In this document: positions 1 to 64,000 of the stretch, in pieces
Numbering within the stretch: the first letter of the stretch is position 1
How the letters are laid out: each line of letters starts with the position of its first letter
Virus record (IMG/VR): IMGVR_UViG_3300031760_000013
Location: 2,458-66,457 of that record
Direction: 5' to 3' (one strand)
Length of the DNA: 64,000 nt
Source of the DNA: a virus
Lineage: Duplodnaviria > Heunggongvirae > Uroviricota > Caudoviricetes
Notes under the pieces: model-generated
The model's input: the letters and a program-made list of their open reading frames with translations, nothing else
Databases searched by the model: none
What the model was told of the DNA's origin: nothing
Made by a program: the position numbers and the translations under genes

Positions 1-222
1 TTCCCGTCTATACAATGCTCGTCCATCGCGCACGATTTTCGGTTTGCCGTCTTCAATCGTTGTGTGATAATGATACGAAAGCCCGTAGTCAACAGTGAGA
101 CATTTCTTCGCTTTGTATCTTATCTGCGTCGTCAGGAAAGCCATGCTTGCATGACTGACCTGAGCGGCGAGTTTACCAGGAGACATATTTAAGTCTTTAC
201 GGGCTATGATAATTTGTTTCAT
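1..222 (-). CDS. Peptidyl-tRNA hydrolase, PTH2 family (partial; C-terminus lies beyond window start)
   Basis: Minus-strand ORF with ATG at 220-222. Translation MKQIIIARKDLNMSPGKLAAQVSHASMAFL... matches the PTH2 N-terminal signature (R.DL.M..GK.AAQ..HAS). Not in the ORF track because it is truncated. Confidence 0.5.
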   Translation of the reverse strand, partial: MKQIIIARKDLNMSPGKLAAQVSHASMAFLTTQIRYKAKKCLTVDYGLSYHYHTTIEDGKPKIVRDGRALYRRE

Positions 223-225
223 ATA

Positions 226-447
226 TTAGATTGCGGTGTGCGCCCAAGCGATATCACTAAGCTCCTCTACCCATTCGTCTGGGATACTTCTGCCTGAGGC
301 AAGGTACCGATGGATCGCATCTGCGATTTCGACGAATCTTTCCATGTCATGGACATGTCTCGGCTTAAGACCGAGAGGTGGCTTCTCAGCCTCATGCTTC
401 TCCGGTGCTTCGGGCATCTTCCTCGTTATCTCCATCTCGACAAACAT
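226..447 (-). CDS. hypothetical protein (73 aa; start may be internal)
   Basis: ORF in the minus-strand gene array; overlaps 392..676, so true boundaries are uncertain. Confidence 0.3.
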   Translation of the reverse strand: MFVEMEITRKMPEAPEKHEAEKPPLGLKPRHVHDMERFVEIADAIHRYLASGRSIPDEWVEELSDIAWAHTAI

Positions 448-676
448 CTGTGTTATCCTCCGTCAAATATGTAATACTACGGTACTCCGCATCGAACGCT
501 TTCATTTCACGATCGAAGATCTTACTTGATACTTCGTTGTACTCACGAACGATCTGCTGGTACTCTTCCATTGGGATTTCGTCTCTCAAAACTTTCTTGT
601 TGAACTCGGCGAATTTATTTCCAGCTTCTACGCTGGTCATTGATTCACTGAAGTACGCCATAGAAATACCTCGCAT
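392..676 (-). CDS. hypothetical protein (true start probably at an internal Met, about 640)
   Basis: ORF co-oriented with neighbours; overlaps both flanking ORFs. Confidence 0.3.
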   Translation of the reverse strand: MRGISMAYFSESMTSVEAGNKFAEFNKKVLRDEIPMEEYQQIVREYNEVSSKIFDREMKAFDAEYRSITYLTEDNTDVCRDGDNEEDARSTGEA

Positions 677-860
677 ATGTAGTAGATTTACCGAATCGGT
701 TATTTTCAGTCTCCATCTTCACAGAGATCGGATGCCCTTGCCGTTTAAGATCGTAGATACGAGCGCCGAGCCTCATAATCCCATATTCTCTTTCGGCATC
801 AAGAGGAGTGATTGACCCATGAGTTTGGAGATGATCCAGAACCATTTCGCACTGGGTCAT
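645..860 (-). CDS. small winged-helix/HTH DNA-binding protein
   Basis: 71 aa. The GSITPLDAEREYGIMRLGARIYDLKRQGHPI pattern is typical of small phage wHTH proteins. Confidence 0.4.
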   Translation of the reverse strand: MTQCEMVLDHLQTHGSITPLDAEREYGIMRLGARIYDLKRQGHPISVKMETENNRFGKSTTYARYFYGVLQ

Positions 861-862
861 AT

Positions 863-1075
863 TTACTCCTCTGTAGCAGTAGCGCAGAGATTAATAAAAT
901 CGGGTTTTGATTTTTCGTGAATAATCTTCTGCATCTTCTCAGTGGCCAGCTCCCAAGTTTGTACAGGTCTTCCGAGCAACTCTTCAAGGTACTTATAGGC
1001 CTCATTTTTCTTGTCTTCGGTGAGCATGCAATAACCTGTATATGCCTCAACTATTGCGCATTCTCTAATTGTCAT
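863..1075 (-). CDS. hypothetical protein
   Basis: 70 aa ORF, tightly packed. Confidence 0.35.
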   Translation of the reverse strand: MTIRECAIVEAYTGYCMLTEDKKNEAYKYLEELLGRPVQTWELATEKMQKIIHEKSKPDFINLCATATEE

Positions 1076-1099
1076 GTTATTTCCTCTTATCCAATCGTA

Positions 1100-1357
1100 T
1101 TAATTTAGTTCATATCCAAACGTGGTAACGAGTTGCTTAACGCTGTCGTCGAACAGATATGACTCTAAAGCGACACATACATCGCCGTCGAGATTGTAGA
1201 TACCAACCTTGTCGATGCCAATGTCGAACACTTCATCTCGCTTTTCGTAACCATGATCTAAACAGATATATACCTCTGAGTCACCATGGCCTGCGTCAAC
1301 AACCCCGCCGAGGAACCCAGCGAGTTCCTCGACAGTCATCTTATTTGATTTAGACAT
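1100..1357 (-). CDS. hypothetical protein
   Basis: 85 aa ORF; RBS-like sequence upstream. Confidence 0.4.
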   Translation of the reverse strand: MSKSNKMTVEELAGFLGGVVDAGHGDSEVYICLDHGYEKRDEVFDIGIDKVGIYNLDGDVCVALESYLFDDSVKQLVTTFGYELN

Positions 1358-1390
1358 TTTATTATTTAGTTAAAAGTTCCCTTTAATCCT

Positions 1391-1984
1391 TTAATTATTT
1401 GTGCTAGAACCATACAGTTCTACGAGATGCTTCATAATATCGTCGAAGCTTTCGAAATCCCCGTTCACCGCTGTATAAAGGACCATCCCATAGAGCAGCT
1501 GGTTGATACTGAAGCTCCTGCGCCAGCCCTTTTCGTTGAGCTGCGTATTACGAATATCGAAATAGTGGAAGAAATCTTTCTTGTTTGCGATCCGCGCGAT
1601 CTCTTCTACAAGGTGATTCAGCGTATCCTGCTCATCGCCTTTCTCATTGTTAACGATGTCGAGCAGTTTTTGCGCCATCCACTTCCAACCGAAGAGGCAT
1701 CCTGTTTCGCACATTGAACCGATTGCGCTCTGCTCTGGAGACATTACTACGAAGTCACTATTCCAGAGACGCTCAATGTCGGCTTCTGTAATTTTCTCTG
1801 CAAGCTTGTTGTTCTCTTCTTCGGTTACAGAGTTCTTGTCGTTAATAGATTTATTTTTTACGGGACTGTATACTTCAACATCCAGCCCGAGTTCGTTGAA
1901 TTTGTCGTATTCATACTGTCTGGCAAGGTTTGAACCGAAGCTCATGATATCCCCGCCAAGATAGCCAAGAGGTTTTTTATCCAT
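1391..1984 (-). CDS. nucleoside 2-deoxyribosyltransferase-like / deoxynucleoside 5'-monophosphate N-glycosidase-like protein
   Basis: 197 aa. N-terminal YLGGDIMSFGS and overall size resemble the nucleoside 2-deoxyribosyltransferase/Rcl fold. Assignment is by motif only. Confidence 0.45.
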   Translation of the reverse strand: MDKKPLGYLGGDIMSFGSNLARQYEYDKFNELGLDVEVYSPVKNKSINDKNSVTEEENNKLAEKITEADIERLWNSDFVVMSPEQSAIGSMCETGCLFGWKWMAQKLLDIVNNEKGDEQDTLNHLVEEIARIANKKDFFHYFDIRNTQLNEKGWRRSFSINQLLYGMVLYTAVNGDFESFDDIMKHLVELYGSSTNN

Positions 1985-2177
1985 TCAATTCCCTTTCAAA
2001 TTCCTGCATTGCATAATTCTCAAATTTTTCTGAGTTTTTGTATTTGGTTGCCTGTTTTAGTCCACAGAATGGGCAGTAATCAAATAGTTGCTGCCCACAT
2101 TCCGTGTCCCAATAAGCTTCGTGATGACAACGGGAACATTCCCAAAAGTCATGATGCTTCGGATTCGTTCGCCACAT
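1977..2177 (-). CDS. small zinc-ribbon protein
   Basis: 66 aa with four Cys/His in a C..C..H...C..C arrangement. Confidence 0.35.
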   Translation of the reverse strand: MWRTNPKHHDFWECSRCHHEAYWDTECGQQLFDYCPFCGLKQATKYKNSEKFENYAMQEFERELNG

Positions 2178-3417
2178 TATCTTTCAGCAGAATGTTGATG
2201 ATAACACCAAATACAAGCCCAAGTGCTGTTCCGCTAAGTGCAAATGTTGTACCACCGACAGCAAGCCCGCTGATGCCGAGCGAAAGTACACTTGAAACCA
2301 TGATCAGATTCTTCTGATTGTTTAGGTCGATCTTCTGCAGCATCTTAATACCGCTACATGCGATATAACCGTACAGGATAAGTGCAGCTCCAGCAAACAC
2401 ACAGCTCGGAATTGACGCTATAAATGCCTGAATCGGTCCGATAAATGCAAGCAGCATAAGCATTATCGCTGCGACATCAGTTACAATCGTGGATGCTACC
2501 CTAGAAAAACCAACACATGCTACACCTTCACCATAGCTACATATACCGAGGCCGCCGAGTACAGACCCAACGAGATTAGCGACACCCTCTCCGATGAAAA
2601 TCTTTCCGAGCCCAGGGTTTTCGTATAGATCTACGCCGATAATCCCGCTAAGTGCTGCATGGTCAGAAAGACTTTCCATCATAGCGCTTACTGTGTAAGC
2701 TATGTACATTATAATAACTGGCAGATAATTAATCGCAGGAGATTCTGTCCAGTGTGACAGCGCAAGATCTGGCCACGAGAAGAGCTTCATATTCTGGAAC
2801 ACACTGAAATCAATAATCTCACACACCCCAGTTAGTGTAAGGATGAGTGCAAACGCATACCCTGCTAGCGTACCAAGCAAGAACGGCAAGATTTTTGCTA
2901 AGCCTTTTGCGTAGTGGCTAATTAATGCGATTACTACCGTTGTGAACAGAGCAACTGCCACGCCATACATATTAGTTACACCATTAATCTGTACGTACGT
3001 TCCGATAAATCCCATTAGAGTTATACCGATTACCGCTGTTACTGCGCCGATCAGCGCCTTCGGGAACACCTTGTATATTTTATCGACTGCAATTTTGGTG
3101 AAGATCAGACCAAACAGGCAATACACAATACATGTTGTAAGGCCACCAACTGCTACAGCTTTATATCCGCCTGCGGCGAGAGCGAACATAACCGGCGCAA
3201 CGAAAGCGCCAGAGTTTGACAAGAACATTGGGGATTTATATCGTGTTATAAACAGGTACACAATTGTTGAAAAGCCCGCCCCAAACAGAGCACCACTTAC
3301 ATTTACACCACAAATATTTGCAATGAGAAGTGAGGCGACAAAAACTGCTAAAAGAATCTGTACGCCATACAGGAGAAGTTCTCCAAGCGGCGGTGTATCA
3401 TCGACTTTATAGATCAT
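2149..3417 (-). CDS. NCS2-family nucleobase permease (uracil/xanthine permease-like)
   Basis: 422 aa polytopic membrane protein. N-terminus PLGELLLYGVQILLAVFVASLLIANICG matches the uracil/xanthine permease start. Glycine-rich TM helices run throughout. Confidence 0.7.
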   Translation of the reverse strand: MIYKVDDTPPLGELLLYGVQILLAVFVASLLIANICGVNVSGALFGAGFSTIVYLFITRYKSPMFLSNSGAFVAPVMFALAAGGYKAVAVGGLTTCIVYCLFGLIFTKIAVDKIYKVFPKALIGAVTAVIGITLMGFIGTYVQINGVTNMYGVAVALFTTVVIALISHYAKGLAKILPFLLGTLAGYAFALILTLTGVCEIIDFSVFQNMKLFSWPDLALSHWTESPAINYLPVIIMYIAYTVSAMMESLSDHAALSGIIGVDLYENPGLGKIFIGEGVANLVGSVLGGLGICSYGEGVACVGFSRVASTIVTDVAAIMLMLLAFIGPIQAFIASIPSCVFAGAALILYGYIACSGIKMLQKIDLNNQKNLIMVSSVLSLGISGLAVGGTTFALSGTALGLVFGVIINILLKDNVANESEAS

Positions 3418-3595
3418 ATTTCTTTTCCTTCTTTAAAAGTTTATTCCAAAGTGCTTCACGGTTTCTCGTGACATAATTTTTCCACTCAAAGTAGCGGCGC
3501 ATCTTATTGTTGAGATAACCGAGAAACTGAATCCGTCTTGCGGCTTCTTCTGGTGTTAAAAATACTTCCTTTTCTTCCAAATAATCACCTTCTAC

Positions 3596-4075
3596 TTAAC
3601 TTATACGCTCTCCATACTGGTTTGGAGAAGCGAGAAAGACACCTAAAACTTTGTCAAAATGTTTGTCGTAGTTCGGTAAGAACCGGCCATACTTCATGAC
3701 AATGTTTTCGTATTGCTGCAGCTGTGAGACTTGGTCTTCTACCTCAGCTTTAGTATAACCGGTGTAAATTACCAGATCATCTTTACATTTGAACTTCTTT
3801 CGGAGCGTTTTTGTAAAGGCAAGAACTTCATCGAATGTGTCCATCGGTTCTAGGCCAGCAAGCACGATTGCGTGAGTGATGCCATTAGATAGATATCGAT
3901 TGATGATCATCTCGTCATCCAATGTGACTGTTTTTTGCGTGGCTAAGGCGCTGTTCTGGCACCATTTGCCGTTGCTTTCTTTATCACATTTGAATGTGCA
4001 TGTGCTTGTGGCTATGTACATAGATGGAGTTTTGTAGTTGATGAAGTCTTCGTCGATCAATCCTTTTAACCGCAT
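3596..4075 (-). CDS. nrdG: anaerobic ribonucleotide reductase activating protein (NrdG-like radical-SAM activase)
   Basis: 159 aa. CTFKCDK...C cysteine cluster near the N-terminus, LAGLEP (GG[DE]P-like) and TGYTKAEVED parallel phage NrdG. Sits next to nrdD. Confidence 0.55.
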   Translation of the reverse strand: MRLKGLIDEDFINYKTPSMYIATSTCTFKCDKESNGKWCQNSALATQKTVTLDDEMIINRYLSNGITHAIVLAGLEPMDTFDEVLAFTKTLRKKFKCKDDLVIYTGYTKAEVEDQVSQLQQYENIVMKYGRFLPNYDKHFDKVLGVFLASPNQYGERIS

Positions 4076-4362
4076 TCTTCGTCCTGATACTTTTCCTTGA
4101 GCTTACGCAGCGCTTCTTCTCCAAGTGGAGTCAGTGTGAATACCGCGTCGCTAGGGATGTACCCGTCCTGCGCTTCTTTAATTGCCGCACGTACTTCGTC
4201 GTAGCCGAGCGTCGTCTGAACTTTGTGTACGTCGCCATCGTAATAGATTTTCGCCTCGATTCTTACTTCGAGTGTGGATGACGGGATGGCGAGGACTATG
4301 TATTCTTGTTCAAGCTCGATTTCGGTTCCTGGTTTCCATTCGTCTTTTTTCTTTTTTGCCAT
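4066..4362 (-). CDS. hypothetical protein
   Basis: 98 aa ORF between nrdD and nrdG. Confidence 0.4.
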   Translation of the reverse strand: MAKKKKDEWKPGTEIELEQEYIVLAIPSSTLEVRIEAKIYYDGDVHKVQTTLGYDEVRAAIKEAQDGYIPSDAVFTLTPLGEEALRKLKEKYQDEECG

Positions 4363-4402
4363 ATACTAATCTGATACGCCTCTCAATTCTTTTAACTTTT
4401 AT

Positions 4403-6325
4403 TTATTTTGTGCGGTTGACATCTTCCCACTCTCTGAGCTTAAATTCAGCCTTCCGCTCTTTCGAGTATGTTTTTACAGGTGTGTAGAAGCCGACTATTC
4501 TGGTATACTCAGTTTCTACCGGTTCTCCACATTCTGGGCAAATTTTTCCAAAGAACGCATGGTTATGCTTGCACGCTTGTATTTTTGTATTGAAGGCGAA
4601 ATAAGTAACACCTTGGTCAGCAATATAATTTAGCATATCCCACGCTGCTTCATCACTTGAGAACGGAGCTTCGATATTGACATGTAAGATACTGCCACCA
4701 TTACAGAATTTATCAAACATCGCTGCGATTCTAATGCGTTCTTGCATTGTCGCTTTGATCCCGAGCGGTAGAAACTGATTCCCGTACAACGGGAGGTCGG
4801 TTACTGTATCGTTTGGGTAAAAGAAAAGGTCTTTCTTCATAAGTTTTGCAGCAGCTGTTTCGCCAGGGATCTGCTCACAATTGATTTGGTAATCCACGTG
4901 TTTCATGAACTCGTTTTTCACGCTGTGAATAGTATCGAATATCGCCTTGCCAAATCTTTCAGCATCTTCTGTGTAGTAAGTATTACCAAGCTCATCAACA
5001 CGGGTATACCCGAATTTCTTCATTGTCTCATAAACACCTAAGAACCCAATAGTATTGTATAGATGCTCAAAATCTATTAGCCCATTGCTAAAATTCTTAA
5101 GTAGCCCCTTTTCGACATTACGTTTGATAATATCTCTTACAACATCAAGAGCCTGCAGATCTAGCCAAGTGAGATGCGCTAATGCTTCGAGGTATTTTTC
5201 CTCTGTATCATTTTCCAGCGCAAGTCTCGCTAAATTTATAGTGTTCACTTTAACAGAGCCAACCTTTAAAGCTGTCCCGCCGATTGAATTGAAGTACCCG
5301 AGATCTTTTATCGAAGACTTAAGTCTACAGCAGTTTGATAAGCTTGTAACAGATGAGTCCACAAACAAATTGCTATCTTGCCATTTCCGGTTATGAGCGC
5401 TTGCGTATCTAGCGAATTCTTCATCAACAAACTTACCGTTTTGCCTCAAGAGCGAAATAGAATTAACTGGGAACGTCATCATATTCTTCGAGCGGATATC
5501 AGACATAGTTTCGAGGAACATTTTCTGGAAATACATAATTCCTTCTATTTCGTCGATCATCAGTGCCCCATCTGGGAATACTGAACCACCAAACAAAGCC
5601 TCAAGATATGGGTGATCAAATATACTTGTATTCGTAAAGGCAGACTGAATCCCATTCCTGGTGTAGGGTTGATTTAGTGAATAAATTAACCGTTGTATAT
5701 TTTGCTGTGCGTAAACCTCAGGTGATACAGTGTAATATCCATTTTTAACATCTCTATCCCAAAAATAATACATATACGGAATCAGATTGGGCAGACCGCA
5801 AGCGCCAGAAGACCGATTCGAGCAGTAGCTTGTGAATTCCTTGACGAAGTCCACGAATGTTGTTAAATGTTTTGGCGGCTCTGCGTTGAAATTTTCGATA
5901 AAGAACAAGCCTTTCTCAGCTAAATCCTTAAGGTCGTAAGCGAAACAGTAGCTCACAAACGTTGTTGTATTGGCATCATGCATATACAGCTTGCCGACCC
6001 ACTCTGACTGCAGCCACTCATTTGCGACTTTAAACCCATACTTTTTATTTAGTTCATAGAAGATTTTGTTAAATGAAAGAAGCTTCTGATGAGGCTTTGG
6101 CATCTCATTGATCAATGTAACGATGTCTTTTTGGCCAACATTAGCGTTGCCGTCAACAGATGCGTCAGCAACAGTGTCAGAATCAATGAAATTATCTATG
6201 AAATCGGTATAGCTAAGTTGTCTAGGGGAAAACCCATTGAGTGCTGCGATCTCTTCCCCATAATCGTTCTGCATCCTATTATATGCATTAACGAAGTTTC
6301 TATTTAGATCAATGTTTATATTCAT
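4403..6325 (-). CDS. nrdD: anaerobic ribonucleoside-triphosphate reductase (class III RNR)
   Basis: 640 aa. C-terminal Zn-ribbon CKHNHAFFGKICPECG followed by the glycyl-radical motif TRIVGFYTP. Adjacent to an NrdG-like activase. Confidence 0.8.
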   Translation of the reverse strand: MNINIDLNRNFVNAYNRMQNDYGEEIAALNGFSPRQLSYTDFIDNFIDSDTVADASVDGNANVGQKDIVTLINEMPKPHQKLLSFNKIFYELNKKYGFKVANEWLQSEWVGKLYMHDANTTTFVSYCFAYDLKDLAEKGLFFIENFNAEPPKHLTTFVDFVKEFTSYCSNRSSGACGLPNLIPYMYYFWDRDVKNGYYTVSPEVYAQQNIQRLIYSLNQPYTRNGIQSAFTNTSIFDHPYLEALFGGSVFPDGALMIDEIEGIMYFQKMFLETMSDIRSKNMMTFPVNSISLLRQNGKFVDEEFARYASAHNRKWQDSNLFVDSSVTSLSNCCRLKSSIKDLGYFNSIGGTALKVGSVKVNTINLARLALENDTEEKYLEALAHLTWLDLQALDVVRDIIKRNVEKGLLKNFSNGLIDFEHLYNTIGFLGVYETMKKFGYTRVDELGNTYYTEDAERFGKAIFDTIHSVKNEFMKHVDYQINCEQIPGETAAAKLMKKDLFFYPNDTVTDLPLYGNQFLPLGIKATMQERIRIAAMFDKFCNGGSILHVNIEAPFSSDEAAWDMLNYIADQGVTYFAFNTKIQACKHNHAFFGKICPECGEPVETEYTRIVGFYTPVKTYSKERKAEFKLREWEDVNRTK

Positions 6326-6337
6326 TACTCTGCCGCC

Positions 6338-6559
6338 TCACTGCTTATTCGCCCATTTAACGGCATCCGCAAACCCCATCAGCTTCCCGTCAACCATCAG
6401 CCCAGGCGCTTCCATCATCCCAAGCTTCAACATCTCATCCACGTCATTATTCACCGTGAACTTTACGCCCTTCTCATTCAATCTCCCCTCGAGAATCGCG
6501 CATTTTGGGCAATTCGTCGAGTACAACACAATGTCATTCATACAACCACTCCTCTTCAA
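6338..6559 (-). CDS. glutaredoxin-like protein (NrdH-like)
   Basis: 73 aa with a CPKC redox motif at the position expected for glutaredoxin/NrdH; next to the RNR genes. Confidence 0.6.
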   Translation of the reverse strand: MKRSGCMNDIVLYSTNCPKCAILEGRLNEKGVKFTVNNDVDEMLKLGMMEAPGLMVDGKLMGFADAVKWANKQ

Positions 6560-7148
6560 AGTTATCGAAATCCACGTCTATCCGCTTATCACTTCCTGCA
6601 ATCTTCTGGATTTCGTTGTATATCTCAAACCAGCTTTTCACACGAACCATACCGTTTTCTTCAGCTGGGTAGTTAAAGTTATGCGGCGAATTCACAAGGA
6701 TTTTCGCATAATCCCCGCCTTCTAAATTGTGCGGGCCGTCATCAATAAGCACATCGCCGCGAATCATCTGCTTATTACACGTTACAATCACGTGCTCCCA
6801 GTCTATTATTGGAAGGTACTTAAAGATCACTTTCTCAAACTTTACCGGGATCGTCTTGTAGTACGAGCTTGTCACGAGATACACATTATGCCCTTCTGCC
6901 ATCAGCTTTTGGATGATGCCATACGCAAACGGCATAGGCTCGACCATATCCCACAGCTCTTCCTCTTGGAGGGCACCATATATTTGGCCGAACGTGAGGC
7001 TTGGAAACGCCTTACAGATGTCCCAGTCTCTAATCGCAAACCAATCTACATTCAGCCCGTACTTCTTGTTCAGGAACTTGACCCATCCTTTTAGCAGAAA
7101 ATGAATCGTATCGTCTGCATCAACCAGAATTGTTAACTTCTTGGGCAT
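6534..7148 (-). CDS. 5'(3')-deoxyribonucleotidase (HAD superfamily)
   Basis: 204 aa. N-terminal ILVDADDTI (DxDxT HAD motif I); size and layout fit NT5C-type deoxynucleotidases. Confidence 0.55.
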   Translation of the reverse strand: MPKKLTILVDADDTIHFLLKGWVKFLNKKYGLNVDWFAIRDWDICKAFPSLTFGQIYGALQEEELWDMVEPMPFAYGIIQKLMAEGHNVYLVTSSYYKTIPVKFEKVIFKYLPIIDWEHVIVTCNKQMIRGDVLIDDGPHNLEGGDYAKILVNSPHNFNYPAEENGMVRVKSWFEIYNEIQKIAGSDKRIDVDFDNFEEEWLYE

Positions 7149-7855
7149 TATTCCTCCAACTCGTCAGCGTGCTGGCTAATCCACCCACGGTGGTTCGTCT
7201 TCAGTTCGCAAACAGCACACCGCTCATGATCTTTAAAGTGCTCGATATACTTTGCAAAACCGCTCTTGTTTGGATTATCAAGGTCGATCTGCCCAACATG
7301 GCCAATACAGATGACTTTGCATTCAGGCCCGACACGAGTAAGCGTTTTCTTCAACTGGTCAAACGACAGGTTCTGGCTTTCATCCACGATCAGTATCTTT
7401 TTTCCAGTGAACGTTACGCCACGGATGTATGTGTCCGTCATACATGTGATATATCCACCTGTTTTGTCGCCTGTGAGACCGTCCTGGTTAACTGCTGTGT
7501 TTGGATTTACGCCGCAAGCAATCAATGCCTGATAGAGCGGGTCGAAATACACAGAAGATTTACTCTGGATATCGCCAGGGAGATACCCTTGTTTCCTTTC
7601 ACCGTACGGAGACACGACATAAATGATTTCGTCATACAGTCCGAACTGAACCATGATATTTGCGGTGCCTACTGCAACTAAGTCTTTGCCAGTACCGGCG
7701 GGGCTATTACAGAAGACGATGTCAATATCATTGCTGTAAATAGCCTCCGCAAATTCGAGCTGCTCTTTATCAAGCTGATACCCGTAGAACGGGCAATCAG
7801 CCATCTTCTGCGGAGGTTCTTGCGTGAAATCTATTTTCTTTCTCTTGTTTGCCAT
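7148..7855 (-). CDS. phoH: PhoH-family ATPase
   Basis: 235 aa. Walker A is NSPAGTGKDL; overall PhoH-like arrangement, which is common in phages. Confidence 0.65.
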   Translation of the reverse strand: MANKRKKIDFTQEPPQKMADCPFYGYQLDKEQLEFAEAIYSNDIDIVFCNSPAGTGKDLVAVGTANIMVQFGLYDEIIYVVSPYGERKQGYLPGDIQSKSSVYFDPLYQALIACGVNPNTAVNQDGLTGDKTGGYITCMTDTYIRGVTFTGKKILIVDESQNLSFDQLKKTLTRVGPECKVICIGHVGQIDLDNPNKSGFAKYIEHFKDHERCAVCELKTNHRGWISQHADELEE

Positions 7856-7869
7856 CGACGAAAACCTCC

Positions 7870-8508
7870 TTAGATGATCTCGTCAATATCGCAATCTTCC
7901 CCGATTATGTAATCAACGAAACCTTTCTCTTTTGCTTCATCTGCGAACATGTACCATTCAACACGGTACTTGTCTTCGTACTCTTTCTCTGTCACATTGC
8001 TGTGCTCCATTATGTAACGCTTGATACGCTGCTCAGCACGCCGCTGGAACTCCATCTGATCCTGCAGTTTTGCGCTAGAGTCCCATGCAAAGCTGGAGCC
8101 GTCATGCATCAGGAACCGAGCGTTCTTCATTGCGTAACGTTTATGACCTGCGATACCGATCAAAAATCCCATACTGTACTGGAACCCGAGATTGATAGTG
8201 TAGACCGGAGTCTTGCTTGTGCAGATTGCATCAATTACTTCAAAACCTGCGTCAACAGAACCACCATTTGAAGTGACGTACAGAATAATCGGCTGGCGCT
8301 CTTCAATGGGTTTGCCTTTATCCTCTTTGTTGAACTGGAGGATATGTTTCACAACGTCCTCAACATTCCACTGGTCAATATCTGCGTTCAGAAAAAGCTT
8401 TCTCTGCTTGAGATCTTTAACCGCGAAGATGTCGGTCAAAAGCCCGCTTGCAGTGTCCAACTCAAGATCAAGTTCAATATCGTAGTATCCATTTTCTTTA
8501 GTTTCCAT
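7870..8508 (-). CDS. ClpP-like serine protease
   Basis: 212 aa. TSNGGSV and YSMGFLIGIAG (active-site Ser context) resemble the S14 ClpP family. Confidence 0.55.
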   Translation of the reverse strand: METKENGYYDIELDLELDTASGLLTDIFAVKDLKQRKLFLNADIDQWNVEDVVKHILQFNKEDKGKPIEERQPIILYVTSNGGSVDAGFEVIDAICTSKTPVYTINLGFQYSMGFLIGIAGHKRYAMKNARFLMHDGSSFAWDSSAKLQDQMEFQRRAEQRIKRYIMEHSNVTEKEYEDKYRVEWYMFADEAKEKGFVDYIIGEDCDIDEII

Positions 8509-9034
8509 AAACGTTCTCCTTTAAAAACTTTTCTACTTTCTCTCCGAGTGCACTCAGGTCGCCGTCATTCTCAATAATGTAGTCTGGAGCCACATTATCC
8601 AGTGCCGTCTCAGACGGATGGTTTTTCTGTTCTTCCGTGAGTCCATTATCGAAATCTGGACGGATAATCCTTAAATGCGTTACATCAAACCCCTCTGTTT
8701 TTAAAACGTGAATTTCATTTTGAAATCTTGTATCAGGGATGATCACGAAATCCCAATGATTATTGAATAAACTGAGGACCGACACAATGAAGTCAACCCA
8801 GAAATCGGGCTTTTTTTTGCGCACCACGTCAGTTCCGACATATTGGAGTAAAGATCTACCCCTTTCGTCCTTCAAACCGTCCCAATCAAAAAATGTCTTG
8901 CATATGTATTTAACCAGGTCGGCATAATGGGTAATTAACACCTTATACCCATTCCGCCTAATGTTCGCTGCCATTAAATTAGCGACAGTGTCTTTACCAT
9001 TTCTTGCGTGCCCTGAGATTGTGATTACTTTCAA
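8498..9034 (-). CDS. deoxynucleoside monophosphate kinase
   Basis: 178 aa. P-loop ITISGHARNGKDT near the N-terminus resembles T4 gp1-type dNMP kinase. Confidence 0.6.
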   Translation of the reverse strand: MKVITISGHARNGKDTVANLMAANIRRNGYKVLITHYADLVKYICKTFFDWDGLKDERGRSLLQYVGTDVVRKKKPDFWVDFIVSVLSLFNNHWDFVIIPDTRFQNEIHVLKTEGFDVTHLRIIRPDFDNGLTEEQKNHPSETALDNVAPDYIIENDGDLSALGEKVEKFLKENVYGN

Positions 9035-9079
9035 ATAGTATCAATCCCCCTTTGCAGATTATTTAATTAGGCTGACAAC

Positions 9080-9292
9080 TTAAACAATATCAACCTCTTG
9101 GCAGATCGGGCTGATCTTGCACTTTTCAATAAGATTATCCATGCAATTACAGCACAAATCAATTCTCACTGAACTGCCATCATATTTTGACCCATACCCG
9201 ATGCGATAGCTAACGAAAACGCACTCTTCCTGCGTATCCCACTCATCAAACTTCTTGCCGCACATATTGCAAACGCGTTCGACTTTAAGCAT
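9080..9292 (-). CDS. small zinc-ribbon protein
   Basis: 70 aa; CNMCGKK...CCNC cysteine pairs. Confidence 0.35.
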   Translation of the reverse strand: MLKVERVCNMCGKKFDEWDTQEECVFVSYRIGYGSKYDGSSVRIDLCCNCMDNLIEKCKISPICQEVDIV

Positions 9293-9293
9293 A

Positions 9294-9557
9294 TTAGCTC
9301 TCCTTATGTAATTTGAATGATTCGATGAATTCGTCGATCATTTCCCAGCTTTCTCTTTCCCTGGCTTCTGTGATGAAATATTCAATGTTTCTCATTTGGG
9401 CTTCCAAAATATCGACTCTTTCTTTTAATGTCGCAATAGCCTCAGAAGCCCCGTAATCGATATAAGCCATATGACTCCAATCATTTGGTGAGTATATGTT
9501 AGCCGCTGATGTAGTTGTAGTCCCCCATAAACCCTGCTCTATATGTGTTGGCACCAA
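9294..9557 (-). CDS. hypothetical protein
   Basis: 87 aa ORF immediately downstream of the polymerase gene. Confidence 0.35.
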   Translation of the reverse strand: MVPTHIEQGLWGTTTTSAANIYSPNDWSHMAYIDYGASEAIATLKERVDILEAQMRNIEYFITEARERESWEMIDEFIESFKLHKES

Positions 9558-9566
9558 CCCACCTCC

Positions 9567-12500
9567 TTAAAACAGCTGTCTGTACGATTTCATCCTGAAA
9601 TATCCGTTTTTGTCTCGCTCGTACGAAGTACAGTATATTATGTCGCCCTTACCTACTTTGGCATGCTCATAATCCCTGTTGTAAATCGTAAACCGGCTTT
9701 CAATACCGCTACCGATTGACTTCGTTGTGATTGAGTAACCGAACTGCTTGCCGTCTTTCTTTCTTCTGACTGGGTAGATGTCTGTAATGTAGAGCTTACG
9801 TCTGTCCTCTTCTCTACCAGACACATAACCTACATACCCCATCACGTCGTAGAAATTCCTGACTTTCAACAGATCACTCAGATCTTCCAGGTGTGCAGCT
9901 TTGATCGCGTCCTCGATCTCTCTCAGGATTTCTCGTGTGTCGAGCTGCGTATAATTCTTAGATTCCTTTCCAGATTTCGTGAAATCGACGGAATGGCGTT
10001 TGACAATTTCCTCGATATGTGTATTCTTGACTTTCTCTTTGGAGATTTGTTTCGCCTCGCCCTTCTTGAACGTGTCGTAGAACATATCCGTTATGCGAAG
10101 AAGCTCCCGCTGGTTCCCAAAATCGGAGAAGAAATCCAGCTTAATTAAGATATCAAGCTGCCGTGTGTTCATGTGCGTCTTCTGATCTATATCAAACAAC
10201 AGATCGCAAAATCTATTGTACTGGTTATTGTGTGCGAGCTCGTAAAGCTCTTCGGCGATCGCGGCGTTCATAAATTTTACAGATGTGAGACCTTTCGCAA
10301 TAATGTTTTTGTCTTCATCGTAGAAGTACTTGTCTCTGGAAAGCCCCCACTTCGGGTTTGTTACGGCAATTCCGACCTTATGTGCGTATTTCGTAATCTC
10401 TGCCGTCTTGTCGGTATTGTCTTGGAATATATTCAGTGCAGCAGTTAAGAACTGTAGCGGGTGATAGTACCTCAAGTACCCACAAATATACCCAATACAT
10501 GAGTAGCTGTCTGAATGGTTCCACGAAAAGGCGTACGCTGATGCGTCAAGGATAACCTGCAAGAACGGTTTAATAACTTTCTCGCATTCTTCCTCTGACA
10601 TCCCATAGTTCTCAATACAGTAAGCTACGAACCGCTTTTCGATTTCTGGCAACAACTGCTCGGTGCCTTTCTTTTTCGCGATACCTCTGCGGACAAGGTC
10701 GCTCTCAGCGGCTGAATAGCCACAGAACTTTACAAGGAACTGCATTATGGTTTCCTGCATAGCGATTCTCCCGGCTTCTGGGGCAAGAAAATCATTCAGC
10801 GCATCAAAACCATTATCGTAAAATTCCCCTCTCGCAACACTGTCTCGGAAACTTGCACATGCCGGACGGATCAAGCCGTTACCGAACGACATCCATTTGA
10901 TCATTGAGAAATTAGGGATTCTTGATCTGGCTTTTTCAAGTGTCTTTTCCGACATGAATTCTCTTAGGTATGCCTGAGCACTATTAGATTCCCATTGGAA
11001 TATCAGCGTTGTGTCTTTTCGAATGCTGTCCCATACGGCCATATCTTCTAGGTCTGTGTTGTCCGGTGTTAACCTCTCAATGCCAAGCATTTTGCACGTA
11101 TCGTTAATCACACCTATATTGTCGAGCCCTAGGATATCAAGCTTCACGTACATCTGATCATCAAGTTCCTTCATGTTTATCATGGAAACCGGATAATCTG
11201 ATGTTGATATACTGCAAAGCCCCATCATTTCATCTATTGGAAGGTCGCTGATCAACACCCCACTAGGATGTGTACCGATTGATACAATCGTACCGTCAAC
11301 TATATCGGCATACCGAAATACTTCCGGCCACTTCTTTCGTGCATTTTCAACGTCCCGATCAACTTCTTTGCTGATTTCGTTTGAAAGATCTAGGTAGTTG
11401 ATTTTCTCATCGTCTTTATATAAAGCTCTGCATACATCACGCACTGCGCCCTTCGTCGCGATTGTGTTGAATGTGATGATTTCTGCAGAGTTGATTGTCG
11501 GAAGCCCCATTTTATCCTTCAACAAGAACTCTTTTATCCTGTCTCGATCCGCACCTGCGTAGTCTGTGTCTATATCGGCGTTTGTTACTCGAGCGGGGTT
11601 CATAAATCTGAAGAAGTTTAGATTAAACTTGAGGCTATCCATCTGCGTTATACCAAGAATGTAGGCAATCATACTTCCAGAGACAGAGCCACGGCTGTAC
11701 CCGCACTGAATACCGTTTTTCTTTTCCCATTCACGTAAGTAAGTCTGCATCAGCATAAAGTCGATTGACTTTGTGGCCTTGTACACTTCAAACTCTTCAT
11801 CGATTACTTTGTCGAGCTCTTCTCGTGTGTGATTTTTAAGCGCATATGGGTGTTTTACCAATGCATCATCAATCTTTTTGCGGAAAGTTTGCTCTGGGTT
11901 GTCATAAATGTGCGGATATTTCGTGCCACAATCCAGTTTGAATTCTTCGACCATATCGGCAAGTACATTCGTGTTGCGAATTGCCTCCATGTACACATTT
12001 TCTTCTAACGAACCCTGTTTTTTATAAGCTTCTACCAACTCATCGTATGTTTTGAACTTTAAATCCCAGAGTTCCTCGCCGTCGAAGTGTATGTTTTTGG
12101 AAAGCTGTAGTATGCTGCGCCCTTTTTCGTGTTCTTCATTCAATACGTGTGTATCTGTACCGGCGATTAATGGGATTGATGTACTCTGACTAAGCGCTGT
12201 AAGCTTCTCATTGTATACGATCTGTTTCTCATCCATGTGATGACCAATTTCAAAGAAACACCTGCCCCTGTTTCGAAGCATAAAATCCAAAAATCGCTCA
12301 CGTACTTCTTCGTCGCCTTTACCGAAAACACCGCCGACACAAGCGGTTGTTATTATAATGTTATCGGTCGTAGCAAACAGTTCATCGAATGAAATTCTCG
12401 GTACATAATAAAAGTGGTTGTCTTTTCTGTTGAAACTTTGTGTTATTAGCTTATTAAGCTCACGGAACCCATCATAATTTCTGGCGATAAGGCAACAGTG

Positions 12501-12761
12501 ATAGTTGTCTCGAACTTTTTCATCAAGCGATGCGGTGAGGTAAGCCTCGATCGCGTGGATATATTTCATCCCAGCAGCTTCAATGGCGTTCTTCTTATGC
12601 CACCACTCGAACACCGAGCCATGCTCACTAAACGCCAGCGCCTTCATACCACATTCTTGGGCTCGTTTTATGTATTCGCCGTATTTTGTTACTGAGTCTA
12701 CGTTTGTAACTCCGTTAGAAAGGTCACTGTGCAAATGATAAACTACATAATTTTCAATCAA
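9567..12761 (-). CDS. dnaE: DNA polymerase III alpha subunit-like replicative polymerase (DnaE family, N-terminal PHP domain)
   Basis: 1064 aa. N-terminus VYHLHSDLSNGVTNVDSVTKYGEYIKRAQECGMKALAFSEHGSVFEW is a PHP-domain start. Length and architecture match C-family polymerases. Confidence 0.8.
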   Translation of the reverse strand: MIENYVVYHLHSDLSNGVTNVDSVTKYGEYIKRAQECGMKALAFSEHGSVFEWWHKKNAIEAAGMKYIHAIEAYLTASLDEKVRDNYHCCLIARNYDGFRELNKLITQSFNRKDNHFYYVPRISFDELFATTDNIIITTACVGGVFGKGDEEVRERFLDFMLRNRGRCFFEIGHHMDEKQIVYNEKLTALSQSTSIPLIAGTDTHVLNEEHEKGRSILQLSKNIHFDGEELWDLKFKTYDELVEAYKKQGSLEENVYMEAIRNTNVLADMVEEFKLDCGTKYPHIYDNPEQTFRKKIDDALVKHPYALKNHTREELDKVIDEEFEVYKATKSIDFMLMQTYLREWEKKNGIQCGYSRGSVSGSMIAYILGITQMDSLKFNLNFFRFMNPARVTNADIDTDYAGADRDRIKEFLLKDKMGLPTINSAEIITFNTIATKGAVRDVCRALYKDDEKINYLDLSNEISKEVDRDVENARKKWPEVFRYADIVDGTIVSIGTHPSGVLISDLPIDEMMGLCSISTSDYPVSMINMKELDDQMYVKLDILGLDNIGVINDTCKMLGIERLTPDNTDLEDMAVWDSIRKDTTLIFQWESNSAQAYLREFMSEKTLEKARSRIPNFSMIKWMSFGNGLIRPACASFRDSVARGEFYDNGFDALNDFLAPEAGRIAMQETIMQFLVKFCGYSAAESDLVRRGIAKKKGTEQLLPEIEKRFVAYCIENYGMSEEECEKVIKPFLQVILDASAYAFSWNHSDSYSCIGYICGYLRYYHPLQFLTAALNIFQDNTDKTAEITKYAHKVGIAVTNPKWGLSRDKYFYDEDKNIIAKGLTSVKFMNAAIAEELYELAHNNQYNRFCDLLFDIDQKTHMNTRQLDILIKLDFFSDFGNQRELLRITDMFYDTFKKGEAKQISKEKVKNTHIEEIVKRHSVDFTKSGKESKNYTQLDTREILREIEDAIKAAHLEDLSDLLKVRNFYDVMGYVGYVSGREEDRRKLYITDIYPVRRKKDGKQFGYSITTKSIGSGIESRFTIYNRDYEHAKVGKGDIIYCTSYERDKNGYFRMKSYRQLF

Positions 12762-13150
12762 CTATCACCTTCTTCCTGTTTAAATTCCCCTAAGAACTCA
12801 TCCAGCTCTTCTGATTTCCATGATTCTGTAACGGCGTCTCTCTGTTCTAAGATTTCCTTAATTTTCGGTGCATTCAGTGGCCTTAACTCCTCCGAGTAAA
12901 CTTCGGCTATGCTGTGTGGCCTCGTACTTGGAATGCCCCAAAACTGTCCATAATTAGCATGTCCTGGTAATATCGTCCTATTCGCGTAGAGGTCACCCCA
13001 AAAAGCGCTAGCGTCGTAATCTGGTGTAGTTCGCGTTACAGATGATGTCCATACATTGCTAGGAGATTCTGTAGCTAATTTATTTGCCCAAGCTTTTAAT
13101 TCTTCGGTAAAAAGTTTTTCGTCGAATTGAATACCAAGATTATCGCTCAT
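12758..13150 (-). CDS. hypothetical protein with C-terminal acidic EELDEFLGEF tail
   Basis: 130 aa; start/stop overlap (ATGA) with neighbours; C-terminus matches the recurrent W.S..LD.FL..F family motif. Confidence 0.45.
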   Translation of the reverse strand: MSDNLGIQFDEKLFTEELKAWANKLATESPSNVWTSSVTRTTPDYDASAFWGDLYANRTILPGHANYGQFWGIPSTRPHSIAEVYSEELRPLNAPKIKEILEQRDAVTESWKSEELDEFLGEFKQEEGDS

Positions 13151-14139
13151 CTTAACCTCCTTCTATGTAGATACAATGTTTTGAACACATCAAGCCCTTT
13201 GTCTACCGGCGAATCTTTGCTGTCTAGTAGCCCATCTTTGTCGTAGATATAGCTTACATTCACATACCTTTTGAGTTTGTTGATGTTCTTATCCTGAGTT
13301 ATGTCAACATCTTTGTCGAGCGCAAATGTCACTTTAACTCCAAGTTTTGCCAGGATTTTCATCTGGTTCACTGATAAATGTGATGTTAATATGGCTGCTG
13401 TACAATGAATCCCCCATGTATCTGCGAGCAAAACGCTCTTGCAGCCTTCAAAAATGATCACTTCCCCAGCTTTTTTGATCGCTTCCATGTTATCAGACAG
13501 CGCGAATAAGGTATTAATCGTGCCAAAACTGAAGTAGTAGCAGTACTTACGCTCACCTTTCTCTTTCCAGTTTGGTGCGGTGGCTCTTCCGCCGACGTTT
13601 ATGATCTTCCCGTTCAAATCTCGTACTGGATACACCAATCTGTCCGCAAATCCATCGTAATAGACTTGGAACTTGTCCAAAGTTTCTCTTGAGATGCCTT
13701 CATTTTCCCAGATTGCAAGCTTGTCAGCACGTTTTTCGTACCTTTCCATGTAATTATCGGGCAAAATCTTGACTTTTGACTCTTTCTGTGTACTTTTTGG
13801 CTTCTGATACTTCTTACAAACTAGTGTAGCAGACATTTTCTCGTATGGCGTGGCAATTTCCCCGTCAATTCCGGCATATTCTTTGATTTTTTGCACTGCT
13901 TCTGCGCTTGTGCAATTAAAGTATGCTTTTATAAACGTAAATAGGTTGCCGCCACCCTTACTACTGCTGTAATCGTACCAAAATGGAGGACTCTTCTTAA
14001 CTGAGAACGACGGTGTATTCTCTGGCGGATATGTGAATGGAGAAATCCCCCAAAACTCTCCGTTTTTTTCTTCTAAATCAACAAACTGCCCTATATACTC
14101 CACAATATCTATGGAATTTATAATTTCCTCGAGTTCCAT
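13147..14139 (-). CDS. DnaG-like DNA primase (TOPRIM domain; degenerate zinc-binding domain)
   Basis: N-terminal region has the primase zinc-finger layout (TPSFSV....GGGNLFTF) but Ser/Tyr replace the Cys residues. Later IIFEGCKSVLLADTWGIH...ALDKDVD matches TOPRIM. Start placed at Met41 (RBS GGAGTGA) to avoid overlap with dnaB. Confidence 0.55.
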   Translation of the reverse strand: MELEEIINSIDIVEYIGQFVDLEEKNGEFWGISPFTYPPENTPSFSVKKSPPFWYDYSSSKGGGNLFTFIKAYFNCTSAEAVQKIKEYAGIDGEIATPYEKMSATLVCKKYQKPKSTQKESKVKILPDNYMERYEKRADKLAIWENEGISRETLDKFQVYYDGFADRLVYPVRDLNGKIINVGGRATAPNWKEKGERKYCYYFSFGTINTLFALSDNMEAIKKAGEVIIFEGCKSVLLADTWGIHCTAAILTSHLSVNQMKILAKLGVKVTFALDKDVDITQDKNINKLKRYVNVSYIYDKDGLLDSKDSPVDKGLDVFKTLYLHRRRLR

Positions 14140-14152
14140 ATTGTCACTCCGC

Positions 14153-15496
14153 TTAGAAAGGTTCAGTAAGCTGGTGTTGTTTCTCGGCTTGTGCGTATTT
14201 GCAGGTTGATCCGTCAAAACGGAAGTCGATCCACTGGTCTTCTGACATCTGTTCCCCATTTCTGTTAAAGATTACACGAATTTTCTTAGTTGCACCCGTC
14301 CCATCAGTCTCAACTTCTGCGAGATCCTTGTCTGAAATTGCGACAACTGTACTCATTGATCTCGCTATTCTTGCACTATCCGCGATTTTCCCAGTAGATG
14401 TTGCTTGGGCAGCTGTAAGCGCTGCGATGCCGAGTTCCCCGGCGATTTTGTTCTTTAATACGTCAGAGACGTTACCAAGGTCCGCGTAAACCGCGAAGCC
14501 TTCTGACTTTGTATTGTCAGCCTTAAGATAGTCTACAACGATGCAGTCAATATCGATCTGATGTTTCGCTTTTTTCGCCGTGATATACAGCGGGTCAGCT
14601 TTTAAGACTGGCATATAAATATGTATGAACTTTTGTTGCTTTAACCAGTCTATTTGTTCTCTGATCGATGCTTCTTCCTCCTCTGTAAGCGCTGCACCAT
14701 TTCTAATTTTCCAGAATTGAATTCCGGTCAAGTGAGAAAGTATTCGCATTGTAAATAATTCATCAGATATCTCTGAGTCTACGTACAAAACGCTTTTCCC
14801 TTTCTTCAGCATTGAAACAGTGATGGTTAACAGCATTGCAGATTTACCAGCTTTCGGGCCGCCAGTGAAACACACACACTCACCAGGTTCGAGAACTACA
14901 TAATCATTCAAAAGCGGAAATGGGAAGCTGATTGCCTTTGTTTCACCACGCTGGCGAGCTTTTATATGCTCCCATGTACTTTCAACTATCTCAGAATACA
15001 ATGGCATACTGTTTGTGCTAGAGTAGCTAGCCATAACGTCGTCCACGCTGTCATAAATTTCCTTCTGAACGTCGTCAATTTTTAAATCTTTACACTTTTG
15101 GATACATCTTTCCAGACACTTACAAGCATCTCTTCGGAACGCACAATCAATGACATTCCCAGCGAGCATTTCATACTCTTCATACGAATTTCTTGCCAGC
15201 GTGTCACTCATATCGATTAATCCGTTTAGTTTATCGACTGTAAGGAAGTCAAGATAACCCTTTGTCTCATCGGAGGAACCAAGTGCCTCTCGGATATTGT
15301 AGGCATCAACTGTCTGCACATTCCTCTGGGCAAGTTCTCTTATGGCTGTGTATGTATACTCGTTTTCCTTATCTGTAAAATGCTTTGGCAAAAGGTTCTC
15401 TGCTCTGAAGTAAAAATCTGGGTGATGTATTAACGTCGCAATAACGCCAGCCTCACTTTCAAGACTGTTAATGTCTTCTACACGCATTGTTATCAC
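14153..15496 (-). CDS. dnaB: replicative DNA helicase (DnaB-like)
   Basis: 447 aa. DnaB N-terminal domain, then Walker A FTGGPKAGKSAMLL and RecA-like core motifs. Confidence 0.75.
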   Translation of the reverse strand: MITMRVEDINSLESEAGVIATLIHHPDFYFRAENLLPKHFTDKENEYTYTAIRELAQRNVQTVDAYNIREALGSSDETKGYLDFLTVDKLNGLIDMSDTLARNSYEEYEMLAGNVIDCAFRRDACKCLERCIQKCKDLKIDDVQKEIYDSVDDVMASYSSTNSMPLYSEIVESTWEHIKARQRGETKAISFPFPLLNDYVVLEPGECVCFTGGPKAGKSAMLLTITVSMLKKGKSVLYVDSEISDELFTMRILSHLTGIQFWKIRNGAALTEEEEASIREQIDWLKQQKFIHIYMPVLKADPLYITAKKAKHQIDIDCIVVDYLKADNTKSEGFAVYADLGNVSDVLKNKIAGELGIAALTAAQATSTGKIADSARIARSMSTVVAISDKDLAEVETDGTGATKKIRVIFNRNGEQMSEDQWIDFRFDGSTCKYAQAEKQHQLTEPF

Positions 15497-16098
15497 CCCA
15501 TTTCCTTGTACTCACAACTATCGCTGTAGGGACATAGCCACCGGCACGCGAAGTAATCGATATACGGCGGAAAATCCTCGCTATCTTTAAGCAGCTCTAT
15601 GTTTTTATCTGCCCATTCAATTGCCTCGTTATATTTATTTTCAGCAAACGGTTCTTCGATGAAAGTATTTGACTTAAAGCAATTGAAGCATAATGATTTT
15701 GGGAATTTCCCGTACTCCTGTTCGACCGCACCGGCATAAATATAGAGCTGCACCAACATGTCATCTAATTCTTGGTCTTTTACTGTTGGCTTAGCCCGTT
15801 TACTGCGTGGTTTCAAATCTCTCGACTTGTTATCCACAACATACAGTTCGCCATCTTTCTCGCCGAGGAAATCTATATACCCGACGAAATTATTGTCGCC
15901 GATTTTGAACTCCACTTTCTTTTCAACGCCAATTTTGTTATACGGGAACGGCTGAAAATCCTTGAAGTATTGCATTCCTTGCGAGATATACTTTTGTACT
16001 GTACTTTCTTGTGGCCGCTCTCCTTGTACCTCGGTTTGGAAACCAAGGAGAAACTTCATAGGCAGCTCTTCCTTGGCAACCTCGCCGTTGTAGTACAT
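15493..16098 (-). CDS. PD-(D/E)xK nuclease with C-terminal Cys cluster (Cas4/RecB-like exonuclease)
   Basis: 201 aa. The IDFL...VVDNKS arrangement fits a D..(D/E)xK core. C-terminus CRWLCPYSDSC resembles the Cas4 Fe-S cysteine cluster. Confidence 0.5.
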   Translation of the reverse strand: MYYNGEVAKEELPMKFLLGFQTEVQGERPQESTVQKYISQGMQYFKDFQPFPYNKIGVEKKVEFKIGDNNFVGYIDFLGEKDGELYVVDNKSRDLKPRSKRAKPTVKDQELDDMLVQLYIYAGAVEQEYGKFPKSLCFNCFKSNTFIEEPFAENKYNEAIEWADKNIELLKDSEDFPPYIDYFACRWLCPYSDSCEYKEMG

Positions 16099-16309
16099 TT
16101 CAAGTAGCCTGTGTATAAAAGACCCGTATGAGGCGTAGAACTTCGGTTCTTCTGGGTAGTTACGTATGTATTTTAGGAACCAGCCCTAGCGATAGGGGCA
16201 TTCATCAAACGTTTTGATCCTACTATAAGACCAAGTCATTGACTCAATCAACGGTCTGTATGAAACTTCTCCTATCTATATCACCCCCTGGCAGCTGCTG
16301 TTACAGCCA

Positions 16310-16678
16310 TCAGAACGGGAGTTCGCCGTCATCAACTTCCCCGTCATCAACTGCTGGAGCTGGAGATGGTGATGCTGCCTGGTTAACTTCTTCAATTTCA
16401 AAATTGAATACCGTGAAGTTTGTATATGTAACGTTCTTTTCTTTATCATATTTGTTTGTTACATCGACATCGCCAAGCTGGATTCTGTCGCCCTCCTGCA
16501 GCAGCGCTGCTTTCTTCGCAGCTTCGAATCCAGCGAATCGTACAAATCCGCCAAATTCCTGCTCATACTCACCAGTGTTTTTGTTCTTTTTGCTGATGGA
16601 AAGTCTCACGTCTGTGAGAGTATTTGTCACCGGTTTTACTTTCCAGATTTTGGCGTAAGCTCCTTTACGAAACCCCAT
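16310..16678 (-). CDS. ssb: single-stranded DNA-binding protein
   Basis: 122 aa OB-fold-like protein ending in the acidic tail DDGEVDDGELPF (compare the canonical SSB DDDIPF tip). Confidence 0.7.
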   Translation of the reverse strand: MGFRKGAYAKIWKVKPVTNTLTDVRLSISKKNKNTGEYEQEFGGFVRFAGFEAAKKAALLQEGDRIQLGDVDVTNKYDKEKNVTYTNFTVFNFEIEEVNQAASPSPAPAVDDGEVDDGELPF

Positions 16679-16684
16679 GATAGA

Positions 16685-16876
16685 TCACTCCTTAGTTTCT
16701 TTATTTACATTCTCCTCGATGGCATACCCATCTGGATCATGTACAACATAATATTCCGCGCCATCCTTCGGCGCTATAGTCCACGACCAGATTCTTTTCT
16801 TGTTCATTGGCTCTGCCATGTAGAACACTCCGGTCAATGCATCTACATTTCTTGGCATATCAAGCGTGATTTTCAT
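16685..16876 (-). CDS. hypothetical protein
   Basis: 63 aa ORF. Confidence 0.3.
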   Translation of the reverse strand: MKITLDMPRNVDALTGVFYMAEPMNKKRIWSWTIAPKDGAEYYVVHDPDGYAIEENVNKETKE

Positions 16877-17130
16877 TTTAACAACTCTCTTTTCTCATAC
16901 CATTTTTTCTCAGGCTCTACAACTTTCAACTTACCAACAATTATGTCTGCATTCGTTTCGAGATCATACCATCCTACAATTGTCAGATATTTGCTTATCC
17001 CATCAGAAATCTTGCGTGAGATATGCTCTACTGCTGCGACCAGATCGTCCGGATTAATCCCGTCATGAGCGAAGCATTTATATCGTGGTAGCACGCACTT
17101 TGCGGCAAGTTCTTTTGTTTTCCCTTGCAC
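16873..17130 (-). CDS. hypothetical protein
   Basis: 85 aa ORF. Confidence 0.35.
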   Translation of the reverse strand: MQGKTKELAAKCVLPRYKCFAHDGINPDDLVAAVEHISRKISDGISKYLTIVGWYDLETNADIIVGKLKVVEPEKKWYEKRELLK

Positions 17131-17245
17131 ATGTTGTACATATACTGTTTCACAATGTGGCGTCCAACTAATGATCGTCCCGCAGTACGGGCATTTTCCC
17201 GTGTATGTAATCGGCGCTCCGCAATTTGGACAGTTATATTTATCT

Positions 17246-17473
17246 TCAGTAAAGTTTTGCGTTACGATACATCTCCTTTAATTCCTCAATTTTCGCAGCC
17301 TGTTTCTTATATTTTTCGGTATCGGCGATATAAGCTGCCTCGTCTCGGAGATATTTCATCAGCTCAGCTAACTCAGTCATCTGCGCTGGAGTCATGACAA
17401 TTTCCTCCGGGTATATTCTGTGCGGCAATGTGTATCTTTCAAGTAATTTATCTGGAAACATTATCGTACCCAC
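17246..17473 (-). CDS. hypothetical protein
   Basis: 75 aa ORF. Confidence 0.35.
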   Translation of the reverse strand: MGTIMFPDKLLERYTLPHRIYPEEIVMTPAQMTELAELMKYLRDEAAYIADTEKYKKQAAKIEELKEMYRNAKLY

Positions 17474-17720
17474 TTAAAAACGTATCCAAGTCGTCCGAAT
17501 CCCAATTCTCTTCTTCCGGCGCATGGCACCAAAATAAACCATCGCTATCTGTTGATAGGTACTTATATATTTTTTGCGATCCATCATTCTTTGTGAACAT
17601 CATTCTAAAATGGGCACCGTCTTCATCGATACTCGTACAGATATACCAATGCCCTCCATTATCAAAAACTGTGTCCCCGATTTTGAAATGTTTCGCAAAA
17701 TAATCCTTCGCTTCTACCAT
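17448..17720 (-). CDS. small protein of the WDSxDLDxFL C-terminal-motif family
   Basis: 90 aa; TSIDEDG core and C-terminus NWDSDDLDTFLSGY; paralogous to 17724..17936. Confidence 0.45.
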   Translation of the reverse strand: MVEAKDYFAKHFKIGDTVFDNGGHWYICTSIDEDGAHFRMMFTKNDGSQKIYKYLSTDSDGLFWCHAPEEENWDSDDLDTFLSGYDNVSR

Positions 17721-17723
17721 TAA

Positions 17724-17936
17724 CTAGATTCCTCTGTCACTATAGAACTCCCCTAAAAACCTATCGAGATCGCAGGAATCCCAACGTTCTCCGTCGTTTT
17801 CAAAAGTAGATATATCTTCTTCGGTCGCATGTTCGAGATGTATATTATTCCCGTCTATACTTGTAACGACGTATGGTACTCCATCAGTGGATAGAATGTC
17901 TCCAATGCAGTAGCTGAAAAAGGTTCTTAGATCCAC
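17724..17936 (-). CDS. small protein of the WDSxDLDxFL C-terminal-motif family
   Basis: 70 aa; TSIDGNN core and C-terminus RWDSCDLDRFLGEF. Confidence 0.45.
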   Translation of the reverse strand: MDLRTFFSYCIGDILSTDGVPYVVTSIDGNNIHLEHATEEDISTFENDGERWDSCDLDRFLGEFYSDRGI

Positions 17937-18263
17937 TTAATCTTCATCCTCAATCATCACAGCCCCGCAAGACGGGCAAAAGTTTGCAGTTGGTTTCTGT
18001 CCAGCCTGCGTATAATCCCAGCCCGATGAATAAATAGTACGACACACCGAGCAGCCCCACGAATTCCATCTCGTATTATCTTTATTCATCCGCTCCCAAT
18101 GCCCGCACCATCGTTTGCCTTTTGCTGCATCAGGAAATTCCGTCAAGTAAGAAGCCAGTTCTTCTGTAAATTTGTCGAAATCCTCGACCGAATGTATGTA
18201 TGGCGTGACTGCACTCATCGCCAGCATCAACGCATTATCCTTTGGAATATATCCTTCTATCAA
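17937..18263 (-). CDS. zinc-ribbon protein
   Basis: 108 aa; CGHW...CSVC...CPSCG cysteine pairs. Confidence 0.4.
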   Translation of the reverse strand: MIEGYIPKDNALMLAMSAVTPYIHSVEDFDKFTEELASYLTEFPDAAKGKRWCGHWERMNKDNTRWNSWGCSVCRTIYSSGWDYTQAGQKPTANFCPSCGAVMIEDED

Positions 18264-18463
18264 CTTGCCAACACCTCAATACACCAAAAAACCAACCTGC
18301 CAAAAATAAGGTAAAACACCAACCCAAGTAATTCTATTAAGCATACCATAATAAATGCTTCCCCGAATCGCATATCTCCACCATCTGTTGCAACCGAGAT
18401 ACTGACTACAATGATTGTTCCAATAAACCAGAGTATCGCTCCGGCTACTATCTTTAAAAACAT
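18260..18463 (-). CDS. small membrane protein (two TM helices)
   Basis: 67 aa, strongly hydrophobic. Confidence 0.4.
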   Translation of the reverse strand: MFLKIVAGAILWFIGTIIVVSISVATDGGDMRFGEAFIMVCLIELLGLVFYLIFGRLVFWCIEVLAS

Positions 18464-18469
18464 CTTAAA

Positions 18470-18655
18470 TCAGTACTGAGGCTCATAATCCTCGATCTCA
18501 AAATCGTCTGCATAGTCTTCCATCGCGTTCTCAATAGCCTCGTGCAATATCTGGGAACATTTTTCGAGATCTTCCTTGCAATCTATTTTATTTACAGCCG
18601 CAAGATCCATTGCCGTTAGTTCAAACTCAAGAATATCAGTTGCTTTAATACTCAT
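18470..18655 (-). CDS. hypothetical acidic protein
   Basis: 61 aa ORF. Confidence 0.3.
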   Translation of the reverse strand: MSIKATDILEFELTAMDLAAVNKIDCKEDLEKCSQILHEAIENAMEDYADDFEIEDYEPQY

Positions 18656-18951
18656 TCGCCAAGCCCCTTCTTCAATAAAGTAATCGCGTCATCAAAAATT
18701 CTGTCATAATCGCACCACCAGAATGCGTTATCACCACTATCATCCAATTTCCCGTAACCATACGGGCAATTCCTGCATCTATCTCCCGGTACATGAGCCT
18801 CCAGGCAATCGGATGCAGATACTACATTTTCTATGTCTGCGCGTGTCCTCTTCTCTGTACAGAAGACAACTGCTCTACCGACAAACTCGCCGCTCGGCTT
18901 GCACATTTCTCTTTTGGAGTCATAATCTATGCAATCATCACACCATTTCAT
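18652..18951 (-). CDS. cysteine-rich hypothetical protein
   Basis: 99 aa with more than 10 Cys (WCDDCIDYD...CRNCPYGYG). Confidence 0.4.
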   Translation of the reverse strand: MKWCDDCIDYDSKREMCKPSGEFVGRAVVFCTEKRTRADIENVVSASDCLEAHVPGDRCRNCPYGYGKLDDSGDNAFWWCDYDRIFDDAITLLKKGLGE

Positions 18952-19149
18952 ATTCCACCTTCACCTTTTTATTCCGTTTGGTTTGGTTCTTATAGCATTT
19001 CTTACACGCATTTCTTGGATTAATCTTTTTACTTGGGCACCATTGTGGATGATCACAACCTACACAAATCTTCTTATGAAGTTTGCGATATAATCCCTTC
19101 TGCATTAGTTACCTCATTGGATATACTGCCAATTTTTTTCTTGTCATGC

Positions 19150-19473
19150 TTATTTGTCCTCCTTCGGAGTCCAGTGCGACCACTCTACGCATCCTCTTCC
19201 AGTAGGGTCTGGGTCATAGCAGAGGTTCTGTCCCCAATGATCGTTGTAATGAAAAAAATTGCACGTACTGCAATCCTTTTTTGTTTCAGTGTTTACAGGC
19301 TTTTCATCTTCTTCTCCTCTGAGCTTACGACCACATAATGGGCAGAATTTTATGTCGCGGATATAGTCAAACCCGATTCCTCCATCCCAGTCTGAACTTT
19401 CATAAAGCGTATCTCCTTCTTCATGACACCTACAAAATTCACAACCGTCTTGATCGTCTTTCATTATGTTCAT
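19150..19473 (-). CDS. cysteine-rich zinc-ribbon protein
   Basis: 107 aa; CEFCRCHEEG...CPLCG...CSTC. Confidence 0.4.
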   Translation of the reverse strand: MNIMKDDQDGCEFCRCHEEGDTLYESSDWDGGIGFDYIRDIKFCPLCGRKLRGEEDEKPVNTETKKDCSTCNFFHYNDHWGQNLCYDPDPTGRGCVEWSHWTPKEDK

Positions 19474-19482
19474 TCCTCCACA

Positions 19483-19716
19483 TCATAAAAGATCATAAAG
19501 GGCAATATTAAGCGCATCAATACGTTCTACCACTGTTGCGAGTGCGTCTCTTGCTTCTATCAGTGCACCATCCTCATAATCTTTTAGAGTCTGTTTGATT
19601 AATGCTATGTTTTCTTCGTCATTCATTTTTATGTCTTCACTCGAAACGGCAGTATTCATCTCGTAACCACTCATAATTTGGGTCTGTTTCAATTTCATAT
19701 GCGGATAGATAGCCAC
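19483..19716 (-). CDS. hypothetical protein (start probably at an internal Met near 19626)
   Basis: ORF overlaps 19637..19885 by 80 nt as drawn. Confidence 0.3.
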   Translation of the reverse strand: MAIYPHMKLKQTQIMSGYEMNTAVSSEDIKMNDEENIALIKQTLKDYEDGALIEARDALATVVERIDALNIALYDLL

Positions 19717-19885
19717 TCAAAATCTTTCTGGCAACCGCCATGTAATGATTCCTTTGATGATTGTGTTCCAAAATATATGGTAGACTATTTGCCAATCCGA
19801 GTGCCTTTCTGTAATAATAATACTCTGGTTGTTCGAGATCGTCTGTGTCGATATATACGTCTTTTCCGACTTTCACTAAACTCAT
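19637..19885 (-). CDS. hypothetical protein
   Basis: 82 aa ORF. Confidence 0.35.
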   Translation of the reverse strand: MSLVKVGKDVYIDTDDLEQPEYYYYRKALGLANSLPYILEHNHQRNHYMAVARKILSGYLSAYEIETDPNYEWLRDEYCRFE

Positions 19886-19887
19886 GC

Positions 19888-20187
19888 CTATTTCTCCGCT
19901 TTGATTATTGTTCTGGCATTTTTAATGCTTTCCATTGAAATGCCTTGAAAGCTGTAAAGTCCAATACTCTCATTAACAAGTTCTCCGTTTTCTTTTAGCT
20001 CATCTCGGTCTATCAGATCGCCGTGCGGTTCCGGGATTTCTATAATTTCATGCCAATCCGTCAGGCCACCGTAACGATAATGGTAGAATCTCGCGTAACG
20101 CTTTCCGCCCAGATCTTCAGCGAAGTCGATTACAAGTTCCGGCTCTATCTCTTTCGGCATCTCCATGCCTCTCACAAGTACGCTCAT
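19888..20187 (-). CDS. hypothetical protein
   Basis: 99 aa ORF immediately downstream of rtcB. Confidence 0.35.
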   Translation of the reverse strand: MSVLVRGMEMPKEIEPELVIDFAEDLGGKRYARFYHYRYGGLTDWHEIIEIPEPHGDLIDRDELKENGELVNESIGLYSFQGISMESIKNARTIIKAEK

Positions 20188-20207
20188 TTGTTATAACTAC
20201 CTCGTAA

Positions 20208-21431
20208 CTATTCTGATGCTTTGAAGTTATATATTGGTCTGATTACTGAATCAATGTGTACAGTGGGGCCAATATTATTTACGATATCATCAACTCGTTT
20301 GTACGCCATAGGAGATTCATCGAGTGTACTAAGATTCACGGATGTCGTGTATATCCCCTCCATAGCTTGTTCGAATTCCTCCAACGGAATAGTCTCTTTA
20401 GCTTTAGAACGGCTCATAATTCGCCCAGCACCATGCGGAGCTGAATAGTTCCAATCTGGGTTACCTTTCCCAGTGCAGATTAAAGACCCATCTCTCATAT
20501 TGATAGGAATGAGGAGCTTCTCACCTCCACGAGCAGAAACCGCGCCCTTTCTCAATATCATGTATTCTGTATCAATATAGTTATGAATGGTCTCAAATTC
20601 TTCAACTGGTATCCAGTTCATATATTTACAAATCGTATCAGCAATTGCCTTTCGATTTAGGTGAGCAAACTGCTGTGCGATTCGCATATCGTGGATATAA
20701 TCATCAAACAGTTTCCCTTCGCACCAAGCCAATTCTTTTGGTGCAGCCGGATAATCTTTCTTAAGCTTTTTCAGAGCATCAGATATTTCTGACTGTTTCC
20801 CTTGTACTTTTAATGTTTCAATTACTTCTTTTCTGGCATCTTCAGTCGGGCCAGAATGCGACTTAGCAGCGAGGCGCTGGTAATGTGTGCAGATATCGAC
20901 CCCTAGATGCCGGCTACCAGTGTGAATAACAAGGTACACGTCCCCAGTATCATCATTTTTATCTAATTCAATAAAGTGATTTCCTCCACCAAGAGATCCC
21001 AGTGAAAGATATGCCCGGACCAGATCCGCATTATTCTTACAAACAAGGTCTTCAAGCTTAATATTTTTTGTTAAAGGATGTTGTTGAGTACGTATGCTCA
21101 TCCCAGATGTGACAATTGGCTCTGTCTCGTTGTAACCATGAAGTGCAGTATCTAATCTTTCGAAATCCAAGACTGATCCTTTTGAAAGCTTTACAGTCAA
21201 CATCCCACAACCAATATCTACGCCAACCAGATTAGGGCATATTTTGTCTGAAATAGTCATGGTAGTTCCGATTGTGCACCCAGCGCCTGCATGTATATCA
21301 GGCATCATGCGTATGGTTTGATTATGCGCATATGGTTGATTTGCCAGTTGGATAACTTGAGAAATAGCTTCAGGTTCAACCACGTCTGTATATATTTTTG
21401 CATTAGCGTACTTCCCTACTACTTCAAACAT
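20208..21431 (-). CDS. rtcB: RtcB-family 3'-phosphate/5'-OH RNA ligase
   Basis: 407 aa. MPDIHAGAGCTIGTTM and GGGNHFIELD match the conserved RtcB metal-binding and His-rich motifs. Confidence 0.8.
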   Translation of the reverse strand: MFEVVGKYANAKIYTDVVEPEAISQVIQLANQPYAHNQTIRMMPDIHAGAGCTIGTTMTISDKICPNLVGVDIGCGMLTVKLSKGSVLDFERLDTALHGYNETEPIVTSGMSIRTQQHPLTKNIKLEDLVCKNNADLVRAYLSLGSLGGGNHFIELDKNDDTGDVYLVIHTGSRHLGVDICTHYQRLAAKSHSGPTEDARKEVIETLKVQGKQSEISDALKKLKKDYPAAPKELAWCEGKLFDDYIHDMRIAQQFAHLNRKAIADTICKYMNWIPVEEFETIHNYIDTEYMILRKGAVSARGGEKLLIPINMRDGSLICTGKGNPDWNYSAPHGAGRIMSRSKAKETIPLEEFEQAMEGIYTTSVNLSTLDESPMAYKRVDDIVNNIGPTVHIDSVIRPIYNFKASE

Positions 21432-21456
21432 GCCTTACTCCTTTTCTCGCTAGTAT

Positions 21457-21807
21457 TCAGCAATGATTAACTATGTTATGTATCTTCTTGCAAGTTTTGA
21501 GTGCCCTATAGATACTGTCATACCTTTGTTCGTCTTCACAATATGGTTCTCTGAGTGTACGCGGATCGCCCTCGAGAATATGTTCGAGAATCATTTCAAC
21601 TTCATCAATTCTTGATTCAATTTCTTTAGCATCTACAACATTACACGCAGGAATCCTATTAATTAGGTCTGGCAACCCCAATACATCAGCTTCATATTCG
21701 AGCCCTTCGCGCAATTCATTTATAACATCCCCGCGCCTTATGCAATCTGACTCTCCGATGATCGTCATACCTCTCCTTTCTATTCTGGCAGAAGAATGAG
21801 CAGCCAC
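21457..21807 (-). CDS. hypothetical protein
   Basis: 116 aa ORF. Confidence 0.35.
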   Translation of the reverse strand: MAAHSSARIERRGMTIIGESDCIRRGDVINELREGLEYEADVLGLPDLINRIPACNVVDAKEIESRIDEVEMILEHILEGDPRTLREPYCEDEQRYDSIYRALKTCKKIHNIVNHC

Positions 21808-21839
21808 AACATGGCATACCAGTTACTCCACAGATAAAT

Positions 21840-22184
21840 TTAGTAAAATCGATCACCGAAGAACCAAAGTTCTGCGTCATTATCTAAATCCTCCTTCATT
21901 TTCTTTGCAGACTTCTTGAACAGCCACATGATTCCATCGCCAATTGTTTCTAAAACAGCCAGGATAAGTGCCAAGATTACAGACACCACAAGGAGCACTA
22001 GGTAAAATGGCCAAAGAGCTATGATAAATAAAACGAGACTTTTACCGTTCTCAGAATCGTCATTTTTCAGGTCAAATGGTTCTATTTCTGCAAATTTTGT
22101 ACTCAAAAGTTGGCGAAATAGTGCAATTCCGAAACCCACTGAGAAATATCCTAAGATTATAAAGATATTCGTCAAATTAAACAT
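21840..22184 (-). CDS. small membrane protein
   Basis: 114 aa with 2-3 predicted TM helices. Confidence 0.4.
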   Translation of the reverse strand: MFNLTNIFIILGYFSVGFGIALFRQLLSTKFAEIEPFDLKNDDSENGKSLVLFIIALWPFYLVLLVVSVILALILAVLETIGDGIMWLFKKSAKKMKEDLDNDAELWFFGDRFY

Positions 22185-22190
22185 GGTTGT

Positions 22191-22457
22191 TTACTCTTCT
22201 TCCACATCATCAGTGGTATCTTCATCAATCAATTCTCCTCTATCCATCGCACAGGAATAACACGAATAGCTTTCGACACACCTGCCACCTGGCTGCTCGA
22301 ACTCTACTCTGTAAAACCGCTTATTTGGGTGAATATATATTACTTTCCCCGCTACAGGAGAAGATTGGCGATGCGTATCGAAAGTTAAACTCTCCATAAC
22401 AACATCGCCAACCTTAATGTTCTTTAATAGTTCCCTATTTCTGACAAGTATATTCAT
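22191..22457 (-). CDS. hypothetical protein
   Basis: 88 aa ORF. Confidence 0.35.
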   Translation of the reverse strand: MNILVRNRELLKNIKVGDVVMESLTFDTHRQSSPVAGKVIYIHPNKRFYRVEFEQPGGRCVESYSCYSCAMDRGELIDEDTTDDVEEE

Positions 22458-22460
22458 TAA

Positions 22461-23153
22461 TTAACCTGCCATATATGTATTTTTAAAGTCCTCAATCAAC
22501 TTTGAAGCCAATGTAGGCTCTTTAATCGCTAAATAATTTGCGTTCTTCGCATACCTCGTGATAAACTGTTTTACCTCTTCCTTCTTATCTCCATGATCAG
22601 CAAGGTATCGTTTTAACATAGTGTCGAATTCCGCAGTTAATCCTTCTGCTATCGCCTTATCTTCGGATGCCTCGGCAGCCTTTTGTTTGCTACGGTATGC
22701 GTCAACATCAGTGTCCGACTGCGCGATCTGGAAGAATGCCGTCAAGAACTGCCTCATTGTATATGTCAGCCCAGATCCTAGCGCTTGTGACGGATCTGCC
22801 TGCGAGCCAGTCACAAACCATGGTACATCAAGATAATCCTCGGTGTCATCGTCGTTTATCCACCTATATACCATATCTGCTTTAACTAAGATTTCCGAGA
22901 CAGTATTATCATACGCTTTTCCTGTCTTATCCACCTTCGTGTTGACAGTTACGAGTTGCGATACATTTGCCGTCCCAGGCACAATTGATGGGATTAGTGA
23001 GACCCCATATTTCTTCATACCAGCTGTAACATTCGCAAGAATTTCAGTAATGTCTGTGTAAGAATAGTTATACCCTTTCTTCCCCTTCTTTGCGACGTCA
23101 CTAATACTACGGATTTTTGCCAGCTTCTGAATAAGATTAAGTTTTTCTTCCAT
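22461..23153 (-). CDS. ERF-family single-strand annealing protein (putative)
   Basis: 230 aa. N-terminal LIQKLAKIRSISDVAKKGKKGYNYSYTDITEILANVTAGMKKYGVSL follows the ERF pattern (L..L..I.....K......Y.Y..L..I......L...G). Assigned by pattern only. Confidence 0.45.
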   Translation of the reverse strand: MEEKLNLIQKLAKIRSISDVAKKGKKGYNYSYTDITEILANVTAGMKKYGVSLIPSIVPGTANVSQLVTVNTKVDKTGKAYDNTVSEILVKADMVYRWINDDDTEDYLDVPWFVTGSQADPSQALGSGLTYTMRQFLTAFFQIAQSDTDVDAYRSKQKAAEASEDKAIAEGLTAEFDTMLKRYLADHGDKKEEVKQFITRYAKNANYLAIKEPTLASKLIEDFKNTYMAG

Positions 23154-23160
23154 ATAAACC

Positions 23161-23406
23161 TCACTCGTTCATTTTCTCATACACTCTATGCTTCTCACAC
23201 AATTCAATCGGGTCTTTACCCTTCCCGATTTTCTCAAATGTGCCGCCAGCATTTCTGTATAGATAGTAAAGGTCCCTACTGTTATTTTTAGAAGTAATAA
23301 TAAACAGTAGAGACCCGGTTTTATTATAGTAGCCAACCCAAGCGTGTTCGCCCTTCGGCGTTTTAGGTTCAGCAGACTCTGTATATTCAGTTAATCTTTC
23401 TTGCAT
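23161..23406 (-). CDS. hypothetical protein
   Basis: 81 aa ORF. Confidence 0.35.
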   Translation of the reverse strand: MQERLTEYTESAEPKTPKGEHAWVGYYNKTGSLLFIITSKNNSRDLYYLYRNAGGTFEKIGKGKDPIELCEKHRVYEKMNE

Positions 23407-23418
23407 TATACCATCGGT

Positions 23419-24372
23419 TTATTCCATGTGTACAATTTTCCAACGTTCGTAATCTCTTTTAAAATCCTCAACAATTTGTCGTTTTTTGGAATCGATCGTG
23501 TTTCGACCAGAGCCAAGCTTATAAACTTTCCCGTCTATATACTCTGCGGCAGCATCTTCAAAACATGGCGCTTTACCCATTGCCTCAGAAATATAAGTCC
23601 TATAAAAAAGCCCGGACAGCCACACTCTGTAGTAACTTAACGATTGCAGTTCGCCCATTTCCTTGAACGCCATGCGTTTTCTCTTTGAAAACTCAACGCG
23701 AAAAGCCCTGATTGTTGGTATAGCTTTAACACCACTTAGTAGAAACGTCCTATCAAAACGCTGTACTACTATACGTTTTGAATAGTTTGGGTGTGCATAC
23801 ACAAAAGAATCAAGTGTCGATGCAGCGGAAAAGTCCGCAAAAGCCTCCTTATATATTCTGTATGATTTGTTGTCAAAACAAACAGCCATGTTTTTCAAGT
23901 CAACATCTGTGCGTCTGACTAATACCGTTTTTTCTTCTTTTACACCAGAGAATGCCAGCCAATAGTAACATCTGTATATACAATCCACAGTTTGCTCATC
24001 GGATGGCTTAAAGTAAAAATCTAAATATTTCTTCAGCTCTTCTGGGGTTGAGACAGTTAAGCGACGCATCTCGTCTGACATCTCATTGCTGTACATAATA
24101 CTTTCTGCGCATGTTTTTACACCAATATTCTTTTCGCACCAGCGGAGATAATCTTTCAGTGTGCTTAACACGCCCATTGTTGATCTAGACCTCAATGTGT
24201 AAGCACTATCCACCACCGCGCTCAGCTCCTGTTTGCTCATTTCGTAAAGGTCTCGTCCGGCTGCATCTTCATATTTCCCAAACGACTCAAACAAACGATT
24301 GAGATTCCTTGCGGTCATTTTGTTGTTTGTTTTCTGTTCGATATACCTACTCTTGAGTTGAATATTGTACAT
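23419..24372 (-). CDS. hypothetical protein, paralog of 50187..51137 (N-terminal region resembles a recombinase core-binding/SAM-like DNA-binding domain)
   Basis: 317 aa. Same length and parallel motifs as the 316-aa protein at 50187..51137 (LKDYLRWCEKNIG versus VNSYLKWCDRNRV). Strong AGGAGG RBS. Confidence 0.45.
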   Translation of the reverse strand: MYNIQLKSRYIEQKTNNKMTARNLNRLFESFGKYEDAAGRDLYEMSKQELSAVVDSAYTLRSRSTMGVLSTLKDYLRWCEKNIGVKTCAESIMYSNEMSDEMRRLTVSTPEELKKYLDFYFKPSDEQTVDCIYRCYYWLAFSGVKEEKTVLVRRTDVDLKNMAVCFDNKSYRIYKEAFADFSAASTLDSFVYAHPNYSKRIVVQRFDRTFLLSGVKAIPTIRAFRVEFSKRKRMAFKEMGELQSLSYYRVWLSGLFYRTYISEAMGKAPCFEDAAAEYIDGKVYKLGSGRNTIDSKKRQIVEDFKRDYERWKIVHME

Positions 24373-24399
24373 GAATATACCTCCTAAAAAAGTATGTAT

Positions 24400-24834
24400 T
24401 CAAACAGTCGCCGAGTTAAGCGCACTTGCCTTCTTCCAGATAGAATACACGAGATGAGGCGGAATAAACGAGATCATAGATGTAGCCAGAATATAAGCCT
24501 CTGCAATATTTTTCATGTAGGAACTTGGCATTGTCGTAATATAACGTCCTAGCTTGTTTTTAGATATGCATTCTGGGTTCTCGCAAAGAACCATGCTGTC
24601 TTTCTTCAACCCGGAATCGCTGGCTTTTACAACAACATGCGTCGGTTGTGAAGACTTCTTGATCTGGCTTGTGAGCGGTAACACAATAACATTAGGACTA
24701 TGCAAATTCCCAAGGTTATTTTGGATTATCAGGCCAGGACGAATCCCGCTCTGTTCGCTGCCATTACCGGCAAATGTGATCATATAAACATCACCAATAC
24801 GCGGAGTGTGGCCGTCTTTGTTTTGGAAGTTCAC
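24400..24834 (-). CDS. MazF/PemK-family endoribonuclease toxin-like protein
   Basis: 144 aa. GDVYMITFAGNGSEQSGIRPGLII...NVIVLPLTSQ...PTHVVV reproduces the PemK/MazF fold motifs, including the conserved Arg (SEQSGIRP) and Thr (PLTSQ). No antitoxin-sized ORF is adjacent. Confidence 0.65.
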   Translation of the reverse strand: MNFQNKDGHTPRIGDVYMITFAGNGSEQSGIRPGLIIQNNLGNLHSPNVIVLPLTSQIKKSSQPTHVVVKASDSGLKKDSMVLCENPECISKNKLGRYITTMPSSYMKNIAEAYILATSMISFIPPHLVYSIWKKASALNSATV

Positions 24835-24938
24835 TTTTTGTACTCCTTTTATTAATATTATGTATGTTTCTTCTACTATTGTACAAATCGTGAACTGTGC
24901 TTATATTTTAGTACAAATAATTTGTTAGTGCAACTGTG

Positions 24939-26078
24939 TTAAGCGATCCCCATTAGATTTTTCGCTTGTTCAGCGATGCAATGATACGCTGTTGTTATAT
25001 CCCCGATAGTATTATTAGCAGAGACAGATACACGGATTGTGTTTCTCGCATCGTCGCCAGAGACCCCAATCGCTGTAAGGACATGGCTTGGCGTAGAGCT
25101 GCGTGAGTTACATGCGCTACCTGCTGATATTTGAACTTTATCACCAATGGCGAGAATAAGTGTTTGCGCGTCAACATTTGGAATTGTTACGCTGATAATC
25201 TTCTCTCCGTAATCAAAGCAATTAAATATAGCAGATGGTAGCTCTGTTGCGAGCCCTTCCTTGAAAGCCCTGCGCAGAGACGATACTCTAACTCGCGCCT
25301 CACTTAATCTTTCCGCTGTTAATTTACATGCTTCGCCAAATCCTACTATGCCAGCGACATTTTCTGTCCCACCTCTATACCCAAACTCTTGATAAGCACC
25401 GCCGAAAATTATTGGTGAAAGCACCTGTTTCCTTTTAGCGAAAATAGCCCCAACACCTTTCGGGCCATTAATTTTATGGGAAGAAATCGTAGCGAAATCA
25501 CATCCAATTTGTGTCATGTTCAAATCGACGACACCAGCCGCCTGAACACAGTCTGTATGAAACAATACATCATGGTGCCTGCATACGTTACTGATATCAA
25601 CGACCGGGTTTTTTACCCCCGTCTCGTTGTTCATGTACATAACGGAGACTAAGCCAGTACCATTATTAATACCGTTTTCGATTTCTTCCCTTTGAATAAT
25701 GCAGTTCTTGTCTGGGCTCGCTAAATCAGCGGTGAAGCCTTCAAATAACATTAAATTTTTTATTGAGTTAAGGACAGAATCATGTTCAATTTTTGTAGAT
25801 AGTATATGGGTTTTGCCAGAAATCTTCAAATAATGTTTCAACCCATTAAATACAAGGCTATTGCCCTCGCTCCCACCAGATGTAAAGATTATCTGGCTTC
25901 TGTCGCAATGAAGTAAATCAGCTACATTTTGCCTCGCTTCATTAATGGCATCTCTTGCGAAAATTCCTGCTGAATAAATTGAACCTGGGTTTGCGAAATT
26001 ATCTTTTAAAAACGGGAGCATCGCTTCAAACACACGTTCATCCATCTGTGTAGTAGAAGCATTGTCAAGATAAATCAT
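24939..26078 (-). CDS. cysteine desulfurase (class V aminotransferase; NifS/IscS-like)
   Basis: 379 aa. N-terminus MIYLDNASTTQMDERVFEAM. PLP-lysine context ISSHKINGPKG. Active-site cysteine loop SAGSACNS. Confidence 0.8.
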   Translation of the reverse strand: MIYLDNASTTQMDERVFEAMLPFLKDNFANPGSIYSAGIFARDAINEARQNVADLLHCDRSQIIFTSGGSEGNSLVFNGLKHYLKISGKTHILSTKIEHDSVLNSIKNLMLFEGFTADLASPDKNCIIQREEIENGINNGTGLVSVMYMNNETGVKNPVVDISNVCRHHDVLFHTDCVQAAGVVDLNMTQIGCDFATISSHKINGPKGVGAIFAKRKQVLSPIIFGGAYQEFGYRGGTENVAGIVGFGEACKLTAERLSEARVRVSSLRRAFKEGLATELPSAIFNCFDYGEKIISVTIPNVDAQTLILAIGDKVQISAGSACNSRSSTPSHVLTAIGVSGDDARNTIRVSVSANNTIGDITTAYHCIAEQAKNLMGIA

Positions 26079-26092
26079 TAACTCGGCCTTCC

Positions 26093-26416
26093 TTATTTAA
26101 GATATCGTTCTTCGTACATCCCAAGATCGAACTCAAAGTTGCGATCGTCAAATATGTTCTTAAGGTCATTAAACATTTCAGATTTAGTAGGTGATGCTGA
26201 CTTGTGATCACCATATATGTATGCGGATATTCCATCGCTTTCCGGATGCATGCTCATTAGACACATATCGCCCTTCTTTGGGTTATACATATCGACGTAC
26301 ATTCCATCCTCATTGTACCAGACACGGATTCTCCCGTAATCTGTATCGAAGAATAGGCCACCTGAGCGGAGGTACTTCATATCCACACTCGGTGGCCTAA
26401 AAATATGGTCTGACAC
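26093..26416 (-). CDS. hypothetical protein
   Basis: 107 aa ORF. Confidence 0.35.
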   Translation of the reverse strand: MSDHIFRPPSVDMKYLRSGGLFFDTDYGRIRVWYNEDGMYVDMYNPKKGDMCLMSMHPESDGISAYIYGDHKSASPTKSEMFNDLKNIFDDRNFEFDLGMYEERYLK

Positions 26417-26454
26417 TAAACCACCACACTTCCCGGTTCTATATTCTGTTCTTC

Positions 26455-26796
26455 TTAGTCATCCCCAAGCTGTTCGTTTATAAGTTCGAACTCTATATCC
26501 CAATCTCTAGATAGCTCTTCCGCACACTTGTCGCAATATGGACTTATCCATCCCAGAGAGATTTTGGTCGCAGGTTCGCCGCAGCGTATGCATATTCTTC
26601 TGCTGAGTTCTGTATACTTTGGGATGATCTCATTCTGGATCTTATCCGTAGAGTTCCAATCGTACCAGCGGAGCTCAGCGTACTTCTCTTTAATTTCCGT
26701 TACTCTGTACAAATCGACCAGATCGTGTGCTACAAGTTCCTCCATGATCTCCTCACACATCTTCTCACCGAATGCCTTGCGCCACCCGTCCGGCAT
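26455..26796 (-). CDS. zinc-ribbon protein
   Basis: 113 aa; CIRCGEP...CDKCAEE. Confidence 0.4.
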   Translation of the reverse strand: MPDGWRKAFGEKMCEEIMEELVAHDLVDLYRVTEIKEKYAELRWYDWNSTDKIQNEIIPKYTELSRRICIRCGEPATKISLGWISPYCDKCAEELSRDWDIEFELINEQLGDD

Positions 26797-26998
26797 ATCG
26801 TCCAGCTCGGTTGATTCATAGTCGAACTCGGGGTGAGCTTCCTGGTGGTTTGGCCAGAACCCCTCTTCGCCATCCGGGCCGCAGCAGTCGGTGATCCGCT
26901 TGCCGCTCCAGCGGTTGAATGGGATCAGAAATGGATATTTCTTGCATAGCTCGCGGTTCTTTTTCTTTGTCTCATCATTAATCTCTATTTAGATCACC

Positions 26999-27808
26999 TC
27001 AAACCACTAACTGCAGGCTTTCCCCTATATCGCAATTAATATAATTATTTTTCCCACCAAGGTTTAACCCAAGATATGCATTTTCAATCTCCTCTTGTGT
27101 TAATCCAATATAGTCTAGCGTAATTACAAGAGACGAATGCCCAAGCATTTTTGATAGTAACATCAATTTCCGTGGGTCATTGTTGCACATTGCCATTTGA
27201 TGATAAGCAAAAGTTTTTCGTAAAGTGTGTGTACTCATATGAATTCCAAGGTGTAGGTCTTTGTTAATACCCTTTAATAGATATTCGAAAGAATTCCTAT
27301 GCATTGGTTTCCCAGCATCTTTCCCATGGTTCGACTCTGATTGGAACATATAATCGTCCAGTTTAACGCCATCCGAGTGTTTTAGAAATAATGTCACTGC
27401 CTCAATAACAGCGGAATTAATTGTAATATAACGATTCTTTTTATGTTTTCTGGTATTTTTCGTCTTCTTTTCAACAATTGGGAACGTTCTTTTAAAGGTG
27501 AAATCGTCGTTGATTAAATCGCAGAAACGCAATACGCGTAAATCGCTTATACGTAAACCGAAATTAATCCCAACTATAAATATCATATTATCCCTATATC
27601 GATTATTGGCTATCAGATATTGGGATATCTTCTCTATATCTTCAATGCGTTTAATTGGTTCGGCAGCATGCTCATCTACAACATCCCGTTCAACTTTTGT
27701 TTCTGCTTCAGAAATAAGACCGGCGACAGAATTGTTACTCGCCCGCCACAAATCGGACGGAATGACCTTTTCTTTCTTCTTAAAATCAGCATAAATAATT
27801 TCCGCCAT
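26999..27808 (-). CDS. tyrosine recombinase (phage integrase family)
   Basis: 269 aa. HTLRKTFAYH (HxxR) and LGHSSLVITLDYIG (catalytic Tyr context) are near the C-terminus. Confidence 0.7.
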   Translation of the reverse strand: MAEIIYADFKKKEKVIPSDLWRASNNSVAGLISEAETKVERDVVDEHAAEPIKRIEDIEKISQYLIANNRYRDNMIFIVGINFGLRISDLRVLRFCDLINDDFTFKRTFPIVEKKTKNTRKHKKNRYITINSAVIEAVTLFLKHSDGVKLDDYMFQSESNHGKDAGKPMHRNSFEYLLKGINKDLHLGIHMSTHTLRKTFAYHQMAMCNNDPRKLMLLSKMLGHSSLVITLDYIGLTQEEIENAYLGLNLGGKNNYINCDIGESLQLVV

Positions 27809-27842
27809 ATGTTCTCCTTTCTACCGTCGGCCTAAGTTGTTA

Positions 27843-28097
27843 TTAGCCCGGAGGCATCAGCCCGCTCTCTCGTCTAATTTTCAATATTACGCGGTTCCCG
27901 CACTCCTTTGATGATTTATTACCATTATCATCTGTATGCTCAACCATGTTCTCGCAGAGAAGCACATTACTAACACGCTTCATCTTTCCACCACAAATTT
28001 TACAATAGAAATCTTTTTCCCTGCGTTTTTTTGGTCTTAAGCCATACGCCCTTCCAAGCTCTTCAAACGAATTTACCGTCATATGTACTCTCCTCAT
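27843..28097 (-). CDS. zinc-ribbon protein
   Basis: 84 aa; CKICGGK...CEN...ECGN. Confidence 0.35.
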   Translation of the reverse strand: MRRVHMTVNSFEELGRAYGLRPKKRREKDFYCKICGGKMKRVSNVLLCENMVEHTDDNGNKSSKECGNRVILKIRRESGLMPPG

Positions 28098-28221
28098 ATA
28101 GATTTACAGCGAAGACACACCGTAATATGTCTTCGCATTATAAACACTGCATCAGTCTTTCAGCGACGCCGCTAATTTCCGGCCATCTTGAAAATCTATT
28201 TTTTCATTGTTTTTATAAAAT

Positions 28222-28947
28222 TTAGTTTTCATCTCCTGCACACCACTGAGCAGCCATCGCCTCAGCAAACCCAGGAAATGTCTTGCTTCGCTCTTTTGCC
28301 ACCTCTGGATCACCGTATCTTCGCCATGTTCCGTCCGGATTTTTGCCACACGATCCGCCGTACCCACCATAGTGCCCATTTGCGTCAAAAAGTTGATTCT
28401 TCCACCCACTTTCTGGCTTCTCTAACAAATCCGTTGGTGTGAGCTTCGGCAGATTCTTTAACCAAAGGCAAGTGGACTTCGTGAACGGGTGGCCAAACCA
28501 ATATGGCTGCACGATCTGGTCTGGTTTTCGGTAGTGTGTGTTCATATAACCGATTGGATTTTCCACAGCGATCCTTTGACAGTTGGCATTTATAAAAGAC
28601 ATGAAAAAATCCGCTGCCTCTTCCCTCAGCCTGTACCTTTCTCTGGCTTTATCACCGTACTTCTCTATGTTGAAGTACGCATTCCCAGAAACTGTCAGGT
28701 ACGTGCATGGGGGATGAGCAATCAGCAGATCCCATTCACTATCAATTGTATGTATATCGCCATTCTGTACTGTGAATGTACAGTGGCCGTTAATTATAGG
28801 TAAGCAGTCACCGTGTATATGCCACTCTGGATGACCGCCGGAACATTCCTGCACATCGCACGAATAAGCCTCGTGACCACGTTCTCGGAATGCCTTGCAA
28901 ACAGCTTGCGATTCCTCACAAGCAATCAAAACCCTTATAGGCTGCAC
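28222..28947 (-). CDS. DNA (cytosine-5)-methyltransferase-like protein (divergent, short)
   Basis: 241 aa. AHPPCTYLTVSG matches motif IV (the PC motif) and IAVENPIGYM matches motif VI (ENV). Motif I is degenerate (VLIACEESQ, no FxGxG). Short for a canonical C5-MTase. Confidence 0.45.
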   Translation of the reverse strand: MQPIRVLIACEESQAVCKAFRERGHEAYSCDVQECSGGHPEWHIHGDCLPIINGHCTFTVQNGDIHTIDSEWDLLIAHPPCTYLTVSGNAYFNIEKYGDKARERYRLREEAADFFMSFINANCQRIAVENPIGYMNTHYRKPDQIVQPYWFGHPFTKSTCLWLKNLPKLTPTDLLEKPESGWKNQLFDANGHYGGYGGSCGKNPDGTWRRYGDPEVAKERSKTFPGFAEAMAAQWCAGDEN

Positions 28948-29252
28948 CCCATTTGTATGTTATTATTATCAACTCGGGCAAGGATTTGCACCTTGCATAT
29001 CAGAGCATTTCGGGCCGTTCGCTTCGCACATTTTCTAAGGCGTTGTCGCACAACGCTATGCCGCCTCTGACTCCCCTTTAAGCGTCTACCTATTCCGCCA
29101 CCGAGTTGAATTTCATTAACCAAATGTACGTCTACCCCAACTCCAACGTACTGCCCCAGTCGCCCGAAAATTATCACCATGTAGGTTATAGACTGCCGCC
29201 TATAACCGCATGGGCTGAAGTCCCCAATAAATTACCTCATATTTTGTGTCTT

Positions 29253-29477
29253 CTATTTAAAATAATGCTTATACTCGTCGATGACATATAGTTTATTTCT
29301 TCTGTCTAGATAGTAGTCATACTCATCGATAGCATTTAGTAGGAATTCATCGAGGTAACACGCAAGAGCCCCGAAATATTTTCTTGATTTACTTGGTGTA
29401 TCGATGTAATGCCACGTTAAGCGTCTTAACCAGCACAATATTTTCCTGATCTGCTTTGCAACTAATATACAAACCAA
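29253..29477 (-). CDS. hypothetical protein
   Basis: 74 aa ORF. Confidence 0.3.
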   Translation of the reverse strand: MVCILVAKQIRKILCWLRRLTWHYIDTPSKSRKYFGALACYLDEFLLNAIDEYDYYLDRRNKLYVIDEYKHYFK

Positions 29478-29482
29478 CTCCT

Positions 29483-30355
29483 TTAAAACAGCAAGCTTGC
29501 GGTGCTATCCCATTTCGTGTAGAGGTGGCAATTCGGTCTGAGAATTAAATATTTCAGGTCAGATTTCGGTACCGTCGACATACAGTCGTCGTCAAGCACT
29601 GTGGAAATCCCGTCCACATCATATCTCGTCTGCCCGAATTCCAGGACTTCAAGGGCTCGCCCATTATTTTTGATGTATTCTCTTATCGAATCAATCAAAT
29701 TGTCCGCCGCTGTATGGTTTGCTATCCACTTTGCTTGTTCACTCTCGCCACTAGCATACAGAATTCTAAACGTAATCGCATCGGCCTTCATCATCTTTGC
29801 GTAGATGAAAAATTCCTGCGGTGTATCGATCATGTAATCCCACGCATCCGTTAGATTTACAGAAAGCCGAAGATTCATACCGACATTCTTAATTGTGTGG
29901 CACAGTTCCATGATGTTTATCGGCGCACCCTTATGGCCTGTATATACTGCGTTCGTCTCGTCATCTGGAGCACTTATCGATAAGCTTACTGACGTTACTC
30001 CAACCTGATCTCTAAGGAAAACCAAGTAAGCTTCGTCAAGAAAACACCCTGCTGTCTGGATTGAAACCCATCTAAACGGCTGCTCAAGTGAACGGTTCAT
30101 GTCTCCAAACGTAGCAAGGAAGGCCTTGTTCTGTGTCGGCTCGGCGTCGCCAGTCAGCATCACAGTATTGCAGTGGTTGTCTCTCGCAAATGCCATACGT
30201 TTCCGGTACTCTTGGAGTGCGAGAGAATATGCTGGGTTCGAAACGGCAATTTTATTTTTACCGTATTCTTCATGATGCTGTTTGCTTACACAAAAAGCAC
30301 AGTTATTTACACACTTTTCAGTTGGTACAACTATCGAAAGTGATTGAATATTCAC
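29483..30355 (-). CDS. radical SAM domain protein (subfamily unassigned)
   Basis: 290 aa. CVNNCAFC (CxxxCxxC) at residues 15-22 and MLTGDAEP (GGEP-like) further on. Confidence 0.6.
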   Translation of the reverse strand: MNIQSLSIVVPTEKCVNNCAFCVSKQHHEEYGKNKIAVSNPAYSLALQEYRKRMAFARDNHCNTVMLTGDAEPTQNKAFLATFGDMNRSLEQPFRWVSIQTAGCFLDEAYLVFLRDQVGVTSVSLSISAPDDETNAVYTGHKGAPINIMELCHTIKNVGMNLRLSVNLTDAWDYMIDTPQEFFIYAKMMKADAITFRILYASGESEQAKWIANHTAADNLIDSIREYIKNNGRALEVLEFGQTRYDVDGISTVLDDDCMSTVPKSDLKYLILRPNCHLYTKWDSTASLLF

Positions 30356-30368
30356 GCTATCACACTCC

Positions 30369-30689
30369 TTAATTTATCCATGTCGTTGTGTTCTTATGAA
30401 TGAAACCCGAAAAGAATTCTTCGAAACTACCATCGTCTTCTATATCTGCTATATCTGCATCGGTATCACAAGGTATAAGCATTTCGTCATTCCATAGATA
30501 TTCCCCGTTATCTCTATCAATGATGTACTCATGCCCTCCGCCGAGTGTCCTAAACTTTCGGATGATAGTAGCTTCTTCTCCGCGATACGATGACATTATT
30601 GCGTTACAACAAATTACGCCGTATCTTCCGCTCCTTATGTCTGGCCGTATTAAAACCCTTTCGCCAACATCAAACGCGTAATCTGCCAT
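30369..30689 (-). CDS. small protein, GDRV-barrel/WNDEM family with acidic C-terminal tail
   Basis: 106 aa; GERVLIRPDI, LWNDEMLIP and C-terminal EEFFSGF; paralog of 30670..30969 and 39301..39609. Confidence 0.45.
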   Translation of the reverse strand: MADYAFDVGERVLIRPDIRSGRYGVICCNAIMSSYRGEEATIIRKFRTLGGGHEYIIDRDNGEYLWNDEMLIPCDTDADIADIEDDGSFEEFFSGFIHKNTTTWIN

Positions 30690-30969
30690 CTATAAATTCC
30701 TCGTACAATAATTTGAAGTCCTCTTCGTCGTCTACATCTTCATATGGTACCTCGCAGAACATATCATCAGTCCATAACCATCCATTATCCTCAGCTATAT
30801 GATAACAATGTTTATTTTTACCTTTCTGTACACTTGCCAAGATTGTAACTTGTTTCCCGCAGAACTCTAGCATCCCTCTCGTTACGCCAATGTCGTTGTA
30901 GTACTTGCAAATATCAAGGTCATCTCTAACCATCGCGCGATCCCCGGGTCGATAGCACCAACTATCCAT
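30670..30969 (-). CDS. small protein, GDRV-barrel/WTDDM family
   Basis: 99 aa; GDRAMVRDDL, LWTDDMF and acidic C-terminus. Confidence 0.45.
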   Translation of the reverse strand: MDSWCYRPGDRAMVRDDLDICKYYNDIGVTRGMLEFCGKQVTILASVQKGKNKHCYHIAEDNGWLWTDDMFCEVPYEDVDDEEDFKLLYEEFIDGRLRV

Positions 30970-31243
30970 TAACAGCCTCCTTAGAAAATCCAGCTAAAAA
31001 TTCATCAAGATCGTCCGATTTGTCGTACTGGCCAGAATCATCATCGACGAGATAGAAGAAAGATTCTGGGTACCAGATGGTATCTCTATCAATCTTATAT
31101 TGATTCCACTGTTCAAGATCCCAGCTTTCTTGTGCAGCTATGATGGTGACGTCCGTCTCAACCAGATCTTCTCTGCCAAGGCCTTCCATCACATCGTACT
31201 TGCTAGCCTTAATCCTAACTACATCGCCACTGTTAAACTTCAT
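30962..31243 (-). CDS. small protein with C-terminal DDLDEFLAGF motif
   Basis: 93 aa; GDVVRIKASKYD N-terminus; C-terminal family motif. Confidence 0.45.
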   Translation of the reverse strand: MKFNSGDVVRIKASKYDVMEGLGREDLVETDVTIIAAQESWDLEQWNQYKIDRDTIWYPESFFYLVDDDSGQYDKSDDLDEFLAGFSKEAVNG

Positions 31244-31533
31244 CAGTACAGATCCTCCGAGAATAGCTCGTTGCTGTTACGCTGATCTTTTAAGTTCATA
31301 AGCTCAGCCGATATTTGTCCGGAAGAAATGGCGTGAAGATATGCGCATTCACGGTCAAGAAAATCCCCGCGATGAGTTATAAACCCTTGGATAACTTCAG
31401 AGAATTCGTTTGCGTTTACGCCGGTCAGAGCGTGGATTATTTCGAAACCGTTGTGATGTCTGTGACATGGGACGACAAGCTCACCAAATGGCAGACTCCA
31501 ATCTTTAAGCTTGATCGCTGCACATAGGATCAT
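31243..31533 (-). CDS. hypothetical protein
   Basis: 96 aa ORF. Confidence 0.35.
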   Translation of the reverse strand: MILCAAIKLKDWSLPFGELVVPCHRHHNGFEIIHALTGVNANEFSEVIQGFITHRGDFLDRECAYLHAISSGQISAELMNLKDQRNSNELFSEDLY

Positions 31534-32468
31534 TTTTCTAAGCCGCCCAGATCAATCATATAATTCCCGCCATCGCCAAGGACTGTAGTCGGGAGTTTTC
31601 CATCCCACTGTTTGATCCAATAATACCAGATCAAATCATCACTCAGTGCTTCTGAAATTCTCTGGTTCATTTCTGCCTCTCTCTGACCTGCAAACAACGA
31701 AGCCTCTGCCTGGATTTTTACCACTTCAAGATCAGCGTTCGCTGCTATCACAGCTTTGTCAGCCTCGGCGTTTGCAGAAATAACAGCACGTTTAGCAGCT
31801 GCTTCTTCTTCCATTGTTTTCTGTTCCTGCTTCGTCTGTTCTGTAAGCTTTTCCTGCGCAGCTACCTGCTTCGCTTCGACGGCGTTTGTAAATGCATCAG
31901 TGAAATCAATGTCTTCAATTGAGATCGAAACTATTGTGATTCCGTATCGCTTCATGTCGTTCGCTGTGCTTTCCTGCACCTGGTCAGATAACATGTCACG
32001 CTTAGCTATAAGATTTTCTGCCGTGTACTGCGAGAAAACCGCCTTTGTATTCTCCTGAATTCTTGGGAACATAATGTTTTCATAGTAGTTTGTCCCAACT
32101 GTTTTATACAATTCCTGGGCGGTACTCTGATCTATACAATAGTTAACAGCAAGAAGAAGATCTACCTGTTGGATATCGCTTGAGAATGCAGAAGTCTGGA
32201 TCTGTACTTTCTGGGTACGGTTATCCATCTTCACAATGCTTTGCCACGGTGCGATAAAGTTGATTCCTGCACCAATTGTTCTATTTTCAACACGTCCGAA
32301 CGTCGTGAGAATTCCTGTATACCCTGTAGGCACGATTGCGATACAGCTTAAGACAAGGATCACAAGCGCCAACATAACTCCGACGAACGAAATCCATGAT
32401 TTTTTCAGCAGAAATGAGAAAATAATCCCAACAATAATCAACAAAATACCAAGTACAATAGCAAACAT
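31530..32468 (-). CDS. SPFH/band-7 (prohibitin/HflK-like) membrane protein
   Basis: 312 aa. One or two N-terminal TM helices, then ILTTFGRVENRTIGAGINFIAPWQSIVKMDNRTQ and a long coiled-coil/Ala-Glu-rich C-terminal region typical of SPFH proteins. Confidence 0.65.
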   Translation of the reverse strand: MFAIVLGILLIIVGIIFSFLLKKSWISFVGVMLALVILVLSCIAIVPTGYTGILTTFGRVENRTIGAGINFIAPWQSIVKMDNRTQKVQIQTSAFSSDIQQVDLLLAVNYCIDQSTAQELYKTVGTNYYENIMFPRIQENTKAVFSQYTAENLIAKRDMLSDQVQESTANDMKRYGITIVSISIEDIDFTDAFTNAVEAKQVAAQEKLTEQTKQEQKTMEEEAAAKRAVISANAEADKAVIAANADLEVVKIQAEASLFAGQREAEMNQRISEALSDDLIWYYWIKQWDGKLPTTVLGDGGNYMIDLGGLEK

Positions 32469-32472
32469 TTAA

Positions 32473-32661
32473 TCAGTTTATCTCCTTAATTCCATTTATA
32501 TAATAGTCATCGCGGGCTTCCTGTTTTAACCTAAGTCTTTCTGACGATGTGAAGAATGACATCCCCTTAATACCAACGAGCTTATCTTTGAGCGCCGTCT
32601 TATACTGGTAAGAGTTCTTCAGTTTATTCTTTTTCTTTTCGCTTGCCATAAACAACACCAA
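32473..32661 (-). CDS. hypothetical basic protein
   Basis: 62 aa ORF. Confidence 0.3.
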   Translation of the reverse strand: MVLFMASEKKKNKLKNSYQYKTALKDKLVGIKGMSFFTSSERLRLKQEARDDYYINGIKEIN

Positions 32662-32663
32662 CC

Positions 32664-33002
32664 TTAATCAAAATCATGGTCAGGTTCAAAATCCCAGTCT
32701 GGATGTTTTGCAACCCATTGCGGGTATGTATCATTCTCGATCTCGTAGTCAACCGCTTCGGCAAATTCCTCTTCCGTTTTGCCGAGACGCTTGCACGTAG
32801 ATTTGACTACCTCTTGATACGCCAGACTAATATCTTTTGGGTAATGTCCTGCGCAACTTATGTAATCAACCAGCAAATCCCACGGTTCAGCTTTTGCTTT
32901 CAGACAATCTGCGCAGTATGAAACACAGATTGAACCACAAGTCGAACAACAAACCCAAACCTCACCAACGTTTCCGCATACTTCGCACCTACCTATTCTC
33001 AT
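32664..33002 (-). CDS. zinc-ribbon protein
   Basis: 112 aa; CEVCGNVGEVWVCCSTCGSICVSYCADC. Confidence 0.4.
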   Translation of the reverse strand: MRIGRCEVCGNVGEVWVCCSTCGSICVSYCADCLKAKAEPWDLLVDYISCAGHYPKDISLAYQEVVKSTCKRLGKTEEEFAEAVDYEIENDTYPQWVAKHPDWDFEPDHDFD

Positions 33003-33403
33003 TTATTCTCCTCGATCTCTTTAATCGCCTTATCGACATCTTCTTGCCAACACTTTATTAACTGTCTCATACTTTCTGCGGAAGCCTTCTTTATTCGGTT
33101 ACGCTCTTCAGCTTTTGCGAAGAGGGCAAGCCACAAACAATCAATATATGAATTCATATATATTTCTTTCCATTGAGAATATCTCCATCTGTCATTCCAT
33201 ACACAATACTTTGCATGACTAAATGAAAAAATGTAGCGTGAAATCGTCCACAAATGTGGGTTCGCCGAATAGAGCACTTTAAAATCACCAAAACTAATTT
33301 TGCATTTGTTTTTTGTGCGGACTTGGTAAACAATATTTACGAGAGCAAAAGAAGCAAGCAATATAAAAACTACTAAAATAACCGGTGAAAATACTTGGAT
33401 CAT
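32999..33403 (-). CDS. membrane protein
   Basis: 134 aa with an N-terminal TM helix. Confidence 0.4.
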   Translation of the reverse strand: MIQVFSPVILVVFILLASFALVNIVYQVRTKNKCKISFGDFKVLYSANPHLWTISRYIFSFSHAKYCVWNDRWRYSQWKEIYMNSYIDCLWLALFAKAEERNRIKKASAESMRQLIKCWQEDVDKAIKEIEENK

Positions 33404-33645
33404 TTCACGACACCGCTTCCCGTTGTTTCTTCAAGCCAATATTGATCATAAACCCACAATCCATTCCTATCTTCATGCCCAACAGCAACAGCTTCGGCAT
33501 GAGAACCGACAACATCTAAATCGAGCGTATCTATTTGCCCAGCACTTAGCATGCCCTCGAATTTACTGATTGCCTCCTCTTCAGAATCCGCATCTAATAT
33601 ATAGCTACCACATAGTTTCTCTGTGTAGTTTACTTGAAATACCAT
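33400..33645 (-). CDS. hypothetical protein
   Basis: 81 aa ORF. Confidence 0.35.
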   Translation of the reverse strand: MVFQVNYTEKLCGSYILDADSEEEAISKFEGMLSAGQIDTLDLDVVGSHAEAVAVGHEDRNGLWVYDQYWLEETTGSGVVK

Positions 33646-33648
33646 CTG

Positions 33649-34047
33649 TCACCACCACATATACGGGCAAGCTACCGCCCACATTTTTTCTGCTTCACAT
33701 ATGTACTTCACACTTTCATCATCGAGACAACTATCATATCCGTGTTTGAAACAGAATTCCAAACGGTCGAGCATCATATCAATCATCTCAAGCTGGCTGT
33801 ATTTCTGTCCCTCATACTCAATTCTTGGGTATGTCATATCGATGACCTCGATTGCCTGTTCTCTGAACATTTTGAGGTGTTCGTACATCCACATGCGCCA
33901 GGTTGTATCAAGATCATACGTTTCCCGTGGATCTACGTTGTAGAGAAGCTTCTTAAACCAACATTTTATTGTCCTTCTTAACGGTTTGAGCCACCATTCA
34001 GGGCGTTCTCTGCGTTTTATACCAATTCTGTCAAGGTAAAGTCTCAA
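33649..34047 (-). CDS. hypothetical protein
   Basis: 132 aa ORF. Confidence 0.4.
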   Translation of the reverse strand: MRLYLDRIGIKRRERPEWWLKPLRRTIKCWFKKLLYNVDPRETYDLDTTWRMWMYEHLKMFREQAIEVIDMTYPRIEYEGQKYSQLEMIDMMLDRLEFCFKHGYDSCLDDESVKYICEAEKMWAVACPYMWW

Positions 34048-34334
34048 TCATACATCACCGCCATCCCGATCACAAAAGCCTCGAGCATGAGTACAAGTAA
34101 CATGAATGCTCTCAAAAGCCATATTGTAGATCCTGTAATTAAAACCCACACACATAGCGTGGTTGCCAATAAGATAAAAGCTACGTACAGAACAAGGAAA
34201 ATTTTTTCATGCAGTTTGCACTCTTTAAAGAATCCAATAAAATCACTCATCAAAAACCTCTTCAATGTACTCAATTTTTGCATTTTCATATCCGCTTTCA
34301 GCACAAAACGCATTGAAAAGTGACAACATATCAT
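34044..34334 (-). CDS. membrane protein (start probably at an internal Met near 34250)
   Basis: Hydrophobic ORF; overlaps 34243..34458 as drawn. Confidence 0.35.
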   Translation of the reverse strand: MICCHFSMRFVLKADMKMQKLSTLKRFLMSDFIGFFKECKLHEKIFLVLYVAFILLATTLCVWVLITGSTIWLLRAFMLLVLMLEAFVIGMAVMYD

Positions 34335-34458
34335 TTACCATTTCAGTAAACGAAGTCTCTTCAATGTCAAATTGCACATCATCCCAGACAAAATCCTCGG
34401 CTCCACGGCCATCACAGCGGCGAAATTCAATGTTAAATGTGCGTGTTTTTACCATCAT
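34243..34458 (-). CDS. hypothetical protein
   Basis: 71 aa; GGGAGG RBS and ATGATG start; about 190 nt of structured leader upstream. Confidence 0.4.
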   Translation of the reverse strand: MMVKTRTFNIEFRRCDGRGAEDFVWDDVQFDIEETSFTEMVNDMLSLFNAFCAESGYENAKIEYIEEVFDE

Positions 34459-34573
34459 ATACCTCCCTTCTAAGCCTACATCCCAGCGTTTTAATTCTAA
34501 ATGATACCTGCCTTAGATCTGTTCATAATCTCCATCGTCGATGGAGACTTATGAATGCGCGAGAACCCCCGTC

Positions 34574-34599
34574 TTAAATTTCCCGTAAGGGAAATTTAA
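34574..34599. other. perfect 11-bp-stem hairpin ttaaatttccc-gtaa-gggaaatttaa inside the structured leader of 34243..34458
   Basis: Exact inverted repeat read directly; enclosed by a further gagaac/gttctc stem. Confidence 0.5.
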
Positions 34600-34710
34600 A
34601 TTGTTCTCCCTTTTTATCAAACCGTTACTTCCACTTACAGCAAGAAGCAGTTGAATTTATGTAAACCATTTCAACTAATCTACATCATAAGGCAGTGCAA
34701 AAATATTCAT

Positions 34711-34962
34711 TTATTGCATATTTATGAATTTTTTATACTGTTTTTTCGCCTGCTCTTTGTAAAATTCTTCTGCTTTTGCGTTGTCAATTGCAGTTAAAAC
34801 ACCCGCAGCGACCCAAGAAACCACCAGCCACACAATTACGAACTCATAAATTGAAGTCCAACCACTTGCGATTGACTGGAACATGATCGAAAGTGGCAAG
34901 GCTTTGATGAAGATACAGGCATTTTTGTACTTTGGCTTGTATACTTCATCGTTAATGTTCAT
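34711..34962 (-). CDS. small membrane protein (holin-like size and topology)
   Basis: 83 aa with two TM helices and a charged C-terminus. Confidence 0.35.
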   Translation of the reverse strand: MNINDEVYKPKYKNACIFIKALPLSIMFQSIASGWTSIYEFVIVWLVVSWVAAGVLTAIDNAKAEEFYKEQAKKQYKKFINMQ

Positions 34963-35551
34963 TAAACACGACCTGTTCCCCCTTCTTTAAAACCCAGCAA
35001 CCGCTGTCCGTGACTCCACATTCTGTACAATTACCTCCACAAGCATGTGCATCTGCTGATGCTGTTGTAAATCCGTCTTTATATTTCACGTGCGCCTCTG
35101 GAAGGTTATGTGGATTTTGCATAGTAAGTCCTCGCCAAGCGCTAAAGATTATGTGCAAATTGCCAGGGATTTCTACACCAGATTCAATAACCTCATTCAC
35201 ATAGTCGTATCTTTTTGTGAAGCAAAGCATCTCGCAGTGCTTATTCCTCCGCGCAATTTCTATCATCTTGCGGAGGTAATCTTTGCTCGGGATATCGCCC
35301 GAAACATGCCAACGAAAAAATCGAGACACCATAATGGCAGCCTCGACTTCTCTGAAATATGTCTCTGGATCTTTCGTCAGAATCTCCAGATTGTTTTTAT
35401 ATGCATTCCGTACATTCGGTCGCAATCGCTCGATCTTTTTCCCGTAACATTCTTTAGCGCAAGGCACTTTCCCGCATGTCGTTACCGCTGGAAGTGAAAC
35501 GCTTGAGATATTCCCCATCTTAATGTTGCCGCGAGAAATTGATACACTCAT
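34952..35551 (-). CDS. cysteine-cluster protein, function unknown
   Basis: 199 aa; TTCGKVPCAKECYG near the N-terminus and HACGGNCTECGVTDSGC near the C-terminus. Confidence 0.4.
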   Translation of the reverse strand: MSVSISRGNIKMGNISSVSLPAVTTCGKVPCAKECYGKKIERLRPNVRNAYKNNLEILTKDPETYFREVEAAIMVSRFFRWHVSGDIPSKDYLRKMIEIARRNKHCEMLCFTKRYDYVNEVIESGVEIPGNLHIIFSAWRGLTMQNPHNLPEAHVKYKDGFTTASADAHACGGNCTECGVTDSGCWVLKKGEQVVFNEH

Positions 35552-36300
35552 ATAAGCCGCTCAATCCTTTCATAAATGCATTGAAATTGATTAGAACCAT
35601 ACCAATCCCTATGTAAATGGCCATAAACCCATTTTTTAAACTCGGTTTTTGTGGCAATCTCATTGAAGTACAGCGTTTCTATGTCTGGCTCTCTGAAACC
35701 CATACACGAAGCCACTACTTGTGGTGGGCAATGAGTTATAATATAATCTACCTTATTCCCGCATTCGCTAAGTGTTTCCCGCCCACGTTGCATTTCTTCT
35801 TCCGACGGGAGTTCTTCTTTCCACCATGAAACGTGGTTGATACGAAACATTTTCCCTGCGAGAGACCACTGTTTGATAGCGTCATAGAATTCCTTCGCGC
35901 TCCCGAAATCATAGAGGTCAAGAATACCGTCACGAATGTCATGACTCTGTGCCCCTCCGAAACACCAGAATTTCTTTCCGTCAAAATCAAACACATACCC
36001 CCGCATCAAATGAAATACATTAGCTTTAATCTTATGAGCTTTTCCTCCGTGATAATCCACTATAGGAAATTCAGCCAATCTGTCCATATTTTCATGATTA
36101 CCATCAACAAAACAGATTGTGAACTTTTTTCTCGATAACCATTTCAGCCACCATTCTTCTTCGCTACCACCATTCCAAATGCAGCCAAAATCCCCACAAA
36201 CAATTACTGTGTCGTCACGGGTCATCTCTTTTTGCTCTGGAAAATTCTTTGTTGAGAACCGCCTAAAGTCACCATGACAATCGCCAGTTACGTAAACCAA
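35548..36300 (-). CDS. PPP-family Ser/Thr phosphoprotein phosphatase (lambda-phosphatase-like metallophosphoesterase)
   Basis: 250 aa; GDCHGD, GDFG and GNHE motifs in the canonical order. Confidence 0.6.
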   Translation of the reverse strand: MVYVTGDCHGDFRRFSTKNFPEQKEMTRDDTVIVCGDFGCIWNGGSEEEWWLKWLSRKKFTICFVDGNHENMDRLAEFPIVDYHGGKAHKIKANVFHLMRGYVFDFDGKKFWCFGGAQSHDIRDGILDLYDFGSAKEFYDAIKQWSLAGKMFRINHVSWWKEELPSEEEMQRGRETLSECGNKVDYIITHCPPQVVASCMGFREPDIETLYFNEIATKTEFKKWVYGHLHRDWYGSNQFQCIYERIERLI

Positions 36301-36810
36301 TTTGCATCACTCCCTAATTAAAAATCGAAAGCCTTCTGTACAGAGTAGAAGCTAATTTGAAGTTCATTGTTTAAATATAATAGACGGTCAAAAGACCTTA
36401 TGAGTTTAATAATATCAATAAAGAATCACTTTATTTTAGGCTAGCAAGCCGCAGAAATTATTCATTTATTGCCTGTTGTTGACGATTGATGCCTAATGAA
36501 TATTGAATACTGAATATCGTATGACGAATTATGTGTCGTGGCTGTCGAAATGCGTGACGCATCTTCTAGGGTGGAATTTTCAAAATCCCAGAATTTTCAT
36601 TATGTATTCAATGTCAACTTTTGCTATATATCATGGCAAAAAGTAAGCAAATAATTAAGTTTTTGCAATAAATTGCAAACTGATAGTTGACGTACTACCA
36701 AACGTAAACAATAAACAATCTCCTTAATTTCTACTCTGTACAGAGGGCTTTCGCCCTCCGTGTCTGAACAACAACAATGCCTTTATGTAATAGGGTCGTG
36801 TGATACCCTG

Positions 36811-37431
36811 TTACACCTTATTTGCGAATTCCTCGATTACATCTTCGAAGGATTCGTTCACTTCATACGGAGGCGTATAAAAGACCTCCGTGTTTACCAT
36901 AAGCTTGTCAATAGTTTCTGACATCTTATCGGAATCCGCCCTGAGTCTTCTCATTACTGTCTTGTCTGCCTTCCTATCGAACAATTCCTCTTCCGTAATT
37001 TCGATAGTGTAGGTATATCCGGCCTGATTTCCCTCGACATTAAATCTATATCCTGTACCGTATTCATTACGCTTCTTGGGCTTGTTTGTGAGCATATATG
37101 AAATTGCATTACGTGCCCTCTGCCGGAATTTGTTAGCCTCAATTTCTGCGTCTATATCCATGTCAAGAGACTTCTTCGCTTTCCCAATCGCAATGCCCAA
37201 CATCTCTTTCTGATCGATAAGAAACTGGAGAAACTGGATTACCGTATCATTCGGGATGAATTCGTCTACTTCGACTGTTTCTATCATGTCCTCATCGGTC
37301 GAATTTACGACAGACTTTCGATGGTTTTTGATGGTTTTAATTCCATGCTCACGCCTTCCAATGCTCGAGCACGCAGCAGTCATCAAATTGTCGAGATAAT
37401 TCTGGTAACGAAATGACTCTTTCAAATTCAT
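36811..37431 (-). CDS. hypothetical protein
   Basis: 206 aa ORF. Confidence 0.4.
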   Translation of the reverse strand: MNLKESFRYQNYLDNLMTAACSSIGRREHGIKTIKNHRKSVVNSTDEDMIETVEVDEFIPNDTVIQFLQFLIDQKEMLGIAIGKAKKSLDMDIDAEIEANKFRQRARNAISYMLTNKPKKRNEYGTGYRFNVEGNQAGYTYTIEITEEELFDRKADKTVMRRLRADSDKMSETIDKLMVNTEVFYTPPYEVNESFEDVIEEFANKV

Positions 37432-37542
37432 AGGAAATCCTCCAATATAATAATTGTATATATTATCTTATAAGGGGGACACCCCAAGAAGCCCCTTATT
37501 TAGGGCACTCTTGAGACATTTCTGTGCACCCCCCTGCACAAA

Positions 37543-37947
37543 TTAGGCGTGCGATTCGTCTTCGACGATTTCCGTACCACCACACACCCACGAATATGAT
37601 GTATCACCGTCAAGATAAACCGTGATAGAAGCCTGCCTGATCATCAGATTTTCGATTTTGTTCTTAAACCAATTAATGATGCTTTTGTAATCATAGTAAT
37701 CGCGCAGGTCTCCAAAGATAGAAACGGTGTATCTTGCTAGACTATTTTCCTCTGTGGTTTCCCAGACGGACATATTTAGAGAGCCCTCTGTCCCTAATGG
37801 CAGATATTTTTCGGGACATTTTTCCGCGTCTTTCCATGTTTCGATATCCGAGTCAAAGAAAACCTCTTTGCCGAATTCTTTTTCGAAATCCATTTTCCCG
37901 AAGCTATCTACTCTCGCTATTGCAGCAACATGAGTCCAAAAAGACAT
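37543..37947 (-). CDS. hypothetical protein
   Basis: 134 aa ORF. Confidence 0.4.
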   Translation of the reverse strand: MSFWTHVAAIARVDSFGKMDFEKEFGKEVFFDSDIETWKDAEKCPEKYLPLGTEGSLNMSVWETTEENSLARYTVSIFGDLRDYYDYKSIINWFKNKIENLMIRQASITVYLDGDTSYSWVCGGTEIVEDESHA

Positions 37948-37966
37948 GCGTTCTATCTCCTATTTA

Positions 37967-38308
37967 TTATGTAAATTCCTCATCATCTTCAGCTTCTCTA
38001 CTTGGTATGTCCTGGTCACACTCAAAACATGTGAGCTGAATATCACTCAATTTATGGTATTCAATTTCCCCAAATGGTTCGCCCGTGCACTCATCAATCA
38101 GATCAAAACCAAGTAACCATTCTCCATAGCCAAGGTCGATCGCCTCTCTCAGGTATGCGAAGCTGTAATAACTATCCTCAAAAACCGATTCATCAATAGC
38201 TTTAAGCTCCATTTCGTATGGTGTGTATAATTTTCGATACACAAGAAACCGAAAAATTCTGTCGTCCGATTCATCCAGCATAAAAGTTTCCAGATCAGTT
38301 ACTATCAT
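37967..38308 (-). CDS. hypothetical acidic protein
   Basis: 113 aa; preceded by about 300 nt of structured leader carrying the conserved hairpin motif. Confidence 0.4.
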   Translation of the reverse strand: MIVTDLETFMLDESDDRIFRFLVYRKLYTPYEMELKAIDESVFEDSYYSFAYLREAIDLGYGEWLLGFDLIDECTGEPFGEIEYHKLSDIQLTCFECDQDIPSREAEDDEEFT

Positions 38309-38798
38309 TTATATTTCCTTTCATTCCATGTAGTCTATATATGGTATTTGTATGAGCCCGACGACGTCGATCGTTTAGCAGGACATCCTCCGACCGGCTT
38401 GGATGAACTGTTTGGTCAGAGCTTAAGACTCAAGGAAGGCTGTTTTAATTGTGTGATTTGCGTGTGTGGTGGCTAGTGTACTGATAAAATGCCTAACTTT
38501 GAATTTTAATTTGTCTGCCGGTGAGGCTTCCTCGAAACGTTCCAGCGGTATCCGGACGCCCGCGGCGCTCCCGGGACGGCGTCGTGTCCCGCTCAAATCG
38601 TTACTTCCGCTTACAGCAAGAAGCTGTTTCATAAGAAACAAATTGCACTACATGTTTATATTTTTTAGGGGGAAGTTGGCTCATGCACTACCGTCGTAGC
38701 ATTGGAACCAATACCATTACAGCAATATGAGGGAGGGCACATTGCTTTTTCTGGCGACAGCATCTCTGTCATTAAGCATGATTTGATCCTCACTTACG

Positions 38799-38874
38799 TG
38801 GTACCGCTGGATGGAGTTGAACCATCGTCTTTGGCTTATAAGGCCACTGCTTCTAACCATTGAGCTACAGCGGC
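38799..38874 (-). tRNA. tRNA (anticodon loop CUUAUAA, so anticodon UAU, Ile-type), CCA encoded
   Basis: Minus-strand sequence GCCGCUGUAGCUCAAUGGUUAGAAGCAGUGGCCUUAUAAGCCAAAGACGAUGGUUCAACUCCAUCCAGCGGUACCA folds as a cloverleaf: a 7-bp acceptor stem with one G-U, a GG D-loop, T-arm GAUGG/UUCAACU/CCAUC and 3' CCA. The D-stem has one irregularity. Confidence 0.55.
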
Positions 38875-39300
38875 ATATCCTTGCGATCTATACGCCTAAA
38901 AGTCTGAGTTGGCGTATACTATTCTGGCATTTTCGGAGCAAGATAATTTAGATTCACCTGAAAACGTAGAAAATTGAAGATCAAAATCCCTAAGGATTTT
39001 GTCGAAATTTTCGAGGCTTTCAGGTGCAGATGAATTATCTTGTGGAGAAAATGTAGCTACCATTTCAACACTCTCGCTTACAGCAAAGAGCGGCTGTAAT
39101 TATGTATTACCACTTACAACCAATCTGCATCGCAAGGTTACTTGACGTATGTCAAGTATTCCCTTTATTGTAACCGATTAATCGGTCGAGTTCTCTGGCG
39201 ATATCTTCCCGCCTTCTGGACATCATGTCTTTTGGGCTCCTTTTCCTATGCATAAGTCGCCATAAACGAAACGCGTCTTTTAATTCCGCGAATTTCTCAA

Positions 39301-39609
39301 TTACCCACAAAGTAATTCACCCCACAAACTGTTAAATTCATCATCACTGATATCTGGTGGCGGTGAGCACGCTAACTCACTGAACATTTCGTCTGTCCAT
39401 CTGTAATTCCACATATCTACGCTTTCCCCGGAAGATACAAGATATTGGCCATTTAAATAATCAGAGATTTGAACTACTTTTCCTCTAAGCTTGCACATAT
39501 CATCAGTCGCACTATTACTAGCGCTATGGTCTTCCATGCTGTAATGCATACCTTCTATCAAGTCTTCTCTTACAATGACTCTATCGCCTATTTGGTATTT
39601 CATATTCAC
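39301..39609 (-). CDS. small protein, GDRV-barrel/WTDEM family
   Basis: 102 aa; GDRVIVREDL, RWTDEMF and C-terminal DDEFNSLWGEL. Confidence 0.45.
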   Translation of the reverse strand: MNMKYQIGDRVIVREDLIEGMHYSMEDHSASNSATDDMCKLRGKVVQISDYLNGQYLVSSGESVDMWNYRWTDEMFSELACSPPPDISDDEFNSLWGELLCG

Positions 39610-39610
39610 C

Positions 39611-39799
39611 TCATATCCATGCGTCTACTAACGCACCGAGCTGTTTGTTCAGCTCCGCATAATTCCTTCCGTATATTACGGCTTCATCAGAACCCACCTC
39701 ACAAAGTTTATTGTCGAGCCGTACGTTGCGATTGGAAAGAAAATCCTCGAAGACATCAATGATCTGCCCGACAAATTCTTTTCTATCAACTGTGCTCAA
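39611..39799 (-). CDS. hypothetical protein
   Basis: 62 aa ORF. Confidence 0.3.
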   Translation of the reverse strand: MSTVDRKEFVGQIIDVFEDFLSNRNVRLDNKLCEVGSDEAVIYGRNYAELNKQLGALVDAWI

Positions 39800-39812
39800 T
39801 AAATCCTCACTT

Positions 39813-40313
39813 TCATTCCGTCAGAAATTCAAAGAATTCCTCATCTGAGAACACATCTTTAATCTCGGAATCGATAAGCCGGATACTGTCCCATGGTACA
39901 TTCCAACCATGTTTAACATCGCATTCTCCACCGCAAGAATGCCCGTTGATGTTTCTATCCCATCTTACGCCAATCCATTCCCCGCGGTCTTCGCTTTCAA
40001 GATAAACAATTGTTCCGCGGTCTCCGGCCCGTAAGTGTCCACCATCTAATTTAATTAAGCCAGAATACTCTACTCTGTCCCCAACTCTGAAGTCGTCGCA
40101 TATTCCCCTAAGTGAGTCTGGATGGAGGTACCAGCCGTGCTCGTCGTTACACCGGCCATCACATGTATGCCCTCGATGTATCGCCATGTCGAATTCGACT
40201 CCGATTGAGCCGCCACCAAAGGATACACTTACGACTGTTCCTCGATATCCCATTTGGATATCGCCAATTTTTACATCGCTGATGTATTCTACACGATCCC
40301 CAAGATCAAACAT
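39813..40313 (-). CDS. tandem-duplicated GDRV/HGW-domain protein with C-terminal SDEEFFEFL tail
   Basis: 166 aa. Two internal repeats, each GDRVEY...G.RGT.V...GV.....GH.C.G.C...HGW..P.DS. Confidence 0.45.
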   Translation of the reverse strand: MFDLGDRVEYISDVKIGDIQMGYRGTVVSVSFGGGSIGVEFDMAIHRGHTCDGRCNDEHGWYLHPDSLRGICDDFRVGDRVEYSGLIKLDGGHLRAGDRGTIVYLESEDRGEWIGVRWDRNINGHSCGGECDVKHGWNVPWDSIRLIDSEIKDVFSDEEFFEFLTE

Positions 40314-40321
40314 AATTTACC

Positions 40322-40639
40322 TCACAAACCTAAGAACAAGGTAAACTCATCGTCAGAGCATGCATCAAATTCTTCGGATTCCTGCAGTTTTTCCACGTTA
40401 TATTTGTTCGTATTCCAACCATGGCCTACTTCGCATGCCCCATCATTGGAATGCCCGTTCGGCAGTGCCTCATCCCATGCAATGTAAACCCATGTAATAT
40501 CTTCTGGGCAATCTTGCAAAACCGTCCCGGTCATACCGTACTTTAAATGACCGTTATCTTCGGCACGTTCGCTTACAAATATTATCCGGTCGCCCTTACG
40601 TAAAACTTGGCGTTCTCTATCATATTTACACATCTTCAT
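40322..40639 (-). CDS. GDRV/HGW-domain protein with C-terminal DDEFTLFLGL tail
   Basis: 105 aa; KGDRIIFV...GHSNDGACEVGHGWN; single copy of the repeat found in 39813..40313. Confidence 0.45.
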   Translation of the reverse strand: MKMCKYDRERQVLRKGDRIIFVSERAEDNGHLKYGMTGTVLQDCPEDITWVYIAWDEALPNGHSNDGACEVGHGWNTNKYNVEKLQESEEFDACSDDEFTLFLGL

Positions 40640-40741
40640 AAACCTCCATGCTGTTGGCCGTTACAGATTGGAATTGTTCTGGAGTCAATTCGTATGGGTA
40701 TTTCTCTGAAAGTAAAAACACCATTTAATATTCCCATCCTT

Positions 40742-40966
40742 TCACAAACAGAACTGTGGATTACACCCTTCACCCTGATGTGGGCAACTCTTACAGGTAG
40801 AACCTTGGGTTATATCATTTACCTGTGAAGCAAAACCTTCTCTCAATTCTTCTTCTATGTTTTCCCGGTTCTCGTCAGTTCTTAAATCAACCACTGTGAT
40901 ACCAAGCATTTTCCAAATCTCTTCAAAAGTCCCTTCAACATAGACACCCTTAATTTTTGCTTTCAT
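40742..40966 (-). CDS. small protein with C-terminal Cys cluster
   Basis: 74 aa; CKSCPHQGEGCNPQFC; 9 nt downstream of the RT gene. Confidence 0.35.
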   Translation of the reverse strand: MKAKIKGVYVEGTFEEIWKMLGITVVDLRTDENRENIEEELREGFASQVNDITQGSTCKSCPHQGEGCNPQFCL

Positions 40967-40974
40967 ATTAACCC

Positions 40975-42129
40975 CTATCCAGCAAGATCCTCTTTAATCA
41001 GTTTCTTGATGCTCCCGCAACCAAGCTTCTCACCAAGATAACCAACCAGCTCGTCAATTTTTCTGCCTTCAACCATCTTGTAATAATTATAGAGCCCGTT
41101 CATAACTTGGATATCCTCCAAATCCCACGGATTCCCGTTCTGCCTATCTTTCACATAGTTTGTGAGCATCGCCTGAAATCTGCGCTTAGTTTTATGCCCA
41201 ATAGTTATTTCGTTCTGCCCGTTAAGACAGCATCCAAGCAGAAAGTTATGTCCAGAAGAAGAACCGTACCTTGTCTTTGCGGTATTGAGCTGGAACGGCG
41301 CATTAAATGTTGCAAGTGAGCTGATAATTTCCTGCTCGATTTTTCTGAAGTCGAAATCATACCGAGACGAAATGATAAAGTCATCGGCATATCTCGTATA
41401 CACGAAGCGCTGCTTATCGAAATCCCTGAGTTCCTTCGATAGCTTATAGTCGATTGGAATCATCATGATGTTGGTTATCAGCGGAGAGATCGGAGTGCCC
41501 TGCGGAAGCCCGCCATTCAGAATTGCTAACTCAAGAGCAGATTCCAAAGCACTTCTTCCTCTTTCGGTCTTAACCACTTCAGAAAACGGGTATACCATAG
41601 AGAACATCTGCATGATAAATTCCAGAGTTGTGCTACCAAAGAAGTCATGCAGGTCATATTTACAAAACCACTTGCTCTCATTTGACTGATGACGCTTCAC
41701 CGCATCAAGCGTAGACCGTTTCTTGATATACGCAAAAGCCGATGTGTGATACAGCGCCTTACAATCATTCTCAAAAATACCTTTCAGTGTTCTAAGTGCG
41801 CTCATCAAGTCGTCTTCCGGCGCATTAATCTCACGAAGGCCGCCAGATTTTTTAGGAATATAAAACTTATAGTATGATTCCTGCCTTGGCTTAGATTTAA
41901 TTCTAGCCACTACATCTGATGTGTTAAAAGCTTCGAGCTTGAGGATGATGCGTCCAATGCTTATACCAAGTTTTCTTTCTACCCTATCAGACACATACTC
42001 CATTTCATAAGTACGTGTGTTTGTAAGATTCTCATTGATTACGCCTGGCGTAGTCGATGTCTGGAAGAGAAACTCCTCCAAAGTCATCTGGTGATACGTC
42101 GGCGGCATCTTGACAACGACATATACCAT
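40975..42129 (-). CDS. reverse transcriptase (retron-type, no maturase/endonuclease domains)
   Basis: 384 aa. RT motifs YIPKKSGGLREI (motifs 1-2), LPQGTPISPLITNIMM (motif 4, QGxxxSP) and YTRYADDFII (motif 5, YADD). GGGAGG RBS. Confidence 0.85.
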   Translation of the reverse strand: MVYVVVKMPPTYHQMTLEEFLFQTSTTPGVINENLTNTRTYEMEYVSDRVERKLGISIGRIILKLEAFNTSDVVARIKSKPRQESYYKFYIPKKSGGLREINAPEDDLMSALRTLKGIFENDCKALYHTSAFAYIKKRSTLDAVKRHQSNESKWFCKYDLHDFFGSTTLEFIMQMFSMVYPFSEVVKTERGRSALESALELAILNGGLPQGTPISPLITNIMMIPIDYKLSKELRDFDKQRFVYTRYADDFIISSRYDFDFRKIEQEIISSLATFNAPFQLNTAKTRYGSSSGHNFLLGCCLNGQNEITIGHKTKRRFQAMLTNYVKDRQNGNPWDLEDIQVMNGLYNYYKMVEGRKIDELVGYLGEKLGCGSIKKLIKEDLAG

Positions 42130-42157
42130 CTTATGTTCCTCCCTATTAAACTGTTAT

Positions 42158-42480
42158 ATAACTGTAATCTACGTGTGTGTGCCTGCAGGAACCGGGACCG
42201 TCTTCCTGGATCTGGAGTTGTAGTCTGCTGGCGAGCTCGCCATTACTGAGTAGCTTGTCATCGAGAAAGGAGCCTTGTTTTCCAAGATTTCGTATTTCTG
42301 ATGGCTAAGATTTTGCTACTAGGTCTTGATAAGACTCGATGACTGTGACAGCACGAGCAGCTGCTGGGTCATCGCTGCGGCGGAAGGCGTGCCCAGCCAT
42401 CGTTCACGCCTCTGCTCAAATCGTTACTTCCGCTTACAGCAAGAAGCACCATATTACTATGGTCATTGCATTACAGTTAT
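42158..42480 (-). ncRNA. candidate retron msr/msd-like non-coding RNA upstream of the RT
   Basis: A 323-nt non-coding region bounded by 11-bp inverted repeats ataactgtaat (42158-42168) and attacagttat (42470-42480). The downstream repeat lies 28 nt from the RT start, the a1/a2 geometry expected of a retron. The interior has a perfect palindrome tggcgagctcgcca and GC-rich pseudoknot-like stems. Confidence 0.35.
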
Positions 42481-42497
42481 GAAATTAGATTTCTAAA

Positions 42498-42752
42498 TTA
42501 TTCGTTTTCCAAAATCTCAAGCAGATGTTTCCCGTGATCGGTGATTTTCATATGCTTGAGCATAGATTCGCAGTGCTCGCTCTTGAAGAATTCTTTGATT
42601 TCCTTTTTGGAATAACCCCATTCATCGCGAGTTATCCGCGAATCCTTTCCCCTATTGCAAAGGTCGCGGTAATCGTCAGCTGCCTTCTGCAAAATTGCCA
42701 TGGCAAGCTGAGCTGCACCGCGACCCCGCAACACCTCTAACGATTCTGGCAT
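42498..42752 (-). CDS. hypothetical protein
   Basis: 84 aa; between the E1-like gene and the RT leader. Confidence 0.35.
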   Translation of the reverse strand: MPESLEVLRGRGAAQLAMAILQKAADDYRDLCNRGKDSRITRDEWGYSKKEIKEFFKSEHCESMLKHMKITDHGKHLLEILENE

Positions 42753-43423
42753 CAGAATACGTCCAGAATCCCACTAAAGCCATCGATCTGGCCGAACTTC
42801 CAAATACCTTCACCCTTAACAAACTTTATGTAATTGTTCACACACATCGCACAGATGAGGCGGACAGTTGTCACAACTCCGAGTGTAATTCCGCACGCGC
42901 TCACTGGAGTCTCGTTTTTTGCCTCTTCGTGTGAAAACTGCATAGAGTTCAGAAGGTTCTGGCGTGACTGGTAATCACTCCAGTCTGCCCCATACATCTG
43001 CGCTCCCGTTAGAGCCGTTCTCACGTCGAACACCGCTTTTAAGAAAGGGTGATCCATGTGCTGCTCAACAAATTTCCTGCGCAGTTCTATATTGTCCGGG
43101 CAAAGGAACACATACCCCGATAGCATTTTCCCCTGCCACCCTTCCGGTTTGATCTTGATCGAATCTTTTGCTTCCGGATTAATTTCCAGAATAAGATCCC
43201 GCAGCGCCTCGACCTTAAGCCTTCCGATATCCTGCTGTCTGAACATCTGGTTCACGATGTTGTGCTTTTCGACCTTGTCGAAATCATAAAGCGTCATCTT
43301 TGTAATGCCGCACCGAGCAAGATTTTCCGCGATTGTCGAGCCGACTGACCCGCAGCCGATTATATGAATCATCGCGTCATCTTTTTCCGGCTGGAAGAAT
43401 TCATAGCTTTTACTGAGATCCAT
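42752..43423 (-). CDS. ThiF/MoeB-family E1-like adenylyltransferase (minimal adenylation domain)
   Basis: 223 aa. HIIGCGSVGSTIAENLARCGITKMTLYDFDKVEKHNIVNQMF reproduces the E1 Rossmann GxGxxG plus the D.D.VE..N(L)xRQ nucleotide-binding signature. Confidence 0.6.
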   Translation of the reverse strand: MDLSKSYEFFQPEKDDAMIHIIGCGSVGSTIAENLARCGITKMTLYDFDKVEKHNIVNQMFRQQDIGRLKVEALRDLILEINPEAKDSIKIKPEGWQGKMLSGYVFLCPDNIELRRKFVEQHMDHPFLKAVFDVRTALTGAQMYGADWSDYQSRQNLLNSMQFSHEEAKNETPVSACGITLGVVTTVRLICAMCVNNYIKFVKGEGIWKFGQIDGFSGILDVF

Positions 43424-43424
43424 A

Positions 43425-43916
43425 TTACCCTCCGATCATTTCATTTGCTTCACGCAAACCATTACCAAGAGCTTCGAGCTCTTCCTCCGTAAACCTCTGC
43501 ACACAATCCCTGCTTTCGGAAAGCATATCCATCACCGTGCATTCTTCTTCCTCGACCTCGAAAGGATCGTACGGTTCAAATGGCTCTTCCTCTTCGTCAT
43601 CTTCCCAGGCGTCGTTTTCATCCGCCCAATCACGAACTTCGCCTTTCCAGTAATCAAAATCCGCCGGACGCCATTCGCCATAATATTCGTCATACTCATA
43701 GTAATCATAACCACTATTGTCACGATACCTATCAAGTATATTGAACAAATCTTGCCACGTGTTATCTCTGGCAAGATCGACAAGACTTTCATCGATAATT
43801 TCGTCACGCGAATCTGCAGAGATTACATCCTCAAGAAGATAGCAGCCGACATCGTCGCAGAACTGATTCAGGTCATAGAAATCATTAACGTCATCGATAA
43901 ATGTAGAACGATTCAT
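43425..43916 (-). CDS. highly acidic protein ending in Gly-Gly (candidate ubiquitin-like/sulfur-carrier-like partner of the E1-like enzyme)
   Basis: 163 aa with very Asp/Glu/Tyr-rich repeats (DYYEYDEYYGEW, EDDEEEEPFEPYDPFEVEEEE). C-terminus ...NEMIGG followed by the stop codon. AGGAGG RBS. Beta-grasp fold not verifiable by eye. Confidence 0.4.
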   Translation of the reverse strand: MNRSTFIDDVNDFYDLNQFCDDVGCYLLEDVISADSRDEIIDESLVDLARDNTWQDLFNILDRYRDNSGYDYYEYDEYYGEWRPADFDYWKGEVRDWADENDAWEDDEEEEPFEPYDPFEVEEEECTVMDMLSESRDCVQRFTEEELEALGNGLREANEMIGG

Positions 43917-43928
43917 ATTTTCCTCCTA

Positions 43929-44933
43929 TCAATAATAGAACCCGTCACTATACCCGAACGGGCCATACGGGTCGTCCATTTCATCGGCATAGATACCGGA
44001 TGCCCTGTATGGCGATCTGTCGGATTTTTTCTTCTCTTTTTTCTCGGAACGTTTGAATTTCTTCCCGAGATGTTTTTTCTTTGACTCGGGGTACTCCTTC
44101 TTTTCCTGCTTGTCCACTTGTGCCACCTGTACCTGCTTAGGTTGTTCAACCTTTGCGATCGGGGCCACAGGCGCAGGTTTTACCTGTTCTGGTTTCTGGG
44201 TATAATTATTTCTATATACGGACTGCAATTGTTCTTGATTTAAGTTGTACGCAGACCCGTTGTAATTCCCGTACTGCTGGTATGCCGGTTTATTTTCCGT
44301 GATCATTCCCTTTGCTTCACGCAAGAACTTTTCAACTCCGCATTCATCTTCGATCACGTTAACCGTCACGTCGGAAGTATCAAACATGACATTCTTTTTC
44401 ATGTCATAGATCTTATACATACATTCCCCGCGCTTGTTATAGATCATGAATATGTAAAACATCGTATCATCGAGTTGGCCGAGAAGCTTTTCATACAAAT
44501 CATTATCAGTTACCGATGGCGTAACTCCCATATTTACATGGGAATGCCCCTGCATTCTGATATTGTTGAATACCTCATCTTCCTGCTTCATCAACCATTC
44601 CTGGTACTTAATCTGATCTGTGTTGACATTCGCCGCGGAAACTACCTGCGGGTATACCAGAATGTCTGTGATATAATACTCGTCTTTCGTCTCATCTTCG
44701 CCACGATAAGCAAGCCCATGCCAACCAACTTCTTTATCACATTCCCTGATCAATGACGTCATTTTCAGCCATGCAATTTCGGTGAAATAAACCGTACATG
44801 GACGTTTTGTCGCCATCAATGCTCGATGAAAATCGATCTTGCCATCCATCAGCTTTGCAGATTTCAGGATACTTTCAAATTCCTGTCTCCACTGGCTGAT
44901 ATTATCCTCTGTTATCTTAATTGCTTTCGCCAT
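43929..44933 (-). CDS. JAMM/MPN+ family metalloprotease (JAB deubiquitinase-like) with Lys-rich C-terminal tail
   Basis: 334 aa. Exact JAMM motif HSHVNMGVTPSVTD (HxHx7Sx2D) with an upstream Glu (EVGWHG). C-terminal third is low-complexity and Lys/Pro-rich. Confidence 0.65.
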   Translation of the reverse strand: MAKAIKITEDNISQWRQEFESILKSAKLMDGKIDFHRALMATKRPCTVYFTEIAWLKMTSLIRECDKEVGWHGLAYRGEDETKDEYYITDILVYPQVVSAANVNTDQIKYQEWLMKQEDEVFNNIRMQGHSHVNMGVTPSVTDNDLYEKLLGQLDDTMFYIFMIYNKRGECMYKIYDMKKNVMFDTSDVTVNVIEDECGVEKFLREAKGMITENKPAYQQYGNYNGSAYNLNQEQLQSVYRNNYTQKPEQVKPAPVAPIAKVEQPKQVQVAQVDKQEKKEYPESKKKHLGKKFKRSEKKEKKKSDRSPYRASGIYADEMDDPYGPFGYSDGFYY

Positions 44934-46404
44934 TTGCAGTTGCCTCCCCTTCCTGCAGTTTCAGATATTCGATTGCTTCCTTCGGTTTTACTACGCTGCC
45001 ATCCGGCAGTTCAAAGCATTTATTGTTCGTGCTGTAATCGCTTATGCCATAAATCCTCTTGAAGAATTCACGCATAACGGTACCGTCCCCAAAGTTCAAA
45101 CTCTTGCATGATGCGATGCACTGTTCAATCGCGCCGATATAATCCCTATTTCTAAGGAACATATTAATCTGACGTTCGTAATTCCCGAGACAACGATATG
45201 CGTCAATGTGAGTATTCGGCATATAATCTCGGAATTCCGAGCCATACTCATACCCACCCATCGCACTGACATTACCTTCAAGACGGAAATGATATGCTGC
45301 ACAGAATCTGATCTTTATTGTCTGATCAATAAACACTGCACGCATCAGCTTTTCCATGTCTTCTTCCGGAATAATGTTGTTACACCCACGATCGTTCGGG
45401 CGATACATGAGACTGCGCTTATTCCCGATCATGCTCTCAGCAGCATCTTCGTCGAAATACTGGAGATAATCTTTCACAACGAATTCCATCACTGTATCAT
45501 CTACCTTCATTAGTGACAGTTTCCTATTGTTGATAAAGTACTGCATGATCTCAGATTCTTCATCGCCGCTTGCAAGCTTTGTTTCAATCCCCAGAAGAAC
45601 GGTTTCCTGGTCTCTTCTCTTACGCAGATATTCCCCAATTTCTTCGTTCAATCTTTCGATCGTCCTATCGATCTCACCGATATTATTAGCGACTTCCGTC
45701 CTGCGGAGACGCTCATATTTCAACTCAAACCCTCCAAGCATTCCCTTAATGCCTGCGGTTCTGAAATCGTAATGAGATGCGATCTGATCAACACACTCGA
45801 GATATCTGTCCGGCGTTTTCTCTCTGAGAGAATGAATCAGCGACATTTCCTCATCGGATACACCATTTTTCGGATCAAAATACCAAGGTAAGAACGCAAA
45901 TACACCACACTGCAGATAATGCATTCTGCGTGTGTCCATATTATCCGTGAAGATGTAAACGCTGCGTCGCTCAACATTCACATAACACAGAACTTTGAAA
46001 ACTTTCCGGTAAAAATCCGTGACCTTTGTTACGCGATGCCATCCCGCACACATGCTCTCGAGGTTGTTTTCGATCGCGTGGAATACCTTTTCCGACGCTT
46101 CGTCTGAACCAGTCGAGATGTTCTTAATAAACAGGATACCATCACCCATGCGATTAACATGAACACACTGATCGTTCGCAATAGTTTCCTCTGTCTTTGA
46201 CCGAACATCGCTTGGACGCATTGACTGTGAATAATACGAAAAAGTGAGGTTGTCATCCTCTCCCATTCTTGGCGCAACTAATGCACGCAATGTAGATATG
46301 AACGTGCTATCACCATTCACCATATCGCCCCAGATTTTCCCTCTGAAATACTCTTCCGCGAACGGTGTGGTCAGAGACGTTCCACGAATTAAGTCTCTAA
46401 ACAC
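44917..46404 (-). CDS. hypothetical protein (495 aa)
   Basis: Long ORF with no motif I can name. Confidence 0.45.
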   Translation of the reverse strand: MFRDLIRGTSLTTPFAEEYFRGKIWGDMVNGDSTFISTLRALVAPRMGEDDNLTFSYYSQSMRPSDVRSKTEETIANDQCVHVNRMGDGILFIKNISTGSDEASEKVFHAIENNLESMCAGWHRVTKVTDFYRKVFKVLCYVNVERRSVYIFTDNMDTRRMHYLQCGVFAFLPWYFDPKNGVSDEEMSLIHSLREKTPDRYLECVDQIASHYDFRTAGIKGMLGGFELKYERLRRTEVANNIGEIDRTIERLNEEIGEYLRKRRDQETVLLGIETKLASGDEESEIMQYFINNRKLSLMKVDDTVMEFVVKDYLQYFDEDAAESMIGNKRSLMYRPNDRGCNNIIPEEDMEKLMRAVFIDQTIKIRFCAAYHFRLEGNVSAMGGYEYGSEFRDYMPNTHIDAYRCLGNYERQINMFLRNRDYIGAIEQCIASCKSLNFGDGTVMREFFKRIYGISDYSTNNKCFELPDGSVVKPKEAIEYLKLQEGEATANGESN

Positions 46405-46617
46405 TTTTAAATCCTCCCTGATTTAATTTCCTTTTAGAGCCGATATCCGGAGTCGAACCGGACGGTATTTACCGTTCCTCACATCGGCATATAAAAACAA
46501 GTGGCGCGAAAGAAATCCCTTCATTATAGCGTGCCATCAAGCATGCCGGATTCCCAAGCGCCACTTGGAGTTACGATGTGTTATGATTTTCAAAGGCTCC
46601 AGTCGGAGCCTTATGTA

Positions 46618-46845
46618 TTATGCGTTATCCAGCTTCTGGACGTTGTACAGGAAGCCCTTTTCTGTGATGCCGAGCTGGCTGAATGTTTTATCCAGATCGC
46701 CGGGGCCGAGGGTTGCGCCGTCAAGAGTGGACATGCCGTGAGTATAATCAATGTCGTTCTGTTCGAAAACCTGACGCGGAGTTGCATCATCTTCAACGAT
46801 AACCGGAACACGCTTCACATTGTTACCTACAGTGATCTTAACCAT
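46618..46845 (-). CDS. hypothetical protein
   Basis: 76 aa from Met MVKITVG... with RBS AAAGGAGA; the longer track ORF (to 46914) lacks an RBS. Confidence 0.4.
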   Translation of the reverse strand: MVKITVGNNVKRVPVIVEDDATPRQVFEQNDIDYTHGMSTLDGATLGPGDLDKTFSQLGITEKGFLYNVQKLDNA

Positions 46846-46939
46846 TTTTATTTTCTCCTTTAATTCAATAAATATTTTTTTGTTTGAGATTTTGGGAAAC
46901 TGCGGGGCTGCCATTAATTTGACAGCCCCAAACTCAACA

Positions 46940-47341
46940 TCACTGAGTTACAGTAATGTTGCTGAGGATTGCGGCCTCTTCAGCCTCGATTTCCTCGAGA
47001 ATTCCGGGGATCTTTTCCTCGATCTTACCGAGGAGCAGGACAGCGGGACCGAACTTGTCAGCTACATACCCCTTGATATTTTCGGTTTCCACGCCATCAA
47101 GAGTAGTTGTGAGACATGCAAGACCTGCACCGTCACGGGTTTCCTTGCCGAACTCAACACCAGCGGAACGGATGCTACCAGCACCATTCGTCACACCGAC
47201 GCAGAAAATCGGTTCCTTGCCATCCTCACCGCCGAGAAGTGTGAGGGCTTTGGGGCGATACTTCTTTACCTTCTTGTAATCCGCCAGCTTAACGCTGGAA
47301 GTTACAACGACTGCATCCCCTGCGATCACGATTTTTGCCAT
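46940..47341 (-). CDS. hypothetical protein, likely highly expressed
   Basis: 133 aa; strong RBS AGGGAGAAAGAGG; GC-richer codon usage than the rest of the window. Confidence 0.45.
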   Translation of the reverse strand: MAKIVIAGDAVVVTSSVKLADYKKVKKYRPKALTLLGGEDGKEPIFCVGVTNGAGSIRSAGVEFGKETRDGAGLACLTTTLDGVETENIKGYVADKFGPAVLLLGKIEEKIPGILEEIEAEEAAILSNITVTQ

Positions 47342-47466
47342 AAATGACCTCTTTCTCCCTTATATGTAGGGACATTTAAAAAATAGTAGCGTTTGCATTA
47401 CCCGCCATCGCTTGTGCTGTTCGCACGGAAGCCGCCCCGTGATGGCATACCCGTATTTCTACGGGC

Positions 47467-48078
47467 TTATTCCGGCATATAAATCGGGTTATCCTCATCT
47501 TCATAATCCAGAAGCTCATAAGGATATTCCTCGTACGATTCAACGCCATTCTCATCAACCAGATACATCGGTCGATATATAGTCACATCCCATTTCCTGT
47601 ACATATATTCGAGAAAATGTTCCTTGCAATCTTGGAAGAATTTCTTCTTCCTGGCTGAATCGAAATCCCCCATGCTCTCATCAATTGTGAGATTTATGAA
47701 GTCATACAGCGCATAATCGAGATCTTCTTCACGCATCTCGATTTCCTCTTCTTGTGCCTCTTCCTCATCTTCTTCCTCGTCCTCTTCCGGCTCATCGTCC
47801 ATCGCGACTGCGGATTTCCCAGTCGCCCATCGATACATCGTTTTTGCGATATCCTCGCAATCCGCTGCATCAATGCACGTTTCCTCAAAAGCTGGTTCAC
47901 CGCCAACACACATGATGATGTCCGGCAGCTCGTCACCACTTTCCCCCACACTGGTGAGATAAATCACCACATCGCGCTCGATATCTTCAGCGATTTCCAT
48001 GAAATCCTTTTCGAGCTTTGCCTTTTCTTTCTGGAATAAATCCCAGATTTTATTAGCCTCAACGTTAATCCTCAGCAT
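47467..48078 (-). CDS. acidic protein (poly-Glu/Asp tract), paralog of 48274..48570
   Basis: 203 aa; DDEPEEDEEEDEEEAQEEEIE tract; C-terminal YEEYPYELLDYEDE resembles IEYIEYPYERLW of the neighbouring protein. Confidence 0.45.
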   Translation of the reverse strand: MLRINVEANKIWDLFQKEKAKLEKDFMEIAEDIERDVVIYLTSVGESGDELPDIIMCVGGEPAFEETCIDAADCEDIAKTMYRWATGKSAVAMDDEPEEDEEEDEEEAQEEEIEMREEDLDYALYDFINLTIDESMGDFDSARKKKFFQDCKEHFLEYMYRKWDVTIYRPMYLVDENGVESYEEYPYELLDYEDEDNPIYMPE

Positions 48079-48273
48079 GTTTCTGTCTCCTCCTCAAAAT
48101 CGACCATAGCAAGTGGAACGATATCCATATCCCAGTTCATATCAGATGCGCTTTCTGCTCCGACAATTTCAAGCAACTCACCCTGCGCCTTCTCGTTGAG
48201 GCCGCTGAAATAAATGTTAAAAGTTACCACGATTTCACCCCTTTAAAAACATATGATAATTGCATGGGTGGTA

Positions 48274-48570
48274 TTACCACAATCTTTCATAAGGATATTC
48301 TATGTATTCAATTTCCCCGTCTTCGCCGTCTCTGATTACCGGGCGGTAAACAGGCAAGTCATGCTTGTCTGCTATTACATCAATAACATCGCTTAGTATG
48401 TCAGTAATCTCGTCACTGTTGAGGTTGTATAGCCTGTCTGCATCACTTTCCATCACAACTTCAAGAAATTGCCAGAACGCTACCCTCAATTCATCTTCTC
48501 GAATCGAAATTTCCTCTTCCAATTCGGGCCTATCTTTCTCATCCACTTTTAGTTCCTCCAGAATGATCAA
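48274..48570 (-). CDS. acidic protein, paralog of the 47467..48078 C-terminal region
   Basis: 98 aa sharing the YxEYPYE motif. Confidence 0.4.
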   Translation of the reverse strand: MIILEELKVDEKDRPELEEEISIREDELRVAFWQFLEVVMESDADRLYNLNSDEITDILSDVIDVIADKHDLPVYRPVIRDGEDGEIEYIEYPYERLW

Positions 48571-48856
48571 AAACTTTTCTTTTTAAGCCTTCACCAGCCG
48601 TGAAGACTATTCTTGTTGGGGAGATTTTCATCTGCTCACCCTTCAGATTCTTTATTTCTCGTGGTGCTTGCGATACAGCTTCAAACGTGCCAAAGTTAAC
48701 CATCTGCACAATTTTCCCGTCACGCAAACAATCTGTAACCACATCTTTAAATGCCCTTACAGCAGCTCGCGCCTGACTTTCTGTCAGATTTGTTCGGTGT
48801 GCAATTCCATCGATAATATCGGTTGTTAACATTAGCTCTGCATCTCGTTTGAACAT
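48539..48856 (-). CDS. HU/IHF-family DNA-binding protein
   Basis: 105 aa. LTESQARAAVRAFKDVVTDCLRDGKIVQMVNFGTFEAVSQAPREIKNLKGEQMKISPTRIVFTAGEGLK follows the HU pattern throughout (GFGTF, R.GRNP-like arm, proline in the arm). Strong RBS. Confidence 0.75.
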   Translation of the reverse strand: MFKRDAELMLTTDIIDGIAHRTNLTESQARAAVRAFKDVVTDCLRDGKIVQMVNFGTFEAVSQAPREIKNLKGEQMKISPTRIVFTAGEGLKRKVFDHSGGTKSG

Positions 48857-48989
48857 AAAGCGATGGCAAACCTCCTCTCATAATTAACCTCACTCTGCAT
48901 TTCTACGGACTTGTGACCGCCTGTCGGTTGCATTAAGGCGGGCTCACAGTTTTGCCCATGAGCCCATTTATTAGGAGGATAGAACGGAA

Positions 48990-49178
48990 TCAATGTGAAT
49001 AAGATATCAGCGATAGTTTATTGCTATGCCTGACTTTGTTGAGAAACAATTCCATCTTGTATCTCGAATCAAAATCCCTTGTAACCATCTTGCTCGAATC
49101 ACGGACAAGGAAAGTCACCTTGTAATACCCTGGAATTTTTTGCTCTTTATGTAATATCATCTTTAACCACCTACACAT
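48990..49178 (-). CDS. hypothetical protein
   Basis: 62 aa ORF. Confidence 0.3.
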   Translation of the reverse strand: MCRWLKMILHKEQKIPGYYKVTFLVRDSSKMVTRDFDSRYKMELFLNKVRHSNKLSLISYSH

Positions 49179-49373
49179 TCAAAAATACCTGTACACTTTC
49201 GTAATTTCCGGATTTGTTTTCCGCTTCACACCCTGTTTATTGGATGCTTTTTTCATCGCTTGGTATGCGAAGTAATACCCAGCGACCAAAAGGATTGCCC
49301 AGCTTAACACATTGTCTACCATTTCTATCACCTCATTGTTATCATAAAAATGGGGTGGTGCAGCGAACCGCAA
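49179..49373 (-). CDS. small membrane protein
   Basis: 64 aa with one TM helix. Confidence 0.35.
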   Translation of the reverse strand: MRFAAPPHFYDNNEVIEMVDNVLSWAILLVAGYYFAYQAMKKASNKQGVKRKTNPEITKVYRYF

Positions 49374-49412
49374 CCACCCCTATATAAAAAGGAAGGAGAA
49401 AAATGAAAAACC

Positions 49413-49613
49413 TCAGATTTTCACAAGCTCACATTTATTTGGGAACACATAAGAAAGCATTCCGCCGTTCATTGACTCCAAAATCAAGTGGAGCGTTGCT
49501 CTTGTCGAACTCGTTTTCCTGCCCTCAACCTTCCGAACACGAAGCTGAACATTGTTGCATAAGACAATGCTCCCCTGCTTCAGTGACAAAGCCTCTTCTC
49601 TCGTCATCGTCAT
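49413..49613 (-). CDS. hypothetical protein
   Basis: 66 aa; stop/start overlap with 49610..49816. Confidence 0.35.
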   Translation of the reverse strand: MTMTREEALSLKQGSIVLCNNVQLRVRKVEGRKTSSTRATLHLILESMNGGMLSYVFPNKCELVKI

Positions 49614-49816
49614 ACCTCCGGAAGAAGCTCACGTGCTTGGTGACCATCACCCCAGCGATATGTACATAATGCGCTTTCCGAACTGCCAAAGATTTTAACA
49701 ATCCCTGGAATTCTGGCAAAATAATTTTTCCCGCGACATTCAATCACAGGCTCGCTCGAAACATTGAATCTTCTTGCAAGAGCTTTCACCCTTGTCTTAA
49801 ATTCCCTGAACCCCAT
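49610..49816 (-). CDS. hypothetical basic protein
   Basis: 68 aa; translationally coupled to the downstream ORF. Confidence 0.35.
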   Translation of the reverse strand: MGFREFKTRVKALARRFNVSSEPVIECRGKNYFARIPGIVKIFGSSESALCTYRWGDGHQARELLPEV

Positions 49817-49839
49817 TTCATTCTCCTCTTTTCGTTTAG

Positions 49840-49860
49840 ATATTAAAAAGCCGAGAGCAA
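49840..49860. terminator. hairpin gccgagag-caaaa-ccctcggc flanked by A/T runs on both sides (candidate bidirectional intrinsic terminator)
   Basis: 6-7 bp GC-rich stem; ttaaaaa precedes it and aatttt follows it on the plus strand. Confidence 0.35.
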
Positions 49861-49942
49861 AACCCTCGGCAATTTTACTTAGTTATTTACTTTTAACATC
49901 AAATTTGCAACAATATCTCTGCAGGCGGGTAAGGAGTTAGCT

Positions 49943-50200
49943 ATGATATTGTTATTTAAAGACCAGACTTATTTAGCAATCACATCAACCAAGTGGATTA
50001 ATAAAGAAGAGGCTGACATAATCAGCCTCAACGATTTACAGAAATCCAAAGAATTCCACGGGAAATCAGTGGAGTCTGCCGGTATTTGTTTTTACGATTC
50101 CAGTTATTATCTCGTTGTGGAATTTACAAAAACCCTCGAGATTCATAAATGGTGCGGTAATTGCATCGTGAAAACCATTTGGAGAATTATTCCAGATTGA
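49943..50200 (+). CDS. hypothetical protein
   Basis: 85 aa plus-strand ORF with AAGGAG RBS; isolated plus-strand gene in a minus-strand block. Confidence 0.35.
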   Translation: MILLFKDQTYLAITSTKWINKEEADIISLNDLQKSKEFHGKSVESAGICFYDSSYYLVVEFTKTLEIHKWCGNCIVKTIWRIIPD

Positions 50201-51137
50201 AATAGCGTTTATAGGCGCGGTAAGACCACAAGGCTTTACCCGCCGTTTTTGTTCCTTTAAAAACCTCAGTAACTTTACTGGCGTTTTCTTTTGAAAATAC
50301 ATCGAATCCCGCCTGTTCTAATAAGAACAGAGCGTGGAGCCTACCAGATTCCCACACGTTTTTAAAGACAAGCCTATTAGGATTCCCAAGCTCCTGATAG
50401 GCTTCAGCGATTTTGTTTAATGCTGAATTCAATTGCGTTGGTGTATAAGATTCCCCGAACCTGTCGGATTTTGGTGTTGCGAACTTCTTCAAAAACTGTT
50501 TGCAATTCGGGTCTTTTACCACGTTAAAAACCGCCGTCCGATTTTCTCTTTGAGCGATTTTGCAATCTGCATACTCCGTAAGGATTTTAGAAATTTCCGG
50601 AGAATACCATGATGCTATAACATTCCCGTCAACATCATATATTTTCTTGTTAGCAAGATCAACTTGAGAATCCAGCATATTAAATATACTGTTTTTCCCA
50701 ACACCAATCCACGCAAGCGCAAATATCGGTGGCTCTACATACCCGTTATCAATTTCCCGAACCTTTTTAATTTCTGTACACAGTGACGCCGGGTCTTTAA
50801 TGTAGATTTCCCCTGCTTTCGAGAATACATCTGAATTCGGATCAATTGCCGCGAGAATCCAATCTGTCACGTGATCAAAAACCCTATTTCTATCACACCA
50901 TTTCAGATATGAATTCACTATTGAACGGACCGTGTATATGGTTCCCAGAGATTGCATATCTAATTTCCCAGCAACAGATTCCGCTTCCGCTTTATCCATT
51001 TCCGCAATATCCTTACCAAAATCCCGTTCAAGCTCTTCTGTAATTCCAAAGATTTTGAACGCAGTATTCCTGTTGGATTTGGTTGCAATCATTTCCATGA
51101 TAAAGCTATCTTTAATTTCGGCATTATACATTTCCAA
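50187..51137 (-). CDS. hypothetical protein, paralog of 23419..24372
   Basis: 316 aa; shared length and motifs with 23419..24372. Confidence 0.45.
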   Translation of the reverse strand: MEMYNAEIKDSFIMEMIATKSNRNTAFKIFGITEELERDFGKDIAEMDKAEAESVAGKLDMQSLGTIYTVRSIVNSYLKWCDRNRVFDHVTDWILAAIDPNSDVFSKAGEIYIKDPASLCTEIKKVREIDNGYVEPPIFALAWIGVGKNSIFNMLDSQVDLANKKIYDVDGNVIASWYSPEISKILTEYADCKIAQRENRTAVFNVVKDPNCKQFLKKFATPKSDRFGESYTPTQLNSALNKIAEAYQELGNPNRLVFKNVWESGRLHALFLLEQAGFDVFSKENASKVTEVFKGTKTAGKALWSYRAYKRYFNLE

Positions 51138-51520
51138 TCACCTCATACGGATTTTACATAATTCCGCAGGGATTGTCAATTGAGAATTTTCAAAATCCCT
51201 TTTGAACTATGTTATGTATAGGTATGGAAATCCCATGCCGTAATAAACCATTTAGACGGAAACCTGGCCGGGTGGCTAAATGCCCTATGCTATACAGACC
51301 CGACCAGCGTTTCCCCTTGCCCTACACCGATTTCAGAAGCTGCTCAATTTCCATGAGAGAACCTACAAAAATCTCGCAAAGTTCTCTCTCAATCCGGTGA
51401 ATAAGCTTGTTCATTTTTACGCCTCTTTTTCCTTAAAATCCCTCACTCTGCATTACGGGCTTGTGACCGTTTGGGATAAACCCAAGCTGCATTAAGGGCC
51501 TGCAGAAAATCCCTGCAAGC

Positions 51521-51847
51521 TTACCATTCCAATGGTGAGAACCTGGCGCTTACAATGATATCATCTGATATTCCAGCAGTCCCAGCATCATCAAAAATCA
51601 TTGCAATTCCGTCGCCAACCTCCCAGTCTTCAACACTGTAGAATGTCCATAAATTCCCAGTGCCGTCAACAACATAAACCTCATCTTGCGCCCTGTCTAT
51701 GAAGTCTATAATTCCTGCTCTCGGATAATATTCATGGTATGCCCCATCTCTTGCAGAGACAATAAACCCAAGAGCAAAGGCCAAGAGTAAAGCCACGCAG
51801 GCAGAAACAACCCTGTTAAACCCTCTCATAGCATTTACCCCTTGCAT
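51521..51847 (-). CDS. secreted/membrane-anchored protein
   Basis: 108 aa with an N-terminal signal/TM segment (VVSACVALLLAFALGFIV). Confidence 0.4.
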   Translation of the reverse strand: MQGVNAMRGFNRVVSACVALLLAFALGFIVSARDGAYHEYYPRAGIIDFIDRAQDEVYVVDGTGNLWTFYSVEDWEVGDGIAMIFDDAGTAGISDDIIVSARFSPLEW

Positions 51848-52068
51848 CCGAGATCATCACACGCATTCCTGTATGTGAACAATTCCGCAGCACGAACCAT
51901 CATAGTCAGACGGCAGGCAGTTTCATCCAGTGAGCAAAACCCACGATTGTACTGCATAAGAATCATGCGGATTTCCCGATAAACCTTATCAGTTTCCGGA
52001 CGTTCTCCGCCACACGACGGGAAAAGGTTGTAGAATTCCCCAGCGTACACATACCCATTTTCCGGCAT
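51835..52068 (-). CDS. hypothetical Cys-containing protein
   Basis: 77 aa from Met MPENGY... with RBS AAGGAAGGGG; the longer track ORF lacks an RBS. Confidence 0.4.
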   Translation of the reverse strand: MPENGYVYAGEFYNLFPSCGGERPETDKVYREIRMILMQYNRGFCSLDETACRLTMMVRAAELFTYRNACDDLGCKG

Positions 52069-52216
52069 AGTATTTTCCCCTTCCTTAAACTGTACCTCTC
52101 TGCATTTCCACGGGCTTGAGACCGTCAAAGGCTGCATTAGTACAATTCCCAAAAAGAATAGGGCAGGATGTAAAACCCTGCCCATTTCAAGCTTTCACTA
52201 TTGAAGGATGGCGCAA

Positions 52217-53188
52217 TTATGCCGCAGGTGCTACGGTCTCGGCAACCGGAGCTTTTTCCGGTGTTGCAGGAGCTTCCGCCATGTCCTTATTTTCCGCGAC
52301 TCCGTACGGAGTTCCGCCGATGTTGGAATTATCCTGGAAGTCGTACGGAAGCTTGTTCATGCGATGGAAAGCCGCCGTATAAATCCCGTTGATAATGGTT
52401 TCCTCATTCTTCTTGGTATAAGAACCCCTCACACAGCCGTCAGAACCAGTGCCGACTTTTGCCGTGACAAAGATATCCTTGAGGAACTTGATATCAGCGC
52501 TAACAGCGTGAGGGATTTCCACGCCACGGAACATCATTCCCCAAATTTCCGTGAGCTGGTTCTGCAGTTTGGTGCTGGAGAAAGCCCCATCTTTCCCACG
52601 TTCCCAGCATCCACCCTTGGATGCAAGAGCCTCCATTTTTGCCCTGTAGGCATCGGAAACCCACTTTTCCTTGCGAGTAATGCCGTCAGTTCCCACCTTG
52701 TCCATTGCCATGAACTCCGCAAAAATCGTGCAGAGATTGGCAATCCCGTCAGACTCCACAGGATGCACCATCTTGATGAAGTCGTACGCAGAAATCCTGG
52801 AATAGACAGGGATCTCCTGCTTATTCTTGGTCGTCTTGGTCAGCAGCTGCCAACCTGCCTTGGAATCCTTTTTGGCTAAAAAGCCAACAACAGACTGGCA
52901 ACGGAGAAACTCCGCGTCTGCTTCTGCAGAATCCATGGAAGCAAGCTGCTCAAGCCGCTCCGTCTGCATCTCCTCATGGTACAGCTCAATAGCTGCATTG
53001 ACACGCTTGACGGCGGATTTCTCCTCATCGTCAGTATGCCCCTCTTTGCAGTAATCCACAAAGACTTTCCACTCCTGCCCAATATTGGCAAGAAACACGT
53101 CGGCATTGCCCTTGGACTCATCAAGCTGCAGAGCAACACGGATTTTTCCGGCTTCCTCATTCAGCTTTTCACGATTCATTTTCAACAT
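52217..53188 (-). CDS. hypothetical protein with Ala/Pro-rich C-terminus, likely highly expressed
   Basis: 323 aa; GC-richer codon usage; C-terminal AEAPATPEKAPVAETVAPAA. Confidence 0.45.
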   Translation of the reverse strand: MLKMNREKLNEEAGKIRVALQLDESKGNADVFLANIGQEWKVFVDYCKEGHTDDEEKSAVKRVNAAIELYHEEMQTERLEQLASMDSAEADAEFLRCQSVVGFLAKKDSKAGWQLLTKTTKNKQEIPVYSRISAYDFIKMVHPVESDGIANLCTIFAEFMAMDKVGTDGITRKEKWVSDAYRAKMEALASKGGCWERGKDGAFSSTKLQNQLTEIWGMMFRGVEIPHAVSADIKFLKDIFVTAKVGTGSDGCVRGSYTKKNEETIINGIYTAAFHRMNKLPYDFQDNSNIGGTPYGVAENKDMAEAPATPEKAPVAETVAPAA

Positions 53189-55082
53189 TGTAGTATCCTC
53201 CCAAATTTAATATGTGGGTGCAGTACACCCCTACATATCTTACATCACTGCAGGACATGTAGCGACATACTGTCCTGGATACTCTGATTTATAGCGCTGT
53301 CTCCCCCATTACGCCCGTGCTATTCTCTCACGACCGCTGTACCGCTGTGCTCTCTATTGTGCTCCATAACGTTATTCATACTTACCATCCACCGGCAGTC
53401 TATCAGGGCAGATTGACACATGAGTCAAGAGCATGTTTTGTGGATATAGTATCCCCCTGGTTTACTGTTGTCTACTCACATAAGAACATTGTTTCACTAT
53501 TGCTGATGACAGCTCATTACTCCAATTGCAATTATGCTTTTGTCATGTCACGTATGCGCTATGGTTCGGCTATGCACTGTCACTACATTTTTCAATAGTA
53601 ACTACAGCTGTTACCCTACGCTTTTTCGGATATAGACTTTTCAAAGTGCTCCAATAGTGTTTTGGATATTTCACTATTGTCCATAGATATAGTACACCCA
53701 TTGCGTTTAGCGTTACTCTACCAGAGAGCTTGTGCGATACTACCAGAGTATCCTATCACGCTATGGTTTAAACTATATCGGTTTTTCAAGCTGCTGCACT
53801 CTTTCAAGTACATCTACAGTATAGCACATTTTGATTGACTTGTCAAGAGTTTTTTTAAGTTTTTACTTTTGCACTCTAAACAAAAGAATGTAGAATTGTT
53901 TTCACAAGCTAATGTGTTATCTTTCCGCATGTTGTCTTTTGCTTTTTGTGCGTTTGCCTATAGTATCCCCATATTTGCCGAAGCAATTTTTTTTGCTATC
54001 TCAATCCACCGTCCACGCGTATGATTATACTATTGGCATAAGTATAAACTTTTCAATGTGCTTTAGCTGTTTTGTGCTCTCTTTCGATTGCATATACACT
54101 ATAACACATTTTCTTGAGTTTGTCAATAGTGAATTTTGATGATTCACTATTTTTTTCTGCTATCTGTATTCACTTTTCAAAGTGCTACCAAAACGAACCG
54201 AAAGATTTTTGCGGCTGGCTTGTTTTGATGGTGCTATGATAGCACATCAAGTCGTATTTGTCAACAGTTTTTTTCAATTTTTTTGATCACATTTGTTATC
54301 TTTATTCTCACGTCTGTTAACTATTATCTCTCTCACATCTGTTAACTTTTTCTTTCGTCTGTTAACTTTTGCTTTCGATTGTGCATTATGTGATTTTGCA
54401 CAATGGGAAATGGGCGGTGGTTTTGGTTTTCTAATAGTGCCAGGACCGGAAGAGCCAGGTAGTTGCTTTTTCTCCCACACCAACCAAATCTCAAAACTCA
54501 ATCTCACACCACCCAAAATCACCAATCACTCCGCGCAACCAACATTATGCCATAATTTCGCCCATTTAGCAACAGAGGTTAAGCCAAAATATTTTCCAAA
54601 AACAGAAGGGTTGTCTCAACCGCTATCCTGTTTTATTCCTCAACCATGGGTGCATAACCTTTAAATACACTCCCCTTTCGGTATTGGAAAAATTTTCTTT
54701 CTATAGGGATTGACTTTGCCTTTGCCTATTTGGTATACTCAGATCAACCTAAATAAATTACTTGCAGACAGAGGGTTTGACCGCCTCTGTCTCTTGTGTT
54801 ATTGGAGAGAAAACCGGTACATCAAAGTTGCCAAAAAAGTTCCGAATTTTGAAGTGTCATTTTCCATTTTGTACACGGTCTGTGTACAAAACCATTCTGA
54901 CTACCCCAGTAATTACTGGGTTTCTGAGGCTAGCCTTAAAAGAATAAGGAGGGAAGAAAAAGTGAAACCATCAAAAAAGTTCTGAATTCAAAGATTCTTC
55001 ATGGTAGTGTTTACTCAACAGCATAGTAGACCCCGTGAAATCTGTGTACAAAAATTAATAAACGGAGGTTGATAACCGAAAG
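53189..55082. promoter_or_regulatory. about 1.9 kb AT-rich non-coding strand-switch region with iterons and direct repeats (candidate origin and divergent regulatory region)
   Basis: No long ORF with RBS. Genes diverge from here (minus strand to the left, plus strand to the right). Contains three roughly 30-nt direct repeats (53821-53850, 54090-54130, 54238-54268) and three copies of tctgttaact. Confidence 0.55.
54305..54372. repeat. three direct iteron-like repeats C(A/G)TCTGTTAACT(A/T)TT
   Basis: tctgttaact at 54313-54322, 54338-54347 and 54358-54367, with 25 and 20 nt spacing. Confidence 0.6.
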
Positions 55083-56330
55083 ATGACAAACGGGCAGGAA
55101 ACAAATAGAATAAAGCCGATACGAATCATCGATGCCTGTATGGGTAGAGGCAAGACTTCAGCTGCAATAACATATATGGAAGAGAACCGAGGTTCGAAGC
55201 GTTTCCTTTATATTACTCCATATCTTGATGAGACAGAGCGGATATGCGAAGCGTGCGACTTCGAACAGCCGGAGAGCGATCACAGGACAAAGCTTGCTGA
55301 CCTGAAGAGGCTACTTCATCTTGGAAAGAATATATCCTCTACACACGCGCTCTTCTACTTATTGGATGATGCTGCGCTTGATTTGATAAGAGAGAAAGAA
55401 TACAACCTGATACTTGATGAGAGTGTAGAGATGATCCGCAAGGAAAACATATCGCAGAAGGACTTCAACCTGCTGAAAGAGAAGTTCGTATCAGTTGATG
55501 ACGCTGGAAAAGTAATTTGGAGAGACGGCACGTATGAAGGAAGGTTCTCTGATTATATGGAGATGGCGATGTCAGGATCACTGTTTATCAGAGACGGAGC
55601 GTTGATGTATGTTATGCGGCCTGACTTCCTCCAGTCATTTAACGAGATTATAATGATGACATATATGTTTGACGGGCAATACCAGAAGGCGTATCTCAAC
55701 TTCTTTGGATTTGAGTATAAGATATGCGGTATTGATTCCAAGCAGAGAAGCAATGGAAGTATGGAATTCAAGTTCAGTGACCTACCGGATGTCCCGCCGA
55801 ATGTAGACTATCACGGTCTCATCCACATTATAGATGAAAAGAAGTTAAATGAGATTGGCGATGGTAGATACGCCTTGTCGAAAAGATGGTTCGAGCGACG
55901 TGCTGCTGACTCTGATGATATTAAACAGCTTAGGGCTAACATCCGTACATTCTTCCAGAGAAGATGTGGCGCTGCATCATCGGATATCATCTGGACATGT
56001 TTTAAAGGGCAGCATGAGAAGCTGATTGAGAAAGGGCGGTATAGGAATTCGTTTTTGTCATTGACGCTCAGGGCAACCAATAAGTATAAGGATAAACATG
56101 TGGTCGCCTATCTTGCAAATAGATTTGTAGATCCAAACATAGTGAAGTTCTTCGCCGAGAAAGGCGTGTATATAGATAATGACGCATATGCGCTTAGCGA
56201 GATGCTTCAGTTTATTTGGAGAAGCGCCATTCGTGACGGCAACCAGATAACTGTGTACATCCCGAGCAAGAGAATGCGAGACCTCCTTGTTAAGTGGATT
56301 GAAGAAAGGAACAATGGAGGTGAGAGCTGA
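55083..56330 (+). CDS. P-loop NTPase (Walker A/B ATPase), function unknown
   Basis: 415 aa. Walker A DACMGRGKTSAAI near the N-terminus and Walker-B-like LILDES about 90 aa later. First gene of the plus-strand block, directly upstream of the RNAP-like gene. Confidence 0.5.
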   Translation: MTNGQETNRIKPIRIIDACMGRGKTSAAITYMEENRGSKRFLYITPYLDETERICEACDFEQPESDHRTKLADLKRLLHLGKNISSTHALFYLLDDAALDLIREKEYNLILDESVEMIRKENISQKDFNLLKEKFVSVDDAGKVIWRDGTYEGRFSDYMEMAMSGSLFIRDGALMYVMRPDFLQSFNEIIMMTYMFDGQYQKAYLNFFGFEYKICGIDSKQRSNGSMEFKFSDLPDVPPNVDYHGLIHIIDEKKLNEIGDGRYALSKRWFERRAADSDDIKQLRANIRTFFQRRCGAASSDIIWTCFKGQHEKLIEKGRYRNSFLSLTLRATNKYKDKHVVAYLANRFVDPNIVKFFAEKGVYIDNDAYALSEMLQFIWRSAIRDGNQITVYIPSKRMRDLLVKWIEERNNGGES

Positions 56331-56497
56331 TGAAGAAGTCTGAGAACTGGTACGACTACTATGATAATGATATCAATATCGATAAATACATAGAGGCTTG
56401 CCGGAAGGAATATAGAGAGGCCTGGTTCAGTGTGTTTGGAAAAGATGAAGATCTTTATATCTCGGATTATGATGATTACTATGAAGAAATGGAATGA
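56330..56497 (+). CDS. small acidic Tyr/Asp-rich protein
   Basis: 55 aa (MKKSENWYDYYDNDINIDKY...DYDDYYEEME); ATG overlaps the upstream stop (TGATG); below the 60-aa track cut-off. Confidence 0.35.
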   Translation: MKKSENWYDYYDNDINIDKYIEACRKEYREAWFSVFGKDEDLYISDYDDYYEEME

Positions 56498-56690
56498 ATT
56501 TTGCCATATCAACCTAATTAACTTATTTACTTCGTTAATAAACTGTATTTCCATGAGGTGATTTTTTATAAGCAAACAAATAGAACTGCAAAGGTATGTA
56601 TTTAAGATTCACAGCTCGAGGCTGCGTAAGAGTAACTGGAAGCTGACGCTCACTCTGGCTGACGCGCGAAAAAATGAAGAGCTGATATCG

Positions 56691-59291
56691 ATGGGCTCAT
56701 CACAGATCCTTAGATGGATTGACGAGCTGAATGGCATCACTGATGCAGACCAGCGAGCGAGGGACATCCGAGCTGAGATTCAGAGACTACGCAAAGATGC
56801 AAACAGTTCGATTACCAGGCGAGAGATTCGAAGGTTGTATTCGCAGCTCGACTCAATCCAGTTCAAACCTGATTATATGTGCCTTGTGATAGATCGCGAA
56901 AAGGATTACCGGCGTGCATGCAAAGGTTTCTCAATAAATGGTATAAGCTACTCACGCCTTCTTGGTACTGCTGGTGGAATCAAGAACAGCACGATTGTCT
57001 TTGTAAGCGACCGCTATCACGATGAACTTGTCAGGCGTGTAGATAACGGTAGAGATATGTCGCAGGAAATAGTGCCAGCGAAACTGGAGGCTTACAAAGC
57101 TTTGGCGTGCAGCGCGTCCATACCGGTATCTATGCCAAAAGGGATACTTGTAGTACATGACGTTGAAACTACATTCACGGCTGACACAGTCTATCTGGAT
57201 GACGAGAATGATGGCGAGCCTGCAATGAAGTTTGTCCCGGACACAGAGATCACGATGGATGCTACGGACGGGTTCGGTTTAATGCTCCCCTCTCTTGCAG
57301 AACGGTGGAGTGAGGAGTTGCGGCTTGGATATACAATGTCAGGTTGTAACACAAGATTCTCGTTCGAAAAAGGTATGGTGTATGCGTTTGACTTCATAGA
57401 GTTCGCAGAGAATGTCGCGCACAAAAGTATTGTCAAGGATGTCTGGGGTAACGATGTAGATATCCACGAGGTGGAACTTATATTCACTGAGAGCATGCTT
57501 AAGCTCTGGAATGCTTATAAGAGTTGCGACGATTATCTTGAGAACTGTATGGAGAATGGGTACACAATCGGTATACCGAAAACATGTCCAGAGAAACTTG
57601 AGAAGACGAGAACGCTAAACTACCAGTTTATCCAGAGTTATCACTTAGACGACGATGATATTAACGAGCTGATAGCTCCAACTATAAATGAGATTGAAGA
57701 GGTACTGAAGGATGATTGGCGAAAGACAGTGTTGTTTTTACGCGGGGCTGGGTTAAATGAGAGCAATGTCGACTATATTGATAATGGTTTTATCAAAGCA
57801 ATGATGATAGACAGTAGAATTGCTGACGACCCATATGTAAAAAACGCTGTGTATCAGCTGATAAAGAACAGAATCAATGAAGCAAAGATTGGGGTGTTGA
57901 ATGTACACGGGAACTACTCAATGATATCTGGTGACCCGTATACATTGTGTCAAGGAATATTTGGCCTGCCTGTCACAGGTTTATTGAAGGCTGGCGAAAT
58001 ATATAATAAGTTTTGGGTGGATTCTGCTGCAGAGAAGCTTGTTTGTTTCCGAGCTCCTATGAGTACCCACGAAAATATACGTGTGGTAAAAATAAATAGA
58101 GGTGACGATGCGCGGCACTGGTACCAGTATATGCAGACATGTACAGTGCTAAATTCTTGGGACACCATAACAATGGCACTTAACGGCGCGGATTACGATG
58201 GTGACCTTGTCATGCTTTCCGATAACGACGTACTAATCCGAAAGCATCGCGACCTCCCGACCATTATGTGTGTGCAAAGGAAAGCAAAGAAGATGGTCCC
58301 GACAGAACAGGATATTATAAACTCTAACATTGCAAGCTTTGGGAACGAGATCGGGCAAGTAACGAATCGTACGACATCAATGTATGAGGTGCAATCGCAT
58401 TTTGAACCAGACAGCGATGAGTATAGGACATTGAGCTATAGGATTATGTGCGGGCAACTCATTCAACAGAATGTTATTGATAAAACAAAAGGTATTGTTG
58501 CAAAGCCAATGCCAAAGACATGGTATGACAGACATTCTGTAAATCTGATCAGCGACGACGACGAAAGACGTTTTTACAGAAGGATTGTTGCAGACAGGAA
58601 GCCGGCGTTCATGCGGTATATATATCCAGAGCTTATGCGGCAATATAACACATACATAACGAACACGAATAAGAATTCGCTCCGTGAGTTCCAACTGACA
58701 ATTGACGAATTGAAGAGCATCCCATACGATGACCTTACAAGCAGACAGCTCGAGTTTCTACGGTACTATGATATGTATATGCCTGTTGGTACAGGCGATT
58801 GCGTTATGAATACTATTTGCAGGAAGGTCGAACAGAAGTTTGATGGATTTGTTGGCGCTGCATCAAAGAACTCCGAGTTTGATTATACGATTATGAAGAG
58901 CGGCACAAGTTATTTGCAGTGGCAGTATTATGCGATAGAGCGATTGCTCGATGATTATAATAAGAGACTACGCGACTACTCTATATTTTCAATGTATGAG
59001 CGAGAAGATAAGGCAGATAAAATTGATTCTATAAAAGTGATGAATGCACAGTTTGCCCGTGACTGTATGGACATATGCACGAATAGTAAACAGATGTGTG
59101 ACATTTTACTTGATCTTTGTTATAAGAAATCGAAAACGAAAAAATTTGTCTGGGATATATGCGGAGACCAGATAATAGAGAATCTGTTGGAAAAGAATAA
59201 CTGGATTATATCGTATCCGGAGTTAGATGAAAATGGTGAGTTGGCATATGGCGGAGAGCATTTCTCCATGCGAGAAAAGAAGGAGGTCTGA
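56691..59291 (+). CDS. YonO-like single-subunit two-barrel RNA polymerase (putative)
   Basis: 866 aa. Contains ALNGADYDGDLVML. DYDGD is the DxDGD metal-binding loop of double-psi beta-barrel RNA polymerases (compare NADFDGD of the multisubunit beta-prime subunit; shared by YonO of SPbeta and the eukaryotic RNAi polymerases). Confidence 0.55.
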   Translation: MGSSQILRWIDELNGITDADQRARDIRAEIQRLRKDANSSITRREIRRLYSQLDSIQFKPDYMCLVIDREKDYRRACKGFSINGISYSRLLGTAGGIKNSTIVFVSDRYHDELVRRVDNGRDMSQEIVPAKLEAYKALACSASIPVSMPKGILVVHDVETTFTADTVYLDDENDGEPAMKFVPDTEITMDATDGFGLMLPSLAERWSEELRLGYTMSGCNTRFSFEKGMVYAFDFIEFAENVAHKSIVKDVWGNDVDIHEVELIFTESMLKLWNAYKSCDDYLENCMENGYTIGIPKTCPEKLEKTRTLNYQFIQSYHLDDDDINELIAPTINEIEEVLKDDWRKTVLFLRGAGLNESNVDYIDNGFIKAMMIDSRIADDPYVKNAVYQLIKNRINEAKIGVLNVHGNYSMISGDPYTLCQGIFGLPVTGLLKAGEIYNKFWVDSAAEKLVCFRAPMSTHENIRVVKINRGDDARHWYQYMQTCTVLNSWDTITMALNGADYDGDLVMLSDNDVLIRKHRDLPTIMCVQRKAKKMVPTEQDIINSNIASFGNEIGQVTNRTTSMYEVQSHFEPDSDEYRTLSYRIMCGQLIQQNVIDKTKGIVAKPMPKTWYDRHSVNLISDDDERRFYRRIVADRKPAFMRYIYPELMRQYNTYITNTNKNSLREFQLTIDELKSIPYDDLTSRQLEFLRYYDMYMPVGTGDCVMNTICRKVEQKFDGFVGAASKNSEFDYTIMKSGTSYLQWQYYAIERLLDDYNKRLRDYSIFSMYEREDKADKIDSIKVMNAQFARDCMDICTNSKQMCDILLDLCYKKSKTKKFVWDICGDQIIENLLEKNNWIISYPELDENGELAYGGEHFSMREKKEV

Positions 59292-59292
59292 T

Positions 59293-60060
59293 ATGGCAAT
59301 CATTTTAAATGAATACAAATGGGCAGAAAATGCTATACAGGAAAAATCATTAGGGCAGAAACCGATAGAGACTTTAACCCGTATAGCAAAATATTACATA
59401 CAAAATGGTGCAACAAAAAATGATACGAGGAAAATGCTTGATCTGTTCCTGCTGTCATGTGACGCATCTGTATCTCTTGTGAAGTGGGCAGAACGGTTAG
59501 ATAGTATTGTAAAGTATGCAGCAAAGTATCCGCTGATCTCCATTGACCATGTCAGTGTGTCATCTCTGGAGCTTGCCAAAATAAAAGAACTACAGAGTGT
59601 CCAAGTTCAACGCTTGGCGTTCACTCTTTTGTGTATCGCGAAGTTCAATCACATGATAAATGATAAGAACGAATATTGGGTGAATACATCAGATAATGAA
59701 GTGATGAAAATGGCAAATATCGGGACATCTATTAAGCGTCAGAGTCTGATGTATTCCAAGCTTCGTGATGCAGGTATGATTCGCTTTTCCAACAGGGTTG
59801 ATAGCCTAAGTGTACAAGTGCTATTTGTTTGTGGTGACGACGGGGAGATCAAAATATCAGACTTCAGGAATTTGGGGTATCAGTATTTAATGCATGATGA
59901 TGATCGTGGTATATACAAAGTGTGTGAAAATTGCGGGATAACCTTCAAGGCGAGGCAACCGCATACACCCGGGAGACCAAAAAAATATTGTGATAGTTGC
60001 GCTATAAAAGTGAAAATGAAGCAGAACGTGGACTCTATAATGCGTTTAAAATATAAATGA
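59293..60060 (+). CDS. hypothetical protein with C-terminal zinc ribbon
   Basis: Start moved to ATG 59293 behind RBS AAGGAGG (the track ORF starts inside the RNAP gene). C-terminus CENCGITF...CDSC. Confidence 0.45.
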   Translation: MAIILNEYKWAENAIQEKSLGQKPIETLTRIAKYYIQNGATKNDTRKMLDLFLLSCDASVSLVKWAERLDSIVKYAAKYPLISIDHVSVSSLELAKIKELQSVQVQRLAFTLLCIAKFNHMINDKNEYWVNTSDNEVMKMANIGTSIKRQSLMYSKLRDAGMIRFSNRVDSLSVQVLFVCGDDGEIKISDFRNLGYQYLMHDDDRGIYKVCENCGITFKARQPHTPGRPKKYCDSCAIKVKMKQNVDSIMRLKYK

Positions 60061-60201
60061 TGAAATGCATTTTATAAAAAGTAGGAAATAATTAAATACA
60101 GCGATGGCCGGAAATTAGCGGCGTCGCTGTATTTTTGATGTACTGTTAATAATGGAAGGATATATCAGCAAATGTCTTTCTAACAAAAATGAAGAAAAGG
60201 A

Positions 60202-60441
60202 ATGATATTTATAGTACTTATTACAAAGGCCGAAAAGAAGGCGCTGAGCGAAAGATTTCCAAAGGCACAGTTCGTGCGTACTATGGTTCAGAGATCTGAC
60301 CGTGGTCATTATTATTGTGTCGAGGAACCGTACCTTATGAGAGCACTGCGCGATCTGAGACGCGAGAATGTCATAGAGGAGTATCCGCCTCGCAAGAAAG
60401 AAAAGAAGTATTGGGGCAAGAACAATAATGCTAATAGATGA
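60202..60441 (+). CDS. hypothetical basic protein
   Basis: 79 aa ORF. Confidence 0.35.
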   Translation: MIFIVLITKAEKKALSERFPKAQFVRTMVQRSDRGHYYCVEEPYLMRALRDLRRENVIEEYPPRKKEKKYWGKNNNANR

Positions 60442-61636
60442 TCTCTCTAGACGCGCTGGTGAGTCAGAGCTTGAGTATCATAAACGCCTTGTGTACGGGA
60501 AGCTTGTTGATAAAACTCTGTCTGACGTAGACTATCCAGAACTTGCCGAAGCTGTATACGGTAAACAATACTCTAGCGACACGGCGCGTCGTATGTGTTA
60601 CGGGAGTAAATACACTCTTGAGTTAATGGATGATGCGCTCGATAGTGCTATTGCTTCTAAGAGCAGCGCTGATGTGATTGCTGATCTGGAAAGTAAAAAG
60701 ATTGAGCTTGCTAAAGAGCGTCAGAAATTTTTTGATCAGCGCACTGCCTACAATAAACTACTTCGTGATCGTGCGCGTGAGGAAGAGCTCAATGAAATTA
60801 TAGAGCGCTGTATTTCAAATGGAGATCTGCCGGAACTTAACTATGAGAGCCACATAGATGTTTCTGGTAACAATGATTTGCTTGTATCGTTGAATGATAT
60901 TCACTACGGCGCAAACATTGATAATGCATGGGGACGGTATAATTCTGCAATTTGCGCACGAATGATGAATGAGTATCTTGATAGGGTTCTCAAGATAGCC
61001 GATACGCATCAGAGCGAGAACTGTATCGTGTGGTGTGCTGGTGATGCAATTTCTGGGAAGATCCATAGATCTATCCAAGTTACGAATAAAGAGAATATTA
61101 TTGAACAGATTATGGGCGTATCAGAGTTGATCGCTGAGTTTTTGGCTGTTTTGAGCAGGCATTTTAATACTGTCCGTTTTGTGAGTGTCGCTGGGAACCA
61201 TAGCCGGATCGAAGACAACAAAGAGAATGCTGTTACTGGTGAACGGCTTGATAATCTTGTCGAATGGTATCTAGCGGCAAGAATGCAAAACTTTGATAAT
61301 GTGATAATTACAGACGATCACAAACTTGACCAGACGATTTCTGTGTTCCAAGTACGTGGTAAGAACTATGTCATGGTTCATGGAGATTATGACACGCCGA
61401 GCAAAGTTCAAGCATTACAGGCTATGATTAAGGAGCCTATATATGCAGTTCTTTGTGGACACTTGCACCATAATCAGACCGATGTTGTACAGGGTATTAA
61501 AACGATTATGGCAGGAAGTTTTCAGGGGGTAGATTCTTTTTGTGTAGAGAAACGTATTTACGGCACGCCGCAACAGATGGTTTGTGTGTGCGACGAGAAT
61601 GGAGTTGTATGCCACTACGATGTTGAATTTCAGTAA
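60428..61636 (+). CDS. calcineurin-like metallophosphoesterase (SbcD/Mre11-like nuclease candidate)
   Basis: 402 aa. Motifs in order: VWCAGDAISGK (GD), AGNHSRIE (GNH), MVHGDYD, LCGHLHHNQ (GHxH). Confidence 0.55.
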   Translation: MLIDDLSRRAGESELEYHKRLVYGKLVDKTLSDVDYPELAEAVYGKQYSSDTARRMCYGSKYTLELMDDALDSAIASKSSADVIADLESKKIELAKERQKFFDQRTAYNKLLRDRAREEELNEIIERCISNGDLPELNYESHIDVSGNNDLLVSLNDIHYGANIDNAWGRYNSAICARMMNEYLDRVLKIADTHQSENCIVWCAGDAISGKIHRSIQVTNKENIIEQIMGVSELIAEFLAVLSRHFNTVRFVSVAGNHSRIEDNKENAVTGERLDNLVEWYLAARMQNFDNVIITDDHKLDQTISVFQVRGKNYVMVHGDYDTPSKVQALQAMIKEPIYAVLCGHLHHNQTDVVQGIKTIMAGSFQGVDSFCVEKRIYGTPQQMVCVCDENGVVCHYDVEFQ

Positions 61637-61642
61637 AGGAGG

Positions 61643-62680
61643 TTGTGCATAATGGGACGAAAGACAAAAATGACTAGAATCACTAGTCCAGAAAAGATGG
61701 CTTTGATAAACAAAAACAATATCAGGCTCAAAGATGAATTTTTGATGTATCTGAAATCCATCCAACGAAGCCCTGGCACGATCACCGGATACGATAGTGA
61801 CCTGACAATTCTGTTTACATACATACTGGATAATTATGACAACAAAGATTTCCAGCAGCTAAGCAAACGAGACCTGATCGGATTTCAAAACTGGATGGTA
61901 ACGAATGGAAATTCAAGCTCACGAATCAGGAGAGTAAAAGCTGCTATCAGCTCCTTGTCGAATTACTGCGAGAACATATTGGCTGACGACGACCCTGATT
62001 TCGACGGGTTCAGATCTATCGTGAGAAAGATTGAGAACCCTCCTCTTCAGCCGGTCAGAGAAAAGACTGTGCTCGAAGATGATGAGCTTGGGCTTTTGCT
62101 TGACAAGCTTATAGAAAAGAAGCAATACAAGAAAGCTTGTTGCCTTGCACTTGCTATGTATAGCGGTAGACGGAAAGCGGAGCTTCCACGATTTCGCGTT
62201 GAGGATTTTAGCGATGAGCGGCTTGTATGCGATGGTGCACTATATAAAAGCTCACCGATTCAAACCAAAGGGAGGGCAGGTGGAAAGTACCTCGCTTGCT
62301 ATACTCTGGCAAAGAAGTTTAGCCCCTATCTTGATTTATGGATGAAAGACCGAGAAGAGCAAGGGATAGAGAGTGAATGGCTCTTCCCTTCTGCAACTGA
62401 TACTAGCAAACCGATGGGTATATCAACGCTGAATAGTTGGGCAAAGACTTTCTCTGCTATCCTGCAGAATGATTTCTATTGGCATGCCATGAGGCACTAC
62501 TACACAACGTGCCTGACCAGAGCAGGTATCCCAGACGGTGTGATTCAAAGTATTGTTGGTTGGGATTCTGCAGACATGGTCAAGGTCTATAAAGATATTG
62601 ATGCTGATGAAGAGATAGGAATGTATTTTAAAGATGGTGATATCTCCGTTCCGGATAGGAAAGGATTCGGAGATATATAG
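61643..62680 (+). CDS. tyrosine recombinase (phage integrase family)
   Basis: 345 aa. N-terminal core-binding-type domain; C-terminal WHAMRHYYTT (HxxR) and IVGWDSADMVKVY (catalytic Tyr). Confidence 0.7.
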   Translation: MCIMGRKTKMTRITSPEKMALINKNNIRLKDEFLMYLKSIQRSPGTITGYDSDLTILFTYILDNYDNKDFQQLSKRDLIGFQNWMVTNGNSSSRIRRVKAAISSLSNYCENILADDDPDFDGFRSIVRKIENPPLQPVREKTVLEDDELGLLLDKLIEKKQYKKACCLALAMYSGRRKAELPRFRVEDFSDERLVCDGALYKSSPIQTKGRAGGKYLACYTLAKKFSPYLDLWMKDREEQGIESEWLFPSATDTSKPMGISTLNSWAKTFSAILQNDFYWHAMRHYYTTCLTRAGIPDGVIQSIVGWDSADMVKVYKDIDADEEIGMYFKDGDISVPDRKGFGDI

Positions 62681-62696
62681 AATGAAGGGATGATAT

Positions 62697-63161
62697 ATGA
62701 CAAAAAAGGAAATGGCTTCGGCGGTAGCTGGCGTCCTTAGGGAGCGAGGTGTGCGAAAGCCGGTCAGTATTCCAAAACATAAATTCACTATTATCGCTCC
62801 AGATGGTGACAGGGCAGATTTTACAGTCAAGCAAAGCGATATGGAAGTAATATATACCGTAAATGATGTATCGATAATCATCGATGCTATATGTGATACA
62901 ATTGTTGACGCTCTGAAAAGTGGGGACAATATCTCTATTTATGACTTTGGTACATTAAGGTTACATAGGCGCGCTGCACGTAAAGTGAAGCAGCCTGGCA
63001 CTGAGACTTGGTATGATGTCGAGGAAAGACTAGTACCAAAGTTCATTTATGGAAAGAGATTATCTATGGCTGCACGTTCATATGAATTAATTATGAATGA
63101 CTTAGATAAAGAGAAAGAAATAGACAGCGATTTCGACATCGACGAAATTGGTGATGAGTAA
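62697..63161 (+). CDS. HU-like DNA-binding protein with internal insertion
   Basis: 154 aa. N-terminal KKEMASAVAGVL and later DFGTLRLHRRAARKVKQPGTETWYDVEERLVPKFIYGKRL match the HU arm (GFG.F...R.AR.G.NP.TGE...I....VPKFK.GK). An insertion of about 35 aa sits between helix 2 and the arm. Confidence 0.55.
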   Translation: MTKKEMASAVAGVLRERGVRKPVSIPKHKFTIIAPDGDRADFTVKQSDMEVIYTVNDVSIIIDAICDTIVDALKSGDNISIYDFGTLRLHRRAARKVKQPGTETWYDVEERLVPKFIYGKRLSMAARSYELIMNDLDKEKEIDSDFDIDEIGDE

Positions 63162-63163
63162 TG

Positions 63164-64000
63164 GCTGATATAGAAATGAGAGCCTCAACTTCCGTATGCA
63201 GGAAGTGCGGCACTGCGTATTCGCAATTAAAAGGTAACTTTCCTGTTTCGTACGGATATCTTTATAAGGGCGTTGGGTATTTGCCTTACTGCAAAAGGTG
63301 TGTTGAAGGCATTTATGCAGATTATCTATCTGAGTGCAAAGATCCAGAAAAAGCAGCTAGACAAGTATGTAGGAAGCTTGATATCTACTGGAATGCAAAA
63401 ATCTTTGATAACGTATCTAAGAAAGATACAACGAGGTCCGTTATGACAACATATTTGTCAAAAACGAATTCGATGAGCCATGCTGGTAAATCATACGATG
63501 ATACATTGCGCGAAGAAAATTCACTGTGGAAATTTTCATACGCCAAAGAGCGTGGCAAACAAGAATCTATTCCAGTTACAGTTGCGGTCGAAGAACCGAC
63601 AGATGAAGTAATTGCGTTCTGGGGCCCCGGCTATACGCCTGAGATGTATGCGGAATTGGAACAGAGGTTACAGTATTACAGATCGCAGATGGGAGACACT
63701 CAACAGGATATGGGCACAGATGCGCTTTTGCGGCAAATCGTTATGCTTGAGATAGATATTAACAAGGCGCGGGCAGAAGGACGAGACGTCGATAAGAAGA
63801 TGTCGACGTTTAACTCGCTCTTGTCATCTCTCGTGAAGCCGATGCAGAAAAAAGAGGATATGAGTTCCAGTGTTACCAACACTCCGTTCGGAGTATGGAT
63901 TAAACGTTGGGAAGACGAAAGACCTGTCCCAGAAATAGACGACAGTCTCAAGGATGTAGACGGAATCATCAAGTATATCTTGACATGGGTATACGGCCAT
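63164..64000 (+). CDS. hypothetical protein with N-terminal zinc ribbon (partial; runs off window end)
   Basis: Open frame from ATG 63164 to the window end with no stop (at least 279 aa); CRKCGTAY...CKRC. Confidence 0.45.

Follow-up and report, generated by a model that had tools for sequence, protein, structure and literature searches.

Retrons are understood to be bacterial anti-phage systems built from one reverse transcriptase (RT), one non-coding RNA (ncRNA) and one effector. In canonical type I-A and II-A1 cassettes such as Ec78, Ec83 and St85 the ncRNA belongs to an msr-msd cassette contiguous with the RT gene (Mestre et al. 2020, PMC7736814), and its hallmarks are a1 and a2 sequences that hybridise, a G after a2 that faces a second G, one to three short msr hairpins, and a long msd stem of variable sequence (PMC7736814). 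UG27, which is found in human-gut phages and prophages with gut Bacillota and Bacteroidota as hosts, is an RT of the class 2 UG/Abi group; its active site reads YSDD, and it depends on two domain-less accessory proteins. The ncRNA units of UG27 are ~135-167 nt long and carry AUCN7UANAG and UUYA motifs and a pseudoknot, and their central hairpin serves as the template for a short DNA hairpin (Mestre et al. 2022, PMC9226505; bioRxiv 10.64898/2026.09.22.753630). The Staphylococcus jumbo phage MarsHill encodes a retron-like RT, gp206, and the long non-coding region upstream of it has been proposed to hold an ncRNA (bioRxiv 10.1101/2020.12.14.422802). For retrons, we found no description in the literature of a layout in which one enzyme is served by several templates.

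The 64,000-nucleotide stretch of phage DNA analysed here (the window) was searched for nucleotide similarity to isolated phages and none was found. Its host can be inferred only weakly because only MAG bins were found, and these are mostly Clostridia/Oscillospirales. The initial annotation had singled out a region running to 39300 as free of credible ORFs, and read it as a small-RNA or regulatory hub rather than junk DNA. The actual stretch without credible ORFs is 38309-39151, and its neighbour, a conserved gene for a 52-aa protein, is outside the RNA cluster though inside the span first proposed. The Arg/Gly-rich ORFs of the gap, which had been supposed to be shadows of GC-rich stems, show no coding conservation, and they lie in what is the most diverged region between strains. 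The gap is occupied by four minus-strand RNA genes in the same orientation, element B (39137 to 38879), a tRNA-Ile (38874 to 38799), a spacer RNA (38798 to 38672) and element A (38654 to 38327), and the features in and beside it are as follows.

39155-39310, minus strand: gene for a 52-aa protein (BLASTP against positions 4997-5146 of the relative L002: 60% identity, 82% positives, E = 2e-22).
39140-39157, minus strand: 7-bp hairpin that overlaps the 52-aa gene at its stop codon; the a2 of element B follows after 2 nt.
38879-39137, minus strand: element B, an orphan retron-type ncRNA of 259 nt (match to model R1, and a fold closed by a2/a1).
Element B, 5′ parts, minus strand: a2 39129-39137; invariant G 39128; SL1 39092-39121; SL2 39070-39091; divergent box 39056-39069.
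Element B, 3′ parts, minus strand: long hairpin 38928-39053; short hairpin 38889-38918; opposing G 38888; a1 38879-38887.
38928-39053, minus strand: msd-like long stem-loop of element B, 126 nt, including a 9-bp inverted repeat and an aaaatcc/aggatttt apex.
38799-38874, minus strand: tRNA-Ile, anticodon UAU (ARAGORN; Rfam RF00005, 64.2 bits, E = 1e-11).
38672-38798, minus strand: structured spacer RNA of 127 nt with three hairpins, one with a CCCUCCCU loop (conservation and fold).
38327-38654, minus strand: element A, an orphan retron-type ncRNA of 328 nt (R1, 75.9 bits, E = 1.5e-13).
Element A, 5′ parts, minus strand: a2 38647-38654; invariant G 38646; SL1 38625-38640; SL2 38603-38624; box GUAACGAUUUGA at about 38591-38604.
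Element A, remainder, minus strand: variable body with GC-rich stems 38336-38590; opposing G 38335; a1 38327-38334.

The tRNA of the initial annotation is genuine: besides the ARAGORN call, it matches the Rfam tRNA model over its full length (1-71) with a score of 64.2 bits against a gathering score of 29, and its anticodon loop is intact. It starts 4 nt past the a1 of element B, has an orthologue at the same position in L002 and L007, is 100% identical in the close strain L011, and is the sole family matched in an Rfam search of the region. The spacer RNA that follows, for which the same search matched no family, is ~91% identical to L002 and 97% to L011, the neighbouring proteins being only ~60-64% identical to L002; it has two compensatory pairs and a folding z of -3.1.

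Elements B and A are both closed in their minimum-energy folds by pairing of their ends. In element B (z = -7.35) a2 and a1 form a perfect 9-bp helix, which the L002 orthologue keeps by compensatory change from CCTTGCGAT/ATCGCAAGG to CCTTGCAAT/ATTGCAAGG, and its low score against R1 (20.5 bits, E = 0.056) arises because of a long SL1 and a divergent box. The 48-nt arms of its long hairpin are 77% complementary (-46 kcal/mol, z = -9.1), and the pairing is kept through 5 compensatory double changes between the window and strain L011; in the L002 orthologue a different hairpin stands in its place. The inverted repeat cacctgaaa/tttcaggtg reported previously has its arms at 38955-38963 and 39018-39026 and an apex hairpin at 38983-39000, and repeat and apex together make up the inner part of this single nested imperfect hairpin rather than anything pseudoknot-like. 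The ends of element A form a perfect 8-bp helix, again kept by compensatory change in the L002 orthologue (CATGTAGT/ACTACATG to CATGTAAT/ATTACATG). Its 5′ module is 98.6% identical to that of L011 and its body 78.4%; the body is branched rather than one long hairpin, with a predicted long-range closing stem that has only 3 compensatory pairs.

The two copies of a conserved hairpin that had been described, 22 nt each at 38603-38624 and 39070-39091, are the SL2 hairpins of elements A and B respectively. Two more copies lie at about 42431 and 34632, so that four are found against a chance expectation of 0.39. What the initial annotation missed is that its two hairpin copies are the probable protein-recognition modules of complete elements of ~260 and ~330 nt. 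Its picture of an RNA-gene cluster with a tRNA and selected structures holds, but the label of a small-RNA or regulatory hub is too vague, and we found no evidence for the regulatory role. The repeated hairpin and the long inverted repeat belong among its RNA elements, both being selected RNA structures as judged from covariation and compensatory changes; the 14-nt palindrome does not. It sits at 39173-39186 within the 52-aa gene, where it encodes DRLIGY, and is not conserved in L002; with six such palindromes in the window against 4.5 in shuffles, we reject it as a signal on its chance-level count and its location inside a conserved gene. The hairpin acttgac-gtat-gtcaagt does form, at 39140-39157 (z = -4.6), and in L002 this position is likewise occupied by a hairpin, with one compensatory pair; the window contains 11 hairpins of such a size where shuffles give 4.6, and this one may mark a boundary or processing site. 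Two further readings were tried and rejected. The repeated motif lacks a consistent -35/-10 spacing for sigma-70 or Bacteroidetes-type promoter boxes, and a promoter scan is not enriched (4 found, 5.7 expected); terminator-like matches all fall on the non-coding plus strand.

The paralogues of elements A and B in the window accompany an RT gene, for which the relevant features are these.

42158-42480, minus strand: RT-proximal ncRNA of 323 nt (R1, 76.3 bits), the founding copy of the family in this genome.
40975-42129, minus strand: retron-type RT of 384 aa with a YADD active site (Pfam RVT_1, E = 1.7e-18).
34523-34690, minus strand: element D, a fourth copy with the same 5′ module and a short body (R1, 44.2 bits, E = 6e-7).

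In the 64-kb window, matches of model R1 to the 5′ module number exactly four, all on the minus strand and within 8 kb of the RT. The RT-proximal ncRNA is directly upstream of the RT, ending 28 nt before its start codon, and has a2 ATAACTGTAAT followed by G, with TAG ahead of a1 ATTACAGTTAT. Elements B and A start 1.8 kb and 2.3 kb downstream of the RT stop codon, with six ORFs between the RT and element B, and element D has a weak closing helix of 7 bp including two G-U pairs. The genes conserved upstream of the RT include those for a ThiF/E1-like protein, a 334-aa protein and a 495-aa protein. A JAMM motif is seen in the alignment of the 334-aa protein, for which the PADLOC JAB match is weak and no PDB or Pfam match was found; the 495-aa protein has no PDB or Pfam match and no detectable domain. 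No canonical retron effector is present.

The top matches of the RT in PADLOC, NCBIfam and PDB are all retron RTs. It matches PADLOC RT_II-A with E = 6.5e-46 and NCBIfam retron_St85_RT at 166.3 bits, under the curated cutoff of 235, and its best PDB matches are the retron RTs Ec83, Ec78, the St85 family and Ec67, in nearly full-length alignments. Other groups score lower, with 92 bits for the group II RT and, among class 2 UG RTs, 43 bits for Drt2, whose PDB match spans only 55 residues, and 34 bits for Drt3a. Aligned to the Ec83 RT, the retron motif NAXXH (NAKIH in Ec83) is AVKRH, with the H kept, and VTG is (N/L)LG, with the G kept, so that only the most conserved residue of each retron signature is present. 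By protein, the best RT of an isolated or deposited phage is 38% identical and lies in an unannotated faecal contig.

The same arrangement, one RT with several such RNAs always on the RT strand, is seen again in more than 300 contigs of related phages from gut and rumen. In the typical locus an R1 element precedes the RT by 250-350 nt and one to three others follow it, and R1 matches fall on the RT strand in 216 of 216 cases in 1.1 Mb of related loci and in a further 39 of 39 in MAG loci. Elements A and B are paralogues of the RT-proximal ncRNA, with which they share the terminal inverted repeats a2/a1, two covarying 5′ hairpins and a fast-evolving structured body; the conserved box GUAACRAYUUGA follows SL1 and SL2. 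In a MAFFT alignment of 36 relatives 88.6% of cells in SL1 and SL2 are paired, compared to about 40% with slid partners, and there are 114 double-sided changes against 12-39 in slid controls, values that none of 500 shuffles reaches. At two positions of SL2 the most frequent state is a G-U pair, and because of this SL1-SL2 fold only in the RT-sense RNA. That this structure is conserved and covaries, and that the whole family lies on the RT strand, are direct observations.

The G that follows a2 is invariant in all 36 aligned sequences. Among 79 distinct elements the closing helix 5′ of this G has a median contiguous run of 10 bp, against 5.5 bp with shifted anchors; helix lengths are biased upward because a1 partners were picked by maximal complementarity, a bias addressed by the shifted-anchor control and by the opposing G, which played no part in the selection. 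In all 59 elements (247-358 nt long) whose closing helix reaches 8 bp or more, a G immediately precedes a1. The apex of SL2 is common to all copies in a genome, being GCUGUAAGC in the four copies of the window and GCGUUUCGC in all three of L007, and SL2 identity is 0.82 within a locus and 0.70 between loci, a within-locus value that none of 500 permutations attains. In comparison with the close strain L011, identity is 97.5-100% for the 5′ modules, 78-91% for the bodies and 94-99% for most flanking genes. For nearly all elements the next feature, 10-30 nt past the end, is a ribosome-binding site with its start codon, a further element, or a tRNA. When the variable bodies were searched for complementarity to the rest of the window and to related loci, only orthologous positions matched.

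These RNAs share with canonical retrons the a2/a1 pairing, the G facing G, two msr-type hairpins, a variable body, and one copy just upstream of the RT, and the 126-nt hairpin of element B resembles an msd in being long, stable and variable; element A is less clear in this respect. A bona fide type II-A retron in phage PfAC01a has the same a2|G...G|a1 geometry. The differences are as follows. There are several ncRNAs per RT, with unrelated bodies, and genes part A and B from the RT; contiguity with the RT in one cassette is found only for the paralogue at 42158-42480. The carriers are large uncultured phages rather than defence islands or small prophage cargo, no known effector accompanies the RT, the elements are longer (247-358 nt), and NAXXH and VTG are degenerate. 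The Rfam msr model RF00170 has no match at E up to 10 in 38000-39700 or 42100-42800, the PfAC01a retron serving as a positive control (28 bits, E = 0.0076), and R1 in turn does not match that retron.

The likeness to UG27 lies in a phage RT with several ncRNAs that are conserved in structure and diverse in sequence, some of them in neighbouring intergenic regions, and in the hosts, gut Bacillota and Bacteroidota, that of the window phage being weakly inferred. In contrast, the RT here is retron-like with YADD where UG27 has YSDD according to its published description; the units are 247-358 nt long and closed by a2|G...G|a1, and the neighbours include ThiF/E1-like and JAMM proteins. The UG27 motif ATCN7TANAG occurs in none of 62 elements (shuffle mean 1.4), and with the motif absent and the unit size a misfit we reject a UG27 identity of the ncRNA units. 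MarsHill gp206 is comparable as a retron-like RT of a virulent-type phage with no recognisable effector and a non-coding region upstream, but that RT is only about 24% identical, and neither ncRNA structure nor multiple copies are described there. A diversity-generating retroelement was considered and rejected, there being no TR/VR pair and no direct repeat in the window longer than the 50-nt module, and the RT being nearest to retron RTs.

We consider it likely that the gap is a co-transcribed minus-strand cluster in which A and B are orphan paralogues of the ncRNA of a retron-type RT, each giving rise to an msDNA through that RT. By analogy with canonical retrons, the RT-proximal ncRNA and its spare copies A and B are probably templates of the nearby RT. 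Pairing of a2 with a1 would place the invariant G 3′ of a2 opposite the second G 5′ of a1, and a single RT would probably recognise the SL1-SL2 module that every copy shares, given that from one genome to another this module changes together in all of the copies. The RT would then prime on the 2′-OH of the G after a2 and copy the variable body, as canonical retrons do, so that each element would give a different msDNA, a hairpin of single-stranded DNA. Cleavage by RNase P at the 5′ end of the tRNA may trim the 3′ end of element B. The obvious guess for the msDNAs is that they are decoys or sensors in the conflict over defence between phage and host, and they may have partners in the E1-like and JAMM-protease genes that are conserved ahead of the RT.

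An alternative in which the elements are still templates is that priming is not of the retron kind, but from a protein or a 3′-OH, with free short DNA hairpins produced as in UG27 and no 2′-5′ branched msDNA. A precedent for this exists in phage RTs whose variable ncRNA arrays, conserved in structure and diverse in sequence, are templates of cDNA hairpins (bioRxiv 10.64898/2026.09.22.753630), and both the degenerate NAXXH and VTG motifs and the presence of several ncRNAs per RT would fit. We think it unlikely, given that the RT is far nearer to retron RTs (166 bits, with full-length PDB matches) than to Drt2 (43 bits) or Drt3a (34 bits), that the a2|G...G|a1 geometry, a requirement of 2′-OH priming, is invariant, and that the elements neither carry the UG27 motif nor approach its unit size of about 150 nt. 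The elements could instead be cis-acting structures that work independently of the RT, as 5′ leaders, processing sites or stabilisers, and share only ancestry with the RT-proximal ncRNA. Their placement just ahead of start codons, other elements or a tRNA is what such structures would show, and the cDNA is a prediction. The body, however, where any leader function would reside, is the least conserved part, with the RT-type module conserved at 97.5-100%. The SL2 apex changes in concert wherever it is repeated within a genome, each of 59 elements retains the opposing G, and the genes that lie downstream have no relationship among themselves, all of which makes this explanation less likely again than non-retron priming.

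Least probable of all, to the point of being a slim chance, is that A and B have no present function, whether as pseudogenes that arose by duplication of the RT-proximal ncRNA and are decaying, or as MITE-like selfish DNA. Terminal inverted repeats of 8-12 bp around a body of 250-350 bp do resemble MITEs, the closing helix of element D is weak, and the bodies diverge fast. Against decay, A and B have kept their places in a phage with an RT of only 72% identity, where orthologues of both show compensatory changes in a2/a1, and 5 compensatory pairs maintain the hairpin of element B. The inverted repeats vary between copies yet still pair, unlike ends recognised by a transposase, and the structure is strand-specific through its G-U pairs, with 255 of 255 R1 matches on one strand; on the differing repeats, this single-strand bias and the lack of target-site duplications at the element ends, we reject a MITE.

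The cluster of retron-type ncRNAs presents retron RNA architecture on the phage side, with several copies per RT and unrelated, fast-evolving template bodies, in an arrangement that recurs in more than 300 metagenomic contigs. More tentatively, a large family of uncultured phages from gut and rumen may carry a retron of a new kind, in which one RT reads a shared ~70-nt module on dispersed ncRNA genes and, in the course of infection, makes a repertoire of different msDNA hairpins that evolve rapidly. The phage would benefit from these hairpins as counter-defence decoys or takeover factors, perhaps in concert with the conserved E1-like/JAMM block, and the system would be an independent counterpart of UG27 arrays within the retron clade. 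If the RT copies all of these RNAs, the rule of one RT and one template for retrons would be broken, and taken with UG27 this would suggest that libraries of small DNA hairpins are a recurrent phage strategy. The compact natural module (a2-G, SL1, SL2 and box, ~70 nt) would then allow several retron DNAs to be made per enzyme, and would be of practical interest for retron-based editing.

The 22-nt sequence of the conserved hairpin, of which the initial annotation recorded two copies, is present at both places (38603-38624 and 39070-39091) and at two more, ~42431 and ~34632, with all four copies on the minus strand, and it belongs to a larger element. At 42431 the copy falls within the non-coding stretch immediately upstream of a reverse transcriptase (RT) ORF. 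Each copy has a common layout on the minus strand, beginning at the 5′ end with an arm of 8-11 nt (a2) followed by a G, after which come two hairpins, the variable SL1 and the conserved SL2, and a box, GUAACGAUUUGA; the 3′ part consists of a structured body of 90-250 nt, a G, and an arm (a1) that is the reverse complement of a2. A search of the window with R1, a covariance model of the 5′ module, returns exactly four copies, which are listed here with the neighboring features.

Features of the RNA cluster and its surroundings
42752-46404, with an ~84-aa ORF at ~42500-42751, minus strand: conserved gene block upstream of the RT-proximal ncRNA
42480 to 42158, minus strand: RT-proximal copy
40975-42129, minus strand: RT (Pfam RVT_1)
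39155-39310, minus strand: 52-aa ORF, with 60% identity and 82% positives to an ORF at the equivalent place in a related phage contig
39173-39186: 14-nt palindrome, inside the 52-aa ORF
39140-39157: hairpin overlapping the 52-aa gene at its stop codon, 2 nt 5′ to the a2 arm of element B
39137 to 38879, minus strand: element B
38799-38874, minus strand: tRNA-Ile(UAU), by ARAGORN and the Rfam tRNA model (64.2 bits; gathering score 29)
38672-38798, minus strand: spacer RNA, 127 nt, between the tRNA and element A
38654 to 38327, minus strand: element A
34690 to 34523, minus strand: element D; 5′ module (R1, 44 bits), short body, weak closing helix

In the RT-proximal copy, A and B, the minimum-energy fold is closed by the a2/a1 helix, and B folds much more stably than shuffled sequences (z = -7.35). 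The inverted repeat and apex hairpin noted initially are real and form the inner part of a 126-nt stem-loop in B (38928-39053, z = -9.1), but they are a nested hairpin and not a pseudoknot-like structure; the GC-rich stems noted with them belong to the body of A. Element D is directly upstream of a gene starting at ~34456.

All credible genes around the cluster are on the minus strand. The description of 38309-39300 as poor in ORFs holds for 38309-39151, but the right-hand part is coding, containing the 52-aa ORF conserved in a relative, which leaves 38309-39151 as the actual non-coding gap. The 14-nt palindrome does not survive as a feature of the RNA cluster: it sits within this ORF, is not conserved in the related contig L002, and is one of six in the window where 4.5 are expected. 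The hairpin at 39140-39157 has a counterpart in L002, with one compensatory pair. The tRNA proposed initially is recovered by both methods and is the sole feature of the window to pass Rfam thresholds, with a permissive scan of 38000-39700 giving only noise beyond it. Alongside the tRNA and the ncRNA cluster, the genome encodes an RtcB-type RNA ligase (20208-21431, minus strand; phrog_1075, E = 2e-131), which may point to repair of cleaved tRNA.

The RT is retron-like. In PADLOC it fits the retron models RT_II-A, III-A and I-A best, its best NCBIfam model is retron_St85_RT (166 bits, under the cutoff of 235), and among solved structures it comes closest to retron RTs (Ec83, Ec78, St85-family, Ec67 and Kva2), with alignment spanning nearly the full length; the active site is YADD. 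Nucleotide searching finds no match to the window among isolated phages, but RT searches recovered six IMG/VR contigs, 318 metagenomic matches from which 80 loci were retained (contigs from the rumen and the human gut, the longest 156 kb), and 22 more MAG contigs, mostly binned as Clostridia. R1, which derives from 36 distinct 5′ modules aligned with MAFFT, matches 216 times across 1.1 Mb of related loci and a further 39 times in the MAG loci, always on the RT strand. Usually a single match precedes the RT start by 250-350 nt and one to three follow shortly downstream, some being more distant, and even an RT of only 38% identity has a weak match just upstream of its gene. Most relatives carry two elements head-to-tail directly after the RT stop codon, with 10-20 nt from a1 to the next a2 (for example L067 11165-11750 and L027 11591-12130), and so have a genuine tandem array, unlike the dispersed layout of the window. 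In one relative, L004 (IMGVR_UViG_3300031994_000039; RT 53% identical), R1 detects no ncRNA and the RT lacks an upstream non-coding gap; this contig has a five-tRNA array (10126-11733) including a UCA-anticodon tRNA, called SeC, that could be a stop-codon suppressor.

Among the 36 modules, SL1 and SL2 are paired in 88.6% of alignment cells, compared with ~40% for slid partners, and show 114 double-sided changes as against 12-39 in slid controls; none of 500 shuffles matches these figures. At two SL2 positions the most frequent pair is G-U, and the fold therefore exists only in RT-sense RNA. With the invariant G as anchor, the sequence immediately 5′ to it forms an uninterrupted helix with a segment downstream, the median run being 10 bp, versus 5.5 bp for shifted anchors. 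The base directly before a1 is G in all 59 distinct elements (247-358 nt) whose closing helix is 8 bp or longer, and this opposing G played no part in their selection. These features agree with those published for retron msr-msd transcripts, in which the ends hybridize, the msr part has one to three hairpins, the msd stem is long and variable, and there are a conserved branching G and "two opposing G residues" (PMC7736814). A bona fide type II-A retron, that of Pseudomonas phage PfAC01a, has the same geometry (GTTCTTTAC-G ... G-GTAAAGAAC). R1 does not match it, and it has a sub-threshold Rfam msr match whereas the window elements have none; the latter therefore constitute a distinct ncRNA family with retron architecture.

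Four observations argue that the orphan copies A and B are functional. Both keep their orthologous positions in a phage whose RT is only 72% identical (L002/L007), where a2/a1 pairing is preserved by compensatory changes, from CCTTGCGAT/ATCGCAAGG to CCTTGCAAT/ATTGCAAGG and from CATGTAGT/ACTACATG to CATGTAAT/ATTACATG. The SL2 apex varies between genomes and is uniform among the copies of one genome, the four of the window all having GCUGUAAGC and the three of L007 all GCGUUUCGC; across the family SL2 identity is 0.82 within loci and 0.70 between them (0 of 500 permutations as high), as expected if a single cognate protein recognizes the copies. Third, in the close strain L011 the 5′ modules are 97.5-100% identical to those of the window and the tRNA-Ile 100%, most flanking genes 94-99%, and the variable bodies 78-91%. 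Lastly, between these two strains pairing is held by five double substitutions in the long hairpin of B, and the body of A shows three compensatory pairs. The combination of a conserved recognition module with a body that evolves fast under structural constraint is the pattern of msr/msd. The body of A (38336-38590, against L011 ~15830-16090) is only 78% identical where flanking genes are 97-99%, and is the fastest-evolving segment within the 21 kb compared; any of recombination, relaxed constraint or diversifying selection could account for this.

The a1 arm of B ends 4 nt from the tRNA start in the window and 5 nt in L002, so that RNase P cleavage would define the 3′ end of B. The spacer RNA is 97% identical to L011 and 91% to L002, the latter exceeding the conservation of the flanking proteins (~60-64%), and folds into three hairpins with two compensatory pairs. 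One hairpin has a CCCUCCCU loop that resembles an anti-Shine-Dalgarno sequence. The spacer RNA has no Rfam match and is seen in this phage lineage only.

Encoded in the gene block are a 495-aa protein in which no domain is detectable, a 334-aa protein with a JAMM/MPN+ motif (HSHx7SxxD), a 163-aa protein and one that is ThiF/E1-like, and the block is kept in 27 of 28 full-length loci and also in the relative with the 38%-identical RT. It could be a functional partner, perhaps a retron-linked module for ubiquitin-like conjugation, or the association could reflect synteny alone. Between the RT and the RNA cluster are two small paralogous proteins (39813-40313 and 40322-40639, minus strand), their duplication marked by a 48-nt repeat at 39900 and 40412; the Xrn1 SH3-like domain model (PF18129) matches the former above its cutoff and the latter just under it. 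Elsewhere in the window, two proteins paralogous to each other match phrog_5830 ("integrase"; 23419-24372 and 50187-51137, minus strand) and a third integrase-like protein matches phrog_1 (61643-62680, plus strand), so the phage may be temperate or plasmid-like and not strictly lytic.

Our literature search turned up no account of a retron with multiple or orphan ncRNAs, nor of this phage family. The closest comparison is with UG27, a common RT of gut phages in class 2 of the UG/Abi group (PMC9226505), which was recently shown to have variable arrays of ~150-nt ncRNAs templating cDNA hairpins and to need two accessory proteins (bioRxiv 10.64898/2026.09.22.753630). The window RT is retron-like and YADD where UG27 is class 2 UG and YSDD, unit size and architecture differ, and the UG27 motif AUCN7UANAG occurs in none of 62 window-family elements; on these features membership of the RT in UG27 is judged unlikely. 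With structure, covariation, strand, multi-copy layout and the tie to a retron-type RT as the observations, we infer that a single RT would bind the shared SL1-SL2 module of every copy, prime from the 2′-OH of the G after a2, and copy each variable body into a distinct msDNA. The initial view of the region as an RNA cluster rather than junk is borne out, entirely through comparative sequence evidence, by a real, selected cluster of RNA genes, best read as a tRNA and a conserved RNA flanked by what would be two orphan retron-type ncRNAs of a multi-template phage retron.

What the first reader, a model, noticed from the sequence alone, without database searches (positions are those of the whole stretch)
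40742..44933. Candidate composite system: retron-type RT with ncRNA genetically linked to an E1/GG-protein/JAMM module
From 44933 down to 40742 a single co-directional, tightly spaced array reads JAMM, GG-protein, E1-like, an 84-aa ORF, the structured ncRNA, the RT, then a 74-aa Cys-cluster protein, with gaps of 0-13 nt between coding genes. I do not know of any described retron or defence-RT class whose accessory genes are a ubiquitin-like or sulfur-carrier cassette. If co-transcribed, this is a new architectural combination. The ncRNA sits between the two modules and begins with the conserved hairpin motif described separately.
Basis: inference. Interest (0 to 1): 0.85.

Follow-up and report, generated by a model that had tools for sequence, protein, structure and literature searches.

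The report
Phage retron fused to ubiquitin-like cassette
A family of large gut-bacterial phages always carries, as one block, a retron (a reverse transcriptase with its template RNA) right behind a small ubiquitin-like protein-tagging system, a pairing I found in no curated family library or paper searched, which suggests that the two machineries work together.

Summary
The RT (40975-42129) scores best against retron RT models. The gap upstream holds an RNA with covarying a1/a2 inverted repeats, a G after a1 in every copy that passed my search (the search required that G), and covarying msr hairpins.

The 163-aa "GG-protein" is not conserved, and its terminal GG is absent even from its closest homologue. 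The real ubiquitin-like protein is a 75-aa beta-grasp protein further upstream (46618-46845). With it come a conserved 133-aa protein and a 495-aa protein that has a weakly supported E2/RWD-like domain.

The conserved unit is therefore p133, Ubl, p495, JAMM, E1, ncRNA and RT, spanning 40975-47341. The element is a phage or phage-plasmid of Clostridia, not a bacterial island.

All six genes occur in the same order in 150 of 150 distinct related loci with enough flanking DNA (RT identity 35-72%). No flanking gene family is shared by more than about 20% of loci. In most loci the ncRNA starts 7-60 nt after the E1 stop codon.

I found no description of this pairing. Functional coupling is likely but unproven, at about 0.55. 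The main rival is two independent modules that happen to be neighbours.

The parts
46940..47341 (-). p133: conserved 133-aa protein of unknown fold. First gene of the conserved block.
   Evidence: Present and first in order in every complete related locus. No hit in Pfam, NCBIfam or the PDB profile search.
46618..46845 (-). p75: ubiquitin-like protein (beta-grasp) with the conserved C-terminal tail ...K-x-D-N-A.
   Evidence: AF2 model has pLDDT 90.4 with a bb-a-bb-b topology. Foldseek top hits are ubiquitin, NEDD8 and SUMO at probability 1.0, TM 0.62-0.69. The C-terminus is ...DNA in most homologues, sometimes followed by 1-4 extra residues, and ...DGG(C/RQ) in the most distant ones.
46405..46617 (-). 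Structured 213-nt spacer. It holds a palindromic hairpin just after the p75 stop codon and a degenerate remnant of a tRNA-Leu(TAA) gene.
   Evidence: Folding energy z = -4.5, with 0 of 200 shuffles folding as well. 11 of the 14 relatives scanned carry an intact tRNA-Leu(TAA) at this position. ARAGORN and Rfam find nothing here in the window.
44917..46404 (-). p495: N-terminal alpha/beta domain, long coiled coil (residues 226-279), and a C-terminal candidate E2/RWD-like domain with invariant His399, Cys405 and Asn437.
43929..44933 (-). JAMM/JAB metallopeptidase with a long low-complexity tail that ends in an acidic/aromatic stretch.
   Evidence: Invariant E68, H130-x-H132, S140 and D143. Profile hits RPN11 at E = 0.0035. 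PADLOC JAB E = 0.0023.
43425..43916 (-). 163-aa acidic protein ending in GG. NOT a core part: a lineage-specific insert and not a Ubl.
   Evidence: Absent or located elsewhere in most loci. The C-terminal GG is not conserved in any homologue.
42752..43423 (-). Minimal E1 (ThiF/MoeB-type single adenylation domain, 223 aa) with an invariant Cys177.
   Evidence: Pfam ThiF E = 5e-23. Best defence-model hits are the E1 parts of Cap2-type E1-E2 proteins, about 1e-17. Invariant GxGxxG, R37, D47/D49, N55/N58/Q59, K70, D110 and C177.
42498..42752 (-). 84-aa ORF (phrog_7024). NOT a core part: an insertion between the E1 gene and the ncRNA.
   Evidence: tblastn-detectable in only about 9 of the 106 loci screened with it. 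In most loci the ncRNA starts 7-60 nt after the E1 stop codon.
42158..42480 (-). Retron ncRNA (msr-msd), 323 nt. a1 is at 42480-42470, the candidate branching G at 42469, msr hairpin 1 at 42463-42448, msr hairpin 2 at 42447-42427, and a2 at 42168-42158.
   Evidence: An 11-nt perfect a1/a2 repeat in the window. In relatives a1/a2 covary and a1 is followed by G, though the search itself required that G. Both hairpins covary. Repeats of 8 nt or more occur in 58/79 real sequences against 19/395 shuffled ones.
40975..42129 (-). Retron-type reverse transcriptase, 384 aa, with a YADD catalytic motif and a conserved 75-aa N-terminal extension.
40742..40966 (-). 74-aa Cys-rich ORF. NOT a core part.
   Evidence: No homologue downstream of the RT in other loci. 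No downstream ORF family occurs in more than 23 of 163 loci.

Best explanation
The finding is part of a conserved seven-part module of a large family of phages or phage-plasmids (about 85-150 kb) of gut Clostridia. The order is p133, Ubl (p75), a tRNA-Leu gene or its remnant, p495, JAMM peptidase, minimal E1, retron ncRNA, retron RT.

Proposed mechanism:
1. The E1 adenylates the flexible C-terminus of the Ubl (...DNA here, ...DGG in distant relatives). Inferred from family chemistry.
2. The Ubl is passed through E1 Cys177 and the invariant Cys405 of the E2-like domain of p495 to target lysines. Inferred.
3. The JAMM peptidase trims the short C-terminal extensions seen in some homologues and reverses conjugation. 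Inferred from the intact active site.
4. The RT copies the msd part of the ncRNA into msDNA, primed from the G after a1. Inferred from the retron architecture.
5. The RT-msDNA complex and the Ubl ligase act as one system. The retron either senses or scaffolds and so gates conjugation, or the ligase controls the RT, much as Cap2/Cap3 control a nucleotidyltransferase in type II CBASS. Inferred only from strict co-inheritance.

The block is a fixed core inside variable flanks. That fits a role the phage itself needs, such as counter-defence, host takeover or competition with other phages, better than optional cargo.
For: Parts:
- Retron-type RT.
- ncRNA with covarying a1/a2, a G after a1, and covarying hairpins.
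- Ubl fold.
- Intact JAMM motif.
- E1 motifs and an invariant Cys.
- E2/RWD-like fold hits, including BilB.

Linkage:
- All six genes, in order, in 150/150 distinct loci with enough flank, at 35-72% RT identity.
- Reciprocal result from the E1 side: 75/75.
- Same result from p495 in MAG contigs.
- The ncRNA starts 7-60 nt after the E1 stop codon in 46 of 82 distinct loci, and the median distance from the E1 end to the RT start is 408 nt.
- No terminator-like site on the coding strand within the block.
- Flanks are not conserved: at most 23/163 loci share a downstream ORF family and at most 31/151 an upstream one.
- In five divergent loci the six genes are almost the only ORFs within 19 kb that resemble anything in the window.
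- The retron has no other conserved neighbour that could serve as its effector.
Against: - All loci belong to one broad phage lineage, so vertical co-inheritance of two adjacent but independent modules cannot be excluded.
- Insertions of 1-6 kb between the E1 gene and the retron are tolerated (L008, L071, L082, L095, L247). So is an insertion between JAMM and E1 (L028). A tRNA gene sits inside the cassette in many relatives. Tight operon structure is therefore not obligatory.
- Bil-type systems and retrons each work alone elsewhere, and stand-alone ncRNA-RT cassettes are known (PMC7736814).
- There are no expression, msDNA or conjugation data.
Confidence: 0.55

Rival explanations
1. Two independent modules are neighbours. 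One is a phage-borne Bil-like ubiquitin-like conjugation system (p133, Ubl, p495, JAMM, E1). The other is a stand-alone retron (ncRNA plus RT). They sit side by side in a conserved accessory region and are inherited together only because they are adjacent.
For: - Insertions of up to about 6 kb between the E1 gene and the retron.
- A tRNA gene inside the cassette in relatives.
- Every locus found belongs to one phage lineage.
- Stand-alone msr-msd-RT cassettes exist (PMC7736814).
- Bil operons work without an RT (PMC10557695).
Against: - 150/150 co-occurrence in fixed order across 35-72% RT identity, while every flanking gene family turns over.
- In most loci the ncRNA begins 7-60 nt after the E1 stop codon, which leaves no room for a separate promoter outside the E1 gene.
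- No other conserved candidate effector lies next to the retron.
Confidence: 0.33
2. The Ubl/E1/JAMM genes form a sulfur-carrier system of the ThiS/MoaD/TtuB type, for example for thiolation of the many phage tRNAs encoded nearby. They are not a protein-conjugation system, and the RT is unrelated to them.
For: - The E1 is a minimal ThiF/MoeB-type enzyme, and its best NCBIfam hit is ThiF.
- The region is rich in tRNA genes, with a tRNA-Leu gene inside the cassette in relatives.
- JAMM enzymes also serve sulfur-carrier systems (my own knowledge: Mec+/CysO, QbsD/QbsE).
Against: - The Ubl ends in ...DNA, not GG, in most members.
- Its nearest structures are ubiquitin, NEDD8 and SUMO; neither ThiS nor MoaD is among the 50 best.
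- No sulfurtransferase or synthase partner of the ThiG, MoaE or TtuA type was found among the block's proteins.
- Only one Cys of p495 is invariant, in an E2-like position.
Confidence: 0.05
3. One reading: a bacterial defence retron whose accessory cassette is JAMM plus the 163-aa GG-protein (acting as Ubl or sulfur carrier) plus E1, with the 84-aa and 74-aa ORFs also belonging to the system.
For: The genes are contiguous and co-directional in this window, and the 163-aa protein does end in GG.
Against: - The GG end is absent from every homologue, and the gene is absent or located elsewhere in most loci.
- The 84-aa and 74-aa ORFs are not conserved.
- The element is a phage.
Confidence: 0.03
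4. The RT is not a retron RT but belongs to another class (group II intron, DGR, Abi/DRT), and the upstream structure is only a 5' UTR.
For: - The RT is below the cutoff of every curated retron family.
- The region X and region Y motifs read DAVKRH and NLG rather than NAXXH and VTG.
- Rfam has no match for the RNA.
Against: - Retron models score far above group II and DRT models: 155-166 bits against 92 or less.
- Covarying a1/a2 repeats flank the RNA, with a G after a1 and another G immediately before a2 in 51/51 selected sequences. The search required the first G but not the second.
- No intron RNA was found by Rfam. I did not search specifically for DGR template/variable repeats.
Confidence: 0.02

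Closest known systems
Retrons (Mestre et al. 2020 types I-XIII; nearest by HMM is type II-A / retron St85 = Sen2)
   Same: An ncRNA lies immediately upstream of the RT. It has a1/a2 inverted repeats, a G directly after a1, and msr hairpins. The RT has YADD and scores best against retron RT models. Conserved non-RT genes are adjacent, as in tripartite retrons.
   Different: - The neighbours are a Ubl/E2-like/JAMM/E1 cascade, which no retron type has (0 mentions of ThiF, ubiquitin or JAB in PMC7736814).
- The RT is below all curated family cutoffs.
- Region X and Y motifs are variants (DAVKRH, NLG).
- The ncRNA is long, about 270-360 nt.
- The module is fixed across a whole phage family rather than scattered in bacterial defence islands.
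BilABCD (bacterial ISG15-like) ubiquitination systems, types I and II
   Different: - The E1 is a 223-aa single adenylation domain, not IAD-AAD-CYS.
- The E2-like domain is embedded in a 495-aa multidomain protein.
- The Ubl ends in Ala (DNA) rather than the universally conserved Gly.
- There is an extra conserved p133.
- The system is carried by a phage and is followed by a retron.
- There is no sequence-level match to Bil proteins in PADLOC.
Type II CBASS ancillary genes Cap2 (E1-E2) and Cap3 (JAB)
   Same: The E1 and JAMM proteins find their best defence-database matches here (PADLOC E1-E2 about 1e-17; JAB 2e-3). In CBASS an E1/E2/JAB set regulates a nucleic-acid-type polymerase (the CD-NTase), which is a possible analogy for regulation of the RT.
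   Different: None of the nine proteins in and next to the block that I scanned against Pfam, NCBIfam and PADLOC is a CD-NTase or a CBASS effector. E1 and E2 are not fused. A free-standing Ubl is present. The C-terminus of the RT is not conserved, so the RT itself is probably not the conjugated moiety.
ThiS/MoaD-ThiF/MoeB sulfur-carrier pairs and the PRTRC cassette
   Same: A minimal ThiF-type E1 sits next to a small beta-grasp protein and a JAMM enzyme.
   Different: There is no GG terminus here and no partner synthase. The Ubl is structurally closer to ubiquitin, NEDD8 and SUMO. The PRTRC ThiF model scores 25.8 bits against a cutoff of 144.75, and there is no ParB.

Membership tests
Retron | The RT belongs to the retron RT lineage. 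| tested here: met
   The best hits in PADLOC are retron RT models (RT_II-A 6.5e-46, then III-A, XIII, I-A). NCBIfam retron St85 scores 166 bits against 92 for group II and 43 or less for the DRTs.
Retron | The RT reaches the curated cutoff of a named retron family. | tested here: not met
   St85 scores 166.3 against a cutoff of 235, Ec67 98.6 against 450, and the TIR retron 95 against 600.
Retron | An ncRNA directly upstream of the RT, bounded by a1/a2 inverted repeats. | tested here: met
   An 11-nt perfect repeat in the window (42480-42470 and 42168-42158). Covarying repeats sit at the same place in relatives. Repeats of 8 nt or more occur in 58/79 real sequences against 19/395 shuffled ones.
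Retron | A conserved branching G immediately 3' of a1. | tested here: met
   A G follows a1 in 51/51 selected sequences, but the search required that G. It sits at a fixed distance from independently conserved msr motifs. Branching itself cannot be tested here.
Retron | Structured msr with conserved stem-loops. | tested here: met
   Hairpin 2 has compensatory changes in 6 of 6 pairs. For both hairpins the covariation score is 0.54 against 0.26 in shuffles, with 0 of 500 shuffles reaching it.
Retron | NAXXH motif (region X) and VTG motif (region Y) in the RT. | tested here: inconclusive
   The most conserved residues are invariant (H147, G299), but the motifs read D-A-V-K-R-H and N-L-G. Motif definitions are from PMC7736814.
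Retron | Production of branched msDNA. | not testable with these tools
   Needs expression of the 42158-42480 RNA together with the RT, followed by PAGE or sequencing.
BilABCD | A beta-grasp Ubl. | tested here: met
   AF2 pLDDT 90.4. Foldseek hits ubiquitin, NEDD8 and SUMO at probability 1.0.
BilABCD | A universally conserved C-terminal Gly on the Ubl, followed by 0-9 residues. | tested here: not met
   The conserved end is D-N-A, with Ala, in the window and in most relatives. Only the most distant members have D-G-G.
BilABCD | An E2 with a catalytic Cys and an adjacent His. | tested here: inconclusive
BilABCD | A JAB/JAMM peptidase. | tested here: met
   The E...HxH...S..D motif is invariant, and the profile hits RPN11.
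BilABCD | An E1 with IAD-AAD-CYS architecture. | tested here: not met
   The E1 is 223 aa. ThiF covers residues 17-205, a single adenylation domain.
Type II CBASS (Cap2/Cap3) | A CD-NTase plus an effector, with a fused E1-E2. | tested here: not met
   None of the nine proteins scanned in and next to the block matches a CD-NTase or a CBASS effector. E1 and the E2-like protein are separate genes. PADLOC hits cover only the E1 portion of Cap2 models.
ThiS/MoaD sulfur carriers | A C-terminal GG, and a partner synthase or sulfurtransferase. | tested here: not met
   The terminus is DNA. No ThiG-, MoaE- or TtuA-like protein is in the block. The nearest folds are Ub, NEDD8 and SUMO.
PRTRC cassette | The PRTRC ThiF, ParB and proteins A-F. 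| tested here: not met
   TIGR03736 scores 25.8 bits against a cutoff of 144.75. No other PRTRC model is hit.

The most novel reading that the evidence does not exclude
This is a new retron type whose partner, or effector, is a complete ubiquitin-like conjugation cascade (Ubl, E1, E2-like, JAMM). It would be the first mechanistic link between reverse-transcribed DNA and Ubl tagging. It is fixed as a core module in a large family of gut Clostridia phages. That would mean it serves the virus, for example in counter-defence, host takeover or exclusion of rival phages, rather than defending a bacterium.
Probability: 0.45. Interest if true: 0.9.

Novelty: new variant of a known kind. Interest (0 to 1): 0.8.

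Why it matters
Retrons and bacterial ubiquitin-like systems are both recently recognised players in phage-bacterium conflict. So far they have been studied as separate, host-encoded defences.

A module that joins them would extend both fields. It is fixed across a large clade of gut phages: 177 distinct E1/RT sequence combinations among the loci fetched here, and a p495 family of about 2,200 clusters at 50% identity. It would give retrons a new class of partner, and it would give prokaryotic Ubl signalling a nucleic-acid input or output. It would also raise the question of what a virus gains from making msDNA.

It also offers a compact Ubl/E1/E2-like/JAMM set with an unusual Ala C-terminus for biochemical work. 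Even if the two halves prove independent, a phage-fixed Bil-like system and a phage-fixed retron are each unusual.

Tried and rejected
- Megablast of 12 kb against the phage and plasmid collections found nothing.
- Rfam, at gathering and at E-value thresholds, found no family for the ncRNA or the spacer.
- Single-sequence searches of p133, p75, p495 and the GG-protein against Pfam, NCBIfam, PHROGs and PDB found nothing useful.
- The GG-protein as Ubl was rejected, because neither the GG end nor the gene's position is conserved.
- A PRTRC assignment was rejected on score.
- Profile searches of p495, p133 and p75 against PDB sequences gave only coiled-coil noise or a marginal ubiquitin hit.
- Foldseek of p495 against PDB gave no significant hit.
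The E2 call therefore stays tentative.
- The afdb50 fold library was unavailable.
- A genome-contig scan with the broad p495 alignment failed for lack of a conserved stretch, so I repeated it with the closer alignment.
- I looked for a conserved promoter upstream of a1. The region is only A/T-rich, with no clear -35/-10.
- I looked for a conserved gene downstream of the RT that could be a small effector and found none.
- The representative-library search showed that the p495 family is large. It lists only the 150 closest members, so distant lineages that might lack the retron could not be inspected.

Full report
**1. Observation**

- a 334-aa protein, 44933-43929
- a 163-aa acidic protein ending in MIGG, 43916-43425
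- a 223-aa ThiF-family protein, 43423-42752
- an 84-aa ORF, 42752-42498
- a 368-nt gap
- a 384-aa reverse transcriptase, 42129-40975
- a 74-aa Cys-rich ORF, 40966-40742

Spacings between coding genes are 12, 1, -1 and 8 nt. The protein identities were checked as follows:
- ThiF is solid (Pfam 5e-23).
- The RT matches RVT_1. Among defence models it scores best against retron RTs (PADLOC RT_II-A 6.5e-46). NCBIfam retron St85 scores 166 bits, below its cutoff of 235 and well above group II at 92 bits and the DRTs at 43 or less.
- The 334-aa protein has the JAMM signature. In 30 homologues E68, H130-S-H132, S140 and D143 are invariant. Its profile finds RPN11 in the PDB at E = 0.0035.

**2. Context**

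The window is a phage or phage-plasmid.
- It encodes a PolC-like DNA polymerase, NrdD, a DnaB helicase, a primase and RtcB.
- It also encodes ERF, a radical SAM enzyme, an SPFH protein, two tyrosine integrase-family proteins and two MrpR-type recombinase-like proteins.
- Related contigs are 85-150 kb viral contigs or phage contigs binned into Clostridia MAGs (Oscillospiraceae, Ruminococcus, Acutalibacteraceae, Eubacteriales).
- Nothing similar exists in the deposited phage or plasmid collections at the DNA level.

**3. The RNA**

The gap is a retron-style ncRNA.
- An 11-nt perfect inverted repeat bounds it: ATAACTGTAAT at 42480-42470 and ATTACAGTTAT at 42168-42158. a1 is followed by G42469, and a2 ends 28 nt before the RT start codon.
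- In relatives the repeats sit at the same place and covary. Examples are ACTGTAAC/GTTACAGT, TATGCAAT/ATTGCATA, TTAGTTCAAA/TTTGAACTAA, AACCCAAT/ATTGGGTT and TAAAACAGT/ACTGTTTTA. A G follows a1, and a G precedes a2, in all 51 selected sequences.
- My search required perfect pairing and the G after a1, so those features are partly built in. Two checks are independent of that. Repeats of 8 nt or more that meet the criteria occur in 58/79 real upstream regions against 19/395 shuffled ones. The G also sits at a fixed distance from conserved msr features that were not used in the search.
- Those features are a first hairpin of variable sequence, then GCTT, then a second hairpin with compensatory changes in 6 of 6 pairs, then AGTAAC..TTG. 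Over both hairpins the covariation score is 0.54 against 0.26 in shuffles, with 0 of 500 shuffles reaching it.
- Rfam has no matching family.
- The RT keeps YADD. It also keeps the most conserved residues of retron regions X and Y (H147, G299), but the motifs read DAVKRH and NLG rather than NAXXH and VTG (definitions from PMC7736814).

**4.

The 163-aa 'GG-protein' is not a component.
- It is absent or located elsewhere in most related loci.
- No homologue ends in GG. The closest one ends ...MELVAE.
- The 84-aa and 74-aa ORFs are likewise lineage-specific.

Three further genes upstream of the JAMM gene are conserved everywhere: p133 (46940-47341), p75 (46618-46845) and p495 (44917-46404).

p75 is the real Ubl.
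- Its AF2 model (pLDDT 90.4) is a beta-grasp.
- Its best PDB matches are ubiquitin, NEDD8 and SUMO (probability 1.0, TM 0.62-0.69, 18-25% identity). Neither ThiS nor MoaD is among the 50 best.
- Its flexible C-terminus is conserved as ...K-x-D-N-A. Some homologues add 1-4 residues after it, and the most distant ones end ...D-G-G-(C/RQ). This is the pattern of a Ubl whose tail is activated, and in some lineages first trimmed.

p495 models well (pLDDT 87.6).
- It has an alpha/beta domain, a 50-residue coiled coil and a C-terminal alpha/beta domain.
- A single Cys (C405) is invariant, together with H399 and N437, in a P-N-x-H-I...C-x-G context.
- Foldseek and profile comparisons gave no support. 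I therefore treat the E2 assignment as tentative.

The E1 keeps its nucleotide-binding and catalytic motifs and an invariant Cys177.

The gene order Ubl, E2-like, JAMM, E1 is that of BilABCD operons (PMC10557695). The E1, however, is a minimal single-domain enzyme rather than IAD-AAD-CYS. The Ubl ends in Ala, not Gly.

**5. Linkage**

I searched from three directions.
- From the RT: two scans of viral contigs, one centred on the window and one on the most divergent RT.
- From p495: a scan of genome and MAG contigs.
- From the E1: a scan with the most divergent E1 placed first.

Profile HMMs of the six proteins were then run on all ORFs of the 266 loci.
- Among loci with distinct E1/RT sequences and enough flank, 150 of 150 carry p133, p75, p495, JAMM, E1 and RT.
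- In the first 186 loci fetched, where I checked gene order explicitly, 108 of the 110 distinct loci carrying all six genes passed the combined order-and-strand test. A simpler positional check on the raw locus list found no order violation, so I did not identify the two that failed.
- RT identity to the window is 35-72%.
- The only apparent exceptions were a truncated contig (L023) and a 5.8-kb insertion that pushed the upstream genes out of the fetched range (L071).
- From the E1 side, 75/75 loci have the RT and 75/75 have the full cassette.
- The median distance from the E1 end to the RT start is 408 nt, which is about the length of the ncRNA.
- In 46 of 82 distinct loci a1 begins 7-60 nt after the E1 stop codon. 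The 84-aa ORF in this window is therefore an insertion.

As a control, I clustered the two ORFs on either side of the block.
- No downstream family occurs in more than 23 of 163 loci.
- No upstream family occurs in more than 31 of 151 loci.
- In five divergent loci the six genes are nearly the only ORFs within 19 kb that resemble anything in the 64-kb window.
- Small size does not explain the difference, because the 75-aa and 133-aa proteins are recovered everywhere.

The block is thus a fixed island in variable surroundings. That is the opposite of the usual pattern, where variable defence cargo sits between conserved flanks.

**6. Caveats on coupling**

- All loci belong to one broad phage lineage.
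- Insertions of 1-6 kb occur between the E1 gene and the retron (L008, L071, L082, L095, L247) and between JAMM and E1 (L028).
- Eleven of the 14 relatives scanned with ARAGORN carry a tRNA-Leu(TAA) gene between the Ubl and p495 genes. The window keeps only a remnant there, inside a strongly structured spacer (z = -4.5).
- The consensus scan finds no terminator-like site on the coding strand within the block, but it also finds no convincing promoter.
- The p495 family is large, at 2,196 clusters of 50% identity. Only its nearest members could be inspected.

**7. Mechanism**

What the sequence shows: a retron-type RT, a retron-architecture ncRNA, a ubiquitin-fold protein with a conserved activatable tail, an E1 and a JAMM enzyme with intact active sites, and strict co-inheritance.

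What is inferred:
- The E1 adenylates p75.
- p75 is passed through Cys177 and then Cys405 to target lysines.
- JAMM trims and reverses.
- The RT makes msDNA from G42469.
- The RT-msDNA complex works with the ligase.

For the last step there are two possibilities. The retron may act as sensor or scaffold and gate conjugation, which is the usual retron logic. Alternatively, the ligase may regulate the polymerase, as Cap2/Cap3 regulate the CD-NTase in type II CBASS. The E1 and JAMM proteins find their best defence-library matches in Cap2 and Cap3.

Because the block is fixed in the family, I favour a role that benefits the phage. I put functional coupling at about 0.55, two independent neighbouring modules at about 0.33, and a sulfur-carrier reading of the cassette at about 0.05.

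**8. Comparison and novelty**

The retron classification paper does not mention ThiF, ubiquitin or JAB among retron-associated genes. The Bil and Bub papers do not mention RTs or retrons. Eight full-text searches found no description of a phage retron linked to a Ubl system. The one candidate paper concerned DGRs.

The parts are of known kinds. The combination, its presence in a phage, the Ala-ended Ubl and the minimal E1 are new. I rate it a new variant of a known kind, with high interest.

Noticed in passing
window 46405-46617 (minus strand); L001:3590-3673, L003:2980-3066, L014:3584-3668 and others: Eleven of the 14 related phages scanned carry an intact tRNA-Leu(TAA) gene between the Ubl gene and p495. 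The window has only a degenerate remnant there (acceptor-like stem plus the T-arm CCGGTTCGACTCCGG). It lies in a 213-nt spacer that folds far better than shuffles (z = -4.5). A perfect palindromic hairpin (AAGGCTCCGACTGGAGCCTT, 46612-46593) follows the p75 stop codon.
   Followed up: partly
window 43425-43916; paralogues e.g. L015:13250-13792, L018:12832-13374: The 163-aa acidic 'GG-protein' belongs to a family with a conserved N-terminal stretch of about 100 residues. Members sit at different places in related phages, often 3-5 kb downstream of the RT, and their C-termini are unrelated. Function unknown.
   Followed up: partly
window 43929-44300 (C-terminal third of the JAMM protein): The JAMM protein has a long K/E/Q-rich low-complexity linker and ends in an acidic/aromatic stretch (...DDPYGPFGYSDGFYY). 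Similar ends recur in many homologues (e.g. DDLDDPYGPFGYME, DDNPYSAFGYA). They recall the acidic C-terminal tips of SSB proteins that recruit partner proteins.
   Followed up: no
window 26999-27808, 61643-62680, 23419-24372, 50187-51137: There are two Phage_integrase-family proteins and two proteins with an MrpR-type recombinase core-binding domain in one 64-kb window. This suggests a temperate or plasmid-like (phage-plasmid) lifestyle, or multimer resolution.
   Followed up: partly
L085:4295-4534, L086:4649-4897: In the most divergent lineages the Ubl ends ...DGGC or ...DGGRQ instead of ...DNA. The terminal Gly-Gly and Asn-Ala therefore appear interchangeable in this family.
   Followed up: partly
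L071:2154-7935, L095:10700-16646, L247:about 9600-11983, L028:4580-6944: Insertions of 2-6 kb split the block in a few phages, either between the E1 gene and the retron or between JAMM and E1. Their content was not examined.
   Followed up: no
window 39813-40313 and 40322-40639; 39301-39609: A run of small paralogous proteins with Xrn1-type SH3-like domains (PF18129; 1.7e-14 and 6e-5) lies just downstream of the block. Similar ORFs occur at varying places in relatives.
   Followed up: no
L091 (MAG contig JAUNSG010000001.1, 358,930 bp, positions 14036-35538): One copy of the whole block lies near the end of a 359-kb contig of a Eubacteriales MAG. That is much longer than the 85-150 kb viral contigs. 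It could be an integrated prophage, a mis-join or a larger relative.
   Followed up: no
window 38799-38874 and related loci: The window has a tRNA-Ile(TAT). Relatives carry up to 13 tRNA genes scattered through this early region, on both sides of the block.
   Followed up: no
window 41905-42129 (RT residues 1-75): The RT has a conserved N-terminal extension of about 75 residues (MxYITVKQPPxYHQMTLEEFLFQ...NTRTYE) ahead of the RT domain. No family match covers it. It is a candidate docking surface for a partner.
   Followed up: no

What the first reader, a model, noticed from the sequence alone, without database searches (positions are those of the whole stretch)
40975..42480. Retron-like reverse transcriptase with an upstream ncRNA bounded by inverted repeats, inside a phage genome
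The 384-aa RT has motifs 1-2, 4 and 5. Motif 4 reads QGxxxSP and motif 5 is YTRYADD, as in retron Ec86, rather than the IGxxxSQ of DGR RTs. It has no maturase or endonuclease extension. Immediately 5' on the same strand is a 323-nt ORF-free region bounded by 11-bp inverted repeats. The downstream repeat is 28 nt from the RT start, matching the a1/a2 geometry of a retron msr-msd. The interior contains a perfect palindrome tggcgagctcgcca and two interleaved GC stems (AGGCGT..ACGCCT crossing GCTGGG..CCCAGC), suggesting a pseudoknot. Retrons are chromosomal anti-phage systems. A complete RT plus ncRNA carried by a phage is uncommon. It could be superinfection exclusion, counter-defence, or a different use of reverse transcription.
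Basis: partly seen in the sequence, partly recalled or inferred. Interest (0 to 1): 0.8.

Follow-up and report, generated by a model that had tools for sequence, protein, structure and literature searches.

The report
Phage retron-like RT, multiple template RNAs
A large gut phage carries a retron-type reverse transcriptase plus at least two (probably three) retron-style template RNAs whose template portions evolve unusually fast; a similar design was described only recently, for an unrelated phage enzyme family, and its purpose is still unknown.

Summary
The 384-aa ORF is a retron-clade reverse transcriptase (RT). The 323-nt region upstream is a retron-style ncRNA. In about 200 related units, the closing a1/a2 arms differ in sequence but stay complementary. 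A G follows a1, a G precedes a2, and two msr hairpins covary.

The larger result lies outside the reported coordinates. The window holds a second complete unit (38327-38654) and a third, degenerate one (about 34606-34669). Related phages carry 2-4 units per 13 kb, all on the RT strand. All units within a genome share a phage-specific hairpin 2. Arms, hairpin 1 and the roughly 200-nt body are private to each unit. Bodies diverge far faster than RT third-codon positions.

No retron effector was found. A conserved E1/JAB-type cassette sits upstream of the RT.

The family is large (430 clusters at 50% identity), uncultured, and found in gut phage contigs, mostly binned with Clostridia.

The closest design precedent is the UG27 ncRNA-array system (preprint, September 2026). 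This RT fails the UG27 tests: YADD not YSDD, retron models score best, and the units have a different architecture. I rate it a new variant of a known kind. cDNA synthesis is inferred, not shown, and the function is unknown.

The parts
40975..42129 (-). Retron-clade reverse transcriptase, 384 aa. Catalytic D159 and D249/D250 (YADD) are intact. It has a family-specific ~75-aa N-terminal extension.
42158..42480 (-). ncRNA unit 1, complete from a1 to a2 (323 nt), ending 28 nt before the RT start codon.
   Evidence: (covariance-model hit, 58 bits).
42470..42480 (-). a1 arm of unit 1 (ATAACTGTAAT).
42469..42469 (-). G directly 3' of a1, the candidate branching and priming guanosine.
   Evidence: G in 126 of 126 distinct units; partly by construction, because the model includes this position.
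42448..42463 (-). msr hairpin 1 (ACCATA..TATGGT). Its sequence is private to each unit.
   Evidence: all 6 pairs change on both sides.
42417..42446 (-). msr hairpin 2 (CTTCTTGC..GCGGAAG) plus the conserved AGTAACGATTTG motif. Inferred to be the RT-recognition element. An identical copy occurs in unit 2.
42172..42416 (-). Fast-evolving body, the putative template (msd-like) region.
42169..42171 (-). TAG directly 5' of a2. Its G opposes the branching G.
   Evidence: G in 122 of 126 units; TAG in 104 of the 164 units counted. This position was never used for selection.
42158..42168 (-). a2 arm of unit 1 (ATTACAGTTAT).
38327..38654 (-). ncRNA unit 2, complete. a1 is CATGTAGT (38647-38654), G at 38646, msr at 38582-38648, TATAG then a2 ACTACATG (38327-38334). 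It is followed by the ribosome-binding site and ATG of a 113-aa ORF, not by an RT.
   Evidence: (65 bits).
34606..34669 (-). msr-like module of unit 3, degenerate. Hairpin 2 plus motif is 94% identical to unit 1. The possible arms CTGCCTTA (34688-34695) and TAAGGCAG (34508-34515) are not followed by a G.
   Evidence: (38.6 bits).
39071..39091 (-). Isolated copy of the hairpin-2 stem-loop (GCTCTTTGCTGTAAGCGAGAG).
   Evidence: 18.4 bits, E = 0.03.
42752..43423 (-). ThiF/E1-like adenylyltransferase, a conserved neighbour present in 101 of 115 loci. Any functional link to the RT is untested.
43929..46404 (-). Two conserved neighbours. The 334-aa protein has an intact JAMM motif (HSHVNMGVTPSVTD). 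The 495-aa domain-less protein shows weak E2/RWD-like fold hits. Any functional link to the RT is untested.

Best explanation
This is a phage-encoded, effector-less system built around a retron-clade RT that serves several template RNAs.

Proposed mechanism (every step is inferred by analogy with retrons):
1. The RT recognises a 5' module shared by all units of its genome: a G, hairpin 1, a phage-specific hairpin 2, and the motif AGUAAC-N3-UUG.
2. Each unit folds through its own private a1/a2 helix. That places the G after a1 opposite the G before a2.
3. The RT primes from the 2'-OH of the first G and copies the variable body. The result would be a panel of different msDNA-like RNA-DNA molecules during infection.

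What is shown: the RT's clade, the RNA architecture with covariation, the multiple units, the shared hairpin 2, and the fast body evolution.

Most likely role (weaker inference): the products act at a phage-host or phage-phage conflict interface, for example as decoys or sponges for nucleic-acid-sensing defences. This rests on the bodies evolving faster than near-neutral sites, the absence of a toxin effector, and the carrier looking like a large replication-autonomous phage.
For: RT clade:
- all rank retron RTs first. The catalytic residues are invariant across the family alignment.

RNA architecture:
- Helices anchored at the nucleotide before the G reach 8 bp or more in 151 of 206 units, against 11 of 206 for an anchor shifted by 30 nt. 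Arm sequences differ between units.
- A G precedes a2 in 122 of 126 distinct units, a position never used for selection.
- In the msr, 90.2% of cells are paired against 65.5% in shuffles. 13 of 14 pairs change on both sides. The covariation score is 0.70 against 0.08-0.17 for slid controls.

Multiple units:
- Three covariance-model hits in the window. 203 hits in 84 viral loci and 69 hits in 34 further loci, all on the RT strand.
- 75 of 84 loci have a unit just upstream of the RT, and 63 have one or more just downstream.
- The hairpin-2 apex is the same in all units of most genomes examined (in L024 one of three units differs) and differs between genomes.

Fast bodies:
- L013 vs L014: RT third-codon positions are 99.5% identical, the body 83%.
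- The window against its relatives with 99% RT identity: 13-25 differences per 100 nt in the bodies of units 1 and 2, against roughly 1-9 in RT-gene bins.

No effector.

Precedent that phage RTs copy arrays of ncRNA units into cDNA: the UG27 preprint.
Against: - No cDNA or msDNA has been observed for any member of this family.
- The body is not the single long hairpin typical of msd. Fold energies are not significant: z = -1.86 and -1.63 for the RNAs, -1.42 for the hypothetical cDNA.
- The literal NAxxH and VTG motifs are missing.
- Unit 3 lacks the G and has no convincing arms.
- The msr alignment was fitted to the model, which inflates pairing counts.
- All loci come from related phages whose genes in this region lie on the RT strand in the loci examined. 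Strand bias and synteny are therefore not independent evidence.
- Fast body evolution could reflect cassette recombination. Differences are clustered, and the transition/transversion ratio is 1.04 in bodies against 10 at RT third positions, partly an alignment and selection artefact. Other small ORFs nearby are also divergence hotspots.
- The decoy or counter-defence role has no direct evidence.
Confidence: 0.6

Rival explanations
1. It is a defence or superinfection-exclusion retron. The RT-msDNA complexes hold an effector in check and release it when a competing phage infects. The effector would be unlinked, or would be the conserved E1/JAB/495-aa cassette upstream.
For: - Retrons characterised so far are defence systems.
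- The upstream block stays next to the RT down to 38% RT identity. Look-ups starting from homologs of the 495-aa protein find an RT downstream.
- E1/JAB modules occur in defence systems: the ThiF-like protein hits the PADLOC E1-E2 models and the 6A-MBL cap2 model.
Against: - No known retron effector family is found in any neighbour.
- In L124 seven genes separate the block from the RT, and some loci lack the ThiF or JAB gene.
- The synteny may only reflect common descent of these phages.
- An abortive toxin makes little sense for what looks like a lytic phage with its own replication genes.
- Several distinct templates per RT have not been described for defence retrons, to my knowledge.
Confidence: 0.15
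2. The cDNA flows back into the phage genome. It would either anneal at its own locus, as in retron recombineering, or serve as a replication primer. RT errors would then accumulate exactly in the copied region, and the system would serve replication, recombination or self-diversification.
For: - The variable zone runs from about 55 nt after the G to about 10 nt before a2, essentially the stretch a retron RT would copy.
- Bodies diverge many times faster than third-codon positions.
- The units lie in the replication module of the genome.
Against: - No second (target) copy of any body exists in the window.
- The substitution spectrum is not base-specific.
- Compensatory changes and conserved islands within bodies indicate selection on structure, not pure mutational input.
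- No recombinase link was examined.
Confidence: 0.1
3. The units are RNA-only elements, such as processing, regulatory or stability signals of phage operons. The RT does not copy them, or copies only the unit next to it.
For: - Units often sit just before the ribosome-binding site and ATG of assorted genes.
- Fold energies are unremarkable.
- No promoter or terminator signal was found above chance.
Against: - The hairpin-2 apex tracks the genome, and therefore the RT, across all units.
- Units cluster immediately around the RT gene in 75 and 63 of 84 loci.
- Every unit has the retron priming geometry of a1/a2 plus two opposing Gs.
- UG27 arrays were shown to be templates.
Confidence: 0.07
4. 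It is a divergent member of the UG27 reverse-transcriptase systems, which carry variable ncRNA arrays in gut phages.
For: - It shares the same habitat and the same design: arrays of structurally conserved, sequence-diverse units.
- UG27 partner proteins have no known domains. Neither do the 76-aa and 495-aa proteins here.
- The authors state that some UG27 clades escape their covariance model.
Against: - YADD occurs in 140 of 151 nearest cluster representatives and YSDD in only 3. All five tested UG27 systems have YSDD.
- Retron profiles and structures outrank the class 2 UG/Abi relatives DRT2 and DRT9.
- Units have a median length of 296 nt, against 135-167 nt for UG27.
- The architecture is a1/a2 plus two Gs, not a hairpin with an internal loop.
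- The UG27 motif AUCN7UANAG occurs in 1 of 154 units, against 3.3 expected by chance.
Confidence: 0.05
5. It is a diversity-generating retroelement (DGR) or a group II intron remnant.
For: The RT lies in a phage, and a nearby region is variable. The group II intron RT model scores 2.9e-26.
Against: - No template-repeat/variable-repeat pair exists in the window.
- Substitutions are not adenine-specific.
- Motif 4 reads QGTPISP.
- No intron RNA or any other Rfam family is found.
- There is no maturase or endonuclease domain.
- DGR and group II RTs rank below retron RTs.
Confidence: 0.02

Closest known systems
Bacterial retrons (RT plus msr-msd ncRNA), such as Ec86, St85, Ec78 and Ec83
   Same: - The RT falls in the retron clade by profile, sequence and fold searches.
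- The ncRNA lies directly upstream on the same strand and is closed by a1/a2 inverted repeats.
- A G follows a1 and a G precedes a2.
- The msr-like stem-loops covary.
- The H of NAxxH and the G of VTG are kept.
   Different: - There are several ncRNA units per RT, dispersed or in tandem.
- No effector gene was recognised.
- The carrier looks like a large phage with its own replication genes.
- The literal NAxxH and VTG motifs are replaced by DAxxxH and [WFY]xLG.
- The RT has an extra conserved ~75-aa N-terminus.
- The body is about 200-250 nt, fast-evolving, and not a single long hairpin.
- msDNA has not been demonstrated.
UG27 reverse-transcriptase systems with variable ncRNA arrays (bioRxiv 10.64898/2026.09.22.753630; Mestre et al. 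2022, PMC9226505)
   Same: - Both are encoded by phages of gut bacteria.
- One RT serves an array of structurally conserved, sequence-diverse ncRNA units, with extra units in neighbouring intergenic regions.
- Neither shows defence-island association.
- The function of both is unknown.
   Different: - UG27 belongs to class 2 UG/Abi, not the retron clade.
- UG27 has YSDD, this family YADD.
- UG27 units are 135-167 nt, with a main hairpin, an internal loop, a pseudoknot, and the motifs AUCN7UANAG and UUYA. Units here are about 250-350 nt with an a1/a2 closure and two opposing Gs.
- UG27 needs the sORF and bORF partners. No equivalent has been established here.
Retron-like RT of Staphylococcus jumbo phage MarsHill (MW248466)
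   Same: - It is a phage-borne retron-like RT without an effector.
- Its upstream 1.24-kb gene-free region holds five tandem units, spaced 173-213 nt apart. Each has a conserved two-hairpin module followed by a variable body, on the RT strand.
   Different: - The RT is too distant to match at E = 1e-10. It is 501 aa with a ~200-aa N-terminal domain.
- The units are shorter and very AT-rich.
- a1/a2 pairing and the G context were not established.
Diversity-generating retroelements (DGRs)
   Same: A phage RT lies next to a locally hypervariable sequence.
   Different: There is no template-repeat/variable-repeat pair, no adenine-specific changes, no Avd, and the RT belongs to a different clade.

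Membership tests
Retron | The RT belongs to the retron / retron-like clade. | tested here: met
   All 25 PADLOC hits shown are retron RT models, the best at 6.5e-46. NCBIfam retron_St85 scores 166 bits, below its family cutoff of 235. The top PDB sequence hits and the top 8 Foldseek hits are retron RTs.
Retron | NAXXH motif in region X. | tested here: not met
   Aligned to the NAKIH of Ec83, the query reads AVKRH. The family pattern is DAxxxH with only H invariant. Mestre 2020 notes that H is the most conserved residue of the motif.
Retron | VTG triplet in RT domain 7 (region Y). | tested here: not met
   The query reads LLG. The family pattern is [WFY]xLG with LG invariant. Mestre 2020 notes that G is the most conserved residue of the motif.
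Retron | An ncRNA adjacent to the RT, closed by a1/a2 inverted repeats. | tested here: met
   An 11-bp perfect inverted repeat, reached by 0 of 300 shuffles. Across the family, 151 of 206 units reach 8 bp or more against 11 of 206 for the control, with different arm sequences in each unit.
Retron | A branching G at the inner end of a1, with an opposing G at the inner end of a2. | tested here: met
   G follows a1 in 126 of 126 distinct units, partly by construction. G precedes a2 in 122 of 126, independent of any selection.
Retron | Conserved msr stem-loops recognised by the RT. | tested here: met
   Two hairpins, with 13 of 14 pairs changing on both sides and a covariation score of 0.70 against 0.08-0.17 for slid controls. 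The hairpin-2 apex is genome-specific. Recognition by the RT is inferred.
Retron | The msd region forms a long stable stem-loop that is reverse-transcribed. | tested here: inconclusive
   The body is multi-branched. It has one long-range helix and a few compensatory pairs. Fold z-scores of -1.4 to -1.9 are not significant.
Retron | Production of 2'-5' branched msDNA. | not testable with these tools
   This needs RT-dependent ssDNA detection plus debranching or an RNase shift assay.
Retron | An associated effector, giving a tripartite system (about 75% of retrons have one). | tested here: not met
   None of the neighbours tested matches a retron effector family in Pfam, NCBIfam or PADLOC; PHROGs gives them no annotated function. 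The only hint is a weak WH_III-A hit (E = 0.0087) for the 84-aa ORF, which is present in few loci.
UG27 RT-ncRNA array system | A class 2 UG/Abi RT with a YSDD active site. | tested here: not met
   YADD in 140 of 151 representatives and YSDD in 3. Drt2 and DRT9 score far below retron RTs. No UG27 reference sequence was available for a direct comparison.
UG27 RT-ncRNA array system | ncRNA units of about 135-167 nt carrying the AUCN7UANAG and UUYA motifs. | tested here: not met
   Median unit length is 296 nt. The motif occurs in 1 of 154 units, against 3.3 expected by chance.
UG27 RT-ncRNA array system | sORF and bORF partner proteins that are required for cDNA synthesis. | not testable with these tools
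   No reference sequences are held. The conserved domain-less 76-aa and 495-aa proteins lie 3-4.5 kb upstream and cannot be excluded as analogues.
UG27 RT-ncRNA array system | An array of structurally conserved, sequence-diverse units in a phage genome. | tested here: met
Diversity-generating retroelement | A template-repeat/variable-repeat pair with adenine-specific differences. | tested here: not met
   No second copy of the body exists in the window, and substitutions are of all types.
Group II intron | Intron RNA domains plus a maturase or endonuclease extension on the RT. | tested here: not met
   No Rfam hit. Only the RVT_1 domain is detected. The group II model scores 92 bits against its cutoff of 300.

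The most novel reading that the evidence does not exclude
A retron-clade RT in phages that appear lytic services a set of rapidly diversifying templates. The resulting cDNAs would either re-enter the phage genome, making the templates self-diversifying, or form a fast-evolving library of single-stranded DNA decoys aimed at host immunity. On this reading, retron-like RTs (here and in MarsHill) and UG27 RTs would have arrived independently at 'one RT, many variable templates' as a general phage strategy.
Probability: 0.15. Interest if true: 0.9.

Novelty: new variant of a known kind. Interest (0 to 1): 0.7.

Why it matters
- Retrons are understood as one RT, one ncRNA and one toxin, working as bacterial anti-phage systems. 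Here the same RT clade and the same priming geometry appear in large gut phages without a toxin and with several templates per enzyme.
- Together with the newly described UG27 arrays and the MarsHill array, this suggests that template arrays next to phage RTs are a recurrent, independently evolved design. Nobody yet knows what it is for.
- The family is abundant: 430 clusters at 50% identity at E ≤ 1e-30, and more than 500 viral contigs.
- The genome-specific hairpin 2 suggests a testable RT-recognition code.
- MarsHill is a cultured phage and offers an experimental entry point.
- A multi-template retron-type RT could also be useful for multiplexed in-cell DNA production.

Tried and rejected
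- Rfam search, at gathering scores for the whole window and at permissive E-values for the upstream region: only the tRNA matched.
- Megablast of the region against deposited phages: no match. A protein search found no cultured phage with this RT.
- DGR test, by blasting the ncRNA against the window: no target copy. It did reveal the extra units.
- Promoter and terminator scan: nothing above chance.
- Candidate UG27 references among the weak phage hits H3 and H5: both turned out to be ordinary retron-type RTs with NANPH/ITG or YTRYADD.
- Supplements of the two UG27 papers are not held, so no direct UG27 sequence comparison was possible.
- K-mer search for motifs shared between bodies: only generic GC-rich words and the terminal ATGTAG.
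- Transition/transversion comparison as a mutational signature: confounded by alignment quality and by selection at third-codon positions.
- The proposed pseudoknot and palindrome: no compensatory support in the nearest relative.
Full report
**Observation**

The ORF at 40975-42129 on the minus strand encodes 384 aa with intact RT motifs, including LPQGTPISP and YTRYADD. Upstream on the same strand there is a perfect 11-bp inverted repeat, with arms at 42470-42480 and 42158-42168. The 3' arm ends 28 nt before the ATG. None of 300 shuffles of the 431-nt upstream region reaches 11 bp. In the closest relative both carry uncompensated changes. I therefore give the proposed pseudoknot no weight.

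**The enzyme**

All 25 PADLOC hits shown are retron RT models, led by RT_II-A at 6.5e-46. NCBIfam retron_St85 scores 166 bits, which is below its family cutoff of 235. Group II introns score 92 bits and Drt2 43 bits. Solved retron RTs (Ec83, Ec78, Ec67, Ec86) lead both the sequence search and the Foldseek search of an AlphaFold model with pLDDT 81.

Aligned to Ec83, the retron NAxxH motif reads AVKRH and VTG reads LLG. Across 151 family representatives the patterns are DAxxxH and [WFY]xLG, with only H and LG invariant. YADD is present in 140 of the 151. Mestre et al. 2020 state that H and G are the most conserved residues of the two motifs. The RT is therefore a divergent lineage inside the retron clade. 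It also carries a conserved ~75-aa N-terminal extension. It is not a member of any defined retron type.

**The RNA**

In related viral loci the arms differ in sequence but remain complementary. Examples are ATAACTGTAAT, TATCTGTAAC, TTAGTTCAAA, TATGCAAT and GTCGCATATGAAATCA.

I built a covariance model of the module after a1, comprising the G, hairpin 1, hairpin 2 and the motif AGUAAC-N3-UUG. For every hit I then measured the longest perfect helix anchored at the nucleotide before the G. It reaches 8 bp or more in 151 of 206 units, against 11 of 206 for an anchor shifted by 30 nt. A G precedes a2 in 122 of 126 distinct units, usually as TAG. That position was never used for selection. This reproduces the 'two opposing G' hallmark of retron ncRNAs.

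The two msr hairpins are 90% paired against 65% in shuffles. 13 of 14 pairs change on both sides, and the covariation score is 0.70 against 0.08-0.17 for slid controls. The caveat is that this alignment was fitted to the model.

**More than one template**

A blast of unit 1 against the window found an exact 34-nt copy of hairpin 2 plus motif at 38591-38624, and a 94% copy at 34617-34649.

- Unit 2 (38327-38654) is complete. It has its own arms (CATGTAGT and ACTACATG), the G, a different hairpin 1, TATAG before a2, and a 113-aa gene downstream instead of an RT.
- Unit 3 is degenerate, and a lone hairpin-2 copy sits at 39071-39091.

Across 84 viral loci there are 203 hits, and across 34 further loci there are 69. 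All lie on the RT strand. Most 13-kb loci hold 2-3 units. 75 of 84 have one directly upstream of the RT, and 63 have one or two in tandem directly downstream. Even an RT that is only 38% identical has an upstream unit.

In most genomes examined all units share the hairpin-2 apex, and the apex differs between genomes (in L024 one of three units differs). It is GCTGTAAGC in the window, CGCCAAAGGC in L008, L026 and L031, TATTGTAAATC in L050, and GCGTTTCGC in L052 and L005. Arms, hairpin 1 and bodies are private to each unit. This is what co-evolution with a single RT would produce.

**Fast-evolving bodies**

Between near-identical phages the msr and the last ~10 nt before a2 are conserved, while the stretch between them is riddled with substitutions and indels.

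- L013 vs L014: RT third-codon positions are 99.5% identical, the body 83%.
- L079 vs L081: 97.1% against 81%.
- The window against its relatives with 99% RT identity: 13-20 differences per 100 nt in the unit 1 body and 25 in the unit 2 body, against roughly 1-9 in RT-gene bins.

Changes are of all types, clustered, and include indels. Some helices keep pairing through compensatory changes. Bodies start purine-rich with 9% T, then contain GC-rich hairpins, then a G-poor A/C-rich centre. They do not form a single long msd-like hairpin.

**Context**

The window is the replication and nucleotide-metabolism region of a large phage. It encodes a DNA polymerase, a DnaB helicase, a primase, NrdD, RtcB and an exonuclease. 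No retron effector family is detected in any neighbour tested.

**Distribution**

430 clusters at 50% identity score E ≤ 1e-30, and more than 500 IMG/VR stretches encode relatives. No cultured phage carries the family. Genome hits are all metagenome-assembled contigs from animal and human guts, mostly binned as Clostridia.

**Comparison with known systems**

As a mechanism this looks like a retron. As a design it matches the UG27 systems. These are class 2 UG/Abi RTs of gut phages. A September 2026 preprint showed that they carry variable arrays of 135-167-nt ncRNAs, which are copied into 50-100-nt cDNA hairpins and require the sORF and bORF partners.

Membership in UG27 is not supported. The active site is YADD rather than YSDD. 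Retron relatives score best. The units are about 296 nt and closed by a1/a2. The UG27 motif is absent. A direct comparison with UG27 sequences could not be made.

Independently, the 1.24-kb 'non-coding' region upstream of the retron-like RT of the cultured S. aureus jumbo phage MarsHill holds five tandem units. Each has a conserved two-hairpin module and a variable body.

**Mechanism and verdict**

Shown:
- a retron-clade RT;
- several retron-geometry ncRNAs that share an RT-linked hairpin;
- fast body turnover;
- no recognisable effector;
- a phage carrier.

Inferred:
- the RT primes from the G after a1 and copies each body, producing a panel of msDNA-like molecules;
- these act at a conflict interface, for example as decoys or sponges.

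The rivals are an exclusion retron with an unrecognised effector, cDNA feeding back into the genome, RNA-only elements, and UG27 membership. They are ranked in the Rival explanations section. I classify the finding as a new variant of a known kind, of high but not top interest. The concept of phage RT template arrays has just been published for another lineage, and nothing here is experimentally demonstrated.

Noticed in passing
window 38327-38654 (-), 34606-34669 (-) and 39071-39091 (-): Further retron-style ncRNA units lie outside the reported coordinates. Unit 2 is complete, unit 3 is degenerate, and there is an isolated hairpin-2 copy. All are on the RT strand, 3.5-7.5 kb downstream of the RT.
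   Followed up: yes
[not shown]
   Followed up: partly
L120 23849-25089 (Staphylococcus phage MarsHill, MW248466.1, record ~213848-215088): The gene-free 1.24 kb upstream of MarsHill's retron-like RT holds five tandem units spaced 173-213 nt apart. Each has two conserved hairpins, with compensatory changes between copies, followed by a variable body. It is a comparable array in a cultured phage.
   Followed up: partly
window 38799-38874 (-) and 20208-21431 (-): A tRNA-Ile(TAT) gene lies immediately upstream of ncRNA unit 2. The phage also encodes an RtcB-type tRNA ligase. Together these hint at tRNA-directed conflict with the host.
   Followed up: no
window 39813-40639 (-): Two adjacent genes (105 and 166 aa) encode one and two copies of an SH3-like repeat, GDRVEY...GH.C.G.C...HGW, matching the Xrn1 SH3-like family PF18129 at up to 1.7e-14. 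They lie just downstream of the RT.
   Followed up: no
window 40742-40966 (-), 39301-39609 (-), 43600-43900 and 44200-44300: Small ORFs and low-complexity segments near the RT are also divergence hotspots against the relatives with 99% RT identity (20-36 differences per 100 nt). The ncRNA bodies are therefore not the only fast-evolving spots.
   Followed up: no
window 42498-42752 (-): The 84-aa ORF between the ThiF gene and unit 1 gives a weak hit to the winged-helix partner of type III-A retrons (PADLOC WH_III-A, E = 0.0087). This ORF is present in only a few related loci.
   Followed up: no
L003, L004 and L006 around 2650-2955: Weak extra covariance-model hits (31 bits) lie about 3 kb upstream of the RT. 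They have only 6-bp arms and a shifted register, and may be decayed units.
   Followed up: no
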